A stretch of 64,000 bases of DNA from Salinivirgaceae bacterium. Lineage in GTDB: Bacteria > Bacteroidota > Bacteroidia > Bacteroidales > SZUA-534. Made by a program: the position numbers and the translations under genes. The DNA lies in NCBI GenBank assembly GCA_030620515.1, contig JAUXEM010000001.1, positions 2,779 to 66,778 on the forward strand, in the 5' to 3' direction. Positions 1-64,000 of this stretch are shown piece after piece. Under the pieces are notes generated by a model. That model was not told where the DNA came from and ran no database searches. It saw only the letters and a program-made list of their open reading frames with translations. Within the stretch, counting starts at the first letter, position 1. The number at the start of each line of letters is the position of its first letter.

Positions 1-66
1 AAAAACAATGGATTCCTTAAGCGTTTAGGCCCTGCTAAAGGCGGATGTTGGGAGGTCGTAGAATGA
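1..66 (+). CDS. 3' end of an unidentified upstream CDS (partial, runs off window start)
   Basis: Frame 1 is open from base 1 (..KNNGFLKRLGPAKGGCWEVVE*). Its TGA at 64-66 overlaps the ATG at 63 of the next gene (ATGA junction). Too short to assign a family. Confidence 0.3.
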   Translation, partial: KNNGFLKRLGPAKGGCWEVVE

Positions 67-1337
67 AAAAAGTATTGATTTTAGCTTACGATTTTCCACC
101 TTATACTTCCATGGGGGGGCAACGCCCATATGGCTGGTTTAAAAATCTCAAAGAATTTGGTATTGAACCAACGGTAATCACACGCCACTGGCCAAATGAA
201 ATTAAATCAAAAATTGATTATAGCAAGGCTTGTGGTGTCTCAAATGAAACAATTACAAATGAATATGGTACATTAATAAAAGTTCCATACAAAGAAAATT
301 TACGTGATAAAATATTGATTAATAATGGTTTTTCAAAGTATTCAAATATTAGAAAAACACTAAGCCTGTTTTATTCTATTTTTCAGCACCTTAGTTTTAA
401 ATTCGATAATAAATCTACAATTTTTTATGCGGCAAATTCACTGTTAGCAGAAAATAAAATTGACTGCATAATTGCAACTGGCGAACCATTTATTCTGTTT
501 AGATATGCACATAAATTGAGTTTACTATATAAAATCCCTTGGTTTGCTGACTATAGAGACTGTTGGAGCGATAACTTTGAAATTAATAGACTCGCAGGTT
601 TTGATAAAATATTACATAAAACATTATTTAAACTATTAGAAAAGCATTATGTTAGTTCAGCCAAGGCAATTACTACTGCTGCACCATTCTTTAAGGTTCA
701 ACTTCAGCAATTATTCCCAAATAAAAACATTGAGGTTATTTTTAATGGATTTCAAGAAAGAATTACATCAGCGTATAATGAAGTAATTAAACAGAATAAG
801 TTTGAAATAGCCTTCGCTGGTACAATTTATCCATTTCAACCAATTGAATTGTTTTTAGCTGGATTGAAATTGTTTGTAAACAAGAATAATGAAACTAAAA
901 TTAATGTTGTCTTTTATGGTACAGATTTTAATCAATCGCAAAAGGACAGGATTACAAATTTTGACAAATCACTAATCTCATATCTTACAACAACAGAAAG
1001 AATTGCTCAAAACTCACTGTATGACAAATTGAAAGAATGTTCCTTATTGCTATTATTAGATAATAAAGGTATGATTTCAGGAAAACTGTATGAATATCTT
1101 ACTATGAACAAAAAAATACTAATGGCTGGTGGCGATTCTGGCTCAATGGAACAGATATTAAAAGAAACAAACACCGGCATTATTTGCAACAGCCCTGAAG
1201 AAATATTACAAGCTTTACAAGAGGCTTATGTAGAATGGCAGCAAACAGGTCAAGTTAAATGCGAATCAAAAAACATTAAACAATATTCGCGAAAAGAACA
1301 AACTAAGAAATTGGCTGAATTATTGAAAAGCCTATAA
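63..1337 (+). CDS. Glycosyltransferase (GT-B fold, group-1/GT4-like)
   Basis: ORF 45..1337. The internal ATG at 63 gives the typical N-terminus MKKVLILAYDFPPYTSMGGQRP and overlaps the upstream stop. It lies in a polysaccharide-type neighbourhood with a second GT at 8622. Confidence 0.8.
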   Translation: MKKVLILAYDFPPYTSMGGQRPYGWFKNLKEFGIEPTVITRHWPNEIKSKIDYSKACGVSNETITNEYGTLIKVPYKENLRDKILINNGFSKYSNIRKTLSLFYSIFQHLSFKFDNKSTIFYAANSLLAENKIDCIIATGEPFILFRYAHKLSLLYKIPWFADYRDCWSDNFEINRLAGFDKILHKTLFKLLEKHYVSSAKAITTAAPFFKVQLQQLFPNKNIEVIFNGFQERITSAYNEVIKQNKFEIAFAGTIYPFQPIELFLAGLKLFVNKNNETKINVVFYGTDFNQSQKDRITNFDKSLISYLTTTERIAQNSLYDKLKECSLLLLLDNKGMISGKLYEYLTMNKKILMAGGDSGSMEQILKETNTGIICNSPEEILQALQEAYVEWQQTGQVKCESKNIKQYSRKEQTKKLAELLKSL

Positions 1338-1727
1338 GCTAAGTAAGGCTCTAGTTAAAATAACGTTGTTATTAGTAAAGAGCCTGTAGAGCTCTAATAT
1401 CAATAGCCCGTGATGAAACCACGGGTAGTATGTCATTGATAAAATCGTTGCAAGCAGATTTTTTTTTAGAAACATGCATTTGCATGCAACGAAATAATGA
1501 GAATATACAAACAACATAGCTATTTTAAACTAGAGCCAGAAGTAACGAACCGCTCAATTTGGGTGTAAACTAAATTGAGTAGAATAATAGGATAAAAATA
1601 TATAATTCTATAAATATAACGCCCATATTTATACATGTTGGATAAATACTGCGCCTGTATTTCTATTATAATCAAAATATATAGGCTTGTTTTTTGTTCC
1701 ATCACTGTTTTTTTGTAATTTTGTTAT

Positions 1728-2966
1728 ATGATAACAAGAGATAACTATTTTCTAGAAATTGAGTCAGCTTTTAAATCCCTGTCAATTGTTGTGTTGATTG
1801 GAGCCAGGCAGGTTGGCAAAACAACAATAATGCAGAATTATAAGTATGATAATAAAACACTAAAACTAAATGGACAAAACCCTGAAGTTGCAAAAATATT
1901 TCAGAAGTATTCAAATATATTGTCATATGTTAAGATAAATCTGAATTACCAATTAGATGGTTACTTGTTAATAGATGAATTTCAGTTTATATCAGGTATT
2001 TCAACAATGATGAAGTTGTTAGTTGATGAAAACACGAAACTCAAAATTATTGTTACCGGAAGCTCCAGTTTAGAAATTTTAAAAAATGTAGAAGAGTCGT
2101 TAGCGGGCAGGGTTAGAGTTATAAATGTTTATTCATTATCGTTTAGTGAGTTTGTTAAATTCAAAGATAAAAACACCTTTTCAGAGTTAAATAAATACAA
2201 TATTAACACTCCTGATGTTATTGCAAACAAACAATTAAAGTATTATTTAATTGATTTTTTAACTTATGGCGGTATGCCAAGAGTTGCCTTAGCGCAAAAG
2301 GAGAATGAGAAAAAGAAGCTACTGAATGATATGTATCAAACATATTTATTAAAAGATGTGAAAGCTTATGTTAAAAATGAAGATTCGGTTGGCTTTAATA
2401 CACTATTGCGACTTCTGGCAGCCCAAATATCAAACTTAGTAAATATTAATGAGTTGTCGAAATTATCAGGTTTATCATATAAAAAAGCACAAGAATATAT
2501 TTATCTGTTGGAACAAATGTTTATTATAAAACTTGTAGAGCCCTATTCTAATAATACAAAAAAGACTATTACAAAAATGAAAAAGGTATTTTTCTATGAT
2601 ATTGGAATGAGAAATATAATTTATAATAGTTTTAATGACATTCATATTAGAACAGATAACGGAGCCGTGTTTGAAAATTTTGTTTATCTCGAAATTCTAA
2701 AGTCAATGCAAGCTACCACAATAGTTAACTTTTATAGAACTAATGATAATGCTGAAATAGATTTTATTTTAAATGACATGAAAACTTTAATGTCAATTGA
2801 AGTTAAATTTAAAGATTTAGATAAGCCTGTTCATTTAAAAGCTTTGCAAACCTTCAATAAAACTGAAGGTGTGGCAAATTCGTATGTTATAAATAAGTTA
2901 TTGAATACAGAAGCAAACAATGTGAAATATATACAAGCTTATTTAATAAAACACATTTTTTCTTAG
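1728..2966 (+). CDS. AAA+ ATPase, AAA_14/DUF4143-type orphan ATP-binding protein
   Basis: 412-aa ORF with Walker A LIGARQVGKTT and Walker B-like LLIDEFQ. Length and C-terminal region are typical of DUF4143 ATPases. ATG start confirmed at 1728. Confidence 0.8.
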   Translation: MITRDNYFLEIESAFKSLSIVVLIGARQVGKTTIMQNYKYDNKTLKLNGQNPEVAKIFQKYSNILSYVKINLNYQLDGYLLIDEFQFISGISTMMKLLVDENTKLKIIVTGSSSLEILKNVEESLAGRVRVINVYSLSFSEFVKFKDKNTFSELNKYNINTPDVIANKQLKYYLIDFLTYGGMPRVALAQKENEKKKLLNDMYQTYLLKDVKAYVKNEDSVGFNTLLRLLAAQISNLVNINELSKLSGLSYKKAQEYIYLLEQMFIIKLVEPYSNNTKKTITKMKKVFFYDIGMRNIIYNSFNDIHIRTDNGAVFENFVYLEILKSMQATTIVNFYRTNDNAEIDFILNDMKTLMSIEVKFKDLDKPVHLKALQTFNKTEGVANSYVINKLLNTEANNVKYIQAYLIKHIFS

Positions 2967-2975
2967 AGCTTGAAA

Positions 2976-3146
2976 ATGAATAAGTCATTTAGATTAGGCA
3001 TAGTTAGTGTGTGCAAGAAAGCCATAAAAGAAATTTATGCCGAATGCCAACAAAATGGACAAGTTAAATGCGAATCAAAAAACATTAAACAATATTCGCG
3101 AAAAGAGCAAACGAAAAAATTAGCTGCTTTGTTGCAATCCATTTGA
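2976..3146 (+). pseudogene. Remnant C-terminus of a paralogous glycosyltransferase (56 codons)
   Basis: Translation ..GIVSVCKKAIKEIYAECQQNGQVKCESKNIKQYSRKEQTKKLAALLQSI* aligns with the C-terminus of the 63..1337 protein (..GIICNSPEEILQALQEAYVEWQQTGQVKCESKNIKQYSRKEQTKKLAELLKSL*). 47 nt are identical (1251-1297 = 3060-3106). Confidence 0.6.
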
Positions 3147-4601
3147 GTTACTCTCCATACCTTTCCTAATTAAAATTAATACGACTACAAATAACAATTT
3201 TACAGGTATAACATACCTAACTAAACTTCCGAAATTCGCTGTTGTTAAGCCTATAAAAAAGGCAAAGGTTATGGTCATTATAAAAATAGATAGTACAAAA
3301 GGATCTTTGTAAACTCTCGTAAAGAAACCTAGCCCTTTTCGTTTAAAAAGCACAAAGAGAAAGAAGAATAAAAGAAATAGATTCTCTAATCCAGAGAAAA
3401 ACATTAATATACCCTCACCCTCCCAAATAAATGGTCTAAACAGTCCTGCTACAATAGCTTGCGGTGCCTTTTTAATAACTCCGGGTATGGTTGGCTCAAA
3501 TGTGCCTATATCGAAAGTATTACCTCCATAATAATCCTTTTTTAGGTCGTCTTGTATTATCCATGCTGTTTCAAGCATAGCATCAACACTGCCATAACGA
3601 GTATTTGCCTGTGAACTAGTTTGCACAAATATACCCAAACCACTTAACCAAATAACTAACATTACTAAGGGTAAGGCAATTACTCTTAAAAATGTACTTT
3701 TAATACGGTGCAAATAGTAAAAGCCTATCCAAATTAAACTAGAACCTATAGCAACATAAAACATAAAAGGTCTAATTGAAACAAGAATATAGCCCCAAAG
3801 CAATAACCATAATACATTAGCCCATGTTCTTTCTTTTTTAATAAAAATGCAATATATGTTAGTGTAAATAATTAGAATAGCGGTGAGTGTCCAGCCGTCT
3901 TTTAATATTCCACTGCTCCAAAAGACCACGCTAGGTATAAAAAAAACAGCATAGGCAAGCCATTTTTCATTAGAGGGGTAGAGCTCAACCAGCATTTTAT
4001 AAAAACGCCATATGCCAAAGTATAAAAAAAGGTTCATTACAATGGTATTACCTAAAAAACTACCTAAACCCAATAAATAAAAAGGTACATTAAAGCGACA
4101 AACCGCAAAGGAATTGGGGTCACGAAAATAAGTTGGCCAACCTGTGGTTCTGTCGAACATGCTAAAAACCTCAAGACTATGGTTACCTCCAAGTATTTTA
4201 AAAAAGGTAGGAATGTCTTTACCTAGCATTTTTACAGTACTGCCTGTTCCCCAGAAATAGTAAACGGTATCCCCACCGCCATAATAAAACAAGTAAATTA
4301 ATGCAAAAGCTAAGCCAGCAAATATTTTTACAAATAAACCTATGCGAAAGTATTTATAATAGGCATGCTCCTTAATATGTTTGTTTTTAATGCGTGTAGC
4401 TATAAAATAGGCTACTACAAGCAGGAGGGGTACTATGACGGCATCTTGTATGGTAATTATATTATTCAAGGTAAAAGTATTAAGTAAAAAGGCAAAAGTA
4501 TTAAGCCCGCCTGACTTATTCGGGCAGGTACAAAGTATCAAGTACAAAGTAAAGAGATTAAAGCAAAAAGGCAAAAGAATGTTGCGAGTTACGGGTCGCA
4601 A
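3120..4601 (-). CDS. Polytopic membrane protein of the polysaccharide locus (function unassigned; polymerase/ligase-like topology)
   Basis: 493-aa ORF with many hydrophobic segments. The first ~45 codons (about 4470-4601) are translated from intergenic repeat modules (gttgcgagttacggg, gcccgcctgacttattcgggcagg), so the true start is probably internal, e.g. TTG at 4469. Confidence 0.65.
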   Translation of the reverse strand: MRPVTRNILLPFCFNLFTLYLILCTCPNKSGGLNTFAFLLNTFTLNNIITIQDAVIVPLLLVVAYFIATRIKNKHIKEHAYYKYFRIGLFVKIFAGLAFALIYLFYYGGGDTVYYFWGTGSTVKMLGKDIPTFFKILGGNHSLEVFSMFDRTTGWPTYFRDPNSFAVCRFNVPFYLLGLGSFLGNTIVMNLFLYFGIWRFYKMLVELYPSNEKWLAYAVFFIPSVVFWSSGILKDGWTLTAILIIYTNIYCIFIKKERTWANVLWLLLWGYILVSIRPFMFYVAIGSSLIWIGFYYLHRIKSTFLRVIALPLVMLVIWLSGLGIFVQTSSQANTRYGSVDAMLETAWIIQDDLKKDYYGGNTFDIGTFEPTIPGVIKKAPQAIVAGLFRPFIWEGEGILMFFSGLENLFLLFFFLFVLFKRKGLGFFTRVYKDPFVLSIFIMTITFAFFIGLTTANFGSLVRYVIPVKLLFVVVLILIRKGMESNSNGLQQSS

Positions 4602-4632
4602 GTTAAAATTGTTGCTGGTTGCAAATAAAAAC

Positions 4633-4885
4633 GTTGCGGGTTTCGAGTTAGAAGAGTGTTTTTTAATCTGTGTAAATCTGAGCTATCTGTGGTGCAAAGA
4701 AATGAGTAATAATTAATTAACAATTAGTAATGTGTAATTGAAGAAGCTTGCTGATTTGGTAGAGTGTTGCTGGTTAAAAAACTTTGTGCCTTTGTGGTTA
4801 AATAATTAACAATGATTAATGTGACCACCCTATCTGTCGACTAGGCAGACCGACTTATTCGGGTTTGCCTTCAGGCAGGAAATAG
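4633..4885. repeat. Intergenic repeat mosaic, copy block 1 (modules A-B-D-A-C-D-E)
   Basis: 4661-4775 is about 93 percent identical to 8062-8183. 4776-4885 has the same module order as 6231-6345 (ctttgtg module, aattaacaat..taatg module, ccctgtctg/caggcagg palindrome). Confidence 0.75.
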
Positions 4886-4890
4886 GAACA

Positions 4891-5199
4891 CTAAGTCTTT
4901 TTAATATAAATTATAATACCAACTCTTTCAATATGCTCGAGAAGTTCTGCATTTTTAATAAAGTTAAGCGTATTAAGATCAATTGAATAGGGTAACAAAA
5001 GATCATCTATGGCAAAATAGATTTTATGTAAGTCGCTTAAATCTATGTTTTTACCGGAAATCACTAGATCAATATCTGAGCCCTCAGTATAATTGCCCAA
5101 AGCTCTGGAGCCGTATAATGTGGTACTCTCAATTTTTTCAAATTTCATAAATACCTCAGCAAGCTTCTGTAAAGTGGTAGAACTTAATCCGTAAGGCAT
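4891..5199 (-). CDS. Nucleotidyltransferase-domain protein (MNT / HI0073-like antitoxin)
   Basis: 102 aa with the minimal NTase motif LYGSRALGNYTEGSDIDLVISG. It overlaps the upstream HEPN gene by 16 nt. Confidence 0.85.
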   Translation of the reverse strand: MPYGLSSTTLQKLAEVFMKFEKIESTTLYGSRALGNYTEGSDIDLVISGKNIDLSDLHKIYFAIDDLLLPYSIDLNTLNFIKNAELLEHIERVGIIIYIKKT

Positions 5200-5603
5200 A
5201 ATTTATCCATTTTTTCTTCAAAGGTTTTAAAAAGCTCAAAGTATTTATTTACTATCCTATTAAAAATCTGTTCCGTAATCTCTTCATTATAGGTATGCGA
5301 TGTTAAGTTTCTATCGGCGATCATCTCCATCCATGTTTCCCCTTTGCTAATTAAATTTAGATTAAACGCTTTACGAGTAGCATCTTTGGAACCATAAATT
5401 TCCGTATCGCCTCGGTCTTTCAGAAAATCCTTCATTACTTTCCAACATAGCTCATGTGTGTATTCAAAGCCTTGAATTATTCCTTGTTTCTCCAGATTGC
5501 TCAAGCCAACTTTGTAAAACTGATTTACTCCTTGTTCCAATGTGGCAAAGGCTTTCTTATAATTATTAAACCGTTGTTTCCATCTTATGTCTTTACTTTG
5601 CAT
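5184..5603 (-). CDS. HEPN-domain nucleotidyltransferase substrate-binding protein (HI0074 family toxin)
   Basis: 139 aa; N-terminus IRWKQRFNNYKKAFATLEQ and the later R..LTSHTYNE (Rx4-6H-like HEPN motif). Paired with the MNT gene. Confidence 0.85.
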   Translation of the reverse strand: MQSKDIRWKQRFNNYKKAFATLEQGVNQFYKVGLSNLEKQGIIQGFEYTHELCWKVMKDFLKDRGDTEIYGSKDATRKAFNLNLISKGETWMEMIADRNLTSHTYNEEITEQIFNRIVNKYFELFKTFEEKMDKLCLTD

Positions 5604-5689
5604 GGCTTATGTTGTTTTGTGCTAAATTACTTAATAAATATTAGTGTAGCAAAATGTAATATGTTTATAATTACGCTTCTTTGGTTGCG

Positions 5690-6345
5690 TACGGTAAAAG
5701 AAAAGAGTTTCGCAATTCGTGGTGCGGGTTAGGAAAAGAGTTGCTTGTTGCAAGTTGCCGGTTAAGAGTGTTACATGTTTCGGGATAATAAAACTGTTAC
5801 TGGTTACTAGTTGCTTGTTGGGAAAAAGTTGCTGGTTACTTGTTGCTAGTTAAAAACAGTGAAGGGTTGCGAGATAAAAAAATGGTTGCAGGTTGCAAAT
5901 AAAAGCGTTGCGTGATTCAGGTTACGAGTTAGAAGAGTGTTGCCAGTTGCTTTTTAATCTGTGTTATCGGTGGTGGTATGGAATGAGTTGCGAGTTACAT
6001 ATTTCGTGGTAATAAAACTGTTGCAGGTTACTTGTTGCTAGTTAAAAACCTTTGTGTTCTTTGTGAAAACAACTTTGAGTCCTTTGTGGTAAAAAGGAGT
6101 TGCTAGTTGCAGGTAAAGAATGTTGCTAGTTGCAGGTTACGAGTTAAAAAGCTCTAGTTAGCTGCTTTTTAATCTGTGAAAATCTGAGCTATCGGTGGTG
6201 AAAATAATAGAAACAAGTTGCTTGTTGCTGGTTAAAAAACTTTGTGTTCTTTGTGAAAACAACTTTGAGTGCTTTGTGGTGAAATAATTATTTAACAATT
6301 AGTAATGATTAATGAGCCCGCCCTGTCTGGCAGGTAGTGAGACAA
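5690..6345. repeat. Intergenic repeat mosaic, copy block 2 (about 650 bp, non-coding)
   Basis: Dense reiteration of gttgcNggtt(a/g)c words, two aatctgtg..atc(g/t)gtggt modules, two ctttgtgttctttgtgaaaacaactttgagtNctttgtggt modules, then aattatttaacaattagtaatgattaatg and a ccctgtctggcagg palindrome. 6026-6126 nearly equals 7927-8027. Confidence 0.8.
6144..6172. terminator. Symmetric A-run/stem/T-run hairpin inside repeat module B (bidirectional terminator-like)
   Basis: ttaaaaagc-tctagttagct-gctttttaa: perfect 9-bp stem flanked by an A-run 5' and a T-run 3'. Equivalent hairpins occur at 8302-8330 and 9873-9901. Confidence 0.4.
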
Positions 6346-6648
6346 AAAACAACATGCTGATAATATGCATATTAGGTAAAATCACAAGGTTTGTGCAAAA
6401 ATATTATTATCAGCTATAAATAAAAATTTAACGAACTGTTGTTAATAAAAGGCTTAATTCTTTCAATATATATAGCTCTTTCTATCATGTGTATTATTAT
6501 AATTGTGTAAAAATAGTGCGTTTATATGTTATATCATACAAAGCTAACAGATATAAACATTCTATAACTTAAGAAGTTGCGATTATTCTAGTTTGATTGT
6601 TTTCCTGACGGCGTAAACAGTAAGCAAGTAATAAGAGCGAATTATAAA

Positions 6649-7758
6649 CTACAGCCTCTCTAACCATTTCGAAAAGAAAACATCATAAACTTTATACGCA
6701 CCATCTTCATGATAAATCATTTCCTTATCAATTAATGTTTTTAGAGATTTATTTACTGAACTTTGCGAAAAATTATACTTTCTCAAAAAACTGTTGGCAT
6801 TGGGACTTTTAATGTTATTCTCCTTTGCTACTGCATGCAAAAGCCTAAACTGTAAGCTCGTTAAAATGTTACGATAGTTTAAATATACAAACTCGTTTTC
6901 GTTTAATATATTTTTAAATACTGTTGTGCTGTGTTTTTTTGTAACAACTTTTGTGCTGTAAGTAAATAGTTTATTAAAAAAGTACTGAACATAAAAAGTG
7001 TGCACATCTAAAAAAGAGATATACTCTTTTACTAAACTGAACTCAATTTGTTTGCCGGCATCATTAAATTTTTTCTTAATAAATTCCGCATACACATCAA
7101 TATCTATCCGCTCTAGGTTAAGCATTTGTGAGCTTTGATAAAATGGGCGACCGTAATTATTAAACATGCTAATTAGTATGTGTTTACTGCTGCCTGAAAA
7201 AATATAATTGTCTTTATGTTGATGCTGTATGTTGGTACGTAAAATTGCTTCAGTATTTTTTTCGGGATAAGTTGTTATTTGCTGAAATTCATCAATTGCT
7301 ATAAGGTACTTGTCTTTTTGTTTTGCAAGATACTCGAAAATACTCTCCAATGATTGCACAGCCTCTTCAGGTTTTGAATAAGCAATTTCAAAATTAGGTT
7401 CTCCGGTAATATTATCAATACTTACTTTTGCTTTTATTCCTGCTATTAATACAGAAAGCTTTTTTAGCCAATTTGAATTATTTTTTTCTTCTATTAACAA
7501 CGCCCTGCTAAAAACTTGTATAAAGTCTTGCAGTTTTTCAGTTTTTAGTATGTCGATATATAGTAAGCGGTAATCTTCTTTGTTTTTTTTTATGTTAAAA
7601 AATAAATGTTTTATCAAACCGGTTTTTCCTAATCGCCTTATTGATGTTAAGGTTACGTTTCGTCCATTTTTATATGCCGAAATCAGTTCTTGTGTTTCGC
7701 TGTTTCTATCACAAAAAAGCTCAGGCTTTATATAATCTAGTATGGGAAAGGGATTCAT
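6649..7758 (-). CDS. ATP-binding protein, archaeal-ATPase (ATPase_2)/DUF234-like orphan
   Basis: 369 aa; Walker A SIRRLGKTGL, Walker B YLIAIDEFQQ, and a C-terminal winged-helix-like region. Flanked on both sides by the repeat mosaic. Confidence 0.75.
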   Translation of the reverse strand: MNPFPILDYIKPELFCDRNSETQELISAYKNGRNVTLTSIRRLGKTGLIKHLFFNIKKNKEDYRLLYIDILKTEKLQDFIQVFSRALLIEEKNNSNWLKKLSVLIAGIKAKVSIDNITGEPNFEIAYSKPEEAVQSLESIFEYLAKQKDKYLIAIDEFQQITTYPEKNTEAILRTNIQHQHKDNYIFSGSSKHILISMFNNYGRPFYQSSQMLNLERIDIDVYAEFIKKKFNDAGKQIEFSLVKEYISFLDVHTFYVQYFFNKLFTYSTKVVTKKHSTTVFKNILNENEFVYLNYRNILTSLQFRLLHAVAKENNIKSPNANSFLRKYNFSQSSVNKSLKTLIDKEMIYHEDGAYKVYDVFFSKWLERL

Positions 7759-7790
7759 AATTAATACATTGTTAATTAATATTCAACAAC

Positions 7791-7834
7791 ATCACTAAAA
7801 GCGCATCACTTTTAGTGCATCGCTTTTGGTGATG
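7791..7834. promoter_or_regulatory. Three-segment mutually exclusive inverted repeats just upstream of the 6649..7758 gene
   Basis: atcactaaaagcg / catcacttttagtg / catcgcttttggtgatg. Segment 1 can pair with segment 2 (cactaaaag/cttttagtg) or with segment 3 (atcactaaaagcg/cgcttttggtgat). It lies 33 bp from the ATG at 7758. Confidence 0.3.
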
Positions 7835-7881
7835 TAAATGTATGGTTTTTATTATTATTATCAAAACACCCATAAGCCAAT

Positions 7882-8505
7882 AAAACTGTTGCTTGATACA
7901 GGTTACTTGTTGGGAAAACTGTTGATGGTTACTTGTTGCTAGATAAAAAACTTTGTGTTCTTTGTGAAAACAACTTTGAGTGCTTTGTGGTAAAAAGGAG
8001 TTGCTAGTTGCAGGTAAAGAATGTTGCAGGTTTCTGGGTAGGAAGAGTATTGCCAGTTGCTTTTTAATCTGTGTAAATCTGTGTTATCTGTGGTTAAAAG
8101 AAATGAGTAATAATTAATTAACAATTAGTAATGTGTAATGTGTAATTGAAGAAGCTTGCTGATTTGGTAGAGCGTTGCTGGTTGCTTGGTGCTGGATACT
8201 TGGAGCTAGTTAATGGTTAAAAAGGCTAAAAGTTTCAGAATACGAATTAAAATTCTTTGTGCCTTCGTGCCTTTGTGGTAAAATAAATAACAAGTTACGA
8301 GTTAAAAAGTTATAGATAGCTGCTTTTTAATCTGTGAAAATCTGTGTTATCTGTGGTTAAAATAAATGAGTTGCGGGTATCGTGGTAATAAAACTATTAC
8401 TGATTACTAGTTGCAAATAAAAGTGTTGCGGGTTTCGTGTTGGGCGTTGTAAAATGCTTATTGGTTGCGGGTCTCGTGTTTTGGGGTAGTAACATTGTTG
8501 CTGCT
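7882..8505. repeat. Intergenic repeat mosaic, copy block 3 (about 620 bp, non-coding)
   Basis: Same module vocabulary as blocks 1 and 2. 7927-8027 matches 6026-6126, 8062-8183 matches 4661-4775, and 8285-8375 matches 6125-6215. Confidence 0.8.
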
Positions 8506-8621
8506 TTAAATATTTGGGGAATTAAAGTTATTCCTGACTGTTTGATAAATCTGCCTGCCATTGTAGCAAAAGAAGAAAGCCCCTGGCTAAGTAAATAATT
8601 AGAATTTACTACTTTTAGCAA

Positions 8622-9860
8622 ATGCAAAACAAACAAGTACTATATATTTCCTACGATGGAATGACTGACAACCTGGGGCAGTCGCAAGTTATTCCCTACC
8701 TTAAAGGCTTAACTGAAAAAGGTTACCACTTCACCATCCTTAGCTTTGAGAAAGCAGAAAACTATAAAAAGAACAAACAAAACATTGCTAAAATTCTAGC
8801 TGATGCTAATATATATTGGCATCCTTTAAATTATACTTATACTCCACCTGTGGTATCAACTATAAAAGACATTCGAACTTTATTAAAAATAGCAGAAGTA
8901 TTGCATAAAGAAAGAACCTTTTCTATTGTACATTGCCGAAGCTATATTTCAGCTTTTGCAGGATTGGCACTTCAACGAAAATATGGAGTAAAGTTTATTT
9001 TTGATATGCGCGGCTTTTGGCCCGATGAACGTGTGGAGGGAAATATATGGAACAAAAATAATCTTGTTTTCAACTTAGTCTATAATTATTTTAAACGCCA
9101 AGAGAACAAATACTTTAACAACTCTGATTATACTATAAGTTTAACTGAAACAGGAAAAACGGAAATACAAAGCTGGTTGAATATAAAGAATAATCCAATT
9201 CCGATTGAAGTAATTCCTTGTTGTGCCGACTTTAATCATTTTAAAAGATCTGATACTCAATATTTTGAAACTGCTAATCTAAAAAAGAAGTTTAACCTTA
9301 ATACTGATGACTTTGTTCTTTCCTATTTAGGATCAGTCGGTACTTGGTACATGCTAGATGAAATGCTTGACTTTTTCAAAGTTTTGCTTGCTCGAAAACC
9401 AAATGCAAAGTTCTTGTTCATAACAGGAGAACCAGAATCCATTATTTTATCGGCTGCAGAGGAAAAGAATATTTCAGCTGAGCATTTTATTATTGAATCA
9501 TCACCAAGAGAATTAGTGCCTGTCTATATCGCTTTAAGTACAGTTTCTATATTTTTTATAAAACCAGTTTTTTCTAAAAAAGCCTCCTCACCTACTAAAA
9601 TGGCTGAAATTTTGGGAATGGGTATTCCTATTATCTGCAACGATAACGTTGGCGATGTTGGTCAAATTATTAATGAAACTGGGGTTGGGATAGCAATAAG
9701 TAATTTCAATAGTGAGTCCTATCTGAATGCTATAAATAAAATAGATTCACTATTAAAAATAGATCCTTCGCAAATTAGTCAATCAGCTATTTCGCGTTTT
9801 TCTTTAAATGGTGGTGTTGAAAAATACGATTCGGTTTATAAAAAAGTGTTGAATAGTTAA
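8622..9860 (+). CDS. Glycosyltransferase family 4 (group 1)
   Basis: 412 aa; N-terminus MQNKQVLYISYDGMTDNLGQSQVIPYLKGL and C-terminal PTKMAEILGMGIPIICND (EX7E-region-like) are typical of GT4 enzymes. Confidence 0.85.
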   Translation: MQNKQVLYISYDGMTDNLGQSQVIPYLKGLTEKGYHFTILSFEKAENYKKNKQNIAKILADANIYWHPLNYTYTPPVVSTIKDIRTLLKIAEVLHKERTFSIVHCRSYISAFAGLALQRKYGVKFIFDMRGFWPDERVEGNIWNKNNLVFNLVYNYFKRQENKYFNNSDYTISLTETGKTEIQSWLNIKNNPIPIEVIPCCADFNHFKRSDTQYFETANLKKKFNLNTDDFVLSYLGSVGTWYMLDEMLDFFKVLLARKPNAKFLFITGEPESIILSAAEEKNISAEHFIIESSPRELVPVYIALSTVSIFFIKPVFSKKASSPTKMAEILGMGIPIICNDNVGDVGQIINETGVGIAISNFNSESYLNAINKIDSLLKIDPSQISQSAISRFSLNGGVEKYDSVYKKVLNS

Positions 9861-9872
9861 AACTGTTGCGAG

Positions 9873-9901
9873 TTAAAAAGTTATGGTTAGCTTTTTTTTA
9901 A
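9873..9901 (+). terminator. Hairpin plus T-run immediately after the GT stop (copy of repeat module B)
   Basis: ttaaaaag-ttatggttag-cttttttttaa starts 13 nt after the TAA at 9858-9860 and is followed by aatatgttaaaatctgtgtat (degenerate aatctgtg module). Confidence 0.5.
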
Positions 9902-10095
9902 TATGTTAAAATCTGTGTATATATTAACAATAATTACTTTAAACGATACCGTAATTATTTACCGCAATTTAACTCATCGTATCATTATAATAATTTTACA
10001 AACAATGAGATACTACACAAGCTTCATTAAATAATAATTTAAACACAAATTACTAAAAAAACTAACTTATTTTTATTCTACTGTAAAATTGCAGC

Positions 10096-11220
10096 TTACA
10101 TTTTAAGCATTCGATTTAGCTTAATACACAAATCGAGGAAAACAACCTTAACATTGGCATTTCGTGAAATGTGCATGTAAGCACTATTTAATTCACTCGC
10201 TAATAGTGCTGAATTTTCTGGATGTATAAAACTTGAGAATTTTTGAGCAAATGCTTTCTCATGGTCCGAAAAGCGAGCCAATGAAAGTTGATCTTGATTC
10301 ATTATTAAATTCTCACGAATCATTTTAAGGCTATAGCTTAAAAATACTTTCTGCTTTTCGCGCCCTTCTTTCGAAAGACTATCAACCCATTTAATAATTT
10401 CCGGGAACTTACCCATGTAGCTTAATCGCATAAGTTGAGTAAAAAATTCAAAGTTCTGTTGAGCATCTACCGATGTTTCTATCATATTGCAAGCTGCATT
10501 ATAATCACCATCGCTCATTCTGCTTATTTCTCTTGCTTTTTTCTCGTCAATATTCTTTTGCTGCTGCAAACCAATGAATAACTCATCGTCGCTAATGCGA
10601 TTAATTTTCACTAGCTGTGTTCTGGAAAGAATAGTACTTATAATTAATTCACTGTTGAGCGATATAAGAAAGAACAATGTCTTTTCAGGTGGCTCCTCAA
10701 TTAACTTTAATAATTTGTTTGCCGATTCGGCATTCATTTTTTCGGGCAACCAAATAACCATTATCTTAAACTCGGCTTCAAACGATTTTAAGCTGAGTTT
10801 TCGAACAATACTTTCCGCCTCTTTTACCTTTATGCTTCCCTGCGAATTACCTGCATCCATTTTTTCTAGCCACTGTTCGTAAGTTCCGTAGCTGTTGTTT
10901 ATAACAAACTCACGCCATTGCGAAATATAATCGTCGCTAATAAGTGCTTGACTACTTTTTGCCCCTACTGTTGGAAAAGAAAAGTGTAAGTCGGGATGTT
11001 GCAGTTTGTTAATTTTACGGCAAGATGAACATTCATTACAAGCTTCATTATCCTTTTTATCTAAACACATAATATATTGTGCATAAGCAATAGCAAGTGC
11101 CAGTGAGCCATAGCCCTCTTTACCCAGAAAAAGCTGTGCATGACTTATTCTATTCTCTTTTACTGTATTTATTAAATGCGATTTAATCGCTTCTTGACCA
11201 ACAATATCTGTAAATAGCAT
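10096..11220 (-). CDS. holB: DNA polymerase III subunit delta'
   Basis: 374 aa; ISHAQLFLGKEGYGSLALAIAYAQYIMC and zinc-module CNECSSCRKINKLQHPDLHF, later ILSRTQ (sensor motif). Confidence 0.85.
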   Translation of the reverse strand: MLFTDIVGQEAIKSHLINTVKENRISHAQLFLGKEGYGSLALAIAYAQYIMCLDKKDNEACNECSSCRKINKLQHPDLHFSFPTVGAKSSQALISDDYISQWREFVINNSYGTYEQWLEKMDAGNSQGSIKVKEAESIVRKLSLKSFEAEFKIMVIWLPEKMNAESANKLLKLIEEPPEKTLFFLISLNSELIISTILSRTQLVKINRISDDELFIGLQQQKNIDEKKAREISRMSDGDYNAACNMIETSVDAQQNFEFFTQLMRLSYMGKFPEIIKWVDSLSKEGREKQKVFLSYSLKMIRENLIMNQDQLSLARFSDHEKAFAQKFSSFIHPENSALLASELNSAYMHISRNANVKVVFLDLCIKLNRMLKM

Positions 11221-11255
11221 AATTCTGTTTTTAATAAAATAGATCGTTAGTAATT

Positions 11256-11336
11256 AGACCTGCCTTGGCGGCAGACAGGTATGAGCTCGCCCTGTCTGCT
11301 GCCAAGCAGGCTGAACAATTCGGGTAGGTAGTGAGA
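11256..11336. repeat. Tandem pair of AGACCTGCC..CAGACAGG-family palindromes
   Basis: agacctgccttggcggcagacaggt, then gccctgtctgctgccaagcaggc, then ..ttcgggtaggtagtgagac. The prefix atagatcgttag..tagacctgcc is shared with 27107-27135, and the tail gtagtgagac with 6334-6343. Confidence 0.65.
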
Positions 11337-11560
11337 CTATAATTGAATATAGTAAGATATACTTAATTAAAGTATCTTTTCAACACAATTCACTACCTAA
11401 CACCAAAAATACATTAACGAACTCGTATGTTTACAAAGATAAATTAATATTTGTGACCTCTATTTTTCAAGCTAAAACAAATTCATTTTATATTTTTATA
11501 CTTTTCAAAACGAAGAAAAATTCTTCTAAATAAATATCCTATAAGTCTTAATAAAATACT

Positions 11561-11695
11561 CTTTCAAGTTAAATTCACTTTTAAAACGACGAAAAATCTA
11601 CGATGCGTTCGTATTTTTTCTAACCTGCATCAATTCGAAATCGTCCGCAGGACTTTTCAACATTGATATACGAGGATAACATTTAAATTGGATGG
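11561..11695 (+). repeat. RAYT-associated ~115-130 bp double-hairpin repeat, copy 1 (solo, upstream)
   Basis: ctttcaagttaaattcacttttaaaacgacgaaaaatctacgatgcgttcgt..caattcgaaatcgtccgcaggacttttcaacattgatatacgagg. High identity to copies at 11804 and 12735. Confidence 0.8.
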
Positions 11696-11803
11696 TTTTT
11701 TTCAACACCAAAAATAATAGTCCATTTAGTTGCGAATGCTACTTTCATATACAATAATTACCAAAATAACTGAAGCTTAATCATATATATTTACAACAAC
11801 CGT

Positions 11804-11935
11804 CTTTCAAGTTAAATTCACTTTTCAAACGACGAAAAATCTACGATGGTTTCGTGTTCTATCTAATCTGAATCAATTCGAAAACGTCCGCAGGACTTTT
11901 CAACATTGAGATACAAGGATAATATTTAAAATGAA
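11804..11935 (+). repeat. RAYT-associated double-hairpin repeat, copy 2 (91 bp upstream of transposase ATG)
   Basis: Same sequence family. Hairpin 1 is cgaaaa-atctacgatgg-tttcg; hairpin 2 is tcgaaaacgtcc-gcag-gacttttca. Confidence 0.8.
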
Positions 11936-12025
11936 ATACTAGTTTTCAACATTATAAAACTAATGAATTCAAATAATTATTTATAATCTGATGGTAATTT
12001 ATTACATTTAACTAAAAATAAACCC

Positions 12026-12724
12026 ATGTCAACCTACGAACCAATTCAACATCAGAAATATTACCATATTTATAATTGTGGTATAAATGGTTGTAATTTG
12101 TTTATTGGACCAAAAGATTACGATTATTTTTTGCATTTGTACAAGAGATATATTTCTACTATTGCGGAAACTTTTGCTTGGTGCTTAATGAAAAACCATT
12201 TTCACTTGCTAATACAAGTAAAAAGCAAACTTGAAATTGGAAATTACAAATACACAAAAGCATCTTATCAGAAAGCAATTGACGATGGTGACTTGAGTAA
12301 GCTGTTAACTTTTGATGAGGTTAAATGGTTATCCTCTACAGATGAAGAAACTAATACAAATAAAAAACCTAACCCCACCAATCATTTTGCTCATTTGTTT
12401 ATTTCCTATGCAAAATACTTTAATAAAAAATATAACCGCCATGGTTCGCTATTCGAAAAACCGTTTCACAGAAAACCAATAATCCACGAACGATATTTTA
12501 AAAACTTAGTTGTATATATTCATAACAACCCTATTAAACATGGGTTTGTAAAGCATCCTCTTGAATGGGGATGGAGCTCGTATTTAAGCTGCATTTCGAG
12601 TAACGAAAATATTGTAAGTAAGAATAAAACAATTAGTTGGTTTCAAAATTCAGAAAACTTTAAGCATGTTCACGAAAAAGAATTAGATGTTTTAGAAATA
12701 GAAAAAATGCTTGGGGTTATATAA
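12026..12724 (+). CDS. Y1 HUH transposase, REP-associated tyrosine transposase (RAYT)/IS200-like
   Basis: 232 aa; HUH motif in WCLMKNHFHLLIQV and catalytic-Tyr motif VVYIHNNPIKHGFV, ending WGWSSY. This is the Y1_Tnp architecture. Confidence 0.85.
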   Translation: MSTYEPIQHQKYYHIYNCGINGCNLFIGPKDYDYFLHLYKRYISTIAETFAWCLMKNHFHLLIQVKSKLEIGNYKYTKASYQKAIDDGDLSKLLTFDEVKWLSSTDEETNTNKKPNPTNHFAHLFISYAKYFNKKYNRHGSLFEKPFHRKPIIHERYFKNLVVYIHNNPIKHGFVKHPLEWGWSSYLSCISSNENIVSKNKTISWFQNSENFKHVHEKELDVLEIEKMLGVI

Positions 12725-12734
12725 TTTTGTTCAT

Positions 12735-12850
12735 TTACGCATTTTAAAACGACGAAAAATCTACGATGTTTTCGTGTTCTATTGGTCAACATCAATTCGA
12801 AAACGCCTGTAAGACTTTTCGACATTGAAATACGAATGTCATATTTTATA
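12735..12850 (+). repeat. RAYT-associated double-hairpin repeat, copy 3 (starts 11 bp after transposase stop)
   Basis: ttacgcattttaaaacgacgaaaaatctacgatgttttcgtgttct..caattcgaaaacgcctgtaagacttttcgacattgaaatacgaatg. Same strand orientation as copies 1 and 2. Confidence 0.8.
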
Positions 12851-13078
12851 AGTCGCAAAATATAAAAATTTTATACTCAAGTAAAAAGTAAGATTGAAAC
12901 TTCATAGTTATTTGCTATTAAATGAGTTATAGCATTTGCTAAACCTTACATTATTAGGAATGAAAATAAATAATGCTTAAAAGTACCAATCACCATTAAT
13001 AATACAGCATATTTTGTATTTTTGTTTTCACTATAAGAGTATTTTATTTATTAATCTATCAATTATAAATTGCGGACT

Positions 13079-13756
13079 ATGAGCAAATTAATTAGTTCTA
13101 GCATTGGGAAAAAGCTGTTTATGAGTGTTACAGGACTTTTCTTAATGATGTTTTTGATGGTTCACCTAACCATTAATTTATTATTAATTTTTGACGATAC
13201 TGGTGAATTATTTAATATTGGGGCAAATTTTATGGTAACAAACCCCATAATTAAAATTGTTGAACCATTACTTGCTGTTGGTTTTTTGTTGCATATGATT
13301 TATGCATCATTCCTAACCCTAACTAACATGAAAGCAAGACAAGTAAATTACAAGCGTTTCAACCAAACTAAATCAAGTAGTTGGGCATCGCGAAACATGT
13401 ATGTATTAGGAGCTCTAATTTTAACTTTCCTTGTGCTTCACATTATGAATTTTTACTGGAAAATTAAAGTAGATCATAGTGTTGCAATGGTGCATTACAA
13501 TGGTATTGAAATGCACGACACTTATTCATTAGTAGCTGGATTGTTTAAGTCATGCTTAATTTACAATCTGCTTTATATTGCCGGAGCTGTTTTCTTAGGA
13601 ATACACTTAACACACGGTTTCTGGTCAGCTTTCCAAACTATTGGTTGGAGTAGCGACATTTGGAGAAAACGTATTGAAGTGGTTGGTAAAATCTTTGCAT
13701 TCATTATTGCTGCAGGATTTTCTATTATCCCATTGTACTTCATCATTAAGTTTTAA
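13079..13756 (+). CDS. sdhC: Succinate dehydrogenase/fumarate reductase cytochrome b subunit (Bacteroidota type)
   Basis: The ORF track start at 13070 is TTG; the ATG at 13079 gives MSKLISSSIGKKLFMSVTGLFL. About 5 TM helices with conserved His residues. Precedes sdhA/sdhB. Confidence 0.85.
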   Translation: MSKLISSSIGKKLFMSVTGLFLMMFLMVHLTINLLLIFDDTGELFNIGANFMVTNPIIKIVEPLLAVGFLLHMIYASFLTLTNMKARQVNYKRFNQTKSSSWASRNMYVLGALILTFLVLHIMNFYWKIKVDHSVAMVHYNGIEMHDTYSLVAGLFKSCLIYNLLYIAGAVFLGIHLTHGFWSAFQTIGWSSDIWRKRIEVVGKIFAFIIAAGFSIIPLYFIIKF

Positions 13757-13873
13757 TTATAGACTATGAGTATTGAGTACAGAGAAATGAGTACTATAAT
13801 GGTTTTTTGTAAAAAAACTTATTCAATAGTATCATATCTCACAGTCTCATATCTCACTACTAAAATCTAAAAT

Positions 13874-15814
13874 ATGACAGTATTAAATTCAAAGATACCT
13901 AAAGGACCTTTGGCCGAAAAATGGTCGGAGCATAAAGCAAAAATTAATGTTGTAAGTCCGGCGAACAAACGCAAACTCGATGTTATTGTTGTTGGAACAG
14001 GATTAGCCGGAGCCTCGGCTGCTGCTAGTTTAGCTGAACTGGGATACAATGTAAAAGCATTCTGCTACCAAGATAGTCCACGTAGAGCTCACTCTATTGC
14101 AGCTCAGGGTGGTATAAATGCATCAAAAAATTACCAAAACGATAACGATAGTGTATATCGTCTTTTTTACGATACTATTAAAGGAGGAGACTACCGTGCA
14201 CGTGAAGGTAATGTTTACCGTTTAGCCGAAGTGTCGGGTAGTATTATAGACCAATGTGTAGCACAAGGCGTTCCCTTTGGACGTGAATACGGTGGCTTAC
14301 TTGCTAACCGCTCATTTGGTGGTGTATTGGTAAGTCGTACTTTTTATGCTCGCGGACAAACAGGTCAGCAGCTGTTAATAGGTGCATACGGCGCACTTAA
14401 TCGCCAAATTAGTACCGGAAAAGTAGAATTGTTTTCTCGCCACGAAATGCTCGATATTGTAAAAATTGATGGCAAAGCACGTGGTATTGTTGCTCGCGAC
14501 ATGGTAAGCGGCGAGGTTAAAAAATATGGTGCGCACGCTGTAGTAATTGCTACAGGTGGTTACGGAAACGTGTTTTTCTTGTCAACAAATGCAATGGGCT
14601 GTAATGGTGGGGCTGCATGGCAATCGTACAAACGTGGTGCTTACATGAGTAACCCTTGCTTTGTACAAATTCACCCAACATGTATTCCTGTTCATGGCGA
14701 CCAACAAAGTAAGCTAACGCTAATGTCGGAATCGTTACGTAACGACGGACGTATTTGGGTACCAAAGAAAAAAGAAGACGCAGAAAAACTACAAAAAGGT
14801 GAAATAGGACCAAACGATATAGCTGAAGAGGATAGAGATTTTTATTTGGAAAGAAGATATCCTAGCTACGGAAACCTTGTACCCCGCGATGTTGCTTCAC
14901 GCGCAGCAAAAGAGCGTTGCGATGCAGGTTTTGGGGTTAACAATACTGGCTTAGCTGTTTATTTAGATTTTAAATACAGCATTGAGCGTTTAGGTAAAGA
15001 TGTTATTGAAGCTCGTTACGGAAACCTTTTTCAGATGTACGAAAAAATTACTGATGTTAATCCATATGGAGAACCAATGCAGATTTATCCTGCTATTCAT
15101 TACACAATGGGTGGCACATGGGTAGATTATAATTTAATGACAACCATACCGGGTCTTTACTCAATTGGTGAGGCAAACTTTTCAGACCATGGTGGTAACC
15201 GCTTAGGTGCATCGGCGTTAATGCAAGGTTTAGCCGATGGTTATTTTGTATTGCCATACACTATAGGCGATTATCTTGCAAACGAAATTCAAACTCCTAA
15301 AATTGATACTAACGCTCCTGAATTTGAAGAGGTAGCGAAAGATGTTAAAAATCGTTTAGATACTTTAATGGCAATTAAAGGAACTAAGCCTGTTGACTAT
15401 TTCCATAAAAAGCTTGGTAAAGTTATGTGGGATTACGTTGGAATGAGCCGTAACGCCAAAGGTTTACAAAAAGCTATTGAGCTAATTGCCGAAATAAAAA
15501 CAGAATTCTGGGCTGATGTTCGCGTACCGGGTGAGCAAAACGAATTAAACCAAGAGCTTGAGAAAGCAGGTCGTGTTGCCGACTTTATTGATATGGCAGA
15601 CCTTATGGCTCGTGATGCTTTAGCCAGAAACGAATCGTGCGGCGGGCATTACCGTGAAGAATCGGTTACTGAAGAGGGTGAAGCTATGCGTAACGATGAA
15701 ATTGGTTGTTATGCATCGGCATGGGAATTTAAAGGCGAAAAAGAAGAGCCACACATGCATAAAGAAGAGCTGAAATTTGAGACAGTTGAATTAACACAGC
15801 GTAGTTATAAATAA
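13874..15814 (+). CDS. sdhA: Succinate dehydrogenase/fumarate reductase flavoprotein subunit
   Basis: 646 aa; FAD fold [22 protein letters not shown], covalent-FAD region [13 protein letters not shown], and active-site HYTMGG. Confidence 0.95.
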
Positions 15815-15851
15815 ACTCAGTATCAAGACTATTAGAATCAAGATTTGTAGT

Positions 15852-16202
15852 ATGCATAATTTTAGAGAACTCAAAGTTTGGCAAAAAGCAAGGTATCTGT
15901 ATAAAGATATTTATTTGCTAACTAAACGTTTTCCAAAGGAAGAACAATTTGGTGTTATTTCTCAGATGAGAAGAAGTACTCATTCAATAGCATCTAATAT
16001 ATCCGAAGGTTGTGGAAGAAATACAGATAAGGATTTATGTCGTTTTCTTGACATGGCTAATGGTAGCTCCTTTGAATTGGAGAATGATTTGATTCTTTGC
16101 AGTGATGTAGAGTTAATCACAAAAGAAGAACTAAAGATTTTTGAAGAAAAAGTTAAAGAAATTCAACGCATGATATTTAGCTTTAGAAAATCAAAAGAAT
16201 AA
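15852..16202 (+). CDS. Four-helix-bundle protein (23S rRNA-intervening-sequence protein family)
   Basis: 116 aa; N-terminus MHNFRELKVWQKARYLYKDIYLLTKRFPKEEQFGVISQMRRSTHSIASNISEG is diagnostic of this family. It sits between sdhA and sdhB. Confidence 0.85.
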   Translation: MHNFRELKVWQKARYLYKDIYLLTKRFPKEEQFGVISQMRRSTHSIASNISEGCGRNTDKDLCRFLDMANGSSFELENDLILCSDVELITKEELKIFEEKVKEIQRMIFSFRKSKE

Positions 16203-16207
16203 TTACT

Positions 16208-16235
16208 GAAAACCTGCCTTAGGCAGACAGGTTTT
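16208..16235 (+). terminator. Hairpin (AGACCTGCC-family palindrome) between the four-helix-bundle gene and sdhB
   Basis: aaaacctg-ccttaggcaga-caggtttt: 8-bp perfect stem followed by tttg. Position is intra-operonic. Confidence 0.4.
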
Positions 16236-16262
16236 GTACTTGATACTTAAAATCTTAATACT

Positions 16263-17024
16263 ATGATTGAAAAAATATTAAATGAAATAACACTAAAAGT
16301 TTGGCGTCAGAAAAATGCAACGGCAAAAGGTGCTTTTGAAACTTATACAGTTAAAAATATATCTACCGACACTTCTTTTATGGAGATGTTGGACATTTTA
16401 AACTATCAACTGGTTGAAGAGGGTAAAGACCCTATTGCATTTGACCACGATTGCCGCGAAGGTATTTGCGGAACTTGTAGCTTGTTTATTAATGGTCGTG
16501 CACATGGACCCGATAACGACATTACAACTTGTCAGCTACATATGCGTAAGTTTAAAGATGGTGAGACTATTACAATTGAACCTTGGCGCGGTACAGCTTT
16601 TCCGGTAACCAAAGATTTAATTGTTGACCGTAATGCTTTCGAGAAGATTCTTTATGCGGGTGGATTTGTATCGGTAAACACAGGCGGTGTTCCTGATGGT
16701 AATGCTATTCCTATTGGTTACGATGAATCAGAATCGGCAATGGATGCTGCGGCATGTATTGGCTGCGGAGCTTGCGTAGCAACATGTAAAAACTCATCGG
16801 CAATGCTATTCGTATCGGCAAAAGTATCGCACTTGGCTCGTTTACCTCAAGGTAAAGTGGAAGCTGTTAAGCGTGCAAAATCAATGGTAGCAAAAATGGA
16901 TGAGCTTGGTTTTGGTGGATGCTCAAACACCGGAGCATGCGAAATAGAGTGCCCAAAAGGTATTTCGATTGCAAGCATTGCAAAACTAAACCGCGAGTAC
17001 CTAACTGCTAAGTTTATGGAGTAA
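16263..17024 (+). CDS. sdhB: Succinate dehydrogenase/fumarate reductase iron-sulfur subunit
   Basis: 253 aa; 2Fe-2[11 protein letters not shown], 4Fe-4[12 protein letters not shown], 3Fe-4[13 protein letters not shown]. Confidence 0.95.
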
Positions 17025-17050
17025 GAAATATTCGTACTTAAAATATAGAG

Positions 17051-17081
17051 AACCTGCCTAATTTATTGGGCGGGTTTTTTT
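17051..17081 (+). terminator. Rho-independent terminator of sdhB
   Basis: aacctgcc-taatttatt-gggcgggtt followed by tttttta, 27 nt after the stop codon. Confidence 0.6.
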
Positions 17082-17149
17082 ATAGTAGTAAATTAAATGC
17101 TAATGACACAGGCTAATAAAACAACGAACACAGATGACGCGGATTAAAC

Positions 17150-17270
17150 ATCCTCGGGGCAAACCCACGAGGCATTAAAATTCAAAATGTCAAATTACAA
17201 AACTCAAAACAAAAAACGAGGCAAGCCTCGGGGAACCTGCTCGCCGTGAAACTTTGGCAGGCGGGTTAAA
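17150..17270 (+). repeat. Hairpin/A-rich spacer/hairpin dispersed element, copy 1
   Basis: cctcggggcaaacccacgagg..(A-rich ~50 nt)..cgaggcaagcctcgggg + cctgctcgccgtgaaactttggcaggcgg. Its reverse complement matches 43666-43745 and 35157-35322. Confidence 0.65.
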
Positions 17271-17463
17271 CCCAAATAGATTAAACAGATTTACAGGACT
17301 ATAAGAATAATTAAATAATTATCTGTGAAAATCTGTGCTATCTGTGGTGATTATTAAAAGCCACCAATTCACGAATAGTCATGTCGGTAAACGGTATCCT
17401 TTTAAAACTATATCCTGCTGCAATTAGAATAATAACTTTCCTTTTTTTATTGTATTCATATAA

Positions 17464-19638
17464 TTATTTTACAAGAGGCAAAAAGAACCAAAATACGCTA
17501 CCATTACCAACATGGCTTTTGGCATGCAATTTTTGATTATGTTGTTGCAAAAAGTCTCTGCATAAAACAATTCCCAAGCCAGAAGAAGATACTCCTGTTT
17601 CAAGGTTAGTATAAAGCCCCTCCTCAAACAAATTATGTAGCTGATTTTCCGACATACCTATACCAGTATCTTCAACAATAACCTTTACCTCATTGATACC
17701 AACTTGAGTTTTTAAAGTAATGCTTCCTTTTTCAGGTGTGAACTTAACTGCATTCGATAAAAGATTTCGTAATACAGTATTAATCATGTTTTTATCTATA
17801 ACTACAAAAGGAGAATCTTCCAGTTTTTCAATAATTTGTATATTTTTCTGTTTTGCCAATTCTTTTATTAAAAGCAAATTACCTCTAATTATATCGTTTA
17901 ATACTACTTCGTTAAGTTGTGTTTTTAATTCGCCACTCTGATTCATGCCCCATTCCATTAAATTCTCTAATAAGCTTTGTGCATTATTACCAGCATCTTT
18001 AATAAGTAGTAAATATTTTTTAAAAACATCTTTATCGAAATCTATCAGTTGATCTGTTACCAGCGAAACGAAGCTATTAATTGCGTTAAATGGATTGCGT
18101 AAGTCGTGTCCTATTATCGACATAAACTTATCTTTTGTTCTATTAACCTGAATAAGCTTCTGTTTTTGTTCATCGAGCATTACTACCTGATTCGCTATTC
18201 GCATTTTTTGTTTTTCAAGCAGCTTGTTTTTCTTTCTAACTAACCTCATGTACACAATTAGTATACAGGATATTATTAACACTAGTATAAAACCTATTAT
18301 AGATATATTACGAACGTATGTAACCCTTTTTAACCGCAATTCTTGAACTAATTTGTTTGATTTTTCCTGATAGGCTTTTTCTTTTAAGCGATTGTCGAAA
18401 TCATACTGCATCTGTATTTTTGTTACTTCAGAAATTATTTTTTCGTTATGCAGAGTATCCGTAATTTCTCGCGACTTAACTAATAAGTTTGCTGCTTCAA
18501 TATATTGCTCCTGCAACAATAGAATATCAGCCAAAATATTCAGAGCTTCCTTTTCATGTTCTAAGAAAATATCTTTATTTGCTAGCCTAATAGACTCGCG
18601 TAGCTGCATCTCTGAAAGATCATAACTTTCAATTCTTTTATAGTATTTAGCTAACAATATCCTTGCACTTATTATACCATTTGTATTACTGCTTTTTTTA
18701 TAAAACTCTAAACTTTTAGTAAAATCATCCTTAGCTAAATTAATTTTGCCTTGCGCATAATATACATCGCCAAGCTTTATATAAGAATCGGCAATGCCTT
18801 TAATATTTCCTTGTTCAATATAAATTTCCAAACTTCTATTATATGCTGCAATAGCTTTATTATAACTTACTTGATTAAAATATATATCTCCTAAATGTAA
18901 CGATGATATGGCTATACCCGCTTTGTTGTTTATCTCTTTAAACAAACGATAACTGCGTTGTAAACTTACTTTTGCCTGATCGAAACTTGCTATTTTAAAA
19001 TATATATTTCCAATATTTCCATAGGAATTTGCCATTCCGTATTTATCGTTTAACGACTCTTTAATGCGCAAGCTATTATAAAAATGAATTAGTGCTTTAT
19101 CATATTTTCCTTGTTCTGTAAATATAATTCCAATATTTCCATTAGAATATGCTATTCCAATAGTATCATTCAATTCTTGCTTTAATTTAAGACTTTGATT
19201 GTGGTACTCAATAGCTTTTTCAAACTTTCGTTGCCGCCTATAAATTAAGCCAATATTGCCACATGAATTAGCTATTCCTATTTTATTTTTTAATTCGCGC
19301 TCTAGTTTTAAACTCTTATTGTAATATTCTAATGCTAGTTCATTGTTTTGTTTGTCGGCATATATTGCACCAATATTATGGTAAGCTATAGCTAGGCCTG
19401 TTTTGTAATTATTCTTGGTAGATTTTTTTTCGGCTTTAATAGCATATTCCATTGCTAGAACAGGATCGGACCAACGTAATTCTTTTGAAAGCTTATTGAG
19501 AGTTTTAATGTGAACAGTATCGATATTTGTAGTAGTAAGCAGCATTTTTAAACTGTCAACATTATTTTGTCCAATTAATGGATAAGTAATTGCTGCTATA
19601 ACAATTATAAGAAGAGTTCTTTTATTCGGTTTTAGCAT
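17464..19638 (-). CDS. TPR-repeat sensor histidine kinase
   Basis: 724 aa; signal/anchor, about 8 TPR units (repeating ..A.SY.NIG.IY...), one TM (ISIIGFILVLIISCILIVY), HisKA FMSIIGHDLRNP, and HATPase_c with VEDTGIGM and SGLGIVLCRDF. Confidence 0.9.
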   Translation of the reverse strand: MLKPNKRTLLIIVIAAITYPLIGQNNVDSLKMLLTTTNIDTVHIKTLNKLSKELRWSDPVLAMEYAIKAEKKSTKNNYKTGLAIAYHNIGAIYADKQNNELALEYYNKSLKLERELKNKIGIANSCGNIGLIYRRQRKFEKAIEYHNQSLKLKQELNDTIGIAYSNGNIGIIFTEQGKYDKALIHFYNSLRIKESLNDKYGMANSYGNIGNIYFKIASFDQAKVSLQRSYRLFKEINNKAGIAISSLHLGDIYFNQVSYNKAIAAYNRSLEIYIEQGNIKGIADSYIKLGDVYYAQGKINLAKDDFTKSLEFYKKSSNTNGIISARILLAKYYKRIESYDLSEMQLRESIRLANKDIFLEHEKEALNILADILLLQEQYIEAANLLVKSREITDTLHNEKIISEVTKIQMQYDFDNRLKEKAYQEKSNKLVQELRLKRVTYVRNISIIGFILVLIISCILIVYMRLVRKKNKLLEKQKMRIANQVVMLDEQKQKLIQVNRTKDKFMSIIGHDLRNPFNAINSFVSLVTDQLIDFDKDVFKKYLLLIKDAGNNAQSLLENLMEWGMNQSGELKTQLNEVVLNDIIRGNLLLIKELAKQKNIQIIEKLEDSPFVVIDKNMINTVLRNLLSNAVKFTPEKGSITLKTQVGINEVKVIVEDTGIGMSENQLHNLFEEGLYTNLETGVSSSGLGIVLCRDFLQQHNQKLHAKSHVGNGSVFWFFLPLVK

Positions 19639-19735
19639 AGAATCTAATAGTTCATGATAAAAGTAATAAAAAAGTTGAATTTTTTGCCTTACAAAAGCTT
19701 TTTTCAGAAAGCTTAGTTTATAGATAGTTATATTT

Positions 19736-19820
19736 TAGACTTGCCAGCAGGCTTAATATCAAACCTTGGCTACTTAGCGGCTTTGCGAGAAACAAAGACC
19801 TGTCTGCCACAGACAGGTTT
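19736..19820. repeat. AGACCTG(C/T)CT..CAGACAGG-family palindromes
   Basis: tagacttgccagcaggc, then 43 nt, then agacctgtctgccacagacaggt (perfect cctgtctg/cagacagg stem). Confidence 0.6.
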
Positions 19821-20058
19821 AACGAAGTATTAAAAGTAGAACTATAGAATAAACTTAATACGGAGTTAATAATTAGTTCAGCATAGCTACGAATACATAA
19901 TAATTATTGAGAAAGCTAAAGTATTACGACCCTAATCAAACAATCAAACCTAAGAAATTACAATACAATCATTATATCATTCACTCATTCTAACATTAGC
20001 AGAATAAAAATCAACCTGACCTAATTAATGAAAACAGCTAATGTCTCATTTCTTATTG

Positions 20059-21171
20059 CTAACCTTCAATAAGCTCATTAATCCAATTTGCATCTTCTTT
20101 TATTCTAGTATATAAAGATGTTGAAAAACGCTTAGAGAATTTTGCATCCCAAAACCATTTTTCAATATGCTTAATATGCTCTTCGCTAATTTCGGTGTGT
20201 CCACTTTTAAAGAAATAGTATTGTATTACTGGCATAAGATTATGATAAACAGAAATGTCGTTAACTACACGCATGTGCTTAAAGAAATTTAATGTTGCAT
20301 TTAACGCGGTTTTGGTTCTTGGCCATAAACGATAGCATAATTCAGGCGATAATCTTAATTGGTATAAGTTTCTGGCATCGTCAAACGCATTTAGGGTTAA
20401 CGACAAAGTAAAAACCTTATTACTAATTTTTCCAAATTGCTTTATCACTTTTGGCGTATTAAACTCTGCAATTTTTTCTTTTAAATCGAATTTATCTGAC
20501 CAAGTTGCGGCATGAATTAAGTCGAATACGGTAAGGTGTTTTCCTCCTTGATTTATTCGTTCAAATATCTCAACAACTTCATCCAGTTCTTCGTTATTGG
20601 TTTTTACAATACTAATGGGGTAGTTTGAAAAAACCTCTTGGCATTCGCGCCAAACCTCAGCTAGTTTGTTATTCTTTTTTCCAAATTTTTTATCGTCCAT
20701 TAAAAGCTCTGCATATACTTCACCATATTTTTCAGTATCGAATAATTTCCAAGCAGGAATGTTATTTTTCTCTCTTTTGCTTCTTGGAATTCTAAATTCT
20801 TGCTTTTCAGGATTAAAACAAATACTTCCATAATCAACCTTATCGAACACCTTTCCCCTTAGCGATACATACAACGATATCATACGTTGCTGCCCATCAA
20901 GTATAAACTGGAATGAACCATTTTGTGCCGCGGGCTTAAAACCTAAAGAATCGTTTTCACGAATAAAGCCAGAGTATTCTGAAGGAGCTATCCAAAAAAA
21001 GAATGAACCGATGGGAAACTGGTTATAAATAGAATTAAGTAGCTTTACTACCTTGGTTTTTTCCCAAATATAATCGCGCTGAAATTTGGGAATTTTAATA
21101 TGACCAGCCTCTAGTTCCGAAATCAGTTTTTTAAGATTCCAGTTGTTAATTATCTCCAGTTTTTGTTCCAT
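20059..21171 (-). CDS. DUF262 (ParB-like nuclease/GmrSD N-terminal-type) domain protein
   Basis: 370 aa; IKIPKFQRDYIWEKTKVVKLLNSIYNQFPIGSFFFW and FILDGQQRMISL are the DUF262 signature motifs. No DUF1524/HNH half is visible. Confidence 0.8.
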   Translation of the reverse strand: MEQKLEIINNWNLKKLISELEAGHIKIPKFQRDYIWEKTKVVKLLNSIYNQFPIGSFFFWIAPSEYSGFIRENDSLGFKPAAQNGSFQFILDGQQRMISLYVSLRGKVFDKVDYGSICFNPEKQEFRIPRSKREKNNIPAWKLFDTEKYGEVYAELLMDDKKFGKKNNKLAEVWRECQEVFSNYPISIVKTNNEELDEVVEIFERINQGGKHLTVFDLIHAATWSDKFDLKEKIAEFNTPKVIKQFGKISNKVFTLSLTLNAFDDARNLYQLRLSPELCYRLWPRTKTALNATLNFFKHMRVVNDISVYHNLMPVIQYYFFKSGHTEISEEHIKHIEKWFWDAKFSKRFSTSLYTRIKEDANWINELIEG

Positions 21172-21236
21172 AATAGGCAGTTATTTGATATATGCACTAA
21201 AGTAAAGGTTTTTTAATTCTTGACCAACAAGCAGCT

Positions 21237-22847
21237 CTAGTTGTTTAACTTACTCTTAATCTGGGCTATTTCTTTAAACATTTTCCATACCCTAAATTTC
21301 AAAATGGTTGTGGCACAAAGCATGCCCGAAAGCATTGCTCCTGCTAAACCAACAAGCATAATGTCTTGTCCAACCAAACGTAAGCCTTTAATTTTGGTTT
21401 CGCTTCTTAAAAATGGCAAGGCAAAGCGCTCAGGAGTGTGCTCAAGTCCATATATTTCGCCATGCTGACAATTTGAAAAATGCTTAGTTGATAAGGGAGA
21501 AGATACTTCCGTTATAGCAATATGCCCTTTAATCTGAGGAAATAATTTGAAGAGCCTATCGAGCATAATCTTTTCAAACTGCTTTTTCAATTTCATATAT
21601 TCCTCACCTCGTTTCATAACTGGTAGTTTCTCGTATTTTTTAAACCAGCTATAACGACCCATAGATATTACCTGAATTGTTGCTTTATCGGGATACTCTT
21701 GGTTCCATTGAGAATCTTTAGCAGATGGAAAAGATATGTAGGCAGATTTCTTAGCAACGTCCATTAAATTACTCTCCTCAAAAATGGCATCGTAGTCATC
21801 TGAATCGTAACACCACAAGTTATGTTTTGGCAAAGCTAAATATTTATCCGATTTATTTAAACCAACATATAAACACATGTGTCCAATTGATGGCTCTACA
21901 TTTTCAAGATTGATTTTGCATTTCTGCTTTGCTTTAACGCTAACTAAGCTATTAAAGGTATTGTTAATTCCGACATTACTTATTACACTTTTGCAAGCAA
22001 TAAAGTCTTCTCCAACTTTTATTCCTTTTACTCTGTTTTTATTGCTAACAATTTCTGTTACATTGGCATTAACAAACACTTCGCCTCCGTAATAATTTAG
22101 GGTTTCTATTGTCGCATTACTTATACTATCAACACCTCCTTTAGGATAGTAACCACCTTGCATAAAATGACCAACTATCATGGCATGGGCAGCAAAACTA
22201 CTGAACTTTGGTGTTAAGCCATAATTACCAAACTGCCCACACAAAACAGCTATAAGACGTTTATTACTGGTAAGCTCGCTTAAAGTATCATAAGTAGTTT
22301 TTTGTGAATATTTAGCATATCTCTTTCTTAAAAGTGCGCCAAGCGTTTTGCTTAAAATTGGTTTAAATGTTTTCTCTAGAAAGAAAGCTCCTCCAAGTTT
22401 ATTAACCTTTTGAATAAGATTTAGATAGTTATAAATTGCCTTTTCTTCATCTGGGAAATAAGCTACTAATTGTTTTCTAAAATTTTCTTTCCCTGCTTTA
22501 AGTTCATAAGTATCGTTAGCAATTTTAATCACATCGTATACCTCGCCCATGTCTTCCCATTCAACTTTACTATTAGTAATAAAGTCGAATAATCCACGAA
22601 CTGAACCTTGCTTGCCTAAGTTACCCACATAATGCACTCCAACATCCCATTTAAATCTACCTTTGCGCTCAAAACAATGGGTAAAACCACCAGGCTTAAA
22701 ATGACGCTCAAATACTGCTACTTTTTTACCAGCTTTTGCTAACCAAACAGCAACGGTTAAACCTCCTATACCTGAACCTACTATTAAGTGGTCAAATTCA
22801 GAAAAGTCAATGCTTGAAGAGTATTGTTTGTAAAGTTGCTTATTCAT
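21237..22847 (-). CDS. FAD/NAD(P)-dependent oxidoreductase, phytoene-desaturase (CrtI)/retinol-saturase-like
   Basis: 536 aa; dinucleotide fold HLIVGSGIGGLTVAVWLAKAGKKVAVFERHFKPGG and a hydrophobic C-terminal helix. Confidence 0.8.
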   Translation of the reverse strand: MNKQLYKQYSSSIDFSEFDHLIVGSGIGGLTVAVWLAKAGKKVAVFERHFKPGGFTHCFERKGRFKWDVGVHYVGNLGKQGSVRGLFDFITNSKVEWEDMGEVYDVIKIANDTYELKAGKENFRKQLVAYFPDEEKAIYNYLNLIQKVNKLGGAFFLEKTFKPILSKTLGALLRKRYAKYSQKTTYDTLSELTSNKRLIAVLCGQFGNYGLTPKFSSFAAHAMIVGHFMQGGYYPKGGVDSISNATIETLNYYGGEVFVNANVTEIVSNKNRVKGIKVGEDFIACKSVISNVGINNTFNSLVSVKAKQKCKINLENVEPSIGHMCLYVGLNKSDKYLALPKHNLWCYDSDDYDAIFEESNLMDVAKKSAYISFPSAKDSQWNQEYPDKATIQVISMGRYSWFKKYEKLPVMKRGEEYMKLKKQFEKIMLDRLFKLFPQIKGHIAITEVSSPLSTKHFSNCQHGEIYGLEHTPERFALPFLRSETKIKGLRLVGQDIMLVGLAGAMLSGMLCATTILKFRVWKMFKEIAQIKSKLNN

Positions 22848-23051
22848 TCTTTCAAAGAGATTATAAACAAAGATGCAATAAGTTTAAGAGAAAAAAAAGG
22901 ATCTTGCTCTGTAAGCTAGAACAACCATATTCCAAATTTTGTGTTAGATGCTAGGCGAAAAAACATAGCAATTGTAATGCGAAATGGCAATATTCAGACT
23001 TTAACTTTATAATACTTTTAAAATGATTAAATTTGTATAAATTTTGAAAGT

Positions 23052-23933
23052 ATGAGTAATAAGAATTTAGTACGGTTTGATTGGGCTATAAAACGACTTT
23101 TAAGAAATAAAGCTGATTTTTCAGTGTTGGAAGGCTTTTTATCAGAATTGTTAAATGAAAAAATACTAATTGAAGAGACTCTTGAAAGTGAAGGTAATCA
23201 ACAATCAGATAATGATAAATTTAATCGTGTAGATATTCTTGTAAAAAATTCAAAAGGGGAATTAGTAATTGTTGAAATACAGAACCAAAATGAATTTGAT
23301 TACTTTCAACGAATGACATATGGCACATCAAAGGTTACTACGGAATTTTTAGCATTAGGAGAAAAATACAAAAACCTTAAGAAAGTATATTCAATTAATA
23401 TCGTGTATTTTGATTTAGGACAAGGCAAAGATTATGTTTATCATGGTAAGACTGATTTTATAGGAGTTCATAAGTCTGATAAATTATTGTTGTCTGCAAA
23501 ACAATCAGAAATATTTGGAAAAACTGAACCATTTGAAATTTTACCTGAATATTATGTAATTAAGGTTAATAATTTTGACGATGTTGCAAAAGATAAATTA
23601 GACCAATGGATTTATTACTTTAAAAATAATGAAATAAGAGATGATTTTACAGCTCAAGGAATGGATAAGGCAAGAGAACTATTGAGAGTTGATAATTTAT
23701 CGGAGCAAGACCAGAAAAAGTATTTAAAACATCTTGATAATCTACATTATCATGCGAGTATGGAATGGACTTTGAAAATTGAAGCAGAAGATAGAGTTAA
23801 AAAAGAAGGAATTGAACAAGGAATTGAACAAGAAAATAAACGTATGGCGAAAGGTTTGAAAGATAATAAAATCGATCTTAAAACAATTATTGCAGTAACA
23901 GGGCTAACGAAAAATGAGATAGATAAGCTGTAA
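23052..23933 (+). CDS. PD-(D/E)XK nuclease family transposase / Rpn-like recombination-promoting nuclease
   Basis: 293 aa; FDWAIKRLLRNKADFSVLEGFLSELL and RVDILVKNSKGELVIVEIQNQ (D..E.Q core) are typical of the family. Confidence 0.8.
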   Translation: MSNKNLVRFDWAIKRLLRNKADFSVLEGFLSELLNEKILIEETLESEGNQQSDNDKFNRVDILVKNSKGELVIVEIQNQNEFDYFQRMTYGTSKVTTEFLALGEKYKNLKKVYSINIVYFDLGQGKDYVYHGKTDFIGVHKSDKLLLSAKQSEIFGKTEPFEILPEYYVIKVNNFDDVAKDKLDQWIYYFKNNEIRDDFTAQGMDKARELLRVDNLSEQDQKKYLKHLDNLHYHASMEWTLKIEAEDRVKKEGIEQGIEQENKRMAKGLKDNKIDLKTIIAVTGLTKNEIDKL

Positions 23934-24175
23934 GCCAAGCACGCAACATGCAATATACGTAAGTTGGAGGATTGTTGCTAATTTAAAGTTTTGTACATCT
24001 ACTCAAAATTGTAACAGTTTAATAAGTTGGAGCTTCGAAAACCCATCCTCCGAATATTGCCAACCTTAATACCTGTAATTAGTGGAGAAAAGACAGAGTT
24101 TTATGAATGGAAATTTTAAATGCGCTTGCACTATGTTGTAAGCACTCTCCAAAAAGACAAACCAAAAATAAATAA

Positions 24176-25639
24176 CTACTTCTTCCAGAATGCAGGAGAG
24201 AATACTATTAATACTGTAAATATCTCTAAACGCCCCAATAACATAAAAAAGGATAGTAACCATTTGCCAGCTACTGGTATGTGTTCAAAATTCTCTACCG
24301 GCCCAACAGAACCTAAGCCCGGACCAATATTACCCAGTGTTGCCGCAACTGAGCCCATTGCCGATTCCATGTCGAGACCCATGCCAGCCATAATTACTGA
24401 GCCAACCATGAAAATAAGAAGGTAAAAAACAATAAAGGCAAGCACGTTATTTACCAAAGGCTGCGGTACTGCTTTTTTGTTTAAGCGCATTGGAATTACA
24501 GCTTTGGGATGTATTAGTCTTTTAAGTTCAAAGTAGCAATTTTTCATTATTACTATTACACGTATTACCTTAACGCCACCTCCTGTTGAACCCGACGAGC
24601 CACCAATAAACATCAGTGAAAAAATTAGAGCCAGTAAAAGCGGAGGCCACAATAAATAATCGGCAGTAACAAATCCTGTGGTAGTAAGTATGGAAACCAC
24701 TTGAAAAAAAGCATCTCTAAATGAACCTTCTACTGATGCATTTCCTACATTCATAAGACTAAAAGCTATGAAAAAAGTAAAAACAATTACAATTAAAGCA
24801 TAAACTTTAAACTCTTCGTTTTTAAGAATTTTTTTAAAATCGAACTTTAAAGCAAAGTACGAAAGTGTAAAGTTAACCCCCGCAATGAGCATAAAAAGTG
24901 TTATTATGTAATGTGTATATGGCGAAGTAAAATATGCAACACTGGCTTGCTTGGTTGAATACCCTCCGGTAGCCATAGTAGTGAACGAATGGCAAACTGC
25001 ATCGAATAAAGACATTTCTCCTGCCCATAGCAGCAGTATCTCTACAACTGTAAAACCAACATAGATTATCCATAAACGCTGGGCTGTTTCTTTTACCCTT
25101 GGGTGTAATTTATCGGGAGTTAAACCAGGCACTTCAGCCGAAAAAAGCTGCATGCCTCCAACACCTAAAAATGGTAAAATTGCCAACGACAATACAATTA
25201 TTCCCATACCACCCATCCACTGGGTTATGCTTCGCCAAAATAATATGCCATGGGGTAAACTTTCAATATTATTTAGTATAGATGCGCCTGTTGTTGTAAA
25301 TCCCGAAATAGTTTCGAAAAAAGCATTGGTAAAATCAGGTATAGTTTGACTAAATAAAAAAGGCAAAGCCCCAAATATTGAAAATACCACCCAAACCGAA
25401 CTTACAATAATATAACCCTCGCGTTTTCCAAATTCTTTTTTAGCATGCCTATTAAAATAAATAGTTACCCAACCAACAAACGAAGTAATTAAAAAAGAAT
25501 ATAAGAATGGTAGAGCATCGCCCTCATCATACAAAAGAGCCACAAAAAAAGACAGTAATAAAAAGAAGCCTTCAATAGCTAAAAGGTAGCCTAGTAGTTT
25601 AAAAATTATTTTTTTATTAATCATTGAATATGCCTTCAT
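24176..25639 (-). CDS. trkH: TrkH-family K+ uptake membrane subunit
   Basis: 487 aa polytopic; repeated pore-loop motifs ISGFTTTGAS, TTMATGGYS, LTTTGF, GGSSGSTGGG. Confidence 0.9.
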   Translation of the reverse strand: MKAYSMINKKIIFKLLGYLLAIEGFFLLLSFFVALLYDEGDALPFLYSFLITSFVGWVTIYFNRHAKKEFGKREGYIIVSSVWVVFSIFGALPFLFSQTIPDFTNAFFETISGFTTTGASILNNIESLPHGILFWRSITQWMGGMGIIVLSLAILPFLGVGGMQLFSAEVPGLTPDKLHPRVKETAQRLWIIYVGFTVVEILLLWAGEMSLFDAVCHSFTTMATGGYSTKQASVAYFTSPYTHYIITLFMLIAGVNFTLSYFALKFDFKKILKNEEFKVYALIVIVFTFFIAFSLMNVGNASVEGSFRDAFFQVVSILTTTGFVTADYLLWPPLLLALIFSLMFIGGSSGSTGGGVKVIRVIVIMKNCYFELKRLIHPKAVIPMRLNKKAVPQPLVNNVLAFIVFYLLIFMVGSVIMAGMGLDMESAMGSVAATLGNIGPGLGSVGPVENFEHIPVAGKWLLSFFMLLGRLEIFTVLIVFSPAFWKK

Positions 25640-25669
25640 AGGAATCCTTGTGCTATTTAAAAAATTAAC

Positions 25670-27010
25670 TTAGTTAAAGAATCTATCTAGTTTTTTTAAG
25701 GCACTAGGCAGGGCAAAAACAACTACCCTATCGTTAGAATGTATCTGAGTGTCGCCTGTAGCAATAAAGCTTGAACGGTCACGAATTACACCACCAATTA
25801 CAGCATCTTTCGGAAAACTCATTTCGCATAAAGGAACTTTGGTTATTTTAGAATTTGCTTTCACAATAAACTCTAGCACTTCGGCATCGGAACCTGTTAA
25901 GCACAAGAACGATGGAACATTTGCAGTCATAGTAAAACGTAGAATGTAACTTGCTGCTATTAGTTTTTTATTTATCATGGCATCAATTCCCATACTTTCG
26001 GCCAAATGCAAGTAGTCAATATTCTCAACAGAGGCAATAGCTTTTTTAACTCCCATTTTTTTAGCTTGAATACAAGATAGGATATTGAGTTCATCGTCAC
26101 CCGTAACCCCAATGAAAACATCCATCATGGCTAATCCCTCTTCTTTCATGGTTTCCATGTCACGCCCGTCGGCATTTATCACTAGTGAATTGCTCAAGTA
26201 ATCGGCTACTTCTTCCGATTTTTGCTTATCAATTTCAATTACTTTGATATTCGAATTTTTCTCTAAGGCATGCGCTGCTCTAATTCCCATTCTGCTGGCT
26301 CCAAGAATCATAATATTATTGCATACCAACTTTTTTGTACCGGCGTATTCCATCATTTGCGAAATGCCTTTTTGGTTGGTAATTACATATACTAAATCGC
26401 CTTCGTGAAAAACTTCATCAGGCCCTGGAATCATTGTTTCATTATCGCGAGAAATAGCTACTGCTCGAAATACTAAATCTTTCCTATTTATTTGAACCTC
26501 TGCCAGGCTTTTACCGATAATTGGCGCATCGCTTTCCAATTTTATTACAAATAATGATAGCTTGCCTCCATGAAAATTAAATACCTCGGAAGTACCTGTT
26601 TCGTTTAACAGATTAATAATTTCGCGAGCTGCTAATTTTTGCGGATAAATTAATGAGTCGATGCCCATATTATAAAAATGGGCTTTATTTAAAGGTAGTA
26701 AGTATTCCTGATTATCGATGCGAGCAATGGTTTTTGCTGCACCCAATTGCTTGGCTAACATACATGCTGTAATGTTTATTTCCACTGTATGTGTTAAGGC
26801 CACAAATAAGTCGGCTCTTTTAATTCCAGCTTCCTTTAAATCGGCAAAAGAAGTTGTTGAACCGTGCACTGTCATTACATCGTAATGAGAGCTAACCTCT
26901 TGCAACACCTCTTCTTTTTTGTCAATAACCACAATTTCGTGATTTCCATCAGAAAGCATCTTTGTCATATGCATTCCAATATCACCCATCCCCACTATGA
27001 TAATTCTCAT
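25670..27010 (-). CDS. trkA: Trk system NAD-binding subunit TrkA
   Basis: 446 aa; two Rossmann RCK_N units (MRIIIVGMGDIGMHM and IMILGASRMGIRAA), each followed by an RCK_C. Confidence 0.9.
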   Translation of the reverse strand: MRIIIVGMGDIGMHMTKMLSDGNHEIVVIDKKEEVLQEVSSHYDVMTVHGSTTSFADLKEAGIKRADLFVALTHTVEINITACMLAKQLGAAKTIARIDNQEYLLPLNKAHFYNMGIDSLIYPQKLAAREIINLLNETGTSEVFNFHGGKLSLFVIKLESDAPIIGKSLAEVQINRKDLVFRAVAISRDNETMIPGPDEVFHEGDLVYVITNQKGISQMMEYAGTKKLVCNNIMILGASRMGIRAAHALEKNSNIKVIEIDKQKSEEVADYLSNSLVINADGRDMETMKEEGLAMMDVFIGVTGDDELNILSCIQAKKMGVKKAIASVENIDYLHLAESMGIDAMINKKLIAASYILRFTMTANVPSFLCLTGSDAEVLEFIVKANSKITKVPLCEMSFPKDAVIGGVIRDRSSFIATGDTQIHSNDRVVVFALPSALKKLDRFFN

Positions 27011-27106
27011 ATTGAATTTTTATTACGCACAAAGTAAATTATAATAGAATGAATTTACCAAAAAATACCATTATATTTTTTCCTTTTTATAAAAGACATC
27101 TTTGTA

Positions 27107-27177
27107 ATAGATCGTTAGATTTTAGACCTGCCTGCAGACAGGCATTATATGTTAGACCTGTGTGCAGCCGGCAGGCA
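27107..27177. repeat. Tandem AGACCTGCCT..CAGACAGG-family palindromes
   Basis: atagatcgttagattttagacctgcctgcagacaggc, then attatatgt, then tagacctgtgtgcagccggcaggc. Confidence 0.65.
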
Positions 27178-27277
27178 AAAGTGTAATTACTTGAATAATA
27201 AACCTTTAGATAAATATCCGACAATATTACACTTAGTTGAATATCAATACATTATGAAATAATGACGAACTATTTTT

Positions 27278-29356
27278 TTAATTATCCACAAGAATAAATG
27301 CACCGTGCTCTTTTGTATAATGCATATATCCATTTTTAGCATTTATCCAGTTATTAACTTTCCATGGGGGCACCGACCCATCAATAACCAAAGTTTTGCA
27401 TTGCAAACTCTTTGGAAGATCTGTTGCTTTAATGACTGGAGCCCCACGTATAAGTATAAAATCAAGCAAAATAGTATCTTTTTTACCTAGAAATAAATAG
27501 TTGCTATTCTCATCAATGACAAGTCCTTTATATTTTGAAAATCCTAAAAAATTATTTTTTATTAAAACATTTTCTTTTGCATAGATGCTATCCATTGTTA
27601 ATTTATTTACTGAATTGCAATCTTTATTTTTCCAATATAAATTAGCTTTTTTGTAAAAATTAGGATCAATTTCCGATTGGCTTTTACATATCCAATAAGC
27701 TTTATCGTTTGCAATAAATTGAAGAGCTGAGGCTCTGGTCAAATGGTATATACAAACTGCCGTTTGACCTGATTTTTGCATATAGCTTATGTTTTTATAA
27801 ATAATTATGGATAGAATACAAACAAGGCTCGATATTAATAAATTGTAACGCTTTAAGATTATCCAAGCAGAAACTAAAGCAATGCAAGAATAGAATAAAA
27901 ACAAGAGTATCAAATCGATATTTATGCCTGTAACTACTGCAAATGGTAAATCGTTTACCCAAAATACAAAGGTATTTATTCCCTCAATCAATAAATTAAG
28001 TGATTTGCCAATAAAATTAAATACTATAGCAAAGGGTGATACTAAAACCAATAAAAAAGAACTAAATAGCATTAGCGCAGCTCCCAACGAAACCACTATA
28101 TTAGACAGCCAAAAATAAGTAGAAAACTGTCCAAAATAGTAAGTGGTAATTGGGAAAGTAGAAAGCTGTGCTGCAATAGAAACAGCTGTTAGCGACCAAA
28201 TTTTCTGAAGGTGTTTATTCGGAATGTAAACGAGCTTATTAATTTTTGGATAGAAAAAAACAATGCCTGCCACAGCTGTATAGGAAAGCTGAAATCCTAC
28301 ATCAAAAAGACTCATTGGATTAATGAACAAAAGAATAAGTGCTGAAGCAGCCAAGGAGTTATATATTTTTATGTTTTTGTTAAATAAATAACCTAAAAGC
28401 AGAAACGAGAACATTAAAGTGGAACGAAATACAGATACAGACATTCCGGTTAACAATGCATAGCCCCACAGGCAAACTATAATTAATAGATATTTTAGCT
28501 TTTCTCGCTTTTTGAAAAAATTAAAAAAAGCAAACAGCCACTTAAGAACTATAAGTACAATTCCAACATGTAAACCTGATACAGCAAGTACATGCATAGC
28601 GCCAGCTCCCGAATATGCTTGCTTTACTCGTGCATCAAGCTTATCTTTATAACCCAATGTTAATGCAGAAAACACGGCCAACTGATCACCTTCAATTCCT
28701 GCCTGTTCGTATAAGCCTATTAATTTTTGTCTAATATTTAGTGCTTTCTGTCTAAAACCTTTTTCCTTTTTTCCTATAATCATCCATTTATTTCCAGATA
28801 AATAAGTTGATTCGTTAACTTGCTTTAACTTCAAATACTTTTTGTAATCAAAATCAAATGGGTTTTTTTGTCCTTTTATTTCAGATAGTTGTGCATTAAA
28901 AATTATCTCCTGCCCAGCCTTTAAATCTCTAACAATTGTATCCTTTTCAAGATATGCCATTAATTTAAAATCTTGCTCATACCATATATTATTATCACAT
29001 ACAGCATTTACCGACAATTCACAACTGTAGAAAGTATTTTGTTCTTTAGGTACATTATTTACGATAGCTATAAATATATTCTGATTACTTTTAATTGTAT
29101 TTAAAGAGTTTGCTTGAAGAGCAGTAATAAAAATACCAGTAAAATAGAATAATAATAGAATAATAAAACCATAAATTGAATGCGTATGGTATTTTTTTTG
29201 CTTAATATATATAAGTAAGAATACTAGAAAACATAGCGCTAGAAAAAAGGCACTTAAAATTAATTCTAAGCCAAAGTAATATTGAGTTAGTATACCAGCA
29301 ATTGTTGGCAGAACCAATCTTATAAATGGTTGTTTTCGTAAGAAAGTAACTAGCAT
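27278..29356 (-). CDS. comEC: ComEC/Rec2-family DNA internalisation channel protein
   Basis: 692 aa; N-terminal DUF4131-like TM region and competence domain with AYSGAGAMHVLAVSGLHVG. No HxHxDH metallo-beta-lactamase motif is visible in the C-terminal ~190 aa. Confidence 0.85.
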   Translation of the reverse strand: MLVTFLRKQPFIRLVLPTIAGILTQYYFGLELILSAFFLALCFLVFLLIYIKQKKYHTHSIYGFIILLLFYFTGIFITALQANSLNTIKSNQNIFIAIVNNVPKEQNTFYSCELSVNAVCDNNIWYEQDFKLMAYLEKDTIVRDLKAGQEIIFNAQLSEIKGQKNPFDFDYKKYLKLKQVNESTYLSGNKWMIIGKKEKGFRQKALNIRQKLIGLYEQAGIEGDQLAVFSALTLGYKDKLDARVKQAYSGAGAMHVLAVSGLHVGIVLIVLKWLFAFFNFFKKREKLKYLLIIVCLWGYALLTGMSVSVFRSTLMFSFLLLGYLFNKNIKIYNSLAASALILLFINPMSLFDVGFQLSYTAVAGIVFFYPKINKLVYIPNKHLQKIWSLTAVSIAAQLSTFPITTYYFGQFSTYFWLSNIVVSLGAALMLFSSFLLVLVSPFAIVFNFIGKSLNLLIEGINTFVFWVNDLPFAVVTGINIDLILLFLFYSCIALVSAWIILKRYNLLISSLVCILSIIIYKNISYMQKSGQTAVCIYHLTRASALQFIANDKAYWICKSQSEIDPNFYKKANLYWKNKDCNSVNKLTMDSIYAKENVLIKNNFLGFSKYKGLVIDENSNYLFLGKKDTILLDFILIRGAPVIKATDLPKSLQCKTLVIDGSVPPWKVNNWINAKNGYMHYTKEHGAFILVDN

Positions 29357-29495
29357 TACATGAGTTAATTTGTATTAAATTTACAAAAATTAACCCACGT
29401 GTCAAATATAAATGATGCTATATAAAAAGCTGAAGGAATAAATATTCAGCTGGAAGAAGAAAGGGTCATGCGTGCATCTTGCCGCATGAATATAA

Positions 29496-29518
29496 TCATT
29501 CAGCTAGAAGCTGAATGA
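29496..29518 (-). terminator. Candidate terminator hairpin downstream of the TPR lipoprotein gene
   Basis: tcattcagc-tagaa-gctgaatga: 9-bp perfect stem about 30 nt beyond the stop at 29550. The T-run is weak (ttatatt on the transcribed strand). Confidence 0.35.
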
Positions 29519-29549
29519 CCCAACTCAAGAAACCTCAATCAATAAAAAC

Positions 29550-30062
29550 CTACTTATTCTTTTCTTGAAATATTTGAATTAATTCCTCAGGACTTTTACC
29601 CAGATATTTTAAGGATGCATCAGCATCTTTTCTAAGAGTATGATTTGGATATTTAATAATAAATTCTTTGTAATATTTCTCTGCATTTACTAAATCGCTT
29701 AACTGATTTTCGTAAATAAAAGCCTTTAAAAATAAGCTTTCCGCTACTTTATCGTAATCAGGATAATTAGCTATAACTTTATCGTAGTACAACAAAGCCT
29801 GACTTGCCATTTTCAAATTCATGGCAATTTCACCAGCCTTAAAAAGAAATTCTCCTGAAACTGTATCACTAGGATGTTCTTTAGCGAATTCTACATAGGC
29901 ATCTATTAGTTGGGTACCTTTTGCTTTATCTAGCATTTTCATTGAATACACTTCTTCCTCTAATGTTTTTATTTCGCTGTACTGCTGATCTTGCTTATTT
30001 GTACATGCAAATACTAAAACCACAAGTGAAGCTAAAACTAGTAAATTTGAAAATCTGTTCAT
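29550..30062 (-). CDS. TPR-repeat lipoprotein
   Basis: 170 aa; lipoprotein signal MNRFSNLLVLASLVVLVFAC followed by TPR-like helices (ALLYYDKVIANYPDYDKVAESLFLKAFIY..). Confidence 0.75.
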   Translation of the reverse strand: MNRFSNLLVLASLVVLVFACTNKQDQQYSEIKTLEEEVYSMKMLDKAKGTQLIDAYVEFAKEHPSDTVSGEFLFKAGEIAMNLKMASQALLYYDKVIANYPDYDKVAESLFLKAFIYENQLSDLVNAEKYYKEFIIKYPNHTLRKDADASLKYLGKSPEELIQIFQEKNK

Positions 30063-30113
30063 ATTAATAAGATTAATTTGTGTTTTTGTTCATTTAAAAT
30101 TTGTGCTCATGTT

Positions 30114-30148
30114 AAGACCTGCCTGAAAGTAAACCTCGTCAGACAGGC
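30114..30148. repeat. AGACCTGCCT..CAGACAGG-family palindrome
   Basis: aagacctgcctgaaagtaaacctcgtcagacaggc, in the def/TPR intergenic region. Confidence 0.6.
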
Positions 30149-30205
30149 ACTTTAATCATTGTATATTATGTGTCTCTATATTTATTTCAGCCATGAGCCG
30201 TTTCA

Positions 30206-30763
30206 TTATTTTCTATTTGGTGTAACTCTATACTCAGGAATAGTTTTCCCCTTTGCTATAGCAGTAAGTTTACCATTTATTAAGCGTCTACGAATTGGAG
30301 AAATATGATCTACAAAAAGCTTTCCTTCTAAATGGTCGTATTCATGCTGTGTAATTCGAGCTTTTACACCTACCCACTCTTCAACATACTCCTTAAAATT
30401 CTCATCTTGATATTTTATGGTAATCTCTGTAGGTCTATATACATCTTCACGAATAGTAGGTAAACTTAAACAACCTTCGTTAAAGCTTTCCTTCTCTCCC
30501 CTAAATTCAATAATTTCAGGATTAATTAATACTTTCTTAAAGTCCTTTACTGATTCATCATCTTCGCCAAAAGGAGTGGCATCAATTACAATTAATCTAA
30601 TGTTTTTATTCACTTGAGGAGCAGCCAAACCAACTCCTTCTGCTTTATACATGGTTTCATACATGTTATCTATTAGCTGTTGTAATCCTTGGTAATCTTT
30701 ATCAATTTCCACAGCTTTCTTTCTCAAAACCGGATTTCCGTATACTGTTATTGGTAAAATCAT
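30206..30763 (-). CDS. def: Peptide deformylase
   Basis: 185 aa; motifs GVGLAAPQV, EGCLS and QHEYDHLEG. Confidence 0.95.
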   Translation of the reverse strand: MILPITVYGNPVLRKKAVEIDKDYQGLQQLIDNMYETMYKAEGVGLAAPQVNKNIRLIVIDATPFGEDDESVKDFKKVLINPEIIEFRGEKESFNEGCLSLPTIREDVYRPTEITIKYQDENFKEYVEEWVGVKARITQHEYDHLEGKLFVDHISPIRRRLINGKLTAIAKGKTIPEYRVTPNRK

Positions 30764-30765
30764 TG

Positions 30766-31188
30766 TTATAAAAATCTATTTTTCTGTTCTAAAAACGATT
30801 GCAAAATTATTGTTGCACTTATTGTATCTACTAATGCTTTATTCTGTCGTTGCTTCTTTTTTAATCCTCCATCAATCATTGCTTGATGCGCAATTTTAGA
30901 TGTAAATCTTTCGTCGACTAAGTGTACACTTATATCGGGAAATTGTTTTTTTAGTTTGCCAACAAATGGTTTTATGTATTTCATTGATTCTGATTCGCTG
31001 TAATCCATTTGCCTTGCTTCGCCTACTACAAAAGCCTCCACTGTTTCCTTTTTACAATACTCGGCTAAATACTCTAAACACTTAGCTGCAGGCACAGTTG
31101 TTAAGCCTGTTGCTATTATTTGCAAGGGGTCGGTTACGGCAATCCCTGCTCTTTTTTGTCCAAAATCAATGGCTAATATTCGTCCCAA
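30766..31188 (-). CDS. ruvX: Holliday-junction resolvase-like RuvX/YqgF
   Basis: 140 aa; MGRILAIDFGQKRAGIAVTD and DERFTS motifs. 2-bp gap to def. Confidence 0.9.
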   Translation of the reverse strand: MGRILAIDFGQKRAGIAVTDPLQIIATGLTTVPAAKCLEYLAEYCKKETVEAFVVGEARQMDYSESESMKYIKPFVGKLKKQFPDISVHLVDERFTSKIAHQAMIDGGLKKKQRQNKALVDTISATIILQSFLEQKNRFL

Positions 31189-31193
31189 ATTGT

Positions 31194-32588
31194 TTAGTTT
31201 ATTCCTGCAATTTCTTTAATCTCACCAATCATTCTTTTTGCCAATGCCTCGGCTTTACTTTCCGATTGGCTTTCGCTATAAATTCTAATTATAGGTTCCG
31301 TGTTCGATTTACGTAAATGAACCCATTCATTGGCAAAATCAATTTTTATGCCATCAATGTCATTTACTTTTTCATTGCTATATTTTTCCTTAATTTTTAA
31401 CAAAATTTCGTCAACATTAATTTGTGGTGTTAATTCTATTTTATTTTTAGAGATATAATATTGAGGATAAGTAGCTCTTAACTCTGTACATTTCAACTTC
31501 TTTTTAGCCAAAAAAGTTAAAAACAAAGCTATACCAACCAGTGCGTCTCTGCCAGCATGTAATTCAGGATATATTACTCCCCCATTACCTTCGCCACCAA
31601 TAATTGCACCTATTTCGTTCATTTTGCTAACCACATTTACTTCACCAACAGCAGCAGCTTCATATTTACCTCCATGTTTTTCTGTTACATCGCGTAAAGC
31701 ACGGGTCGATGATAAATTAGAAACCGTATTTCCTTTTGTGTCCGATAAAATATAATCGGCAATAGCCACAAGCGTATATTCTTCGCCAAACATTGAACCA
31801 TCTTCGTTAACTATTGCTAAACGATCTACATCGGGATCAACCACAAAGCCAACATCGGCTTTATTTTCAATCATTGCCGTAGAAATTTGAGTAAGATTCT
31901 CAGGCAATGGTTCTGGAGTATGTGCAAAATGACCATTTGCTTCGGTATTTAAACCTACAACTTGAGTGACTCCTAAAGCCTTAAATAATTCTGGTAAAAT
32001 TATACCGCCAACCGAATTAATAGCATCAAAAGCCACTTTAAAATTTGCCTTTTTAATGGTATCAACATCTACTAATTTTAAATTTAGCACATGCTGAATA
32101 TGCTTAGCATCGTAATCAGTAACTATTTCTGTTTTTCCTAAATCGTCAACCTCTGCAAAAATAAAATCTTCTTTTTCAGCTATATCTAAAACAACAGCAC
32201 CCTCAGCTGCATTTAAAAATTCACCTTTGCTATTCAATAATTTAAGTGCATTCCATTGCTTCGGATTATGGCTTGCTGTAAGTATTAAACCACCATCTGC
32301 CTTATAATCTACCACTGCCATTTCAGTAGTTGGCGTACTGGCTAAACCTATATCAACCACATCAATACCTAATCCGTTTAAAGAGCCAAGCACTAACTGA
32401 TTTACCATTTTGCCCGAAATACGTGCATCGCGACCAACAACTACTTTTAATTTTTTATTATTTGAATTGTTTGCCACCCATTGCCCATAAGCTGAAGCGT
32501 ACTTAACAACATCAATTGGACTTAAGCCATCACCAGGCTTGCCACCAATTGTTCCTCTAATTCCGGATATCGATTTTATTAATGTCAT
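31194..32588 (-). CDS. glmM: Phosphoglucosamine mutase
   Basis: The ORF track start at 32615 is TTG; the ATG at 32588 gives MTLIKSISGIRGT. Active-site TASHNP, Mg site FDPDVDR-like (VVDPDVDR), and sugar loop GEGNGG. Confidence 0.9.
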   Translation of the reverse strand: MTLIKSISGIRGTIGGKPGDGLSPIDVVKYASAYGQWVANNSNNKKLKVVVGRDARISGKMVNQLVLGSLNGLGIDVVDIGLASTPTTEMAVVDYKADGGLILTASHNPKQWNALKLLNSKGEFLNAAEGAVVLDIAEKEDFIFAEVDDLGKTEIVTDYDAKHIQHVLNLKLVDVDTIKKANFKVAFDAINSVGGIILPELFKALGVTQVVGLNTEANGHFAHTPEPLPENLTQISTAMIENKADVGFVVDPDVDRLAIVNEDGSMFGEEYTLVAIADYILSDTKGNTVSNLSSTRALRDVTEKHGGKYEAAAVGEVNVVSKMNEIGAIIGGEGNGGVIYPELHAGRDALVGIALFLTFLAKKKLKCTELRATYPQYYISKNKIELTPQINVDEILLKIKEKYSNEKVNDIDGIKIDFANEWVHLRKSNTEPIIRIYSESQSESKAEALAKRMIGEIKEIAGIN

Positions 32589-32773
32589 AATATTTAAGCA
32601 TTTTTCAATCGGCAAATATACAAATTATTATATTCCTTATTAGTGATGAATAAGTTAGATTTTTGCAATTATTGAACACAATTAAAAGCAACTTAATACA
32701 ATACACATTAAAATGTTTGTATTTAACCTCTACACTATAATATTTAATAGTATTTTTGCAAAAAATAATTTGC

Positions 32774-33889
32774 ATGACAGATCAATCGAAAGTATATTTT
32801 ACAAATCTGAGAACAACTCCAAATAGCAACCTACTTGAGAAGTTAGAAAAGCTAATTAGAGCTGCCGGATTTAATGATATTGATTTTACGAATAAATTTA
32901 CTGCATTAAAAATACATTTTGGTGAACCTGGAAATCTATCATACATAAGACCAAATTACGCTGCACAAATTGTTGATATGGTTAAGCAAGCCGGCGGAAA
33001 ACCTTTTTTAACAGATACAAATACTTTGTATTCGGGCAAAAGAGCCAATGCTATTGATCATATTGAAAGTGCCACAAAAAATGGTTTTGCTGAAGTAGTA
33101 ACGGGCTGTCCTGTAATTATTGCCGACGGATTAAAAGGAACTGATCAAGATGAAATTGAAATAAAACTAGAGCATTGCGAACATGCCCGAATAGGAAAAG
33201 CAATTAGCGCTGCCGATATAATTATGTCTATAAATCATTTTAAAGGACATGAAATGGCCGGCTTTGGTGGCGCATTAAAAAACCTTGGAATGGGTTGTGC
33301 TTCGGTAGGAGGTAAACTGGTTTTACATTCCACATCGAAACCTAAAATACACATTGATAACTGCACAGGATGTAATGTCTGTGTTAAAAAATGCGCACAC
33401 AATGCCATTAAACTAAACAATGACAGAAAAGCAGTTATTGACTACCATAATTGTGTTGGTTGTGGTCAGTGCGTTGCAGAATGCCAGTTTGATGCTGCGC
33501 AGGTGGTATGGGAAAATGCTTCGGTATTAATGAACGAGAAAGTAGCCGAATATGCCTATGCCGTTATTAATAACAAACCATCGTTGCATATTAGTTTCAT
33601 GACAGACATTTCGCCCAATTGCGATTGCTGGGGACATAATGATTATCCAATAGTTCCTAATATTGGTATTGCTGCCTCAACTGATCCTGTTGCCTTAGAT
33701 AAAGCATGTGCCGATATGGTAAGCAAACAACCGGTTTTAGAACAATCGCTAATTGGTGAAAAGCATAAACATAAAACCGATTGCGATAAATTTGCAATGA
33801 TTCATCCAAACACCGATTGGGAAGCTGGAATAAAACACGCTGTGAAAATAGGTTTGGGTACAACAAATTATAATATAATTGAAATTTAA
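32774..33889 (+). CDS. DUF362-domain protein with 2x[4Fe-4S] ferredoxin insert
   Basis: The ORF track start at 32756 is TTG; the ATG at 32774 gives MTDQSKVYF. Contains CTGCNVCVKKCAHNAI and CVGCGQCVAECQFDA. Confidence 0.8.
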   Translation: MTDQSKVYFTNLRTTPNSNLLEKLEKLIRAAGFNDIDFTNKFTALKIHFGEPGNLSYIRPNYAAQIVDMVKQAGGKPFLTDTNTLYSGKRANAIDHIESATKNGFAEVVTGCPVIIADGLKGTDQDEIEIKLEHCEHARIGKAISAADIIMSINHFKGHEMAGFGGALKNLGMGCASVGGKLVLHSTSKPKIHIDNCTGCNVCVKKCAHNAIKLNNDRKAVIDYHNCVGCGQCVAECQFDAAQVVWENASVLMNEKVAEYAYAVINNKPSLHISFMTDISPNCDCWGHNDYPIVPNIGIAASTDPVALDKACADMVSKQPVLEQSLIGEKHKHKTDCDKFAMIHPNTDWEAGIKHAVKIGLGTTNYNIIEI

Positions 33890-33897
33890 ATATTGCC

Positions 33898-34824
33898 ATG
33901 GTAAAAAAATCAGGGAAGAGAGATGGAAAAAAGTCTTTTTCAAAAAAAGATGACAACAAATCATTCTCAAAAAAAGACGATAATAAATCATCTACATATA
34001 GGGGTGATAAAAAAACCTATTCAAAAAAAGGATATGTAAAACCTGTTTCAGAAAAAAGTAAAGCTGAAACAGAAAACAGAGAGAAAAATAAAGCTCTGAA
34101 GAAAACTGATGGCGATCGTTTAAATAAATATATAGCTAATTCAGGAGTTTGTAGTCGTCGCGAAGCCGATAAATATATTGAGGCAGGTTTGGTTTCAATT
34201 AATGGGAAAGTAGTTACAGAACTTGGCACAAAAGTTTTTTATGGCGATAAAGTAAGAGTAAACGACGCCGGTATTTCACCCGAAAAGAAAACCTATGTGC
34301 TTTTAAATAAGCCGAAAGATTATGTTACTGATGATGACAACCCCCATGCTCAAAAAACAGTTAATGACTTAATACAAAACGGTTGTAAAGAACGCGTATT
34401 TCCCGTAGGGCGGTTAGATAAAGCAACCACAGGGCTTTTACTAATGACAAACGATGGCGAATTAGCGGAGCATTTGGCGCATCCAAAAAATAATAAAAAG
34501 AAAATTTATCAAGTTACTTTAAATAAAGAGGCAACTTTAGACGACTTACAAAAGCTATTAGAAGGTGTTACTCTGGAAGATGGTAAGGCAAAAGTAGATC
34601 AGATTTCTTATTGTACACCTGATGATAAAAAGGAAGTAGGTATTGAAATTCATACGGGAAAAAATAGAATAATTCGACGAATGTTTGAACATGTAGGTTA
34701 TAAAATTAAAAAACTTGACAGAGTCTATTTTGCCGGTCTTACTAAGAAAAACCTACCACGAGGCAAATGGCGCTTTTTAAGCGAGAAAGAAATTATAATG
34801 TTAAAAAGAGGAGCTTATAAATAA
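33898..34824 (+). CDS. rluB: RluB/RsuA-family 23S/16S rRNA pseudouridine synthase with Lys-rich N-terminal extension
   Basis: 308 aa; S4 domain RLNKYIANSGVCSRREADKYI and catalytic GRLDKATTGLLLMTNDG. The N-terminal ~70 aa are K/S/D-rich with a 27-nt tandem repeat. Confidence 0.85.
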   Translation: MVKKSGKRDGKKSFSKKDDNKSFSKKDDNKSSTYRGDKKTYSKKGYVKPVSEKSKAETENREKNKALKKTDGDRLNKYIANSGVCSRREADKYIEAGLVSINGKVVTELGTKVFYGDKVRVNDAGISPEKKTYVLLNKPKDYVTDDDNPHAQKTVNDLIQNGCKERVFPVGRLDKATTGLLLMTNDGELAEHLAHPKNNKKKIYQVTLNKEATLDDLQKLLEGVTLEDGKAKVDQISYCTPDDKKEVGIEIHTGKNRIIRRMFEHVGYKIKKLDRVYFAGLTKKNLPRGKWRFLSEKEIIMLKRGAYK

Positions 34825-35156
34825 TCTTTGCAGGCCTCTATTGTTGCATCAAAAACAAATATATGAGTAACTTTGTAGCACTACTAATGAAAAATTAAAT
34901 ATTTTTTTAAAGTAATTTTAATTTGTTACCAATTTTAATGTAATACAGGCTTGTCTGTTGTGAGTGAGACTTGTATTACAAATCCATACTATCGCGAGCA
35001 GTGCTATATATTACACTTCTTTTATATTGTAAAACGAAAGCTAATTTGTTAATACTGATGAACGTATTTACCTCATATTATTTAGTCTTGGTTTACCCTT
35101 AATATAATTGATACACTGCTTACCATTATAATACTTATTTATTTTCCTTGGGTATA

Positions 35157-35322
35157 AGCCGCCTGCCAAAATTTTACGGCGGGCAGTTATCCCGAGACTC
35201 CGCCTGAACGATTAGTAGGAAAGGTTGCCCTGTTTTTTTTGATAGCCGCCTGACCAGTCGGGCTGGTTGAATTTTAACGCTTAGTGGGTTTGCCTCGTTT
35301 ATTTTTTTGAGGCTTGTCAAAA
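35157..35322 (-). repeat. Hairpin/spacer/hairpin dispersed element, expanded degenerate copy
   Basis: ccgcctgccaaaattttacggcgggcag matches the reverse complement of 17237-17268. gaattttaacgcttagtgggtttgcctcg matches the reverse complement of 17152-17180. Confidence 0.5.
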
Positions 35323-35638
35323 AATATTTACTAATTAGTTTGGCTCTATTCTAAACTGTGGGTGTTAAAATAATATGCCAATACCACAAAGGCATACAGC
35401 GAATTAAATTATGTATTTGTAACTAAAAAAGTAGCTGTATTTTTCACTTTACCTCAACAATAAATCATAAACAAATATTATTGAGACATTTTGTTTTCTA
35501 TTGAATGCCACCCATTAGTTAGAATTGAGCTATTAATTTTTCAATATCTATTGTTTAGCTTTTAAAACTTATTTAAAAGTTTTGTGTTTTATCTGGAACA
35601 AATTAAATTAGTTTATTCAATTGTGTTTTATGTACTAA

Positions 35639-36019
35639 ATGAAAAGTTTTTTCGCCACCATATTTACAGCATTAGTATTACTAGGTACGCTTAAAGAGGC
35701 TTCTATCTACATAGTCTTTAAGCTGAATCAAAAATATATAGCCGAAAATCTTTGTGTTGAAAAAGATATTGAGGATTCAACATGCAACGGTTGTTGCCAG
35801 CTAAAACAAAAACTAATAGAAACTAAAAAGAATGAACAGGAGAATATTCCAGAAAGGCAGCGTGAAACATTGACCCCTTTACATTTTATTGCAGATAAAA
35901 TGAATAATAATTTAACTAATAGGCATAAGATCAAGAAAATAACAAGCGAGTATTCTATATACTCGAATAAGTATTCATATATTTTCATTTCAGATTGTTT
36001 CCACCCACCAAAATTTTAA
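35639..36019 (+). CDS. Small membrane-anchored hypothetical protein with CxxCC motif
   Basis: 126 aa; N-terminal hydrophobic anchor MKSFFATIFTALVLLGTL and STCNGCCQLKQK. Lies 27 bp upstream of the TonB-dependent receptor. No family recognised. Confidence 0.5.
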   Translation: MKSFFATIFTALVLLGTLKEASIYIVFKLNQKYIAENLCVEKDIEDSTCNGCCQLKQKLIETKKNEQENIPERQRETLTPLHFIADKMNNNLTNRHKIKKITSEYSIYSNKYSYIFISDCFHPPKF

Positions 36020-36046
36020 AAAATTTCTTATGCCATAGCACTACCT

Positions 36047-38362
36047 ATGGCTTCTTTATTTTTTCATTTTAAAATATATCAAATGATATTTAAATCTTAT
36101 TCAACGATAAGGTTTTTGTGCATTGCTGTTGCTTTATTTCTAGTTTCTAGCTCAATGTTGTTTGCACAAGAATCTAATAAAATAATAATTTTAGACACTG
36201 AAACTCAACAACCGATATCTGATGTTAGCTTCGTTTACGATAATCAAAAGGGTATTTCAAATAAGAATGGTTTTATAGAATTTTCTTACAGGCAAGATGT
36301 TGAAATGCAGTTATCGCACATTTCTTATGGCATTTGGGTTTTAAACGAAAGTGGTGTAATATGCGCCATTGAAAACGGAACTATAAACAAAAGAATAAAG
36401 CAAGTAAATTTATTTCCGGTTACGGTAATAGCCTTACACACCTTTGCATTCGAAAAAGAAATGATTGCTTTAGACTACAATGATAGGTTATCGCATGATG
36501 GGGGCGATGTATTATCTAAAATACCAGCAATTAGTGGAATTCGTAAAAGTGCTAACTATGGTTTCGATCCCGTTTTACGAGGGTTCAAGTACGAACAAAT
36601 AAACATTGTAATGAATGGAGCACAATCGGCAATAGCTGCTTGTCCTAACCGTATGGATCCACCCACTAGTCAAATGGCTCCAAACATGATGGGAAAAGTT
36701 GAGGTATATAAAGGACCCCATGCGTTACGATTTGGTAATGCCTTTGGTGGTACTATAAATTTTGTTGCTGCCAAGCCTGAGTTTTCTACTAAGCAAAAGG
36801 TTTATGGTAGAATCTCAGGTGGCTACGAAAGCAATGGGAATATTTTACGTACCGAAGGCATGGTTGGTATTAAAAGTAAACGTTACGATTTAGGCGTTTT
36901 TGGTTCCATTTCGCAAGGAGGTAATTATACCGATGGAGATGCAAATGAAGTTTTGGCTCGATTTGCCAGAAGTAGTTTCGGAGCTAATCTGGGGGTTAAA
37001 ATTACCGAAAAGCAACACATTACCTTATCGGCGCATAGGAATTTTGCTAACGATGTTGATTTTGTTGCGCTGCCAATGGATTTGCGTGAAGATGATACTT
37101 GGATGCTGAATGCTGGCCACGAAATAAATATAGCTGGGCACTCACTAACAAAATGGAAAACTATGGTTTATGGAACTTTTGTGGATCATTTTATGGATAA
37201 CCGCTTAAAGGAGTTAGAACCAAGATTGATTAATGCTCAAACCGATGCGAAAACAAAAATGCTTGGAGCTAGAACTGAAGGTTATTGGAAATTCGAAAAG
37301 CAAAATCTTTATTTAGGCGCAGATTTCAAAAGTGAGAATGCTAAAGGAGAACGTGAAAGAGAATTTTTAATGGGACCAAATGCAGGGAATATCATAATTG
37401 ATAAAGCATGGCAAAACGGAACCATTAATAAAACGGCTTTGTTTGCCGAATACCAACTTTCAAAAGGTAGTTTAAGTTTTGTTATTTCTGGTAGGGTAGA
37501 GCTAAACCAATCTTCCATTACTGATGCTGATGCAGATTTTGAAACCATGTACGTCAATACCGATGCAACTCAGTTGAACCCTGCAATCAGTTTTGGAGTT
37601 GTTAAAGAGTTAAATAGCAAATACAATATTGGCTTGTGGCTTGGTCGTGGGCAAAGGAGTGGTAGTTTAACCGAGCGATTCATAAATTATTTTTCGGTAG
37701 GGAACGACCCTTACGAAATGCTAGGTAATCCTGAACTAAAACCAGAGGCAAACAATCAGATAGATGCTACTTTAGAATATAAGAGCAATAGGGCTCGTTT
37801 AAACTTCGATGTATTTGTTGCTTATTTACAAAACTATATCTCGTCGGAAATAGATACTAATTTGTCGCCAAACATACCAATTAGTCCGGGTGTTAGGCGG
37901 TTTACTAATATTGATAATGCCTTTAAAACTGGATTTGAATTTAATTGGAATCAAGAGTTATTTCTCAATTTGTATCATAATTTTTATGTGGCATATACCT
38001 ATGCTCAAAACCTATATTTAAGTGAACCCCTTGCTGAAATTGCTCCTATGGACTTGAGATATAGTTTATATGGTAAATTACTGAAAAATAAATTGAAACC
38101 AGAGTTAAGGGCCCGTTATGTGTTAAAACAGAATAGGGTTTCAGATGAATTTGGAGAAAAGGAGAGTGCTGATTTTGGGGTTCTTGATTTTCATATTTCC
38201 TATAAGGTCATTAAAATACTGAATCTTACAGCCGGAGTTAATAATATTTTTGATAAGGCTTACTATGAGCATTTAAATAGAGCGGTTAAGAGTAAAAGCC
38301 CGGCTCCAATAAATGCTCCAGGTCGAAGTTATTTTATTTCTCTTAGCTTAAGCTTTATGTAA
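36047..38362 (+). CDS. TonB-dependent receptor, OprC/NosA-like (putative copper) type
   Basis: 771 aa; signal peptide is best from the ATG at 36083 (MIFKSYSTIRFLCIAVALFLVSSSMLFAQ). N-terminal carboxypeptidase-regulatory-like domain, plug DVLSKIPAISG..RGFKYEQINIVMNGA, CPNRM (CxxxM) and DHFM (HxM) motifs, and terminal aromatic ..SLSLSFM. Confidence 0.85.
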   Translation: MASLFFHFKIYQMIFKSYSTIRFLCIAVALFLVSSSMLFAQESNKIIILDTETQQPISDVSFVYDNQKGISNKNGFIEFSYRQDVEMQLSHISYGIWVLNESGVICAIENGTINKRIKQVNLFPVTVIALHTFAFEKEMIALDYNDRLSHDGGDVLSKIPAISGIRKSANYGFDPVLRGFKYEQINIVMNGAQSAIAACPNRMDPPTSQMAPNMMGKVEVYKGPHALRFGNAFGGTINFVAAKPEFSTKQKVYGRISGGYESNGNILRTEGMVGIKSKRYDLGVFGSISQGGNYTDGDANEVLARFARSSFGANLGVKITEKQHITLSAHRNFANDVDFVALPMDLREDDTWMLNAGHEINIAGHSLTKWKTMVYGTFVDHFMDNRLKELEPRLINAQTDAKTKMLGARTEGYWKFEKQNLYLGADFKSENAKGEREREFLMGPNAGNIIIDKAWQNGTINKTALFAEYQLSKGSLSFVISGRVELNQSSITDADADFETMYVNTDATQLNPAISFGVVKELNSKYNIGLWLGRGQRSGSLTERFINYFSVGNDPYEMLGNPELKPEANNQIDATLEYKSNRARLNFDVFVAYLQNYISSEIDTNLSPNIPISPGVRRFTNIDNAFKTGFEFNWNQELFLNLYHNFYVAYTYAQNLYLSEPLAEIAPMDLRYSLYGKLLKNKLKPELRARYVLKQNRVSDEFGEKESADFGVLDFHISYKVIKILNLTAGVNNIFDKAYYEHLNRAVKSKSPAPINAPGRSYFISLSLSFM

Positions 38363-38443
38363 TTTGAGTTATTTAAGAGCATCAGTTTTTTACAGCTTAT
38401 GTTCTTTTTTCTTATCTTTCATAATCAAATTAACCATTCTAAC

Positions 38444-39712
38444 ATGAAAGAAGAATTCTTACACTACCTATGGAAATATGCTTTATATAGCTTGCCACTA
38501 GAATTAACAACTGGAGAACAGGTTGAAGTTATTTCAGCCGGTGAACATAACCACGATTCGGGACCCGATTTTTTTAATGCTAAAATTAAAATTGGTAAAA
38601 CCATATGGGCGGGTAACGTTGAAATACATGTTAAGGCTTCTGATTGGCAAAAGCATAAACACTCCAACAATGATGCTTACGATAGTATTATTTTGCATGT
38701 AGTGGCTGAGAATGATGTGCAAATTAAAAGGAAGAATGGCAAAGTTATACCAGCACTTGAACTAAAAGCACCTGCAAATCTTTACGAGCAATATCTTTTT
38801 TTAATGCAAAATAACGATTGGGTTCCTTGTGAATCATTTATTTCCAGAGTAACAGAATTTACTATTTTTCAATGGAAAGAAGCCTTGTTAGTTGAACGCT
38901 TAGCTCAGAAAGCGGAAATTATTGGGGACAGATTTAAAGCTAACAATAGCAATTGGGAAGAGACATTTTACCAAACCCTAGCAGCAAACTTTGGTTTTAG
39001 AACAAACGCACAACCTTTCGAGATGTTGGCCAAAAGCCTACCAATAAATCATTTGGGAAAGCATAAAGACCAGCTGCCACTTATTGAGGCTTTTCTTTTT
39101 GGGCAAGCGGGTTTATTAATTGATAATTCAAACGATAGTTACTCGAATTTCTTGCAAAAGGACTATAAACATTTGGCAGCAAAATTTAATCTCAAACCAA
39201 TGAGTGGTCACCTATGGAAATTTATGAGATTAAGACCGGCAAACTTCCCTACTATTCGCATTGCTCAGTTTGCTGCATTAATTCATCAGTCAAGTTCATT
39301 ATTTTCTAAAATTATTGATGCTAAAGAATTAAATACAATAAAAGATCTATTCAATATTCAGGCATCGGAATTTTGGAATACACATTATACCTTTGAAAAA
39401 GAATCGATTAAAAAAGTTAAGAAACTTGGTAATAATGCTTTTGAGAATATAATGATAAATACCATTGCACCTATGTTGTTTTATTACGGACAGCAAAAAG
39501 GCAAACCCGAATATAGCGAGAAAGCATTAAAGTGGCTGACTAATATTCCAGGCGAAAAAAATGCCATTACAAAATCTTGGGTGGCATTAGGAATGAATAA
39601 TCAAAATGCATTTGACTCGCAGGCGCTTATTCAACTAAAAAATGTATATTGTAAAAAAAGGCGTTGTTTGCAGTGCCGAATAGGAAACCAAGTAATTAAA
39701 CATACAGTATAA
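38444..39712 (+). CDS. DUF2851-family protein
   Basis: The ATG at 38444 gives MKEEFLHYLWKY.., the characteristic family N-terminus. C-terminal CKKRRCLQCRIG zinc-ribbon-like end. Confidence 0.75.
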   Translation: MKEEFLHYLWKYALYSLPLELTTGEQVEVISAGEHNHDSGPDFFNAKIKIGKTIWAGNVEIHVKASDWQKHKHSNNDAYDSIILHVVAENDVQIKRKNGKVIPALELKAPANLYEQYLFLMQNNDWVPCESFISRVTEFTIFQWKEALLVERLAQKAEIIGDRFKANNSNWEETFYQTLAANFGFRTNAQPFEMLAKSLPINHLGKHKDQLPLIEAFLFGQAGLLIDNSNDSYSNFLQKDYKHLAAKFNLKPMSGHLWKFMRLRPANFPTIRIAQFAALIHQSSSLFSKIIDAKELNTIKDLFNIQASEFWNTHYTFEKESIKKVKKLGNNAFENIMINTIAPMLFYYGQQKGKPEYSEKALKWLTNIPGEKNAITKSWVALGMNNQNAFDSQALIQLKNVYCKKRRCLQCRIGNQVIKHTV

Positions 39713-39717
39713 GTTAA

Positions 39718-40734
39718 ATGAGAAGAAACCGTTTTTCATCCATAACAATTTCAATAGCATTGCTAATTACCATTGTTTTGATGGGTGAAATTGGCTATGT
39801 TTTTATTGAGGACTATACTTTTATGGATGCCTTTTTTATGACCATAATAACAGTGTCAACTGTTGGTTTTAGCGAGGTTAAGCCTTTGTCGCCAATGGGC
39901 GAGTTGTTTACCGTTTTTATGATTGTCACATCATTTGGTGCTTTTGCTTATGCTGTTACCTCTATTACACGCTTTATGGTAGATGGTAGTTTCCGAAATT
40001 ATTTTATTAATAAACGAACCGAGCGTAAAGTTAACAGACTGTCGAATCATGTAATACTGTGTGGTTTTGGTAGAAATGGAACGGAGGCAGCAAGAGTATT
40101 AAAACTTCAGGGGGTTCCATTTTTAGTTTTAGAAAACAATCATGATGAGCTTGAGCGTATTCGTAGTTTAGAAAAATATTTGTATGTTGAGGGTGATGCT
40201 ACTGATGATGATTTTCTAAAAAAAGCAGGTGTTGAAAAGGCGCAATCCTTAATAACCACATTGCCGCACGATGCCGATAACTTATTAATTGTTTTGTCAG
40301 CCAGAACATTAAATAGTCATTTGCAAATAATTAGTCGTGCCTCGCACGAATGGAGCGATGTTAAGCTAAAGCGTGCTGGTGCTAATAATGTAATTATGCC
40401 CGATATGGTTGGGGGTAGGCGAATGGCAAAATTAGTTGCCAGTCCCAATATTTTGAGTTTTCTAGATTATATGCATAAAAATGAAGAAGGAAAAGTCCGC
40501 TTGATTGAGTTAAGCTGTGGCGATTTTTCTTGTTCCTTTAGCAATAAAACAATAGGCGAACTAAGATTCAAAAAAATATCGGGTGTCAATATTGTTGGTC
40601 TTAAAGACGAAAAGGGGCAATATCATTTTAATCCTTCTCCCGATTTTGCTCTTTCGTCCAAAGATCAGCTATTTGTAATGTGTAACGAAGAGCAACTCGC
40701 GAAGCTGCGAGCTGCTGTTTTCGAAGTGGCTTAA
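39718..40734 (+). CDS. Two-TM ion channel with RCK (TrkA_N + TrkA_C) gating domains, non-canonical filter
   Basis: 338 aa; M1-pore-M2 with pore sequence TVSTVGFSEV, Rossmann VILCGFGRNGTEAA, and a C-terminal TrkA_C-like domain. Confidence 0.85.
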   Translation: MRRNRFSSITISIALLITIVLMGEIGYVFIEDYTFMDAFFMTIITVSTVGFSEVKPLSPMGELFTVFMIVTSFGAFAYAVTSITRFMVDGSFRNYFINKRTERKVNRLSNHVILCGFGRNGTEAARVLKLQGVPFLVLENNHDELERIRSLEKYLYVEGDATDDDFLKKAGVEKAQSLITTLPHDADNLLIVLSARTLNSHLQIISRASHEWSDVKLKRAGANNVIMPDMVGGRRMAKLVASPNILSFLDYMHKNEEGKVRLIELSCGDFSCSFSNKTIGELRFKKISGVNIVGLKDEKGQYHFNPSPDFALSSKDQLFVMCNEEQLAKLRAAVFEVA

Positions 40735-40834
40735 TTTATCAAAAGATAAAAACTTTTCAACAATTATACTTTAAGAATAAACAACACACCTCTTACTAAT
40801 ATGATTCTTCTATTTTTGCGTAAACTTTCTTATT

Positions 40835-41629
40835 ATGCAGCAATATTTAAAACTACTCGATCATCTTTTAGTAAACGGAACAGAAAAATCAGATAGAACA
40901 GGCACTGGTACTATCAGTAGTTTTGGGTATCAAATGCGCTTCGATTTAGCCGAAGGATTCCCCTGTTTAACTACAAAAAAGTTGCACTTAAAATCAATTA
41001 TTCATGAATTGCTTTGGTTTCTTAAAGGTGATACAAACATAAAGTATCTGCAAGATAACGGCGTACGCATTTGGAACGAATGGGCCGACGAAAAGGGAGA
41101 GCTTGGTCATGTGTATGGTTACCAATGGCGCTCGTGGCCAAAACCCGATGGTACGCATCTCGACCAAATAACACAACTTATTCACGACATTAAAACTAAT
41201 CCTGATTCGCGCCGCCTAATTGTTAGTGCATGGAATGCTGGAGATATTGAGAATATGGCTTTACCACCTTGCCATGCATTTATTCAGTTTTATGTAAACG
41301 AAGGAAGACTTTCTTGCCAATTGTATCAACGTAGCGCCGATGTATTTTTGGGAGTTCCTTTTAACATTGCATCATACGCCTTACTTACATTAATGGTAGC
41401 ACAAGTTACCAATTTGCAACCAGGTGAGTTTGTTCATTCTTTTGGCGATGTACACATATATTCAAACCATATTGAGCAAGTTAAGTTGCAACTGTCGCGT
41501 GAAACACGTAAGTTGCCAAACATGTGGATTAATCCTGAGGTAAAAGATATTTTTAGTTTTACTGGCGACGACTTTAAATTAGAGAACTACGACCCGCATC
41601 CTCATATAAAAGGTGACGTATCTATATAA
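40835..41629 (+). CDS. thyA: Thymidylate synthase
   Basis: 264 aa; [19 protein letters not shown] (catalytic Cys), and [16 protein letters not shown]. Confidence 0.97.
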
Positions 41630-41665
41630 GAATAGAATTATAATTAACAATTAAAGATTTTAATA

Positions 41666-42160
41666 ATGGCAAAAACCTTATCAATTATAGTAGTTGTAGC
41701 CGAAAATAATGGCATTGGATTAAAGAATGAGTTGCTTACGCATGTTTCTGCCGACTTAAAACGCTTTAAGCAAATAACCAAAGGGCATACTGTGGTTATG
41801 GGTCGTAATACGTGGTTTTCATTACCAAACCGTCCATTACCAAACCGTACCAATATTGTAATTACTAATAATGCTGATGAGAAGTTTGAGGGTGCCGAAA
41901 CGGTTTATTCTATTGATGAGGCTATTGAAAGATGCTCGGAGAATGAGGAAAGTTTTATAATGGGAGGAGCAATGGTTTACAAACAATTTTTCCCAATAGC
42001 TCATAAAATTTATCTCACAAAAATACATAAGGATTTTGAGGCAGATACCTTCTTTCCCGAAGTAACAAAAGATGATTGGAAGGTAGTTAAGGAAGAAAGA
42101 ATTTCAAGCGATGAACAGGCTGGATTAGAATATTCTTTTATAGATTTAGAAAGAAAGTAG
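41666..42160 (+). CDS. folA: Dihydrofolate reductase
   Basis: 164 aa; IVVVAENNGIG, VVMGRNTWFSLP, IMGGAMVY. Immediately downstream of thyA. Confidence 0.93.
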   Translation: MAKTLSIIVVVAENNGIGLKNELLTHVSADLKRFKQITKGHTVVMGRNTWFSLPNRPLPNRTNIVITNNADEKFEGAETVYSIDEAIERCSENEESFIMGGAMVYKQFFPIAHKIYLTKIHKDFEADTFFPEVTKDDWKVVKEERISSDEQAGLEYSFIDLERK

Positions 42161-42413
42161 AAAGTTTATTGAGTAGGGGTTTTTTGCATTTTGGTTTTGA
42201 ACATCATTGTAATTTGTTAAAAGTTATTAGGTATTTATAACACCATAAATATTAGGAGTATATATCCACTAGTAACAACTATTTAAATTTTTATAGAGCT
42301 TAGTATTAGAAACTTGTCCGACTTCCCTAGGTAAGTGTCAATTCTAAATTATAACGATTAAATTTATAATACTAATTTTTCTTTACATTTGAGGAGACTT
42401 AAAACCCTATGTT

Positions 42414-43463
42414 ATGAAAAGGATTCTAAAAATTTCGGCTTATATAGTTTTAACACCAGTAGTTTTATTTGCATTGTTTTTGGCGTATAGTACAATTTCA
42501 AACTATAAGCCAGCACACATTACAAACATTAGCCTTAATGAAGGTACTGTTGTAGATATTTACGATACATTAAACATCTTTAATTGGAATATTGGCTACG
42601 GTGGTTTGGGCGACGATATGAGTTTTTTTTACGATGGTGGTGAACAAGTGCGAACTTCGCTCGAACGTACAAATGAAAATTTACAAGGAATAATAAGTCA
42701 AATAAAGTCACACGACAGTATTGATTTTTATATGTTGCAAGAGCTTGATATAAATTCTCGCCGTAGTTATAAGCACGATCAGTATAAGGCATTGCAAAAC
42801 GAAATGCCTGATTATTTTGGTTCTTTTGCCTGTAATTTCAAGGTGTTTTTTATACCTGTTCCTGTATCAGATCCAATGGGTAAAACGCATAGTGGTATAG
42901 CATCTTATTCTAAGTATCAACCTTTTGAGGTTAATAGGCATGCCTTTGAAGGAAATTACAGTTGGCCAAAAGGTTTGTTTTTGCTTGACCGTTGCTTTAT
43001 GGTACAAAAGTTCTATACTTCAAATGGGAAAGAATTATTTATAATAAACACACACAACTCGGCCTATGACGATGGTACATTGCGTTTGAGACAGATGAAA
43101 TTGATGCGCGAATTTTTATTGGCAGAATACGATAAAGGTAATTATGTTATAGTAGGTGGCGATTGGAATCAGAACCCACCTAAAAAAGGGGAAAGTGCTA
43201 AAATACACAAAGATGAACATTTAACACGCATTCGTATCGCAGAAAATTTTATGCCGGAAGGCTGGAATTGGGTTTATTGTGAAAACATACCTACAAACCG
43301 AATGATAAACAAAGCCTACAATCCTGAAACTACCATAACTACAACTATAGATTTCTTTCTTATTTCACCAAATATTCAAAAGATAGAATTAAAGAATATT
43401 GATTTGGCTTTTAAACACTCCGATCATCAGCCGGTTGTTTTTTCTTTTGGGTTTATAGATTAG
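42414..43463 (+). CDS. Endonuclease/exonuclease/phosphatase (EEP) family protein, membrane-anchored
   Basis: 349 aa; N-terminal TM; NWNIGYG, MLQELD, GGDWNQ and terminal SDHQPV catalytic motifs. Confidence 0.8.
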   Translation: MKRILKISAYIVLTPVVLFALFLAYSTISNYKPAHITNISLNEGTVVDIYDTLNIFNWNIGYGGLGDDMSFFYDGGEQVRTSLERTNENLQGIISQIKSHDSIDFYMLQELDINSRRSYKHDQYKALQNEMPDYFGSFACNFKVFFIPVPVSDPMGKTHSGIASYSKYQPFEVNRHAFEGNYSWPKGLFLLDRCFMVQKFYTSNGKELFIINTHNSAYDDGTLRLRQMKLMREFLLAEYDKGNYVIVGGDWNQNPPKKGESAKIHKDEHLTRIRIAENFMPEGWNWVYCENIPTNRMINKAYNPETTITTTIDFFLISPNIQKIELKNIDLAFKHSDHQPVVFSFGFID

Positions 43464-43665
43464 TTAGTGCTTGTCCATAAAGTTACATTTTTTATTATCG
43501 AAGCAAAATAGCTCCGAAGTGAGCGAAAGTCAATAGCCTAGGGCAATGTCCTAGGAATGATTAATGATAAAGGTTTTAGTATTTTACGACACAAGGTTAA
43601 TTTAAAAAGAATAGCATACCTAAAACGCAAATATTGAGATTTGTTTAATCTTTATGTGTATAATT

Positions 43666-43745
43666 CCCCAAGGCTTGCCTCGTTTTTTTTGAAATTTGAA
43701 ATTTGTTTTTTTTTGAATTTTTATGCCTTGTGGGCTTGCCCCAAA
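43666..43745 (-). repeat. Hairpin/T-rich spacer/hairpin dispersed element, copy 3
   Basis: ccccaaggcttgcctcgtttttttt..gaatttttatgccttgtgggcttgcccc is about 80 percent identical to the reverse complement of 17152-17235. Confidence 0.6.
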
Positions 43746-43755
43746 GTAATTTACA

Positions 43756-45420
43756 TTATGGACAAACTCTAGTTAGTAATTCCAGTTTGCCATTTAAAAC
43801 AACAGCATCAAGTTGCATGTTTTTTGCGCTTTTTACAGCATCTTCAATAGTATGAACTATTGGTTCTCCCTTAATATTGAACGAGGTGTTTATTAGGGCT
43901 TTAACATTGTGGTTTTCATCTAAGTATGTTAGTAAATCGTAAATAAAAGGATTCTCCTCTTTATTAAAAATAGTTTGAATTCGGGCTGTGCCGTTAATAT
44001 GAACAGCGCCAATAAGTTCTTTTTGTTTTTCAGGTAATATTAAAAAGTCGAGTAGCATATATTTCGACAAATGGTGAATGCTATTTTTACCAGTAAAATA
44101 TTTAGCATTTTTTTCAAGCATAATTGGAGCAACTGGTCTGTACCATTCTCTTTTTTTATGTTGCATGCTTAATTTTTGAGCAAGTTTCTTGTCAGATGCT
44201 AAGCTTAAAATACTTCTGTTTCCTAACGCCCTAGGTCCAATTTCAGCCTGATTATTACTTACACCAATTACTTTTTTAGCTTTTAGTAAATCAGCAACTT
44301 TCTTTATTGTTTCTTGGCTGTGTTTTGCATTGTAATGTTCTATTCCCCAATTATTCAGATAAGGAGAGCTTATTTTAATGTTATTGTTTTGTTTCCATTC
44401 AAAAAAGGCGGCTGCCCCTAGAGCTAATCCTGAGTCGTTGCAGCAAGGCGGAATAAAAACATTGGCAAATATATCCGATTCAATAATTTTATTATTTAGC
44501 AAGATGTTTAGAGCCGAACCACCTGAATAGTATAAGTATTCTGCTTTAATTGCTTTTTGTAATTCTGATATTTTTTTGAATGATTCACGGATAAAAATAT
44601 GTTGAATTGTTGTTGCAACATCCTGAATAAAAGAGGCCTTCTGATCAATATGTTTAATAGATATATTGAAGTGTTTTTTTGCCGATTCAAAAAAGGCTTT
44701 CTTATTTTTCCAACAGGTTTCAAAAAAAGAATTTTGACGTAACCATTTTTCAATAGATTCCGAATAGGTTCCAAACGATGCAAATCCCATAAATTTTCCA
44801 GGCACACTATTTAAATCTTTTTGTTTGGCATTAACTATGCTAAAAACTAAAGCATTTGCATTATATAAAGACGAAAGCCATTTTAAATCCCAGTTATATT
44901 CAACCAAAGTAAGTTCGTGGTTATAGTAATGCCATGCTGAAAAATTACTTTTGCTTGCACCACCATCAAAGTGAATTAATAGGCTGTTTTCTTTATAATC
45001 TCCAAAAAAGGGAAGGCAACTTCCAATATGTGCAAGTTCATGATTAAGGGCATAAGCCTTAATATTCTTATCCAACAGCCATAGATTTCCTTCCTCAATA
45101 TTTGCTTTGAGTTTTTTTTGTATAGGAGCTTCAAATCTAATATTGCCTTCTGTGTTTATAAAGCTTCTACCTAAAACATTGTCTATAAAAATGTAATTGC
45201 AAGGTTCATTTAGTAAGTTCTCACTTTTTAATAAGCTATAAAGCATAAAACCTAATTCAGCACTTTGTTTTTTTCTATTTAACCGTTCAATATGAATACT
45301 CCTTATAACTGCTCCATTTTGCATAATGGCAATACCATGATCGTGTGATATAGTGGGGATATCGCTTGTGTTAATATCTTGAATCCCATAAACTCCAATT
45401 GTTAGATACTTAGAAGTCAT
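43756..45420 (-). CDS. Carbamoyltransferase (NodU/CmcH family)
   Basis: 554 aa; N-terminal ASKHA-like HDHGIAI.., central ELAHIGS and YYSGGSALN, and C-terminal carbamoyltransferase domain RPVAPIM, NTSFNIKGEPIV. Confidence 0.85.
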   Translation of the reverse strand: MTSKYLTIGVYGIQDINTSDIPTISHDHGIAIMQNGAVIRSIHIERLNRKKQSAELGFMLYSLLKSENLLNEPCNYIFIDNVLGRSFINTEGNIRFEAPIQKKLKANIEEGNLWLLDKNIKAYALNHELAHIGSCLPFFGDYKENSLLIHFDGGASKSNFSAWHYYNHELTLVEYNWDLKWLSSLYNANALVFSIVNAKQKDLNSVPGKFMGFASFGTYSESIEKWLRQNSFFETCWKNKKAFFESAKKHFNISIKHIDQKASFIQDVATTIQHIFIRESFKKISELQKAIKAEYLYYSGGSALNILLNNKIIESDIFANVFIPPCCNDSGLALGAAAFFEWKQNNNIKISSPYLNNWGIEHYNAKHSQETIKKVADLLKAKKVIGVSNNQAEIGPRALGNRSILSLASDKKLAQKLSMQHKKREWYRPVAPIMLEKNAKYFTGKNSIHHLSKYMLLDFLILPEKQKELIGAVHINGTARIQTIFNKEENPFIYDLLTYLDENHNVKALINTSFNIKGEPIVHTIEDAVKSAKNMQLDAVVLNGKLELLTRVCP

Positions 45421-45555
45421 AAAATAAAATTAAATAAAAATTACGAGTAATGTAAATATAATTCTACTCACAATATATTATTAAATAAAAATTATTATTT
45501 TTACGCTTGCTCATAGCAGCAGATTATAAATATTAAATAACGGCAATTTTAGTCT

Positions 45556-46398
45556 ATGGTAACAAATGAGGATGTTCAGCGATTTATTACCGCAATCAAA
45601 ATGGCTTCCACTTATGATTTTAGCGATTATTCTGAAAGATCGTTTAAAAGACGAGTTGAGAAGCTTTTGATTGATAATCATATGGATATTAATCAGTTGT
45701 CGCTTAAGATTTCAAAGGACAAGTTTTTTCTAGAGAAGGTTGTTAGGGATATTACAGTTAATACAACAGAGCTATTTCGAGACTCTGATATGTGGATTAC
45801 CTTAAAACACCAGATTTTACCAAAGTTAAAAAAGAATAAGTCAATTTTTATTTGGCATGCAGGATGTTCAAGTGGGCAGGAGATATATTCCATGCTTATT
45901 TTATTACATGAACTTGGCATGTTCGAGCAGGCAAAAGTTTTTGCTACCGATATTAATTCTGAAATGCTTGAGTCTTCTAAAGCAGGAGTTTATAAATATC
46001 GATTTAACTTAGGTTATTTAGACAACTTTGACAAAGTAATTAAAGAGAACCCTTTAAACTTTGAAGAAACAAAAGATGTTCCATACGAAAAATACTTTGA
46101 TATTGATAAGGTAAAAGATACCATTAAGATGAAGGAATTTTTGCGTGAAAAGGTTGTTTTTAGAAAACATGATTTAGTTAATGATGGAAATATTTTCTAC
46201 TCAAAATTTGATTTAGTATTGTGTAGAAACGTAATTATTTACTTTAATAATAAATTGCAAAATCACGTTATCGAACTGTTTAACAATAGTTTGTATAGAG
46301 ATGGATACCTGGTACTAGGGGCTCATGAAAGTATTTTAGGACCTGTGTCAAATAACTTTGATCGTACCAAAGGGTTTTATAAAAAGAAGCAGTTTTAA
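45556..46398 (+). CDS. cheR: CheR-type protein-glutamate O-methyltransferase
   Basis: 280 aa; N-terminal CheR_N helices (FSDYSERSFKRRVEKLL, TELFRD), SAM site IWHAGCSSGQEIYSMLILL, and DLVLCRNVIIYFN. Confidence 0.85.
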   Translation: MVTNEDVQRFITAIKMASTYDFSDYSERSFKRRVEKLLIDNHMDINQLSLKISKDKFFLEKVVRDITVNTTELFRDSDMWITLKHQILPKLKKNKSIFIWHAGCSSGQEIYSMLILLHELGMFEQAKVFATDINSEMLESSKAGVYKYRFNLGYLDNFDKVIKENPLNFEETKDVPYEKYFDIDKVKDTIKMKEFLREKVVFRKHDLVNDGNIFYSKFDLVLCRNVIIYFNNKLQNHVIELFNNSLYRDGYLVLGAHESILGPVSNNFDRTKGFYKKKQF

Positions 46399-46412
46399 AG
46401 CATATATTTAGA

Positions 46413-47240
46413 ATGATAAATAATTTAGGCATAGTAGATACAAAAAAGATAATTGCGGCGATTCATGAATCGTTTGGCCTTGATTTGAAGGATTATAATC
46501 TTACAACTTTAAAAAAACGTTTTTCGCATCTCTTATTCTATTTTAATGCCCCAATTATTGATGATTTTATTTTAGACATTAAAAGCAATAATTTTAATAA
46601 AGACGAGTTTATTGATCAGTTAATGATTGATAGCACTGAGCTATTTAGAGATCCTTCTTTTTGGAGAGAATTACGAGAGAATTATTTGCCAGACATTACA
46701 TCAACAGTAGGATCAAAAATTTGGTTAGCAGGAGTATCATCTGGTGAGGAAATTTATTCTTTAATGATTTTACTTAGAGAATCAGGATTAAGAGATAAAA
46801 TAAGAGTAGAAGTTTCATGTCCAAGTACAAAAAGAATAGAAAGGATTAGAAATGGTGGCTTTTACGACATGAAGAAAATGGAGGTTGGTGATGCTAATTA
46901 TGTTAGATTTGCAGGAGATGGAGACCTTAAAAAGCACTATACCGTTGAGGGAACAAAAGCAATTATGGATACTACTTTGTTAAATGGTGTAGAGTTTAAT
47001 ACCATGAATGTTTCTCAAGAAAATCCGTCTAAAGGATATAGAATAATTGTTTTTAGAAATATTCTTATTCAATATAATTTGCCACTATATGAGAAAGTAG
47101 TGAGAAAATTAACCCAGAATATTACTGTGGGAGGACATTTAATGATCGGAAATAAAGAAACGCTTGAGCATTCTGAAGTGGGCAAAAGAATGCAGTTAGT
47201 GAATGATATTGAGAAAATTTATAGAAAAAGATTTGACTAA
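46413..47240 (+). CDS. Divergent second CheR-like methyltransferase
   Basis: 275 aa; TELFRDPSFW and IWLAGVSSGEEIYSLMILL are retained. The post-I motif is altered to RIIVFRNILIQYN (canonical CRNVxIYF). Confidence 0.75.
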   Translation: MINNLGIVDTKKIIAAIHESFGLDLKDYNLTTLKKRFSHLLFYFNAPIIDDFILDIKSNNFNKDEFIDQLMIDSTELFRDPSFWRELRENYLPDITSTVGSKIWLAGVSSGEEIYSLMILLRESGLRDKIRVEVSCPSTKRIERIRNGGFYDMKKMEVGDANYVRFAGDGDLKKHYTVEGTKAIMDTTLLNGVEFNTMNVSQENPSKGYRIIVFRNILIQYNLPLYEKVVRKLTQNITVGGHLMIGNKETLEHSEVGKRMQLVNDIEKIYRKRFD

Positions 47241-47241
47241 T

Positions 47242-47805
47242 ATGGACTATAAGGCTGTTATAATAGGAGGTTCTGCAGGAAGCTTTCAGGTAATTACTAA
47301 GATAATTGCCTCGTTGCCTGAGAATTATTCTTTGCCTGTTATTTTATGTCTTCATAGGCTAAAGCATGTTAGATCCGGATTTGTTGAAGCCTTATCCATA
47401 AAATCTAAAATGCCTATTCTTGAGCCAAACGATAAAGATCCTATAAAAGCAGGTAAAATTTATTTAGCACCTGCAAATTATCATATGTATGTTGAGCTTG
47501 GAAATAGATTCACTTTATCAACAGAGGATGTAGTTAATCATTCTCGACCATCTATTGATTTATCTTTTTCTTCGGCATCATACAATTATAAACGTAAATT
47601 AGTAGGAATTATATTAAGTGGAGCAAACAAAGATGGAGCACTAGGGCTTAAAGCAGTTAATGATTCTGGTGGGTTAACAATTGTTCAAGACCCAAGCGAC
47701 TGTCAGGTTCCAACCATGACTCAAGCTGCAATAAGTGCCACAGAAGTAGATCATGTTTATAATACAAGAAAAATTATAGAATTTTTACTAAATTTAGATA
47801 GTTAA
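47242..47805 (+). CDS. cheB: CheB-type methylesterase catalytic domain, no receiver domain
   Basis: The ATG at 47242 lies 1 nt after the CheR' stop and gives MDYKAVIIGGSAGSFQV. Residues matching the Ser/His/Asp triad contexts are present (GGSAGS, CLHRLKH, NKDGALG..GGLTIVQDP). 187 aa, too short for a REC domain. Confidence 0.85.
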   Translation: MDYKAVIIGGSAGSFQVITKIIASLPENYSLPVILCLHRLKHVRSGFVEALSIKSKMPILEPNDKDPIKAGKIYLAPANYHMYVELGNRFTLSTEDVVNHSRPSIDLSFSSASYNYKRKLVGIILSGANKDGALGLKAVNDSGGLTIVQDPSDCQVPTMTQAAISATEVDHVYNTRKIIEFLLNLDS

Positions 47806-47930
47806 TATGAATCATTCATGGCAAATTGCTTAAAACACATAACCATGATTAATAATGTACTACAGAATTGGAAAGAAAAATTGGCGGAGTGGATATTCCA
47901 TCTGGCAATTGAAAATTATAATATAAACAG

Positions 47931-48695
47931 ATGAATGAGTTTCGTTTACATAAGCGCAGATTACTAATTAATTTATCAATATTTTTGATACTAATTGTAG
48001 TTTCATTATTTATGATAATTGATGGAGCCTCTGCATTTAAGCAGCAATGGAGGATAATTGCAATTATGTGTATTTTATTAATTGAGATACCTGTTGTAGT
48101 AAGTTCTGTATTAATATCACTTAAAGTTATTAACTCAATAATAAAAGAAGCGAATTCAAATAAAGTACTCCAAGAGACTGAATTAAATAATTATGAAAAA
48201 GAAGTAGAGGAAAAAGTAAAAGAAGCAGATGATTTAACATTTAACTTAAATAGATTAATTGCTGATGTTGGGAAACATGAGGACTGGGACAAATTTGGCT
48301 TAGGCTTATTAAATGGTATTAGTAAGCAATTGGAGATTATAACAGGCTTAGTTTATAAACACAGTAAAGAAGAGGGATTATATAAGTCGACAGCTACCTA
48401 CGCCTATTATTCAGAACAAAAACCCTCAGATTTTAAAGAAGGAGAGGGGTTAGCGGGGCAAGTAGTAAAAGACAATAAAGCTATTTTTCTTTCCGATATT
48501 CCAGAAGGTTATGTTGAGGTAGTTTCTGGCTTGGGGAATAATAAACCTAGTCATTTAGTAATTTTGCCAATATATAAGAATAACAATGTAGTTGGTATTG
48601 TAGAATTAGCATCATTTAAATCATTTGGAGACAGCTTTGCCAGACGAATTAAAGATATTTCAGAAAGCTTTGGTAATTTAGCACCAGTAGTATAA
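47931..48695 (+). CDS. Two-TM membrane protein with C-terminal GAF domain
   Basis: 254 aa; TM helices LLINLSIFLILIVVSLFMII and IIAIMCILLIEIPVVVSSVLISL. The GAF-like region GEGLAGQVVKDNKAIFLSDIP..VILPIYKNNNVVGIVELASF is paralogous to the GAF of the next gene. Confidence 0.75.
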   Translation: MNEFRLHKRRLLINLSIFLILIVVSLFMIIDGASAFKQQWRIIAIMCILLIEIPVVVSSVLISLKVINSIIKEANSNKVLQETELNNYEKEVEEKVKEADDLTFNLNRLIADVGKHEDWDKFGLGLLNGISKQLEIITGLVYKHSKEEGLYKSTATYAYYSEQKPSDFKEGEGLAGQVVKDNKAIFLSDIPEGYVEVVSGLGNNKPSHLVILPIYKNNNVVGIVELASFKSFGDSFARRIKDISESFGNLAPVV

Positions 48696-48714
48696 GAATA
48701 AACTAAAGAGATAG

Positions 48715-51339
48715 ATGAATAAAATTGCAGAAAAGATTGCCAATTTAGTAATATTCAGGGTTAATAACCGAGTAAATTACACTCTAGGATTATTAATATT
48801 TGGATTATTGATTCCATTTTTAAGTTGGATAATTGGTTTTATTTTTACTGACATCTCAATTTCCTTAGCCGGATTATGGGAAATGCATAAGGCAGCCCCT
48901 GTTTATTTTATTGTTGATTTATCCCCATTAATTCTTGGAGGTGTAGGTTATATTGTCACAATATCGCATCAAACAACTGAAAATGAAATGGGTAACATTA
49001 TTGAAGAGAAGGATAATGTTATAAATATGAATGCTCGTTTTGCTAAAAAAATTGGCAATGGAGATCTTAGTGTTTCTGACGAAGATATAGATGACAATGA
49101 TATTCTTGGACAATCTCTTAAAATAATGAGAGAAAATTTATCAAGAACCAATGAAAATGAGAAACAACAAAATTGGATAGCAAAAGGTAAAGATATTGTA
49201 TCGGATATTTTGCGTATGCAGAATGACCTAGATACCCTGTCATACACAACTCTTGTTGAGTTAATAAAATATATAAATGTTTTACAAGGAGCATTTTACA
49301 TTTACGATAGTGAAGAAAAAAAACTTAGCAATACTGCTACATTTGCTTATAATAGACAAAAGTTTTTAACTCAGGAATTCGCTATAGGAGAAGGCTTGGT
49401 TGGACAATGTGCTTATGAAATGGCAACTATTTTTAGACGTGAAATACCTAAAGAGTATGTTACAATCTCTTCAGGAATTATGGGTGATAAGAAGCCCTCG
49501 TCATTGTTACTAGTACCGTTAATAACCGATGACAAGCTTCAAGGAGTCATGGAATTTGCATCTCTTGATAATGATATTGATGAACTATCTATTAGATTCT
49601 TAGAAGAACTAAGTGACATTATTGCGCGAACCATTTTTAATCTTAAAGTAAACACACGCACAGAAAAACTTTTGAAAGATGCTCAAGAAATGACAAATGA
49701 GCTGCAGGAAAATGAGGAAGAGCTTAGGCAGAATGCCGAAGAAATGCGTGCAACACATGAGGAATTAGAAAAATCCAATAGTAATCTTGGAACTCAAATA
49801 AAAGAAGTTGAAAATGCCCAAAAACGATTGCACTCTTTGCTTGAAAATGCATCAGAGATAATTTCCATTTACGATGAAGAGATGAAGCTAAAATACATTA
49901 GTCCATCTGTTTTAAACATATATGGTTATTCTGTTGAAGAAATGATGGATGGTAAGGATTTAGATAGACTAACAGCAAAAGGAGTAAAAGAGTTCTCTGA
50001 AATGTTTGTTAACTTAAGGGAAAATCCTGGTCATGCAGAAACTATTCAGTATACCTATATGCGTAAGGATGGTCAGAAAATATTCATTGAGTCTATTGGA
50101 CGAAACCTGCTCAATGATCAAGCAATAGGTGGAATTCTTGTAAACTCACAAGACATAACAGAACGAAAACGTGCAGAGAAAGAGGAACGCATGAAAAGTA
50201 AAATGCAATCTTTGTCTGAGAATTCCCCCGATATGATTATTAGATTAAGTCCAACGGGTCAATTCTTTTATGCCAACCCAATTGTAAAAATATTTACAGG
50301 CGTTGATAATAACGAGATTATAAAAAGTAGACTTACCGAGGTTGAGTTTAAAAAAGAGATTAAGGATTTCTTTATTGAATCTATAAAAACGGTTAAATCG
50401 TCATTGCAAAAAACAAATTCTGAAACTACCTTTCCTACAAATTTTGGCGATAGAATTATGCAGGTAAATGCTATACCAGAATTTAGTGATGATAAAGATT
50501 TGGAAACTATTTTATTTGTTGCTCATGATATTACTGAGCAAAAAAAGATTGAACAAGTAGTTAAAGAGAAGAATAGGGCTGTTGCTGAAAGTATTAATTA
50601 TGCCCAAAGAATTCAAACATCAATTTTACCAAACACGAAATTTGTTCAAGAGTTTCTGCCAAAATCATTTATTTATTATAAACCTCGAGATGTTGTAAGT
50701 GGAGACTTTCCATGGTTTTTTAAGAAGGGAGATGATATTTTTATTGCAGCTGTTGATTGTACGGGACATGGGGTTCCAGGTGCATTATTGTCATTTGTTG
50801 GTTACTTTATTTTGAATAATGTAGTAGATCATTACCATGATATAGATGCAGGAGTAATTTTAGACAAGCTTCATGAGGGAGTAAGAAAAACTTTAAAACA
50901 AGATAGAATTGACTCCGATGCAAGAGATGGTATGGATATTGCTCTTTGTAAGATTAATTTGAAAACTAATTTGTTGGAATACTCAGGAGCACATCGTCCA
51001 TTATATCTACTGCGTAACAATGAGTTGAGTGAATATAAGGGCAATCGAAAAGCAATTGGTGGAATACCACATGGTAAAAAACCAGAAAAAGATTTCGAAA
51101 ATCACTCAATTAATTTGGAAAATGGCGATAAAGTCTTTTTCTTTTCCGATGGTTTACCAGATCAAATTGGTGGACCAGATAGAAGAAAATATCAAGCCAA
51201 AAGAATTAGAGAAGCTATTACTCAAAATCCAGACTTTATGATGGAGGATTATGAAGGTTATTTTTCTGATGATTTTGAACAATGGAAAGGTGATATTAAG
51301 CAAATTGATGATGTATTATTAATAGGTATAGAATTTTAA
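48715..51339 (+). CDS. Membrane GAF - coiled coil - PAS - PAS - PP2C (SpoIIE/SiaA-like) serine/threonine phosphatase
   Basis: 874 aa; two TM helices, GAF (GEGLVGQCAYEMATIF..LVPLITDDKLQGVMEFASL), an E/Q-rich coiled coil, two PAS units (..SIYDEEMKLKYISPSV.., ..MIIRLSPTGQFFYANP..), and a SpoIIE domain (YAQRIQTSILP, VSGDFPWFF, AAVDCTGHGVPGALLS, SDGLPDQ). Confidence 0.85.
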   Translation: MNKIAEKIANLVIFRVNNRVNYTLGLLIFGLLIPFLSWIIGFIFTDISISLAGLWEMHKAAPVYFIVDLSPLILGGVGYIVTISHQTTENEMGNIIEEKDNVINMNARFAKKIGNGDLSVSDEDIDDNDILGQSLKIMRENLSRTNENEKQQNWIAKGKDIVSDILRMQNDLDTLSYTTLVELIKYINVLQGAFYIYDSEEKKLSNTATFAYNRQKFLTQEFAIGEGLVGQCAYEMATIFRREIPKEYVTISSGIMGDKKPSSLLLVPLITDDKLQGVMEFASLDNDIDELSIRFLEELSDIIARTIFNLKVNTRTEKLLKDAQEMTNELQENEEELRQNAEEMRATHEELEKSNSNLGTQIKEVENAQKRLHSLLENASEIISIYDEEMKLKYISPSVLNIYGYSVEEMMDGKDLDRLTAKGVKEFSEMFVNLRENPGHAETIQYTYMRKDGQKIFIESIGRNLLNDQAIGGILVNSQDITERKRAEKEERMKSKMQSLSENSPDMIIRLSPTGQFFYANPIVKIFTGVDNNEIIKSRLTEVEFKKEIKDFFIESIKTVKSSLQKTNSETTFPTNFGDRIMQVNAIPEFSDDKDLETILFVAHDITEQKKIEQVVKEKNRAVAESINYAQRIQTSILPNTKFVQEFLPKSFIYYKPRDVVSGDFPWFFKKGDDIFIAAVDCTGHGVPGALLSFVGYFILNNVVDHYHDIDAGVILDKLHEGVRKTLKQDRIDSDARDGMDIALCKINLKTNLLEYSGAHRPLYLLRNNELSEYKGNRKAIGGIPHGKKPEKDFENHSINLENGDKVFFFSDGLPDQIGGPDRRKYQAKRIREAITQNPDFMMEDYEGYFSDDFEQWKGDIKQIDDVLLIGIEF

Positions 51340-51356
51340 TTATAAAAAAACCAATT

Positions 51357-51941
51357 ATGGCTGGGAAAGGTGCAGATACAAAAGATTTTCTGGATTTCGT
51401 TTATAGCTTTCATGAATCAATGGAACAGCATAAAGTTCTTTTGGTATATGAGGGAGAAATAACCCACCAGATAACTAAAGCTTTTACTTCTTTAACAGAA
51501 AATAATATGGAGGTTGAAGAAGAGGCTCACTCTACACAAAAGAAAGTTTTTCATGTTATGGTAGAATGTTTACAGAATGTTGGCAAACATGCAGAAAACT
51601 ATCGTAAAAATGAAAGTAGAAAAGATGGTAAAGGAGCATTTTTACTAAGCAGAACTGAAGAAGACTACTTTATTACAACTGGTAATAAAGTAAACTCTGA
51701 AAAGGTTTCTGAGATGGTAGAGGTTTTAGAAAAAATTAATAGTCTCGATAGAGATGGATTGAAAAAGCTATATAAATTACAAATAAGGGAAGGTCGTCTT
51801 TCTAATAAAGGAGGAGCTGGTCTTGGCTTTATTGATATTGCTAAGAAAACGGGGAATTCATTAAACTATAAGTTTATACCTATTAATAGTGATTTTTCTT
51901 TTTTTGTGTTGAGTTGTAAAATTTCAAGAAATAATAATTAA
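51357..51941 (+). CDS. SiaB-like (DUF6272/HATPase-like) partner-switch protein kinase
   Basis: 194 aa; HKVLLVYEGEITHQITKAF, VMVECLQNVGKHA (N-box-like), GGAGLGFIDIAKKTG (G2-box-like). Sits between the PP2C and DUF1987 genes, as in siaABC. Confidence 0.7.
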   Translation: MAGKGADTKDFLDFVYSFHESMEQHKVLLVYEGEITHQITKAFTSLTENNMEVEEEAHSTQKKVFHVMVECLQNVGKHAENYRKNESRKDGKGAFLLSRTEEDYFITTGNKVNSEKVSEMVEVLEKINSLDRDGLKKLYKLQIREGRLSNKGGAGLGFIDIAKKTGNSLNYKFIPINSDFSFFVLSCKISRNNN

Positions 51942-51951
51942 AAACTTAATT

Positions 51952-52335
51952 ATGGAGGTTATAAAAATAGTAGGAACCGATGATACTCCTAGTGTAACAT
52001 TTGATGCTGCTAATGAGATTTTCGAAGTTTCAGGTCGTTCGTTACCGGAAGATGTTGCTGCTTTCTACGAGCCAATTTTAGAATGGCTTGAAAGATATTC
52101 AGAAGAAGCTATTGCAAAAACAGTATTTAATTTTAAGCTTGTTTACTTTAATACTGCTAGCTCAAAAATGCTATTAGATATTCTTTTGAAGCTTGAGGAA
52201 ATGTATGAGTCTGGCAAGGACGTATTAGTTCGCTGGCATTTTCCTGAAGACGATGAGGATATGGAAGAAGCAGGAGAAGAATATGCTGATATAGTAGAAG
52301 TTCCGTTTGAGCAAATTAGCTATCCAATGGATTAA
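51952..52335 (+). CDS. DUF1987 (SiaC-like) partner-switch phosphoprotein
   Basis: 127 aa; TPSVTFDAANEIFEVSGRSLPEDVAAFYEPILEWL and FKLVYFNTASSKMLLDIL are the DUF1987 hallmarks. Confidence 0.8.
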   Translation: MEVIKIVGTDDTPSVTFDAANEIFEVSGRSLPEDVAAFYEPILEWLERYSEEAIAKTVFNFKLVYFNTASSKMLLDILLKLEEMYESGKDVLVRWHFPEDDEDMEEAGEEYADIVEVPFEQISYPMD

Positions 52336-52388
52336 AGCTTTGTATGTGGTAAAGTTATACTACATAATGTAAATTAATATCCGATAGG

Positions 52389-55300
52389 ATGAGTGAAGAG
52401 ATTTTAAAAGCGTTGATGCGACTGTTTGCTATTATAGCAAAACAAGATGGTGGTGTTGAAGATAATGAAATTGACTTTGTTGAAAATTTCTTGACCTCTC
52501 AATTAAGCTCTGATTTTGTTGAAGAATACATGGCATTGTTTTATAAGCATGCTGGTATTGAAAGTCGTGAAGAGAATAGAGCTAATAGAGAAAATGGTGA
52601 AATTAAACTTACATCTGTTAAGGATTCTGTTAAGATACTTGGTATTTGTAAAAAGATTAATAAAACCCTTACACAGGAGCAAAAAGTTGTTGTGCTTGTT
52701 CGTTTATTTGAATTAGTTGCTGCTGACAGAAAGTTTTCGGAACAAAGAATGGCTATTATTAACACAGTAGCCGAAGTTTTTAATATCTCTACCGAAGAAC
52801 TCGAAAGTATAAATACATTCGTTATTAAGGAACAGTATATTGATCTTGATATTTCAAGCATTCTTTTAGTTAATGATAAACATATTGAATGCGAGAATGC
52901 AAAGCATATTAAAATTGAAGAACTTGATAAGGATGTCTATATTCTAAAGATAATAAGTGTTGAACTTTATTTTCTTCGATATACAGGTAACCAAGTATTA
53001 TTATTAAATGGTTTACCAGTAAGAACAAGTAATATATATCTGTTTGCACATGGTAGTGCTATTCGTTTTCCAAAAGGCAAGCCAGTTTATTATAGCGATA
53101 TAGTTTCCAAATTTATGAGCGATATTACCTCAGCTCATATTACCTATAATGTAAACGATGTAGAGTTCAAATTTCCAAATGGTACAATTGGCTTACGCGA
53201 CATTAACTTGTCGGAAGAACAAGGACGTCTTATTGGAATAATGGGGGCTAGTGGTGCCGGAAAAACCACTTTATTAAATGTTTTAACAGGTATTGAAACT
53301 CCCTCTCAAGGTGAAGTATTAATAAATGGCATTAACCTTCATACAGAAAAGGAAAAAATGGAAGGGGTAATTGGATATATCCCTCAAGACGATTTATTAA
53401 TTGAGGAACTTACCGTTTACCAGAATCTATATTTTAATGCTAAACTTTGTTTTAAAAACTTTAGTGAAGATGAATTGCACAAAAAAGTTACTTCTACTCT
53501 TGAAAGCCTTGGTTTGCTCGACAGAAAAGATCTTAAAGTGGGATCGCCACTCAACAAAACAATTAGTGGAGGACAACGTAAGCGTCTTAATATTGCATTA
53601 GAATTAATTCGAGAACCACCGATTCTATTTGTTGATGAACCAACCTCTGGACTTTCATCACGCGATTCTGAAAATGTAATGGATTTACTACGAGAGCTTG
53701 CCATGAAAGGAAAGCTTATTTTTGTAGTAATTCATCAACCATCATCGGAAATATACAAAATGTTCGACCGAATGGTTATACTCGATACTGGTGGTTATTT
53801 AATTTACTATGGTAATCCAGTTGAAGCAGTAACTTATTTTAAAAAAATAGATGCCCAAATTAATAGCAATCAAGGCGAGTGTCAAACATGCGGAAATGTT
53901 AATCCAGAGTTAATATTTAATATTATTGATGCGCAGGTTGTTGATGAATTTGGTCGTTACACGAATAAGAGAAAGATTATTCCAACAGAATGGGAACGAA
54001 AATATAAAGAAAAGCACGAGCTAGAAAAACATAAAGACCAAGAAAAGGAACCTCCAAAATCATTAAATATACCCTCTTGGTTTAAGCAAATGCTTATTTA
54101 TTTTAAGCGAGACTCACTTGCAAAAATAAGTAACCGTCAGTATATATTACTTAATATACTTGAAGCTCCGCTACTAGGGTTTATTTTAGCATTTCTAATC
54201 AGATACATTGCAGATCCGAATTCTAAAATATACATATTCAGAGAAAATGAAAATATCCCTGTGTATATTTTTATGAGTATGATTGTGGCTATGTTCCTTG
54301 GACTAATGGTTAGTGGTGAAGAGATTTTTAAAGACAGGAAAATTCTTAAACGAGAAGCCTTTTTAAATTTAAGCCGCTCAAGTTACCTTACTTCCAAAAT
54401 ATCTATTCTTATAATTTTATCTGCAATTCAAGCATTACTTTTTGTTCTTGTAGGTAATCTTATTTTAGACATTAGGGGTTTATGGTTTGAATATTGGTGG
54501 GCTCTTTTTACAATAGCAACATTCTCTAATGTTTTAGGCTTAAACTTATCGTCTGCATTTAACTCAGCAGTTACTATTTATATTATGATACCGCTTGTAA
54601 TGATACCACAAATGGCATTAGGAGGGGCTATGTTTAGTTTTGATAAATTAAATCGTGCTGTTGGTAGCATTGAAGGTGTACCCCCTGTTTGTGAATTCAT
54701 GGCTACTCGTTGGGTGTACGAAGGGTTAATGGTTAGGCAATTTAAGGATAATAAATTCGAAAAAGACTACTTTGACCTTGAGCAGAAGATGAGCATTGCT
54801 GATTTTAAAAATGTATATTATTTGCCAGAACTTAATGATCGTATTGACTATTGTATTCGTGCTATTAATACCGAAAATGACACCATAAAGATACAGATAA
54901 GCGAGAGACTAGCTCTGCTTAAAAATGAAATAAGCAAAGAATTAGTGCGTGTGCCTAAAATAAAATACGAACATATTAATGATTTAACCATAGAAAAATT
55001 TACTCCTGAAATAGGATTGGCTACTTCAGAATATGTAAAGAAACTGGAGATATTTTACGCAACACTTTTCTCAGAAGCAAATAAAAAGAAGCAAGCTACT
55101 ATTGGATATCTAGATGAGAATTATCCAGGTGTTTACCTTGCAAAAAGACAAGCATATCACAACGAAGCTGCTGGCGATATTGTAAAGAAAATATATGAAA
55201 AGAATAAAATAATTGCGTATAAAGATAGACTAATTCAACAAGTTGACCCTATTTATGAGATTCCTTGGGTTAAACATTCTTTTAATTTTAGGGCGCAGTT

Positions 55301-55445
55301 TTACTCACCTACAAAACATTTTGCAGGTAAAAATATTGATACTTTCTGGTTTAACATGTGGGTAGTTTGGGTAATGTCTATTGTGGGCTTTGTTGCTTTA
55401 TATTATGATTGGTTGAAGAAGATTCTGAATATATTTCAAAAATGA
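52389..55445 (+). CDS. TerB-like N-terminal domain fused to ABC-G-type ATPase and ABC-2 permease (half transporter)
   Basis: 1018 aa. Residues 1-150 form two TerB-like helical repeats (LMRLFAIIAKQDGGVEDNEIDFV..; LVRLFELVAADRKFSEQRMAII). Walker A GASGAGKTT, signature ISGGQRKRLNIA, Walker B ILFVDEPTSGL, then about 6 TM helices with a large insertion before the last TM. Confidence 0.85.
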   Translation: MSEEILKALMRLFAIIAKQDGGVEDNEIDFVENFLTSQLSSDFVEEYMALFYKHAGIESREENRANRENGEIKLTSVKDSVKILGICKKINKTLTQEQKVVVLVRLFELVAADRKFSEQRMAIINTVAEVFNISTEELESINTFVIKEQYIDLDISSILLVNDKHIECENAKHIKIEELDKDVYILKIISVELYFLRYTGNQVLLLNGLPVRTSNIYLFAHGSAIRFPKGKPVYYSDIVSKFMSDITSAHITYNVNDVEFKFPNGTIGLRDINLSEEQGRLIGIMGASGAGKTTLLNVLTGIETPSQGEVLINGINLHTEKEKMEGVIGYIPQDDLLIEELTVYQNLYFNAKLCFKNFSEDELHKKVTSTLESLGLLDRKDLKVGSPLNKTISGGQRKRLNIALELIREPPILFVDEPTSGLSSRDSENVMDLLRELAMKGKLIFVVIHQPSSEIYKMFDRMVILDTGGYLIYYGNPVEAVTYFKKIDAQINSNQGECQTCGNVNPELIFNIIDAQVVDEFGRYTNKRKIIPTEWERKYKEKHELEKHKDQEKEPPKSLNIPSWFKQMLIYFKRDSLAKISNRQYILLNILEAPLLGFILAFLIRYIADPNSKIYIFRENENIPVYIFMSMIVAMFLGLMVSGEEIFKDRKILKREAFLNLSRSSYLTSKISILIILSAIQALLFVLVGNLILDIRGLWFEYWWALFTIATFSNVLGLNLSSAFNSAVTIYIMIPLVMIPQMALGGAMFSFDKLNRAVGSIEGVPPVCEFMATRWVYEGLMVRQFKDNKFEKDYFDLEQKMSIADFKNVYYLPELNDRIDYCIRAINTENDTIKIQISERLALLKNEISKELVRVPKIKYEHINDLTIEKFTPEIGLATSEYVKKLEIFYATLFSEANKKKQATIGYLDENYPGVYLAKRQAYHNEAAGDIVKKIYEKNKIIAYKDRLIQQVDPIYEIPWVKHSFNFRAQFYSPTKHFAGKNIDTFWFNMWVVWVMSIVGFVALYYDWLKKILNIFQK

Positions 55446-55506
55446 TACACCGAATACCTTTTTTTTGTTAATAAAAAAGGCTTATTTTTATAAAAAATTA
55501 ATACTC

Positions 55507-56427
55507 ATGAAGAGAAATTGGTTAAAAATAGTATTTGCAGCTTTTATTGTAACATTATTGTTACAATTTGGATGTAAAGGAGATGGCAGTAAGAGTATTT
55601 CAAACGATATTGAAATACCTGATTCAATATTTAATGATAAACCCCTTATGATTTCAAAGGAAGCCATGGAAGATATTATAGATAATATATCTTCTCCAGT
55701 AGAAATGGCTGCTTTGCTTAAATCTTCGGGAGTTCCATTTTCACAAAAAATGCTTGCTTCAACAAGTAGAATAGATGATTTGAATACGAACTTTAAACAA
55801 GCTTTAAACCTTGGTGTGTATGGTTGTGATTTGGGCTATCTTAATATGTATGAAAAAACAGGGTCAGTAATTACTAATATGACAGCAATTAAAACACTGT
55901 CAAATGAACTAAGGATAGGGCAATTTTTTGATTTTAGTACCATAAAAAGGCTAGCAACAAATAATGAGAATCTTGACTCGTTAATGTATATATCGGTTTC
56001 AAGTTTCAATAATATGGACGAATATTTGAGGCAATCGAACAGAGGAAATATTAGTTCGCTTATAGTAACTGGAATGTGGATTGAAGGTATGTATTTAGCG
56101 GCTATGGTTGCAAAAGATGCTCCTAGAGCTGATATTGTTGAGCGTATTGCAGATCAGAAGCTTGTTTTAAACGATCTTATTTTAATTTTAAAGAATTATC
56201 AAAATGATCCTAGTTTTGTTGATTTAATAGCACAAATTGAAATCGTAAAAAAGGAATATGAAGGTGTGAAAATAACTTATGAAATGGGCGAACCTGAAGC
56301 AAAAGAGGTAGATGGAATGCTTATAATTATTCAAAACGACAAGCAGCATATTGATATGTCAGACGAGACCTTAACTAGTATTATTGGTGCAATTATTGAT
56401 GTACGTACTAAAATAATTAATTTGTAA
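55507..56427 (+). CDS. Lipoprotein of unknown function (helical)
   Basis: The ORF track start at 55465 is TTG; the ATG at 55507 gives MKRNWLKIVFAAFIVTLLLQFGC (lipobox). No family recognised. Confidence 0.65.
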   Translation: MKRNWLKIVFAAFIVTLLLQFGCKGDGSKSISNDIEIPDSIFNDKPLMISKEAMEDIIDNISSPVEMAALLKSSGVPFSQKMLASTSRIDDLNTNFKQALNLGVYGCDLGYLNMYEKTGSVITNMTAIKTLSNELRIGQFFDFSTIKRLATNNENLDSLMYISVSSFNNMDEYLRQSNRGNISSLIVTGMWIEGMYLAAMVAKDAPRADIVERIADQKLVLNDLILILKNYQNDPSFVDLIAQIEIVKKEYEGVKITYEMGEPEAKEVDGMLIIIQNDKQHIDMSDETLTSIIGAIIDVRTKIINL

Positions 56428-56428
56428 G

Positions 56429-56860
56429 ATGAAGAGAATTTTGAAAATAGTATTCGTTTTATTATTTCTTTCGAGTATTGGTAATACTTATGCTCAGAGT
56501 GATGAATTAGTTAATGTTTGTGCTTTGGGTATTGGTAATGCTACTTATTTAAAAGATTATAAGGTTAAGCTTTCTGCTAGTAGTGTATCGCCTCCAACTG
56601 CAAAGTTTAATGTTATTCTTAATAAAGGTACCTTGTATAAATTTACTGTATGTAATGCCGAAGGATATTCTGGTGAAGCTGTATTAACTTTAAGGGAGAA
56701 CGTAAAGGTTCTAGGATCAAATTTAAAGGCAGATGGAAGCTTTTTGACAGGACTTGGCTTCCAGTGCAACAAAACTGGTATGTATAGTATTAATATATCG
56801 TTTAAGGGTGGTAAAGCGGGTGCAGCAGTGGCTATACTTTCTTATGTAAATATGAAATAA
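56429..56860 (+). CDS. Small secreted beta-rich protein of unknown function
   Basis: 143 aa; signal peptide MKRILKIVFVLLFLSSIGNTYAQ. The ATG lies 1 nt after the upstream stop. Confidence 0.6.
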   Translation: MKRILKIVFVLLFLSSIGNTYAQSDELVNVCALGIGNATYLKDYKVKLSASSVSPPTAKFNVILNKGTLYKFTVCNAEGYSGEAVLTLRENVKVLGSNLKADGSFLTGLGFQCNKTGMYSINISFKGGKAGAAVAILSYVNMK

Positions 56861-59800
56861 TTATTTTAATATAATATTTATTAGTAAAGCTGGTTTGTTT
56901 TTGATTGTAATTGCTTTCAAAATTAAATCGGCTTTTATTTTATTTGCTTTAGCCGTTTTTAAATCAATATCTGCTAAAGATTTCAGGCCCTCGTTATTTG
57001 CAGCTAAAGCTTTTTTAACTGAGCTATTATTTATTAATTCAAACAAAAACTCCTTTTCAGTGAATTTAAGCTTTGTAGTAATTTTGGTTTTCCAAATAGT
57101 ATTTGAATACACAATTGCATTATCCTGAACTACAGCTATTGGAGTTGTAGAATGTTCATTTAAGGTTTCAATTATTTCATGTGCCAAGTCTAATTGCATT
57201 TTTGTTTCTCTAATGTCAGAAATATCACTTATTGTTCCTGAAATAATCCATTGACCATTTTTATTTTTGTAGAATCTTCCTGTATCTTTTATATACTTTA
57301 TTTCTGTTTTATTAAAAGGAGTAATTCTATAGCTTAGTGTATAGTTCTCTTTTTGTTGATAGCATTTTGAAAATATTTTTTTTACAGAGTACTTATCATC
57401 AGGGTGAATAATATCTATGATGCTTTTTAATCGAAAGTTTTCGTTTTCGTTGGTAATATTAAGAATACTCTTCGCTTTTTTGGAAAAGGCATAGGTATCT
57501 GTATCTATATTGTAGTCCCAAACACCAATTATATTGGTGGAAATAGCTTGATCTAATTGTAATTCCGACTTAGTTAGTGCAAATTCTTTTTCTTTTATAT
57601 AGGTAATATCTTGAATAATTCGAGTAATAAAATGACGAACAGGATTTGTTTGTTTAATTATTTTACAAATCTCATTTACTGTTTTTATTTGACCATTTTC
57701 AAGTTTAAGGTTGTATTGAATATTATGAGAATCTTCGTTTTTAATTGTTAATTCAAGTGTTTTGTTAACAGTAAGTCTATCTTCTTCCAAAATAAATTTA
57801 TTGTAGCACTCAGTAGTCTTTAGCGGCGTTTGTGTCTCAAGAATACCTATTAGCGAATCTGAGAAAGTTATGGATGTTGTATTTAACTCCGTTTCAATAT
57901 AGCCAGTTCTTGATAGTTTTTGAATTTCCTGCAAATGATTACTGTATTTTTCAAGTTCCATTTGTTTTAGTTTTAATTCTGTTATATCCTGAAAGGTTCC
58001 AATAGAACGTATAAGCTGTCCTTCCTGGTTTTTAACAAAAGTACCTTTTGCTCTAATGTATTTAATGATATTTTTAGGAGTAATAATTCTAAAGTCGAAA
58101 TCGAATGGTTTAGCAGAGCCTTTTGATTTGTGAAAAACAACTGCTGTAGCAAGTTTATCATTCGGATGAACCGACTCAAATAAATTATTGAAATGTATAT
58201 TGTTCCTTGTGTCTTTAAGTTCAAGAATGATTGCTACTTCATCCGAAAATTGTGTTTGTTTTGTAATGTAATCATAATTCCAGTATCCTACTTTAGCAAT
58301 ATGTTCTGCTTGTTTAGATCTGTTTTCGCTTTCGCGAAGAGCAATTTCCGATTCTCTTATTCTAGTAATGTCTAGCGAAGTGCCCCTGAGTTTTATTACT
58401 TCCTCAGCATTGTTTAAAACAGGTTTATAATTAATTGAAATATGTTTAATTTTATTATTAACCATAATACGTATTATACCTTCACCAGTTTTCTTTTGTT
58501 CAACGCACTCTTTAAATGCTGTATTAAGAATATTGTGGTCGGTTGGTAGTACTTTTTCAAGCAATTGATTTGTGTTTAAGAAGTACTGCAGTTTTTCGGT
58601 GCCAAAAATGTGTCTGTTTTCAACGTTGTCAAATAACAAATCCTTTTTTACATCGTATTCCCAATAACCAAGTTTAGTAATTTTTTGCGCTTCTTTTAAT
58701 AGTTGATCTGATTGTTCAACCTGCTTTTCAATGTTTTTTAACTCGGTTATATCAACTGAAATACCTAGTATAATTGGATTTCCGGTAGAAGGATTGTGTA
58801 GAGTTTTAATTGTTTTAACTTGCTTGGCTTGCCCTATAATATTTGTAAACACATGCTCTTTTTCTAAGCGTTTTTTATTTTTTAATACTTTAATATCCTC
58901 ATTATTTAATTCTTTAGCAAGCGCCTTTGATTGAAATAGTTCAAAATCGGTACAGCCTATAGCATCTTCATTTGAAATATTGGTCATTAGTTCCATTGCC
59001 TTGTTCCAATACAGATACCTTAAATCGGGTGTAGTTTTTGCAAATAATGAAACAGGTAAATTTTCCATAATGGTTTCAAGAAATAGCCTGTATTCTTCAT
59101 TCTGAAATTCTGCTTCTTTTCTTTTCGAAATATCTCGCCTAAAAATCAGTATTGCAGGTTTTTCTTCATGTACTACAGGAATATAGCTTATTGAATAGTG
59201 TTTATACTGCCCATCTTTATTTATTAATCGTTTTTCAATTTTTATCTTCTTATTCTTTTTCACTTTTTCTATTGCGTTTTTTGCCGAATCTTTATCTTCA
59301 GCATGAAAAAGGTCAAATTGCTTATGATTTAAACCAAGAAACTCAGATAAATTGTATCCGAGCATTTCATAAAGGGTAGTGTTGTAAACAATGGGTTTCA
59401 TGTTTAAATCAAATAGTCCAATACCATCATTTGCATTCTCAATTAGCGTGCGGTACTTATATTCACTATTTAGTAACTCTTCGTTAGCTTTTTTTTCCGC
59501 TGAAATATCTTGTACCATTGCTATTGCTTTATTTGGTAACCCTTGCTTATTTTGTATGGCTGAAACGGTTACCTTAACCCAAACTTTGGTAGTATCTTTT
59601 TTCAGATACCTTTTAGATATTGTGAAAGAATTTATTTTTCCTTTAAATAGACGATTATATAGTAATGAATTTGTTTCAAAATCTTCAGCAAAAGTTAAAG
59701 TTTGCATGTTTTGCTGCATAATTTCTTCTTTTGAGTATCCAAGAATTTTGCAGAAATGATTGTTTAGCATTTCAGGCTGCAGTAGTTTGTTCATTAGTAC

Positions 59801-60664
59801 AATTGCCATTGGAGCATGTTCGAAGATAGAACGGAATTTTTCCTCGCTTTTTCTTAATTCATCCTTTGTGTATTCAAATGCAGTAATGTCGTGTATAATA
59901 CCAAATGAAAGCACTGGGTTACATTTACTGTCATAATTAGTGTAGCACTTTTGAATTACGTGTTTTACTGCTCCATTTTGTAATTTAAGTCTATGAGCTA
60001 TTTCATACCCCGACTTGCTAATAATTGCATTTTTAAATGTAAGTTCTACTTCTTCTTTATCATCAGCATGCACAAACAATAAAAAGGACTTAAATGATGG
60101 ACTTATTTTGGTTCTATCTGAAATGTTAAGTATTTTATAGAATTCATCGGACCAGGTATGGGCTTTTGTTTCATGATTTTCAGTCCATTGCCCAATATTA
60201 GCAATACTTTGCGATTCTTTTAATTGTTGTTTCTTTTCAATTAATTCTTGACGTTGAAATTGTATATTTGTTGTATTACTAATTGAAAATAGAAAACTAT
60301 CTGCACCTGTCTTTTTTAGTTTTAAACTGTAGCTTTCTTTTTTAGAAGTTAAGTTAAGTTTTAGCAAACCATCTTTTTTGTACCCTTTTGCTTGTACTAG
60401 CAAATTTGACGAAAAGTTATCGAGAAAACTAAATGCTTCTGTAGCAGGCATCGGTAGCTCTTTGCTAGTTATTCCTGATAATTCAAAGAATGAATTGTTG
60501 GCGGTAGATAGTAAATAACTATCCTGATTTTTGCCATTTGATTCAATCTCAATAATTCCACTTGCATCTATGGCATCAGTAAAAAAACTTTTATAATTAG
60601 ATAGTTGATCTTTTAATTCAGCTATCTCATATTCCGGGCTATTTTTCGATTGTTTCTCTTTCAT
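56861..60664 (-). CDS. Multi-PAS (about 9-10 PAS/PAC units) protein without recognisable output domain
   Basis: 1267 aa; recurrent PAS_3-type motifs (IGQWTENHETKAHTWSDEF, LGYWEYDVKKD, VGYWNYDYITKQ, IGVWDYNIDTD) and PAC ends (..DISAEKKA, ..DISKRKEAE, ..DITELK). No HisKA/HATPase, GGDEF, EAL, HTH or REC motifs seen. Confidence 0.85.
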   Translation of the reverse strand: MKEKQSKNSPEYEIAELKDQLSNYKSFFTDAIDASGIIEIESNGKNQDSYLLSTANNSFFELSGITSKELPMPATEAFSFLDNFSSNLLVQAKGYKKDGLLKLNLTSKKESYSLKLKKTGADSFLFSISNTTNIQFQRQELIEKKQQLKESQSIANIGQWTENHETKAHTWSDEFYKILNISDRTKISPSFKSFLLFVHADDKEEVELTFKNAIISKSGYEIAHRLKLQNGAVKHVIQKCYTNYDSKCNPVLSFGIIHDITAFEYTKDELRKSEEKFRSIFEHAPMAIVLMNKLLQPEMLNNHFCKILGYSKEEIMQQNMQTLTFAEDFETNSLLYNRLFKGKINSFTISKRYLKKDTTKVWVKVTVSAIQNKQGLPNKAIAMVQDISAEKKANEELLNSEYKYRTLIENANDGIGLFDLNMKPIVYNTTLYEMLGYNLSEFLGLNHKQFDLFHAEDKDSAKNAIEKVKKNKKIKIEKRLINKDGQYKHYSISYIPVVHEEKPAILIFRRDISKRKEAEFQNEEYRLFLETIMENLPVSLFAKTTPDLRYLYWNKAMELMTNISNEDAIGCTDFELFQSKALAKELNNEDIKVLKNKKRLEKEHVFTNIIGQAKQVKTIKTLHNPSTGNPIILGISVDITELKNIEKQVEQSDQLLKEAQKITKLGYWEYDVKKDLLFDNVENRHIFGTEKLQYFLNTNQLLEKVLPTDHNILNTAFKECVEQKKTGEGIIRIMVNNKIKHISINYKPVLNNAEEVIKLRGTSLDITRIRESEIALRESENRSKQAEHIAKVGYWNYDYITKQTQFSDEVAIILELKDTRNNIHFNNLFESVHPNDKLATAVVFHKSKGSAKPFDFDFRIITPKNIIKYIRAKGTFVKNQEGQLIRSIGTFQDITELKLKQMELEKYSNHLQEIQKLSRTGYIETELNTTSITFSDSLIGILETQTPLKTTECYNKFILEEDRLTVNKTLELTIKNEDSHNIQYNLKLENGQIKTVNEICKIIKQTNPVRHFITRIIQDITYIKEKEFALTKSELQLDQAISTNIIGVWDYNIDTDTYAFSKKAKSILNITNENENFRLKSIIDIIHPDDKYSVKKIFSKCYQQKENYTLSYRITPFNKTEIKYIKDTGRFYKNKNGQWIISGTISDISDIRETKMQLDLAHEIIETLNEHSTTPIAVVQDNAIVYSNTIWKTKITTKLKFTEKEFLFELINNSSVKKALAANNEGLKSLADIDLKTAKANKIKADLILKAITIKNKPALLINIILK

Positions 60665-60698
60665 AATTTAATTGGAAACAATATTTGGTCAGTTTGGT

Positions 60699-61685
60699 TC
60701 AAAACCAAATAATAATAACAATTGTTGCAAATAATAAAGTAAAAAATAATTCAGCAAGCCACTTGCTTCTAATCTCTACAAAAAACAAGGTAAATATTAT
60801 GGACATGGGAATAGCCATAAAATATGCTAATTCTTCACCCATGGATGGCATAGTTGTATATAAAGCTAATCCTAATACAAACATCCAAATAAATAGTATA
60901 TAGTACTTTCTGCTACTAATTTTCTTTGTTCCAATAATTCTAAGTGTTGTAAGCAACGTAACAAGTAGTATAAAAGAGAAAGTTGCAAATGCTATAATAT
61001 TAATATCTGAAAACTGTAGAATATTTTCAGATGATATTGTTAATAGCTCAATATAACTGTTTTTTGAAAATGAAAAGTTGTTATTTAAGTAGGCAATTGA
61101 TAGATAGAATGCTATGGGTGTTAGTAGGCCCAAAATAGAAGCCATCCATTCTCGCCAATTAAAGTTTTTTAAAACAAATAATGTAATCCAAATAATAAGT
61201 AGAATAAATATTAGTGTTGGTGTTATTAATGTCGCAAGTCCCAAAAACAAACCGCTTTCATAATACTTTTTTATCTGATTTCTGTCTTTTGTTATTAACA
61301 GTCCCTTATCAAAGGACAGAAGAATAAATAAATTTGCGATTAAAGCTGGTTGTAGTGCTTGGTTCGAAAAAAGAGCAGAACAAATTAGCACGAATATTAC
61401 TGCTGGTAAATAGGTTTTACTCTCAATAAATATATACTTAAAGTTTAATCGAATTAATAAATACGATTGCAAAACACAAAGAATTAGTGCTATTATGGTA
61501 CTTAAATAGTAATTTGCTTGTAATGGGCTTGTTAACCAGCCATATACTGGCGAATATTGTTTAATAGTAGCTACTGGTTTTAACGACAATTCCGGAAATA
61601 GTGAGGGCAACCAAAGCAGTATTCCAAGTATAGGAATTAATACAACTACATATGGCAAATTACTCTTAAAAAACTTTAATAACAT
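60699..61685 (-). CDS. Polytopic membrane protein, unknown function
   Basis: 328 aa with about 9 hydrophobic helices; 10-bp gap to purD. No family assigned. Confidence 0.65.
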   Translation of the reverse strand: MLLKFFKSNLPYVVVLIPILGILLWLPSLFPELSLKPVATIKQYSPVYGWLTSPLQANYYLSTIIALILCVLQSYLLIRLNFKYIFIESKTYLPAVIFVLICSALFSNQALQPALIANLFILLSFDKGLLITKDRNQIKKYYESGLFLGLATLITPTLIFILLIIWITLFVLKNFNWREWMASILGLLTPIAFYLSIAYLNNNFSFSKNSYIELLTISSENILQFSDINIIAFATFSFILLVTLLTTLRIIGTKKISSRKYYILFIWMFVLGLALYTTMPSMGEELAYFMAIPMSIIFTLFFVEIRSKWLAELFFTLLFATIVIIIWF

Positions 61686-61695
61686 GTGGCTCTAT

Positions 61696-62964
61696 TTAAA
61701 TATCAAATCCTATATCTTTTCGATAATTTTTCCCATCGAAAGAAATTGTTTCAGCACTTTTGTATGATTTTTTTAATGCTTCTGCTTTATTTTCAGCTAT
61801 TGATGTTAGTGCAATTACACGACCACCATTGGTAACAATATCGTTTCCTTTTTTTAGTGTTCCAGCATGAAATAGTAAACTTTCTTTGACATTATTTAGT
61901 CCTGTTATAAGCTTGCCTTTTTCGTAATTTTCAGGGTAACCACCCGACACTAGCATAACTGTTGTGGCAGTTTCAGAATTAAACTCGCAAGGGTATTCAT
62001 TTAGTTTTTGGCTAGGTACAGCAGCTAATAAGTCTAGTAAATCTGATTTTATTCGCGGAATAACTACCTCGGTTTCCGGATCGCCCATTCTAACATTATA
62101 TTCAATTACATATGGTTCCATATTTACCTCAATAAGACCAAAAAATACAAAGCCTTGATAATGAATGCCATCTTTTTTTAACCCTTGAATGGTTGGCTCA
62201 ATAATTCTTTCAATTACTTTTTTGGTAAATCTTTCGTTGGCAAATGGTACTGGAGAAACGGCTCCCATGCCTCCTGTGTTTAATCCTGCATCGTTTTCGC
62301 CTATGCGCTTATAATCTTTTGCTTCTGGAAATAGTTTGTAATTATTACCATCGCTTAAGGCAAAATAAGAAACCTCAAGTCCTGATAAGAACTCTTCTAT
62401 AACTACTTTGTTTGAAGCTTCTCCAAATTGACCTTCCAACATTTTTTTTAATGCATCTTTGGCTTCTTGCAAATCATCAATAATTAAAACGCCTTTACCT
62501 GCAGCTAAACCATCAGCTTTAAGAACATATGGAGCTTTAAGTGTTTCTAAAAAAGCATAACCATTGGTTAATGTATTGTGGGTAAAGCTTTCATAAGCAG
62601 CAGTGGGAATATTATGTCGTGCCATAAATTCTTTAGCAAACTCTTTACTGCCTTCAAGTTGAGCGCCATGTTTATCAGGTCCTATTACGGGAATATGCTT
62701 TATTTCACTATCATTTTCAAAAAAATCGCGAATACCTTTTACTAATGGATCTTCAGGACCAACAATAATAAGGTTAATATTTAATTCTAAGGCTTTAATT
62801 TTAAGAGCATCAAAATCGGTAGCTGAAATGTTTATATTCTCGCCTACTACACTGGTGCCTGCATTACCAGGAGCAATATATAGCTTATTAAGATTTTTGC
62901 TTTGTGCAATTTTCCAGGCAAGAGTATGTTCTCTACCGCCACTTCCAAGAATTAAAACATTCAT
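61696..62964 (-). CDS. purD: Phosphoribosylamine-glycine ligase
   Basis: 422 aa; MNVLILGSGGREHTLAWK, ATP-grasp core LKADGLAAGKGV, and RMGDPETEVV. Confidence 0.95.
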   Translation of the reverse strand: MNVLILGSGGREHTLAWKIAQSKNLNKLYIAPGNAGTSVVGENINISATDFDALKIKALELNINLIIVGPEDPLVKGIRDFFENDSEIKHIPVIGPDKHGAQLEGSKEFAKEFMARHNIPTAAYESFTHNTLTNGYAFLETLKAPYVLKADGLAAGKGVLIIDDLQEAKDALKKMLEGQFGEASNKVVIEEFLSGLEVSYFALSDGNNYKLFPEAKDYKRIGENDAGLNTGGMGAVSPVPFANERFTKKVIERIIEPTIQGLKKDGIHYQGFVFFGLIEVNMEPYVIEYNVRMGDPETEVVIPRIKSDLLDLLAAVPSQKLNEYPCEFNSETATTVMLVSGGYPENYEKGKLITGLNNVKESLLFHAGTLKKGNDIVTNGGRVIALTSIAENKAEALKKSYKSAETISFDGKNYRKDIGFDI

Positions 62965-63129
62965 ATTCGATATTTTGAGATTATTGGGTAAAAATAAGAA
63001 TTACTGTGTGAATAATGAAGCCTAGCTCATAAATTTGTAATTTACTTTTCCAATTGCATTATATTTATAGTATTAGCGACAATGTGTCTGTAAAATTGTT
63101 TTGGTTTGTTTATTGATTAACAATAGAAT

Positions 63130-63804
63130 ATGTCTGAGAAACAAAAGTTAAAGTTTGCACTTATTTTCCCTCTAGCCTTTTTATTGCTTATGTGGATGGT
63201 GTATTTTGTTTTTTGGTGGCTTGATGCAGAAATGGGGCTCATTGGAATTGCTCCTCAAAAATTAAAAGGTGTAATTGGAATTGTCTTTTCACCATTTGCA
63301 CATGGAAGTATTTCACATATTACTTCTAATTCTGTTTCATTTATTATTTTATCAGCAGGACTATTCTATTTTTATCGGCTTATTGCATATCGCGTTTTTC
63401 TAATAAACTGGTTAATTTCAGGTATTTTATTGTGGATTGGTGGGCGTGGCTCTGTGCATATTGGTGCCAGTGGCATTGTTTATGGTTTAGCCTTTTTCTT
63501 GTTTTTTAGTGGTGTTTTTAGGCGAGATAAAAAGCTTAGTGCTATATCAATGATTGTTGTATTCTTTTACGGAAGCATGATATGGGGAATGATGCCGCAA
63601 CAAACCAACATAAGCTGGGAGGGTCATTTGTTTGGAGCAATAGCCGGCTTAAGTTTAGCTTGGTACTATCGTAAAAAGCCTGTTGATTTTGTTTTAGAAA
63701 ACGATGGAACCTCTGTTTCAGTTACCTGGGGGCAATACGATGGTTTTGAATACGATTATGTTGAGAAGGAAGGTGAAAAGGAAGATGCTAGTTTTAATAA
63801 TTGA
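63130..63804 (+). CDS. Rhomboid-family intramembrane serine protease
   Basis: 224 aa; six TM helices, catalytic GASGIVYG and HLFGAIAG motifs, and an acidic C-terminal tail. Confidence 0.85.
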   Translation: MSEKQKLKFALIFPLAFLLLMWMVYFVFWWLDAEMGLIGIAPQKLKGVIGIVFSPFAHGSISHITSNSVSFIILSAGLFYFYRLIAYRVFLINWLISGILLWIGGRGSVHIGASGIVYGLAFFLFFSGVFRRDKKLSAISMIVVFFYGSMIWGMMPQQTNISWEGHLFGAIAGLSLAWYYRKKPVDFVLENDGTSVSVTWGQYDGFEYDYVEKEGEKEDASFNN

Positions 63805-63844
63805 CGTATTTATCTAACATCTTTTTATCTATTATCTTTCCCAA

Positions 63845-64000
63845 CTACTTTTTTCGCATATAAATTGAAATAGGTACTCCACAAAAATCATATTCTTCTC
63901 GCAAGCGGTTTTCCAAATATCGTTTATAAGGTTCTTTTACGTATTGAGGTAAATTACAGTAAAAAGCAAACTGTGGAGCATGTGTAGGTAATTGTGTTAC
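63845..64000 (-). CDS. der: GTPase Der (EngA), C-terminal 51 codons (partial, runs off window end)
   Basis: Reverse translation VTQLPTHAPQFAFYCNLPQYVKEPYKRYLENRLREEYDFCGVPISIYMRKK* matches the conserved KH-like C-terminus of Der. Not in the ORF track because it is under 60 aa. Confidence 0.75.
   Translation of the reverse strand, partial: VTQLPTHAPQFAFYCNLPQYVKEPYKRYLENRLREEYDFCGVPISIYMRKK

Follow-up and report, generated by a model that had tools for sequence, protein, structure and literature searches.

A one-way mosaic of short word runs around two accessory-gene cassettes, and a possible link to inverted word arrays found across phyla

About 1.7 kb of non-coding DNA, with two accessory-gene cassettes inserted within it, forms a true patchwork of short repeated "word runs" in the window, by which we mean the whole stretch of 64 kb that was analysed and that represents the source genome here. 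The patchwork consists of three G/T-rich, C-poor blocks that draw on a common set of modules, A to E (Table 1), and it exceeds chance by far. Two of these modules, B and C, are right-hand arms, that is half-copies, of inverted repeats built of tandem words, a "word-array" class that crosses phyla. We give about an even chance to the explanation that the blocks are orphan half-sites of this class which local duplication and gene conversion have multiplied and rearranged, and which now supply direct-repeat homology around the cassettes.

Composition and arrangement of the blocks

Each block is a chain of word runs, in which a word of 7-10 nt is repeated two to four times in tandem, ends in GG(T) and is followed by an A-run. 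All module copies in the blocks lie on the plus strand, and the 22 significant self-matches between 4400 and 10000 are all direct, with no inverted match among them. The sequence-only reading had described a mosaic from a small set of modules in varying order, and both the self-comparison and motif counts far above expectation bear this out. The three blocks top the repeat density of the 26 intergenic regions of the window, bar one spacer of 117 nt. The strict one-strand orientation, the short-period structure of the words and the view of B and C as inverted-repeat half-sites go beyond that reading.

Table 1. Features of the locus, with positions as in the window
Feature	Position	Strand	Basis or remark
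Core polytopic membrane protein	3120..4481	-	start adjoins block 1; 70% identity to L120 counterpart
Mosaic block 1	4482..4885	+	sequence, self-comparison, L120 alignment
Cassette 1, MNT + HEPN pair	4891..5603	-	Pfam PF18765, PF01909, PF08780; NCBIfam MntA, HI0074
Mosaic block 2	5690..6345	+	sequence, self-comparison, motif counts
Left copy, 221-nt composite A-A-C-A-A-B	5987..6207	+	self-comparison
Module E hairpin CCTGCC-AGACA-GGGCGGG	6316..6345	-	3' of minus-strand ATPase cassette
Cassette 2, 369-aa P-loop ATPase	6649..7758	-	weak ATPase_2 / AAA_14 / KAP matches
Mosaic block 3	7882..8505	+	sequence, self-comparison
Right copy, composite A-A-C-A-A-B	7888..8102	+	self-comparison; direct repeat of 5987-6207
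Module C CTTTGTGTTCTTTGTGAAAACAACTTTGAGTGCTTTGTGGT	7951..7991	+	four CTTTGTG-type words, GTGGT end
Module B, best copy TTTTTAATCTGTGTAAATCTGTGTTATCTGTGGT	8061..8094	+	motif search; same 35 nt in at least 119 genome loci
Core GT4-family glycosyltransferase	8622..9860	+	widely conserved in Bacteroidota
Decayed A+B copy	9862..9936	+	directly 3' of glycosyltransferase stop codon
Sole B-type pair in the window	17129..17348	.	left arm + right arm, 176 nt apart

Module A, a run of GTTRCNN heptamers, is private to the source lineage: the window has 38 occurrences of GTTRCNNGTT, where 3.65 are expected and shuffling gave at most 10, and 35 of the 38 fall within 4581-9874, all on the plus strand. Module B (AATCTGYG x3) has six matches against 0.01 expected, five in the blocks and one at 17330, and its best copy consists of three 9-10-nt words with a T-run ahead and GTGGT plus an A-run behind. 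Module D is the ATTAGTAATGA motif. Module E is a common small GC hairpin of this genome and is not limited to the blocks, with relatives at 4826-4879 (3' of the MNT gene) and 4503-4531 and dispersed copies at 11259-11337, 16211-16233, 19799-19819, 27127-27144 and 30117-30150. Module E, or a single copy of B, also adjoins housekeeping genes at 9862-9936, 17321-17348, 11259-11337, 16213, 19799, 27127 and 30117. The decayed copy behind the glycosyltransferase still has 87% identity between 9865-9918 and 8294-8347, and the only B-type pair joins a partial left arm CACAGATgaCGCGGATT (17129-17146) to a full right arm ATCTGTGaaaATCTGTGctATCTGTGGT (17321-17348) with no ORF between the arms. The comparison, which did not extend to ISfinder, gave no match to an annotated end of a known MITE or IS.

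Aligning the membrane protein with its counterpart in the related locus L120 places the start of block 1 at about 4482, immediately past the start codon, and not at 4633 as previously given. Block 1 runs from heptamer words (NNAAAAG, GTACAAA and GTTGCNN) through an E-like hairpin (4503-4531), a B arm (4660-4693), D, A, a short C arm (4782-4798) and D' to E. In block 2, numerous A runs are joined by two B arms, of which the first is truncated (5951-5974) and the second complete (6166-6199), by two copies of C (6050-6090 and 6240-6280), and then by D (6290-6307) and E. Block 3 combines A runs, C, B, D (8116-8146, with a 7-nt duplication), a short C (8255-8279), another B (8324-8357) and TTCGTG-type words. 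Imperfect tandem heptamers of intergenic DNA are familiar as the STRR sequences of heterocystous cyanobacteria, which have no known function. The module A runs and the NNAAAAG, GTGAAAA and TTAGANN runs of the window and L120 resemble them, but they belong to another phylum, differ in sequence, comprise two to four units with a GG and A-run end, and are interleaved with other modules.

The long near-identities that had been reported between blocks are as described: 4661-4775 and 8062-8183 agree at 110 of 115 bases plus one 7-nt insertion, a tandem duplication of GTAATGT, and 6026-6126 and 7927-8027 agree at 98 of 101. The latter pair extends to 5987-6207 versus 7888-8102 (82% over 221 nt, with a core of 97%), and these composite copies flank the ATPase cassette, while both cassettes lie between the direct copies 4657-4775 and 8058-8183. 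An identity of 97% across 101 nt, and a tandem duplication of 7 nt within one of the copies, are most simply read as recent copying or gene conversion, as first suggested. Copying and reshuffling of the array have taken place locally, invariably in direct orientation, which accounts for the high identities and for the presence of all copies on one strand.

Cassettes and their site in related genomes

What had been taken for three orphan cassettes are two cassettes with three genes of recognisable families, namely an MNT nucleotidyltransferase (4891-5199) and a HEPN / NTase substrate-binding subunit (5184-5603), which by family assignment make up a type VII toxin-antitoxin-like pair, and an ATPase with a TrmB-like winged-helix C-terminus. 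The statement that the blocks lie exactly at gene boundaries was too strong, since unique, non-repeat flanks of 86-303 nt intervene (5604-5689, 6346-6648 and 7759-7881). Cassettes and blocks sit inside a conserved glycosyltransferase/membrane-protein cluster, and a third accessory gene, for a DUF4143 ATPase (1728-2966), is without mosaic.

Related loci were found via the glycosyltransferase. L120 carries the same kind of mosaic in the same place (5020-5560, 6925-7350, 8685-9240 and 11250-11900), with the same excess of G over C (C 8%) and with modules B and D in common, around AAA_14, HEPN-MNT and HipA genes that are not orthologous to those of the window: identity is 45% for HEPN, 31% for MNT and 23% for the ATPases, against 70% for the core genes. 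The proposed association of the mosaic with variable genes is upheld by this locus, which also indicates that the cluster is an insertion hotspot; L124 and L308 have other accessory genes inserted in the same core cluster. The mosaic is absent in the relatives L307, L308, L122 and L124, so that it is not required for the hotspot.

Inverted word arrays across phyla

The 35 nt of module B recur in at least 119 genome loci of many phyla, where the class occupies intergenic DNA, either in hairpin-like pairs or as single arms. In its full form, CCRC-word x3 and word x3-GYGG stand on either side of a small gene or an A/T-rich loop. Across loci the arms are arranged as '<<<>>>' in 18 cases versus '>>><<<' in two, and lone triplets number 36 and 34 in the two orientations. 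Module C (CTTTGTG x2-4) shares this architecture, being an arm of ACCACAAAGG...CCTTTGTGGT hairpins in L060 and in viral-collection contigs. Rfam and the searchable literature yielded no description of the class.

Such arrays typically bracket genes for GxxExxY nucleases (PF13366, PDDEXK_3). In module-B loci, all seven PDDEXK_3 genes lie at the motif, four of them exactly between arms, and among 70 PDDEXK_3 loci sampled independently and picked by protein alone, at least 14 complementary nucleotides span the gene in 31, versus one of 70 after shuffling. The word class tracks protein similarity, with 50% identity inside a class and 44% across classes (p<0.001). The nearest-neighbour protein has the same word class in 48 of 57 cases. 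Several of these genes keep the same locus across genomes that are just 73-80% identical in flanking DNA, and so look stable rather than mobile. Neither the window nor L120 holds a PDDEXK_3 gene. Since the neighbours of module-B sites are for the most part housekeeping genes, GxxExxY is the only accessory gene with which the class in general is associated.

We infer that the word arrays act at the level of DNA and not of RNA. Between arms, G.U and A.C mismatches are balanced (49 versus 45); mismatches of all kinds affect 41% of spacer positions and 6% of word positions, a contrast that is inflated because five of seven word positions are fixed by the search pattern. Structured RNA was rejected as the identity of the blocks, in which neither strand gave a folding signal (z -1.7 to +0.75) and which have no Rfam match.

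How the blocks may have arisen

In the favoured explanation, the words would originally have been sites recognised by a small protein with site specificity, for which the GxxExxY nuclease is the likeliest candidate, and not an RNA stem. The blocks would be strand-asymmetric, non-coding repeat DNA that occupies the spaces between the genes of an accessory-gene hotspot and keeps orphan B and C half-sites alone, mixed with A, D and E sequence and reshuffled by slippage, unequal crossing-over and gene conversion. The cassettes are flanked on either side by composites of 100-220 nt in direct repeat, which could thereby offer homology for cassette gain and loss. Gain might proceed by homologous recombination, as a Campbell-type integration of a circle with one composite copy, and loss by loop-out between direct repeats, and such turnover would keep the site a hotspot. 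No empty/occupied pair of sites was found among the loci compared, which leaves both cassette turnover via the repeats and mobility of the word arrays hypothetical.

We think it unlikely that the word runs are instead present-day protein-binding arrays that insulate or silence inserted genes, with orientation and phasing under selection. The word period of 7-10 bp with freely varying spacers would suit binding by a silencing or nucleoid-associated protein, or by winged-helix domains in the ATPases nearby, such as the TrmB-like C-terminus of the one in cassette 2. In the window, L120 and L121 the mosaic also has the same orientation relative to the core genes although the word sequences have turned over, which could mean a selected orientation and is not required by pure local duplication. 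However, no candidate for the binding protein came to light, the mosaic is missing from relatives that share the hotspot, and identities of 82-97% over 100-220 nt include the spacers, which speaks for recent copying and not for conservation of single sites.

Just as doubtful is the view that each arm is the scar of a separate MITE-like insertion or excision, with word arrays as inverted ends and GxxExxY as the enzyme, so that the mosaic would record several rounds of transposition or homing at a single place and not local duplication. Gene-carrying and empty pairs do resemble IS versus MITE or RAYT versus REPIN, tandem arrays of empty hairpins adjoin PDDEXK_3 genes in L068 and L126, and multiple transfers have been described for the PDDEXK_3 phylogeny (PMC3424549). 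The REPIN-RAYT likeness extends to scattered intergenic inverted pairs, a single small enzyme gene between one pair, the coexistence of empty and gene-carrying versions and a repeat type that tracks protein lineage. In contrast, the B/C class has another protein fold, three 8-10-nt words per arm with free spacers and the same word across phyla; any mobility of the class is hypothetical, and the blocks hold only orphan arms. Insertion scars should moreover occur in both orientations, yet none of about 45 word runs in the window is opposite; no target-site duplications were seen, and the long colinear composites with private module-A words fit segmental copying better.

A function in RNA has a smaller chance still. 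On the plus strand the blocks contain 24-26% G and 10-13% C, so that a minus-strand transcript would be C-rich, G-poor and unstructured (folding energies of only -61 kcal/mol for 624 nt and -84 kcal/mol for 656 nt), and it could serve the minus-strand cassettes, to which blocks 1 and 2 lie 3', as a downstream terminator or insulator of the rut-like, Rho-loading kind; a plus-strand glycosyltransferase leader or small RNA is the other form of this idea. But block 3 is 3' of no minus-strand gene, in L120 the G-rich strand carries every gene, which would make the sense RNA there C-poor and a poor Rho substrate, and the folding and Rfam results above count against any such role. Lone arms elsewhere likewise favour neither strand where the genes on both sides are co-directional (24 versus 24).

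A polar DNA signal tied to the direction of replication or recombination is improbable. It would explain the strictly one-way orientation, the G-rich strand is the locally G-skewed one, and the recurring arm ends, ...G(G/T)TGGTG, which may resemble GCTGGTGG, might serve as Chi-like sites. Elsewhere, however, the same arms are found in either orientation as well as in inverted pairs, and the skew of the window tracks gene orientation.

It is very improbable that the locus is a site-specific cassette array, integron-like or other, whose blocks serve as recombination sites, and an attC array is largely refuted: as in integrons and pdif modules, repeats alternate with small accessory genes (toxin-antitoxin included) and relatives hold different cassettes at the same place, but there are no attC-type imperfect palindromes, dif-like sites or inverted self-matches, the blocks are heterogeneous and 400-650 nt long versus 60-140 nt, cassette orientation is mixed, with those of the window facing against the neighbouring core gene, and no integrase or recombinase is encoded from 1 to 25.6 kb.

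A CRISPR array was also rejected as the identity of the blocks, as was a REP/BIME element. Like BIMEs, the blocks are intergenic, non-coding, multi-copy mosaics of a few short motifs, often at gene ends. The REP units of enterobacteria, however, are single palindromes that alternate in orientation, carry a conserved GTAG head and are linked to RAYT transposases, whereas the units of the window are tandem word runs in one orientation without REP-like palindromes, and the gene linked to word arrays elsewhere is the PD-(D/E)XK-fold GxxExxY and not a Y1 transposase.

The nesting of a gene between inverted word arms is also seen in this genome itself: elsewhere in the window, such arms enclose a 23S_rRNA_IVP gene (15852-16202) in the sdhA-sdhB spacer. 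This recalls the 23S rRNA intervening sequences, in which a selfish-looking small gene for a four-helix-bundle protein lies in an inverted-repeat loop; the site differs in lying outside rRNA, the mosaic blocks contain no such gene, and the arms around PDDEXK_3 genes give no evidence of pairing at the RNA level.

The repeat mosaic and its words

Two accessory cassettes, an MNT/HEPN pair and a P-loop ATPase, are inserted in a cluster of glycosyltransferase and membrane-protein genes, and the sequence-only reading had described the non-coding blocks around them as a mosaic of a few modules (A to E) that vary in order and number. That factual description is accurate and the repeats are real, as judged from self-matches and from motif counts against expectation. 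The segments 4661-4775 and 8062-8183, reported there as near-identical, are separated by 5 substitutions and a GTAATGT duplication of 7 nt, and the segments 6026-6126 and 7927-8027 by 3 differences in 101 positions. The module A pattern GTTRCNNGTT occurs 38 times in the window against 3.65 expected, with 35 of the 38 lying within 4581-9874 and all 35 on the plus strand, and the core of module B is found 6 times against 0.01 expected. The proposal that the blocks mark the cassette boundaries is partly right, but the coincidence is not exact, as the cassettes retain unique flanks.

Genes and non-coding segments of the window discussed in the text
Feature	Position	Strand
GT-like gene	45-1337	+
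DUF4143/AAA_14 ATPase	1728-2966	+
Polytopic membrane protein	3120 to ~4481	-
Mosaic, first non-coding block	4482-4885	
MNT	4891-5199	-
HEPN	5184-5603	-
Unique cassette flank	5604-5689	
Mosaic, second non-coding block	5690-6345	
Unique cassette flank	6346-6648	
P-loop ATPase with TrmB-like tail	6649-7758	-
Unique cassette flank	7759-7881	
Mosaic, third non-coding block	7882-8505	
GT4 glycosyltransferase	8622-9860	+
sdhA	13874-15814	
23S_rRNA_IVP (four-helix-bundle) gene	15852-16202	
sdhB	16263-17024	
GmrSD-type restriction endonuclease	20059-21171	
PDDEXK_2 ("PD-(D/E)XK nuclease family transposase", Rpn/YhgA-like)	23052-23933	

The modules are runs of two to four tandem words that recur every 7-10 nt, a run ending in GG(T) and then passing into an A-run. 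Module A consists of GTTRCNN at 7-nt steps (for example 5740/5747/5754, 5796/5803/5810 and 6122/6129/6136) and appears in the TRF output as rows with period 7. Module B reads TTTTT-AATCTGTG-n-AAATCTGTG-n-TATCTGTGGT, its middle word having the consensus AAATCTGYG; module C is CTTTGTG-nn-CTTTGTG...CTTTGTGGT, that is, two to four CTTTGTG words with the end GTGGT; module D is a ATTAGTAATGA-like motif, and the blocks hold a further word type, (A/T)TTCGTGGT. On the minus strand module E reads as a small hairpin, CCTGCC-loop-GGCGGG (or GGCAGG), directly 3' of both minus-strand cassettes. Since related hairpins lie elsewhere in the window (11259-11337, 16211-16233, 19799-19819, 27127-27144 and 30117-30150), it is a dispersed genome element and is not peculiar to the mosaic. 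The members of this dispersed family are small palindromes rich in GC, GACCTGYCTGC...GCAGACAGG; ATAGATCGTTAG-n6-AGA precedes two of them, and the copy of module E at 11285-11337 is longer than that of the mosaic and ends in ...GGTAGTGAGAC. The stems of module E have no T-run and were not called by an intrinsic-terminator scan, the consensus of which is not the Bacteroidota one.

Within 4400-10000 there are 22 significant direct self-matches and no inverted one, and the repeat search returned only four inverted pairs, all weak and long-range. At a larger scale, the composites 5987-6207 and 7888-8102 form direct repeats on both sides of the ATPase cassette, and 4657-4775 and 8058-8183 flank both cassettes, which lie on the minus strand and adjoin a plus-strand core gene. 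On the plus strand the blocks contain 24-26% G and 10-13% C, compared with 17% and 16% for the whole window, in a genome region of about 32% G+C; the only ORFs that overlap them are short and stop-ridden.

Two further features were noted nearby. Upstream of the ATPase cassette, its unique flank contains a near-perfect 25-nt palindrome, CACTAAAAGCGCATCACTTTTAGTG, at 7793-7817; this accounts for chance-level mir-5881 matches to Rfam and may be an operator or a bidirectional terminator. Some 10-15 kb from the mosaic lie the GmrSD-type and PDDEXK_2 genes, for which no link to the repeats was seen.

A recurrent insertion site in related genomes

The closest glycosyltransferase homologues are at most 72% identical, and relatives of the locus encode PorV and a C25 peptidase, an indication of Bacteroidota. 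One relative, L120, carries the same core genes, their proteins 70% identical, with mosaic sequence between every inserted gene that is G-rich and C-poor on the same strand as in the window. It shares module B (TATCTGTGTGAATCTGTGTTATCGGTGGTG) and module D with the window; module A is replaced by the heptamers TTAGANN and GTGAAAA/CGAAAA, GTTRCNNGTTRC occurring only once. The accessory genes of the two loci are not orthologous: identity is 45% for HEPN, 31% for MNT and 23% for the ATPases, compared with 70% for the membrane protein. Words of the L120 type also adjoin the membrane-protein gene in L121. In two other relatives, L124 and L125, the shared core cluster holds a DUF4143 ATPase, an AbiE pair and a repeat of another kind, 110 nt long; in L308 a DUF4143 ATPase directly abuts the glycosyltransferase; and L122 and L307 have neither insertions nor mosaic. 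A search for intermediate mosaics in the closer relatives L307 and L308 found none.

As different accessory genes stand at the same core cluster in different relatives, the site is a recurrent insertion hotspot, and as some relatives carry insertions and lack this mosaic, the mosaic is not required for insertion. It is a fast-evolving feature of one sub-lineage, dispensable for the insertions themselves.

The relatives also hold repeats of their own. The roughly 110-nt repeat (..caggaacttttctcattYacaaagtaaataatc..agatccctcgtca..ctgtcgggatgaca) occupies 4353-4480 and 8030-8130 in L124, whose core cluster is 60% identical, lies upstream of both cassettes there, the DUF4143 ATPase and the AbiE pair, and is present in L125 too. 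An approximately 80-nt module with an internal hairpin, GTGAAAAACGAAAAGTTAATAGTTAAAAATTAGGTGGG + GTCAACnnGTTnTCGTCnnnAGGTCATGAC, is found in L120 as four direct copies (about 5300-5370, 7065-7140, 7245-7320 and 8705-8790) around two AAA_14 genes and is absent from the window. AAA_14 ATPases sit at differing positions of the glycosyltransferase cluster in the window and in every relative examined (L308 1044-2255; L124 4514-5869; L120 5707-6924 and 7497-8684), with a DUF4143 domain in the copies of the window, L308 and L124. At 23% identity in the one pair compared, the window copy and L120 5707-6924, they suggest repeated independent insertions.

Word arrays around GxxExxY genes

A 21-mer of module B, TTTTTAATCTGTGNAAATCTG, has at least 119 loci in a collection of one genome per species, with hosts that include Flavobacterium, Bacteroidales, Treponema, Gallionella, Candidatus Thiosymbion, Chloroflexota, Planctomycetota, Verrucomicrobiota, Nitrospinota, Acidobacteriota and others, and the similarity among these loci extends over about 35 nt. 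Among the matches listed, ATCYGYG words come mostly in threes, with lone triplets in the two orientations 36 and 34 times, and pairs of triplets are arranged as "<<<>>>" 18 times (plus about 30 partial variants) against twice as ">>><<<". This excess gives the pair a fixed polarity: three CCRCAGATT words, a T-rich loop, then three AATCTGYGG words. Of the 119 sites listed, about 107 lie between genes, and the neighbours are mostly ordinary housekeeping genes. In the census of neighbouring genes neither toxin-antitoxin nor ATPase genes were enriched; PDDEXK_3 alone was, the commonest neighbour family being PF13366 (PDDEXK_3), or TIGR04256, the GxxExxY protein. All seven PDDEXK_3 genes in module-B loci touch the motif (among the matches listed). 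In four loci a GxxExxY gene of 124-130 aa lies exactly between the arms, an arm being one tandem run of words (L017 3277-3842, L023 3756-4207, L063 510-1026 and L110 960-1400), and in L068, from Alkalitalea saponilacus, such a gene at 4879-5247 is flanked by arrays of empty hairpins.

Some module-B loci depart from this pattern. In Treponema MAGs (L114 235-646, L031 999-1302 and L082 2790-3104) the words AATCCGTGTT / AATCTGCGTT form tandem arrays of up to 14 units, far bigger than usual, which adjoin inverted sets. In L002 252-300 and L108 1-110 (Porphyromonadaceae MAG), heptamer runs of CTACTAGCAACTAAGAACTAAAAACTAGAAACTAG precede the module-B arm in place of its complement; these runs are the reverse complement of module-A-like words, so arms of different word types can be juxtaposed, as they are in the window.

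An unbiased sample was provided by 80 metagenomic loci (L126-L205) picked solely for encoding a PDDEXK_3 relative. Most of the PDDEXK_3 genes in it are bracketed by inverted word arrays built in this way, with a word that is specific to the lineage (CACAGATT, CGCAGAGG, CACGAAG, CGCAAAGG, ACGAAGG, ACAGGAT or CGCGAATT). At least 14 complementary nucleotides span the gene in 31 of the 70 loci with both flanks, compared with 1 of 70 after shuffling, and at least three words of one class lie in the 130-nt flanks in 58 of 85. The word class follows protein similarity, a relation confounded by host phylogeny. In many phyla GxxExxY genes are enclosed by inverted arms, each of three tandem 8-10-nt words, with empty pairs and tandem arrays of pairs nearby. 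The word class of module C (CTTTGTG / CTTCGTG / CTTTGCG) is among those that flank GxxExxY genes. Scanning the viral collection for CTTTGTGNNCTTTGTGGT gave chance matches in coding sequence together with lone arms following T-runs and many hairpins of the form ACCACAAAGG-a-CACGAAGG-at-CACAAAGG / loop / CCTTCGTG-tt-CCTTTGTG-tc-CTTTGTGGT, and L060 holds one module-C-type hairpin as well.

Because both occur elsewhere as inverted pairs, modules B and C belong, as right-hand arms, to a single architectural class, whose arms we define as two to four tandem 8-10-nt words with GYGG at the outer end (CCRC in the partner arm) and a run of A/T at the inner end; both modules have this form. In the three blocks no arm has a complementary partner, whether at a distance of up to about 100 nt or on the far side of a small gene, the sole arm pair of the window being 17129-17146 / 17321-17348, and tblastn with a GxxExxY protein found no such gene in the window or in L120.

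Some GxxExxY copies appear old. In six loci (L148, L153, L157, L158, L159 and L170) the gene, with CCTCTGCG-type arms, stands at one shared position and neighbouring coding sequence reaches both flanks; since the flanking DNA is only 70-80% identical, at least some copies are old, stably inherited and not recently mobile. Among 205 loci compared for empty and occupied orthologous sites, only occupied pairs were found. A 2012 survey of PD-(D/E)XK proteins lists the function of PDDEXK_3 as unknown and reports multiple transfers between divisions (PMC3424549). A sequence search of the PDB with a GxxExxY profile gave no match to a solved structure, and neither the arm sequences nor a link of GxxExxY/PF13366 to flanking repeats was found in the searchable literature, which covers few subscription journals. 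The word-array inverted repeat around GxxExxY genes is, apparently, undescribed.

Whether the arms act as DNA or as RNA can be approached from their mismatches. Those between paired arms are balanced (A.C 45, G.U 49), and amount to 41% in the spacers between words against 6% in the words, whose positions the search pattern itself partly determined. Lone arms show no strand preference relative to co-directional flanking genes (24 against 24). Neither strand of the second and third blocks gave a folding signal. Rfam yielded no match in the window at the gathering score, only chance-level matches (E up to 5) in a permissive search of 4400-10000, and none for the hairpins of 18 hairpin-bearing loci. 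Balanced mismatches, variable spacers and the lack of strand preference, folding and Rfam matches together favour words that are recognition sites in a DNA-level element over an RNA stem, and the nested nuclease-fold protein is a candidate reader of these sites. Scans for sigma-70 promoters and intrinsic terminators, with consensus patterns that are not those of Bacteroidota, found nothing inside the blocks above shuffled sequence.

Origin of the mosaic and comparison with known repeats

The simplest and most likely account is that the mosaic consists of orphan half-sites and lineage-specific heptamer runs, amplified and reshuffled in place. It fits a window with right-hand arms only, no GxxExxY gene and composites that include private module-A words. 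Amplification would proceed by direct duplication, slippage and gene conversion, and direct duplication in place would explain the single orientation. Homologous recombination between the flanking direct-repeat composites could loop cassettes out, and a circle carrying one repeat copy could then integrate; it is plausible that such exchange keeps the site a hotspot.

A more far-reaching reading, which we hold only tentatively and think rather unlikely as a whole, is that the word-array repeats (CCRC-word x3 ... word x3-GYGG) are the cognate DNA sites of GxxExxY nucleases in an undescribed selfish, REPIN/RAYT-like system across phyla, with hairpins and orphan arms from which recombination hotspots would arise between genes; the window mosaic would be one of these, having captured toxin-antitoxin and ATPase cassettes and now evolving by duplication of orphan arms. 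Protein-binding or insulator arrays, scars of independent transposition, a polar Chi-like signal and Rho-loading RNA were also considered, as was an integron-like system.

Known repeat classes resemble the mosaic to differing degrees. The period-7 tandem heptamers of module A are intergenic and imperfect, as in STRRs, and to our knowledge their sequence is unrelated to the cyanobacterial ones. In architecture the blocks recall both these heptamers and BIMEs, which are likewise mosaics of motifs. REP/BIME elements are imperfect palindromes of about 20-40 nt that form stem-loops, alternate in orientation, have a GTAG (or CGTC) head and are associated with a RAYT (Y1 transposase) gene. In contrast, the self-matches of the mosaic are all direct, the arms begin or end with CCRC/GYGG, and no transposase was found among the annotated neighbours. 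MITEs and IS remnants have terminal inverted repeats, target-site duplications and likeness to the ends of transposase-bearing IS; the blocks have no inverted repeats or target duplications, but modules B and C are arms of inverted pairs elsewhere, with no transposase linked to these. An attC array (CALIN) comprises imperfect palindromes of 60-140 nt with R''/L''-L'/R' boxes (GTTRRRY 3' end) and co-oriented cassettes; it was rejected here, with blocks of 400-650 nt that lack palindromy, minus-strand cassettes beside a plus-strand core gene and no integrase found. CRISPR arrays, which have identical 24-48-nt repeats at regular spacing with unique spacers, were rejected from the tandem-repeat and repeat-family searches, in which the spacing was irregular and no set of equally long unique spacers appeared. 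For the class that includes modules B and C, the likeness is to REPIN/RAYT and to the intervening sequences of 23S rRNA that carry an ORF.

Toxin-antitoxin pairs, DUF4143-type ATPases, GxxExxY and 23S-IVS genes appear at odd places in genomes, and we know of no vehicle that takes them there; the GxxExxY family is very common. The locus is a conserved sugar-transferase cluster that repeatedly gains different accessory genes, set in a repeat matrix, and the most valuable outcome is the connection of two of its modules with an inverted-repeat architecture that surrounds GxxExxY genes across phyla. Should this connection be causal, the GxxExxY family gains a testable DNA substrate, and with it come a new kind of REP-like element and a mechanism for the origin of intergenic hotspots; if it is not, the locus is a clear case of fast turnover of short-period intergenic repeats.

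A gene of another type, in the window, has the same habit as the GxxExxY genes elsewhere. The 116-aa 23S_rRNA_IVP gene between sdhA and sdhB is nested in an inverted word repeat: the entire spacer, 15819-16262, is made up of an inverted pair at 15819-15842 / 16239-16262, 79% complementary and built of TATCAAGA words, as well as the E-type hairpin at 16211-16233.

Follow-up and report, generated by a model that had tools for sequence, protein, structure and literature searches.

The CheR1, CheR′ and CheB genes in the 64-kb stretch of DNA analysed here (the window) are the first three of the ten genes of a strictly conserved operon, and hence are not orphan. We put at roughly 0.6 the probability that their three products together provide a partner-switching pathway with its covalent-modification input, and are not a part of chemotaxis. 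In the mechanism proposed here, CheR1 would methylate glutamates on the dimeric helix of a phosphatase with the organization TM-GAF-helix-PAS-PAS-PP2C and, in the 22 loci with a receptor X, would also methylate the identical motif on X. CheB would demethylate the helix, and would also deamidate Gln 336 in the 20 orthologues encoding it. The methylation level would bias the helix and so set the activity of PP2C, which would dephosphorylate SiaC-P against the SiaB kinase. Unphosphorylated SiaC would bind and regulate the product of a neighbouring gene, for which the TerB-ABC exporter is the most likely candidate.

The conserved operon

The operon comprises ten co-directional genes (positions 45556-56860, all on the + strand) with intergenic gaps of 1-125 nt, in the order CheR1, CheR′, CheB, sGAF, PP2C, SiaB-like, SiaC-like, TerB-ABC, 320-aa lipoprotein (u320) and 143-aa secreted protein (u143), and it is kept in about 80 Bacteroidales species. 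The CheR1-CheR′-CheB triad together with sGAF stands in fixed order in 69/69 related loci with enough upstream flank, from several families, and the SiaB-SiaC-ABC-u320-u143 block is present in 62/62 related loci with enough downstream flank. Since their order is kept in all 69 loci, CheR1, CheR′ and CheB are real genes and not chance ORFs; the term 'orphan', which an earlier note on this DNA applied to the triad, is refuted by its place at the head of the operon. The 80-locus set was collected using the helix motif of the phosphatase itself as the search pattern, and the apparent conservation of that motif is therefore inflated. A sigma-70 promoter/terminator scan of the operon gave 59 promoter-like sites versus 59.1 expected from shuffles; Bacteroidota promoters differ from the sigma-70 model.

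The phosphatase gene is followed by a gene for a SiaB-like protein kinase (DUF6272; 51357-51941), which matches Pfam DUF6272 at 3e-41, scores 174.5 bits against the NCBIfam model SiaB_fam_kinase (cut-off 85) and matches P. aeruginosa SiaB (6KKO_A) at 7.6e-16. The next gene encodes a SiaC-like phosphoprotein (DUF1987; 51952-52335), the predicted switch protein, with matches of 1.3e-41 to Pfam SiaC and 4.9e-17 to 6KKO_C. Its FNTAS segment is aligned to LNT(68)SS, and YFNTASSK is invariant in eight diverse loci; T68 of P. aeruginosa SiaC is the target of SiaB (PMC8457831). The SiaB-like and SiaC-like proteins, like the PP2C phosphatase, retain the motifs for catalysis or phospho-acceptance, and the parts of the partner switch are thus intact. 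An ABC transporter with a TerB domain, an NBD and an ABC-2 membrane domain (52389-55445; Pfam TerB, ABC_tran and ABC2_membrane) is encoded directly after SiaC in 62/62 assessable loci, and also in loci without CheR/CheB, and from this adjacency we guess that it could be the output of the pathway. The operon ends with two further conserved genes, one for a 320-aa predicted lipoprotein with the lipobox LQFGC (55465-56427) and one for a 143-aa secreted protein with a signal-peptide-like N-terminus (56429-56860). The former has no family match in Pfam or NCBIfam, and no family match was found for the latter either.

The modification enzymes

Judged by its sequence, CheR1 (45556-46398; 280 aa) is a canonical CheR-type glutamate O-methyltransferase with all catalytic residues, and presumably the active writer. 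Both domains of the CheR architecture are recognized (Pfam CheR 2.8e-40, CheR_N 3e-4), and residues 10-268 align with B. subtilis CheR (5FTW), which is matched at 5.6e-29. The protein carries IWHAGCSSGQEIYS and CRNVIIYFN, so that the statement in the earlier note that canonical motifs are kept is borne out. The equivalents of Salmonella R98, D154 and Y235, whose roles are cited in PMC5907407, lie in ELFRD, FATDIN and CRNVIIYF and are invariant in 71/71 family members, with overall identity across loci ranging from 52 to 89%.

CheB (47242-47805) is a stand-alone methylesterase/deamidase domain of 187 aa. Its ATG at 47242 lies 1 nt past the stop codon of CheR′ (TAA, 47238-47240), and the single-base separation noted earlier is thus confirmed. 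The match to CheB_methylest (5.8e-49) spans the whole protein (residues 6-181, or 19-194 of the 200-aa ORF that was scanned). The Pfam scan gave no N-terminal receiver domain in the 187-aa protein, and the orthologues measure 180-198 aa. The Ser-His-Asp triad is intact: in an alignment with Salmonella CheB (1CHD), S164 falls on Ser11 (in GGSAGS), H190 on the His of CLHR and D286 on the Asp of RPSID; identity across loci is 63-84%. The description of CheB as an esterase domain only is accordingly correct, but 'constitutive eraser' is too strong. In E. coli adaptation, CheB activity depends on receptor conformation, and we infer that a dependence of this kind could give feedback without a receiver. 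With no receiver in CheB, such feedback would need conformation-dependent availability of the substrate.

CheR1 and CheB both match chemotaxis families, and they might form an ordinary chemotaxis adaptation pair acting on conventional MCPs encoded elsewhere, with the position in the PP2C operon being incidental. We consider this very improbable. No MCP signalling domain, CheA or CheW is present among the 47 ORFs of the window, and tblastn with MCP, CheA, CheW and CheD found nothing in either the window (64 kb) or the related loci (1.75 Mb). At two loci, L094 and L096, genuine Che clusters with MCP, CheW and CheA do occur near relatives of the PP2C operon; in L096, however, the chemotaxis CheR and REC-CheB are separate from the CheR and receiver-less CheB that the operon itself possesses. 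An incidental position is also difficult to reconcile with the gene order being fixed in every assessable locus of several families and with the 1-nt gap between CheR′ and CheB, and the receiver domain that would couple CheB to CheA is missing. In a rough tree the operon CheRs cluster apart from chemotaxis CheRs, and neither CheR1 nor CheR′ groups with the ordinary chemotaxis enzymes.

The second CheR gene, CheR′ (46413-47240; 275 aa, Pfam CheR 3e-20), encodes a degenerate paralogue that is probably a non-catalytic adaptor or regulator. Its fold is that of a CheR: the AF2 model has a pLDDT of 93.9 and a pTM of 0.91, and the top Foldseek matches are all CheR structures, with a TM-score of 0.77-0.82 to 5FTW. 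CheR′ carries IWLAGVSSGEEIYS and VFRNILIQYN. The earlier note took the latter for an altered post-I motif; the sequence is indeed there, but the segment corresponds to the CRNVxIYF strand. In CheR′ it is VSCPS that aligns with the true post-I motif, which reads ATDID in the Bacillus subtilis enzyme and ASDID in that of Salmonella, and the SAM-ribose Asp (Salmonella D154) is a Cys. Across the CheR′ family this position is occupied by Ser (32), Cys (23), Val (9) and others including Thr and Ile, and it is never Asp in window-type two-CheR loci, with or without X. The Y235 equivalent is a Gln in CheR′ (Tyr in 54 and Gln in 22 family members), and the catalytic residues are therefore not all kept. 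This Tyr-to-Gln change in the IQY segment is limited to one subclade. Retained are the equivalent of R98, the K-R-R of helix 2, the R-N of CRN, and the Gly and Glu of motif I, the residues preceding that Gly being variable. The loss of the SAM-ribose Asp makes CheR′ probably a pseudo-enzyme, a possibility that had been raised before and is now supported by damage greater than was seen at that time. Most likely, CheR′ is a catalytically dead paralogue that would still bind the helix, as an adaptor, a competitor or a reader.

Alternatively, CheR′ could be catalytically active, binding SAM in an unusual way and methylating a target of its own, for example with CheR1 modifying X and CheR′ the phosphatase, which would give the operon two writers. 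We regard this as unlikely, though several observations are in its favour. CheR′ is under purifying selection with a confidently predicted, complete CheR fold, and part of the active site is retained as listed above. Moreover, both CheR copies are canonical in the more distant locus L092, and the canonical enzymes of the single-CheR loci L003 and L096 are placed on the CheR′ side of the rough tree. Against two writers, the acidic SAM-ribose residue is absent and its position variable in the CheR′ of all window-type two-CheR loci, and the residues before the motif I Gly are not conserved. CheR′ also evolves fast (33-63% identity across loci; homologues at 33-44% identity are located within the equivalent operon), with a substitution rate well above that of CheR1.

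The candidate methyl-accepting helix

The earlier note saw no substrate receptor near the triad. About 1.9 kb downstream, however, the PP2C sensor contains a candidate methyl-accepting helix, for which RsbM/RsbK offers a precedent (PMC4574943). This sensor phosphatase (48715-51339; 874 aa) has the organization TM-GAF-signalling helix-PAS-PAS-PP2C and is SiaA/RsbU-like (Pfam GAF_2, PAS twice and SpoIIE). Its phosphatase domain matches NCBIfam SiaA at 5.8e-48, the PP2C metal-site motifs DCTGHG, DGMD, FSDG and DDVL are invariant, and no HisKA or HATPase was found by Pfam.

The candidate helix, MTNELQENEEELRQNAEEMRATHEELE, follows the GAF domain at aa 326-352 (49690-49770), with its core EELRQNAEEMRAT at 49717-49755. 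In the post-GAF stretch NEEELRQNAEEMRATHEEL, Glu-Glu pairs recur every seven residues (328/9, 335/6, 342/3 and 349/50), which is the sole heptad Glu-Glu helix run in the 64-kb window. The EEMRAT of the helix conforms to the receptor methylation consensus Glu-Glu-X-X-Ala-Ser/Thr, while the residue preceding the first Glu pair is a misfit to the longer MCP consensus. LRQNAEEMRAT presents eleven consecutive invariant residues among PP2C proteins that are only 45-64% identical overall, and the helix is the third most conserved 15-aa stretch of the phosphatase. At position 336, 63 orthologues have E and 20 have Q. In 22 loci a gene between CheR1 and CheR′ encodes receptor X, an MCP-like protein (sensor-HAMP-GAF-helix-PAS) that bears the identical motif. 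When the 67-aa helix alone was used as the query of a homology search, only two short proteins were returned. The consensus helix also occurs in thousands of Bacteroidota and other sensors, some of them giant proteins in which the GAF-helix unit is repeated up to nine times. Taken as a reading of these sequences, the post-GAF helix of the phosphatase is likely the substrate of CheR1 and CheB.

The presence of CheR/CheB was compared with that of the motif among loci. PP2C proteins with a perfect motif have CheB adjacent in 73/73 cases, in a locus set that was retrieved by the motif. L087 and L094 have degenerate motifs and no CheR/CheB within 8-10 kb upstream of the phosphatase; L090 also combines a degenerate motif with no CheR/CheB beside the phosphatase, on a contig that ends inside X 1.4 kb upstream. 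Other loci do not follow this pattern. L096 has an intact CheB and a CheR beside a PP2C with a degenerate motif, and no perfect motif elsewhere in the locus. The same is found in L088, where the contig may stop short of CheR1; a truncated CheB and a lost CheR1 were considered for this locus and rejected, as an in-frame nucleophile motif is found upstream, with TTG as the start codon, and X is cut by the start of the contig. In L089 and L092 the perfect motif is found in the adjacent receptor X, and the PP2C motif of L092 is degenerate despite CheR/CheB. Outside the window-type clade the comparison stands at 6/8 versus 0/3 (approximately p = 0.06), with data points that are not phylogenetically independent. 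This comparative trend is suggestive, and would back the helix as the methylation substrate.

It is conceivable, if decidedly unlikely, that the helix is purely a structural signalling helix of the GAF family, and that CheR and CheB are relics or act by binding instead of catalysis. The GAF-coiled-coil family to which the motif belongs is very large (11,082 representative clusters, with many multi-repeat proteins), and no GAF-helix fused to CheR or CheB occurs among its best 150 representatives, so the conservation of the motif could be structural or signalling alone. L096, L088 and L092, with their enzymes beside degenerate PP2C motifs, fit the same interpretation. However, few proteins of the operon are conserved as well as CheR1 and CheB, and both keep all their catalytic residues, which argues for catalysis. 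The perfect motif in the adjacent receptor X of L089 and L092, as well as the precedent of RsbK (PMC4574943), also speaks for a helix that is modified.

The enzymes might instead modify another operon protein, namely the membrane GAF protein, the acidic tail of SiaC, SiaB or the TerB domain of the ABC transporter, but we find this improbable. The membrane GAF protein, sGAF (47931-48695; GAF_2 1.4e-08), has a GAF domain joined by a variable acidic linker to two transmembrane helices, and lacks a signalling helix; its GAF domain is 32% identical to that of the PP2C protein (E=1e-18). sGAF always lies directly downstream of CheB, between CheB and PP2C in 69/69 assessable loci, and evolves as fast as CheR′ (26-49% identity), which could mean co-evolution. 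Its acidic linker, however, is unconserved, and sGAF is also found without CheR/CheB (L094); it was rejected as the main substrate since the acidic part is not conserved. The acidic tail of SiaC, DEDMEEAGEEY, has conserved Glu-Glu pairs near the C-terminus. It was likewise rejected as the main substrate, as its conservation is equal in L087 and L090, which have no CheR/CheB. Neither the sGAF linker nor the SiaC tail resembles a heptad-spaced methylation helix, and the sole experimentally known non-MCP target of a CheR is a post-GAF helix (PMC4574943).

Significance and comparison with known systems

In chemotaxis, the textbook memory device is the reversible methylation of glutamates. To our knowledge, essentially one case has been studied outside chemoreceptors, RsbK/RsbM, which has no eraser, and we know of no explanation for the role of CheR/CheB in Bacteroidota. 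The operon offers a full writer/eraser pair and a conserved pseudo-writer tied to a PP2C/SiaB/SiaC switch, together with a concrete candidate substrate, six glutamates on one helix. It is present in the cultured Perlabentimonas gracilis, and Salinivirga cyanobacteriivorans has a CheR1 orthologue. If the modification-input reading is true, methylation adaptation would be a portable module pluggable into phosphatase-based signalling, and a very large GAF-helix protein family would contain possible methyl acceptors. As a more speculative extension, which we hold only tentatively and consider doubtful, the GAF heptad helix (QEEE[LM]RQN[ALM]EE[LM]xATQEE) might be a general methyl-accepting module, with the receiver-less CheB and the CheR of non-chemotactic bacteria as its erasers and writers, and CheR′ might be a 'dead' CheR, the first of its kind, that reads or protects the methylation state. 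On this view, phosphatases, kinases and receptors lacking an output would widely share an adaptation layer of reversible glutamate methylation, with enzymes either stand-alone or fused.

By analogy, the closest precedent for this operon is RsbK/RsbM of Bacillus cereus, in which the CheR homologue RsbM methylates the post-GAF S-helix of RsbK (PMC4574943, where Chen et al. 2012 Environ Microbiol 14:2788 is cited for the RsbK/RsbM/RsbY sigma-B module). In common are a CheR-family gene beside a non-MCP sensor, a GAF domain followed by a dimeric signalling helix, and a PP2C with a partner switch at the end of the pathway. The GAF and helix of the window align at E=1e-19 with those of an RsbK-like kinase of the type CHASE3-GAF-HK-REC, whose gene is flanked by CheR and a receiver-less CheB, the helix being in register with EELQVQGEELRVSNEEL and the EE heptads matched; this alignment was made with the RsbK-like kinase, and RsbK itself is likened by description. 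The differences are clear. RsbK is a hybrid histidine kinase (HisKA-HATPase-REC) signalling to a separate REC-PP2C, RsbY, whereas the window helix is fused via two PAS domains to PP2C. According to its description, RsbM is an orphan writer lacking an esterase, whereas the window operon adds a receiver-less CheB and a degenerate second CheR. The switch proteins are SiaB/SiaC and not RsbW/RsbV, and the output is not a sigma factor.

The lower part of the pathway resembles the SiaA/SiaB/SiaC/SiaD system of P. aeruginosa (PMC8457831) in its SiaA-like PP2C, its SiaB-family kinase and its DUF1987 SiaC with the N-T-S phospho-site region. In contrast, no SiaD or any GGDEF protein is found in the operon or in the 64-kb window, the neighbour of SiaC being TerB-ABC; the input of the window phosphatase is GAF-helix-PAS-PAS and not the SiaA input region, and the Sia system is described without methylation enzymes (PMC8457831) while the window operon has CheR/CheB.

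Chemotaxis adaptation in E. coli and Salmonella (MCP, CheR and CheB-REC) shares with the operon both enzyme families and their catalytic residues. The heptad Glu-Glu pairs on a dimeric helix match Glu-Glu-X-X-Ala-Ser/Thr, and some orthologues have Gln at one site, recalling receptors in which deamidation is required. Different from chemotaxis, the window has no MCP signalling domain, CheA, CheW or CheB receiver, a phosphatase and not a kinase would be controlled, and one CheR is degenerate.

A similar GAF and EE-heptad helix adjoining CheR and receiver-less CheB is found in plasmid clusters of Rhizobiales (e.g. CP041206.1), with the layout RsbK-like CHASE3-GAF-HK-REC / CheR / receiver-less CheB / REC-HK. 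Among plasmid homologues, those closest to the window CheB (about 42% identity) and CheR1 (33%) are encoded in these clusters. The clusters differ in their histidine-kinase output, CHASE3 sensor and single CheR, and genes for SiaB/SiaC or ABC are absent from them. Nothing relevant was found in the literature on CheB-CheR fusions, or on CheR with SiaC/DUF1987 or partner switching. One CheB-CheR fusion kinase, WP_013124660.1 of Salinibacter ruber pSR84 (n=1), combines a receiver-less CheB, a CheR, a coiled coil with NEELxxx heptads and PAS. It differs from the window operon in having all parts in one polypeptide, a kinase output and no GAF domain; by analogy, its make-up suggests the same logic of writer, eraser and helix as in the operon.

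Operon organization and conservation

CheR1 (45556–46398, 280 aa; Pfam CheR, 2.8e-40), the divergent CheR′ (46413–47240, 275 aa; Pfam CheR, 3e-20) and CheB (ATG at 47242, end at 47805, 187 aa) are encoded in the same direction on the + strand, according to the listed ORFs, Pfam scans and inspection of the DNA sequence itself. The stop codon of CheR′ lies at 47238–47240 and the ATG of CheB follows one base later. The CheB_methylest domain (5.8e-49) fills the whole of the 187-residue CheB and the Pfam scan gave no receiver domain in it, in agreement with the earlier note, which had described an esterase domain only, a single base behind CheR′; the peptide strings quoted there for CheR1 and CheR′ are likewise all present in the sequence.

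The description of the triad as an orphan does not hold, since seven further genes of the same orientation adjoin it downstream at intervals of 1–125 nt, and the same operon is found in relatives. They encode a two-TM GAF protein (sGAF, 47931–48695), an 874-aa TM-GAF-coiled coil-PAS-PAS-SpoIIE/PP2C protein (48715–51339) with a phosphatase domain that hits NCBIfam SiaA (5.8e-48), a SiaB-like DUF6272 kinase (51357–51941) scoring above the NCBIfam cut-off for SiaB-family kinases, a SiaC-like DUF1987 protein (51952–52335), a TerB-ABC-ABC2 transporter (52389–55445), a predicted lipoprotein (55465–56427) and a small secreted protein (56429–56860). Across the 64-kb window there is no gene for CheA, CheW or a protein with an MCP signalling domain.

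Upstream of CheR1 lies a divergent carbamoyltransferase gene (43756–45420, − strand), which holds this position in about 20 related loci as well, so synteny reaches past the operon. Convergent with the operon end, 56861–60664 (−) encodes a 1267-aa protein with about seven PAS domains and no recognisable output domain. Elsewhere in the window, scattered defence-like or mobile-like genes occupy 1728–7758 and 20059–23933 (an AAA_14/DUF4143 ATPase, an HEPN-like NTase_sub_bind protein, an ATPase_2, a GmrSD_N endonuclease and a PDDEXK_2 transposase-family protein). Genes for the flavoprotein and iron-sulfur subunits of a fumarate reductase/succinate dehydrogenase lie at 13874–17024, the only place where GC is near 0.40, against about 0.31–0.34 in the rest of the window.

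Homologues of CheR′ are detectable in 82 cases, mainly in Salinivirgaceae and other Bacteroidales MAGs, and the same operon is present on contigs whose CheR′ homologues are 44%, 40% and 33% identical; the most distant of these three (L003) has a single CheR and lacks the ABC transporter. A genome scan, whose search pattern was the helix motif described below so that the sample holds motif-bearing orthologues only, added 80 loci from distinct species, including Perlabentimonas gracilis and one complete chromosome; CheR1, CheR′, CheB and the small GAF protein occur together wherever the upstream flank suffices (69/69 loci), and SiaB, SiaC, the ABC transporter and both exported proteins wherever the downstream flank does (62/62). 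Two related loci carry tandem SiaB-like (DUF6272) genes rather than one (L091:3805–4981 and L096:12618–13764), and in another (L089) the TerB domain is an ORF of its own, apart from the ABC transporter. A different wiring of Che proteins to PP2C is seen on Persicobacter psychrovividus plasmid pPP4 (L098, 1125–7804), where CheW, REC, CheA, a SpoIIE-family phosphatase, REC-CheB and CheR form one cluster.

Catalytic residues of CheR1, CheR′ and CheB

When 71 CheR1-type and 76 CheR′-type sequences were aligned to the CheR of B. subtilis (5FTW), no canonical position was lost in CheR1, in line with the earlier note on its motifs; the equivalents of Salmonella R98, D154 and Y235, the roles of which are cited in PMC5907407, are among those kept. 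Several conserved features survive in CheR′: the residue corresponding to R98, the basic helix-2 K-R-R, the motif I Gly and Glu-Glu, and R-N within CRN. Its ribose-binding Asp is replaced by Cys in the window; across the family the site varies (Ser, Cys, Val, Thr or others), and no CheR′ from a window-type two-CheR locus has Asp there, whether the receptor-like protein X described below is present or absent. At the position equivalent to Tyr235, the window's subclade has Gln and the other sequences have Tyr. The AF2 model (pLDDT 93.9; Foldseek TM 0.77–0.82 to 5FTW) predicts that CheR′ is a well-folded CheR despite the lost Asp.

These data strengthen the suggestion that CheR′ is a pseudo-enzyme, and we regard a non-catalytic CheR′ as likely. 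The competing view, that CheR′ keeps all catalytic residues and groups with ordinary chemotaxis CheRs, is contradicted on the first point by the absent Asp and on the second by a rough neighbour-joining tree, in which all operon CheRs, together with one Rhizobium CheR, stand apart from the chemotaxis CheRs. Identity to the window copy is 33–63% for CheR′ versus 52–89% for CheR1, so CheR′ evolves much faster. In the same tree, the two canonical CheRs of L092 and the single canonical CheRs of L003 and L096 were placed on the CheR′ side, which tentatively suggests that CheR was duplicated and that one of the copies then ceased to be catalytic.

The Ser, His and Asp of the CheB catalytic triad are all in place when aligned with Salmonella CheB (1CHD). 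In one related locus (L088:2813–3390), the public annotation of CheB begins from an ATG within the gene and so omits the GGSAGS nucleophile motif, which lies in the same frame further upstream, preceded by a TTG; short, seemingly 'truncated' CheBs in related loci may be annotation artefacts.

A candidate methyl-accepting helix

The earlier note saw no visible substrate receptor. A candidate is nonetheless present in the PP2C protein of the operon, whose helix between GAF and PAS, MTNELQENEEELRQNAEEMRATHEELEKSN (aa 326–355), carries Glu-Glu pairs at 328/9, 335/6, 342/3 and 349/50, a seven-residue spacing and the sole such run in the window. The pairs would lie on exposed b/c positions, with Leu/Met 337, 344 and 351 and Ala/Met/Leu 341 forming the core. 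The classical receptor methylation consensus is Glu-Glu-X-X-Ala-Ser/Thr, which EEMRAT of this helix matches. LRQNAEEMRAT is invariant in four PP2C proteins that are just 45–64% identical overall, and among 15-residue windows in 83 orthologues the stretch 333–347 ranks third for conservation, behind the PP2C metal-site motif and the PAS-PAS linker only. Position 336 is Glu in 63 orthologues and Gln in 20, a pattern also seen in receptors whose sites arise by CheB deamidation. We propose, with a probability of roughly 0.6, that this post-GAF helix is the substrate of CheR/CheB.

In 22 loci a gene for X, a receptor-like protein of about 790 aa ordered TM-sensor-TM-HAMP-GAF-helix-PAS-PAS with no output domain, is inserted between CheR1 and CheR′, and its helix carries the same motif as the PP2C helix, EEMRQNMEEMQATQEEM, in 22/22. 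Examples of X are L061:5767–8145 and 21 other loci, L087:5489–7837, L089:2221–4926 and L092:2075–4261; its sensor is MCP-type (4HB_MCP or dCache in some copies), and its gene lies between CheR1 and CheR′ or upstream of both.

Representative homologues of the GAF-helix module number 11,082; many carry the motif, in as many as seven copies, and among the top 150 there is no fusion to CheR or CheB. The module is repeated in some proteins (P0096, P0119, P0232 and others): within the 2405 aa of P0119 there are 7 motifs and 9 GAF stretches, and P0232 has six motif copies with an exact 70-residue period.

PP2C-type relatives with a deviating helix serve as natural controls. No CheR/CheB occurs within 8–10 kb upstream of the phosphatase in L087 and L094, and in L090 X directly abuts the phosphatase, the contig ending inside X; every motif copy in these three loci is degenerate. 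L089 and L092 combine CheR-CheR-CheB with a degenerate PP2C helix, yet the adjacent X has a perfect motif, and L091 has CheB with a perfect PP2C motif. In L096 the CheR is canonical and the receiver-less CheB intact, but the helix is only weak (QLIQNAEDLIKTQEELKET). In L088, CheB read from the corrected start codon is intact, CheR′ is degenerate, and so are the helices of X and of PP2C; the contig begins inside X, so CheR1 is not scorable there. CheB is adjacent to 73/73 perfect-motif and 4/7 imperfect-motif PP2C proteins, and outside the window-type clade a perfect motif occurs somewhere in 6/8 loci with CheB versus 0/3 without, a trend with two possible counterexamples that, in statistics ignoring shared ancestry, agrees weakly with the helix as substrate.

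Proposed switch and comparison with known systems

In P. aeruginosa, SiaB phosphorylates T68 of SiaC, SiaA removes the phosphate, and SiaC binds its target, the diguanylate cyclase SiaD, only when unphosphorylated; DUF1987 proteins are proposed to modulate adjacent proteins (PMC8457831). FNTAS of the window SiaC aligns opposite LNT68SS of the P. aeruginosa protein, and YFNTASSK is invariant in eight diverse loci. The window operon has no cyclase and the TerB-ABC transporter is a conserved neighbour of SiaC, including in loci without CheR/CheB, so by adjacency the exporter is the likely SiaC target.

We propose that CheR1 would methylate the exposed Glu/Gln pairs of the PP2C post-GAF helix, and of X where present, and that CheB would demethylate or deamidate the same pairs. 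The modification state would bias helix packing and, through it, PP2C activity; PP2C and SiaB would then set SiaC phosphorylation and thereby control the exporter. A non-catalytic CheR′ would probably bind this helix too, in the role of adaptor, competitor or reader. With a receiver-less CheB, any adaptation would need conformation-dependent substrate availability, which is known for E. coli receptors.

On plasmids, the window CheB has its closest homologues in the receiver-less CheBs of Rhizobiales clusters of the form CHASE3-GAF-helix-HK-REC / CheR / CheB / REC-HK. The window GAF and helix can be aligned to one such kinase, whose helix is TEELQVQGEELRVSNEELEEQ, across 231 residues (E=1e-19); the EE heptads fall in register, and the CheR of that cluster is 33% identical to CheR1. 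A Salinibacter ruber CheB-CheR fusion kinase has NEELMSMNEELQAKNEELQTSKEQLQSVNEEL ahead of its PAS domains. Judged from these sequences, three unrelated architectures thus share a heptad EE helix beside CheR and a receiver-less CheB.

A precedent is Bacillus cereus RsbK (CHASE3-HAMP-GAF-S-helix-HK-REC), whose S-helix is methylated by the CheR-like RsbM, described as an orphan writer, with the result that sigma-B is repressed; 127 RsbK-like kinases were reported from 10 phyla (PMC4574943; PMC12848376). In the literature we found no description of CheR/CheB joined to a GAF-PAS-PP2C/SiaB/SiaC operon, nor of a conserved, catalytically degenerate CheR. The window operon would use the chemistry of chemotaxis adaptation and work like RsbK/RsbM joined to a Sia-type switch. 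It differs from a chemosensory pathway in lacking MCP, CheA, CheW and a receiver on CheB, from the RsbK kinase in lacking an HK, and from SiaABCD in lacking SiaD.
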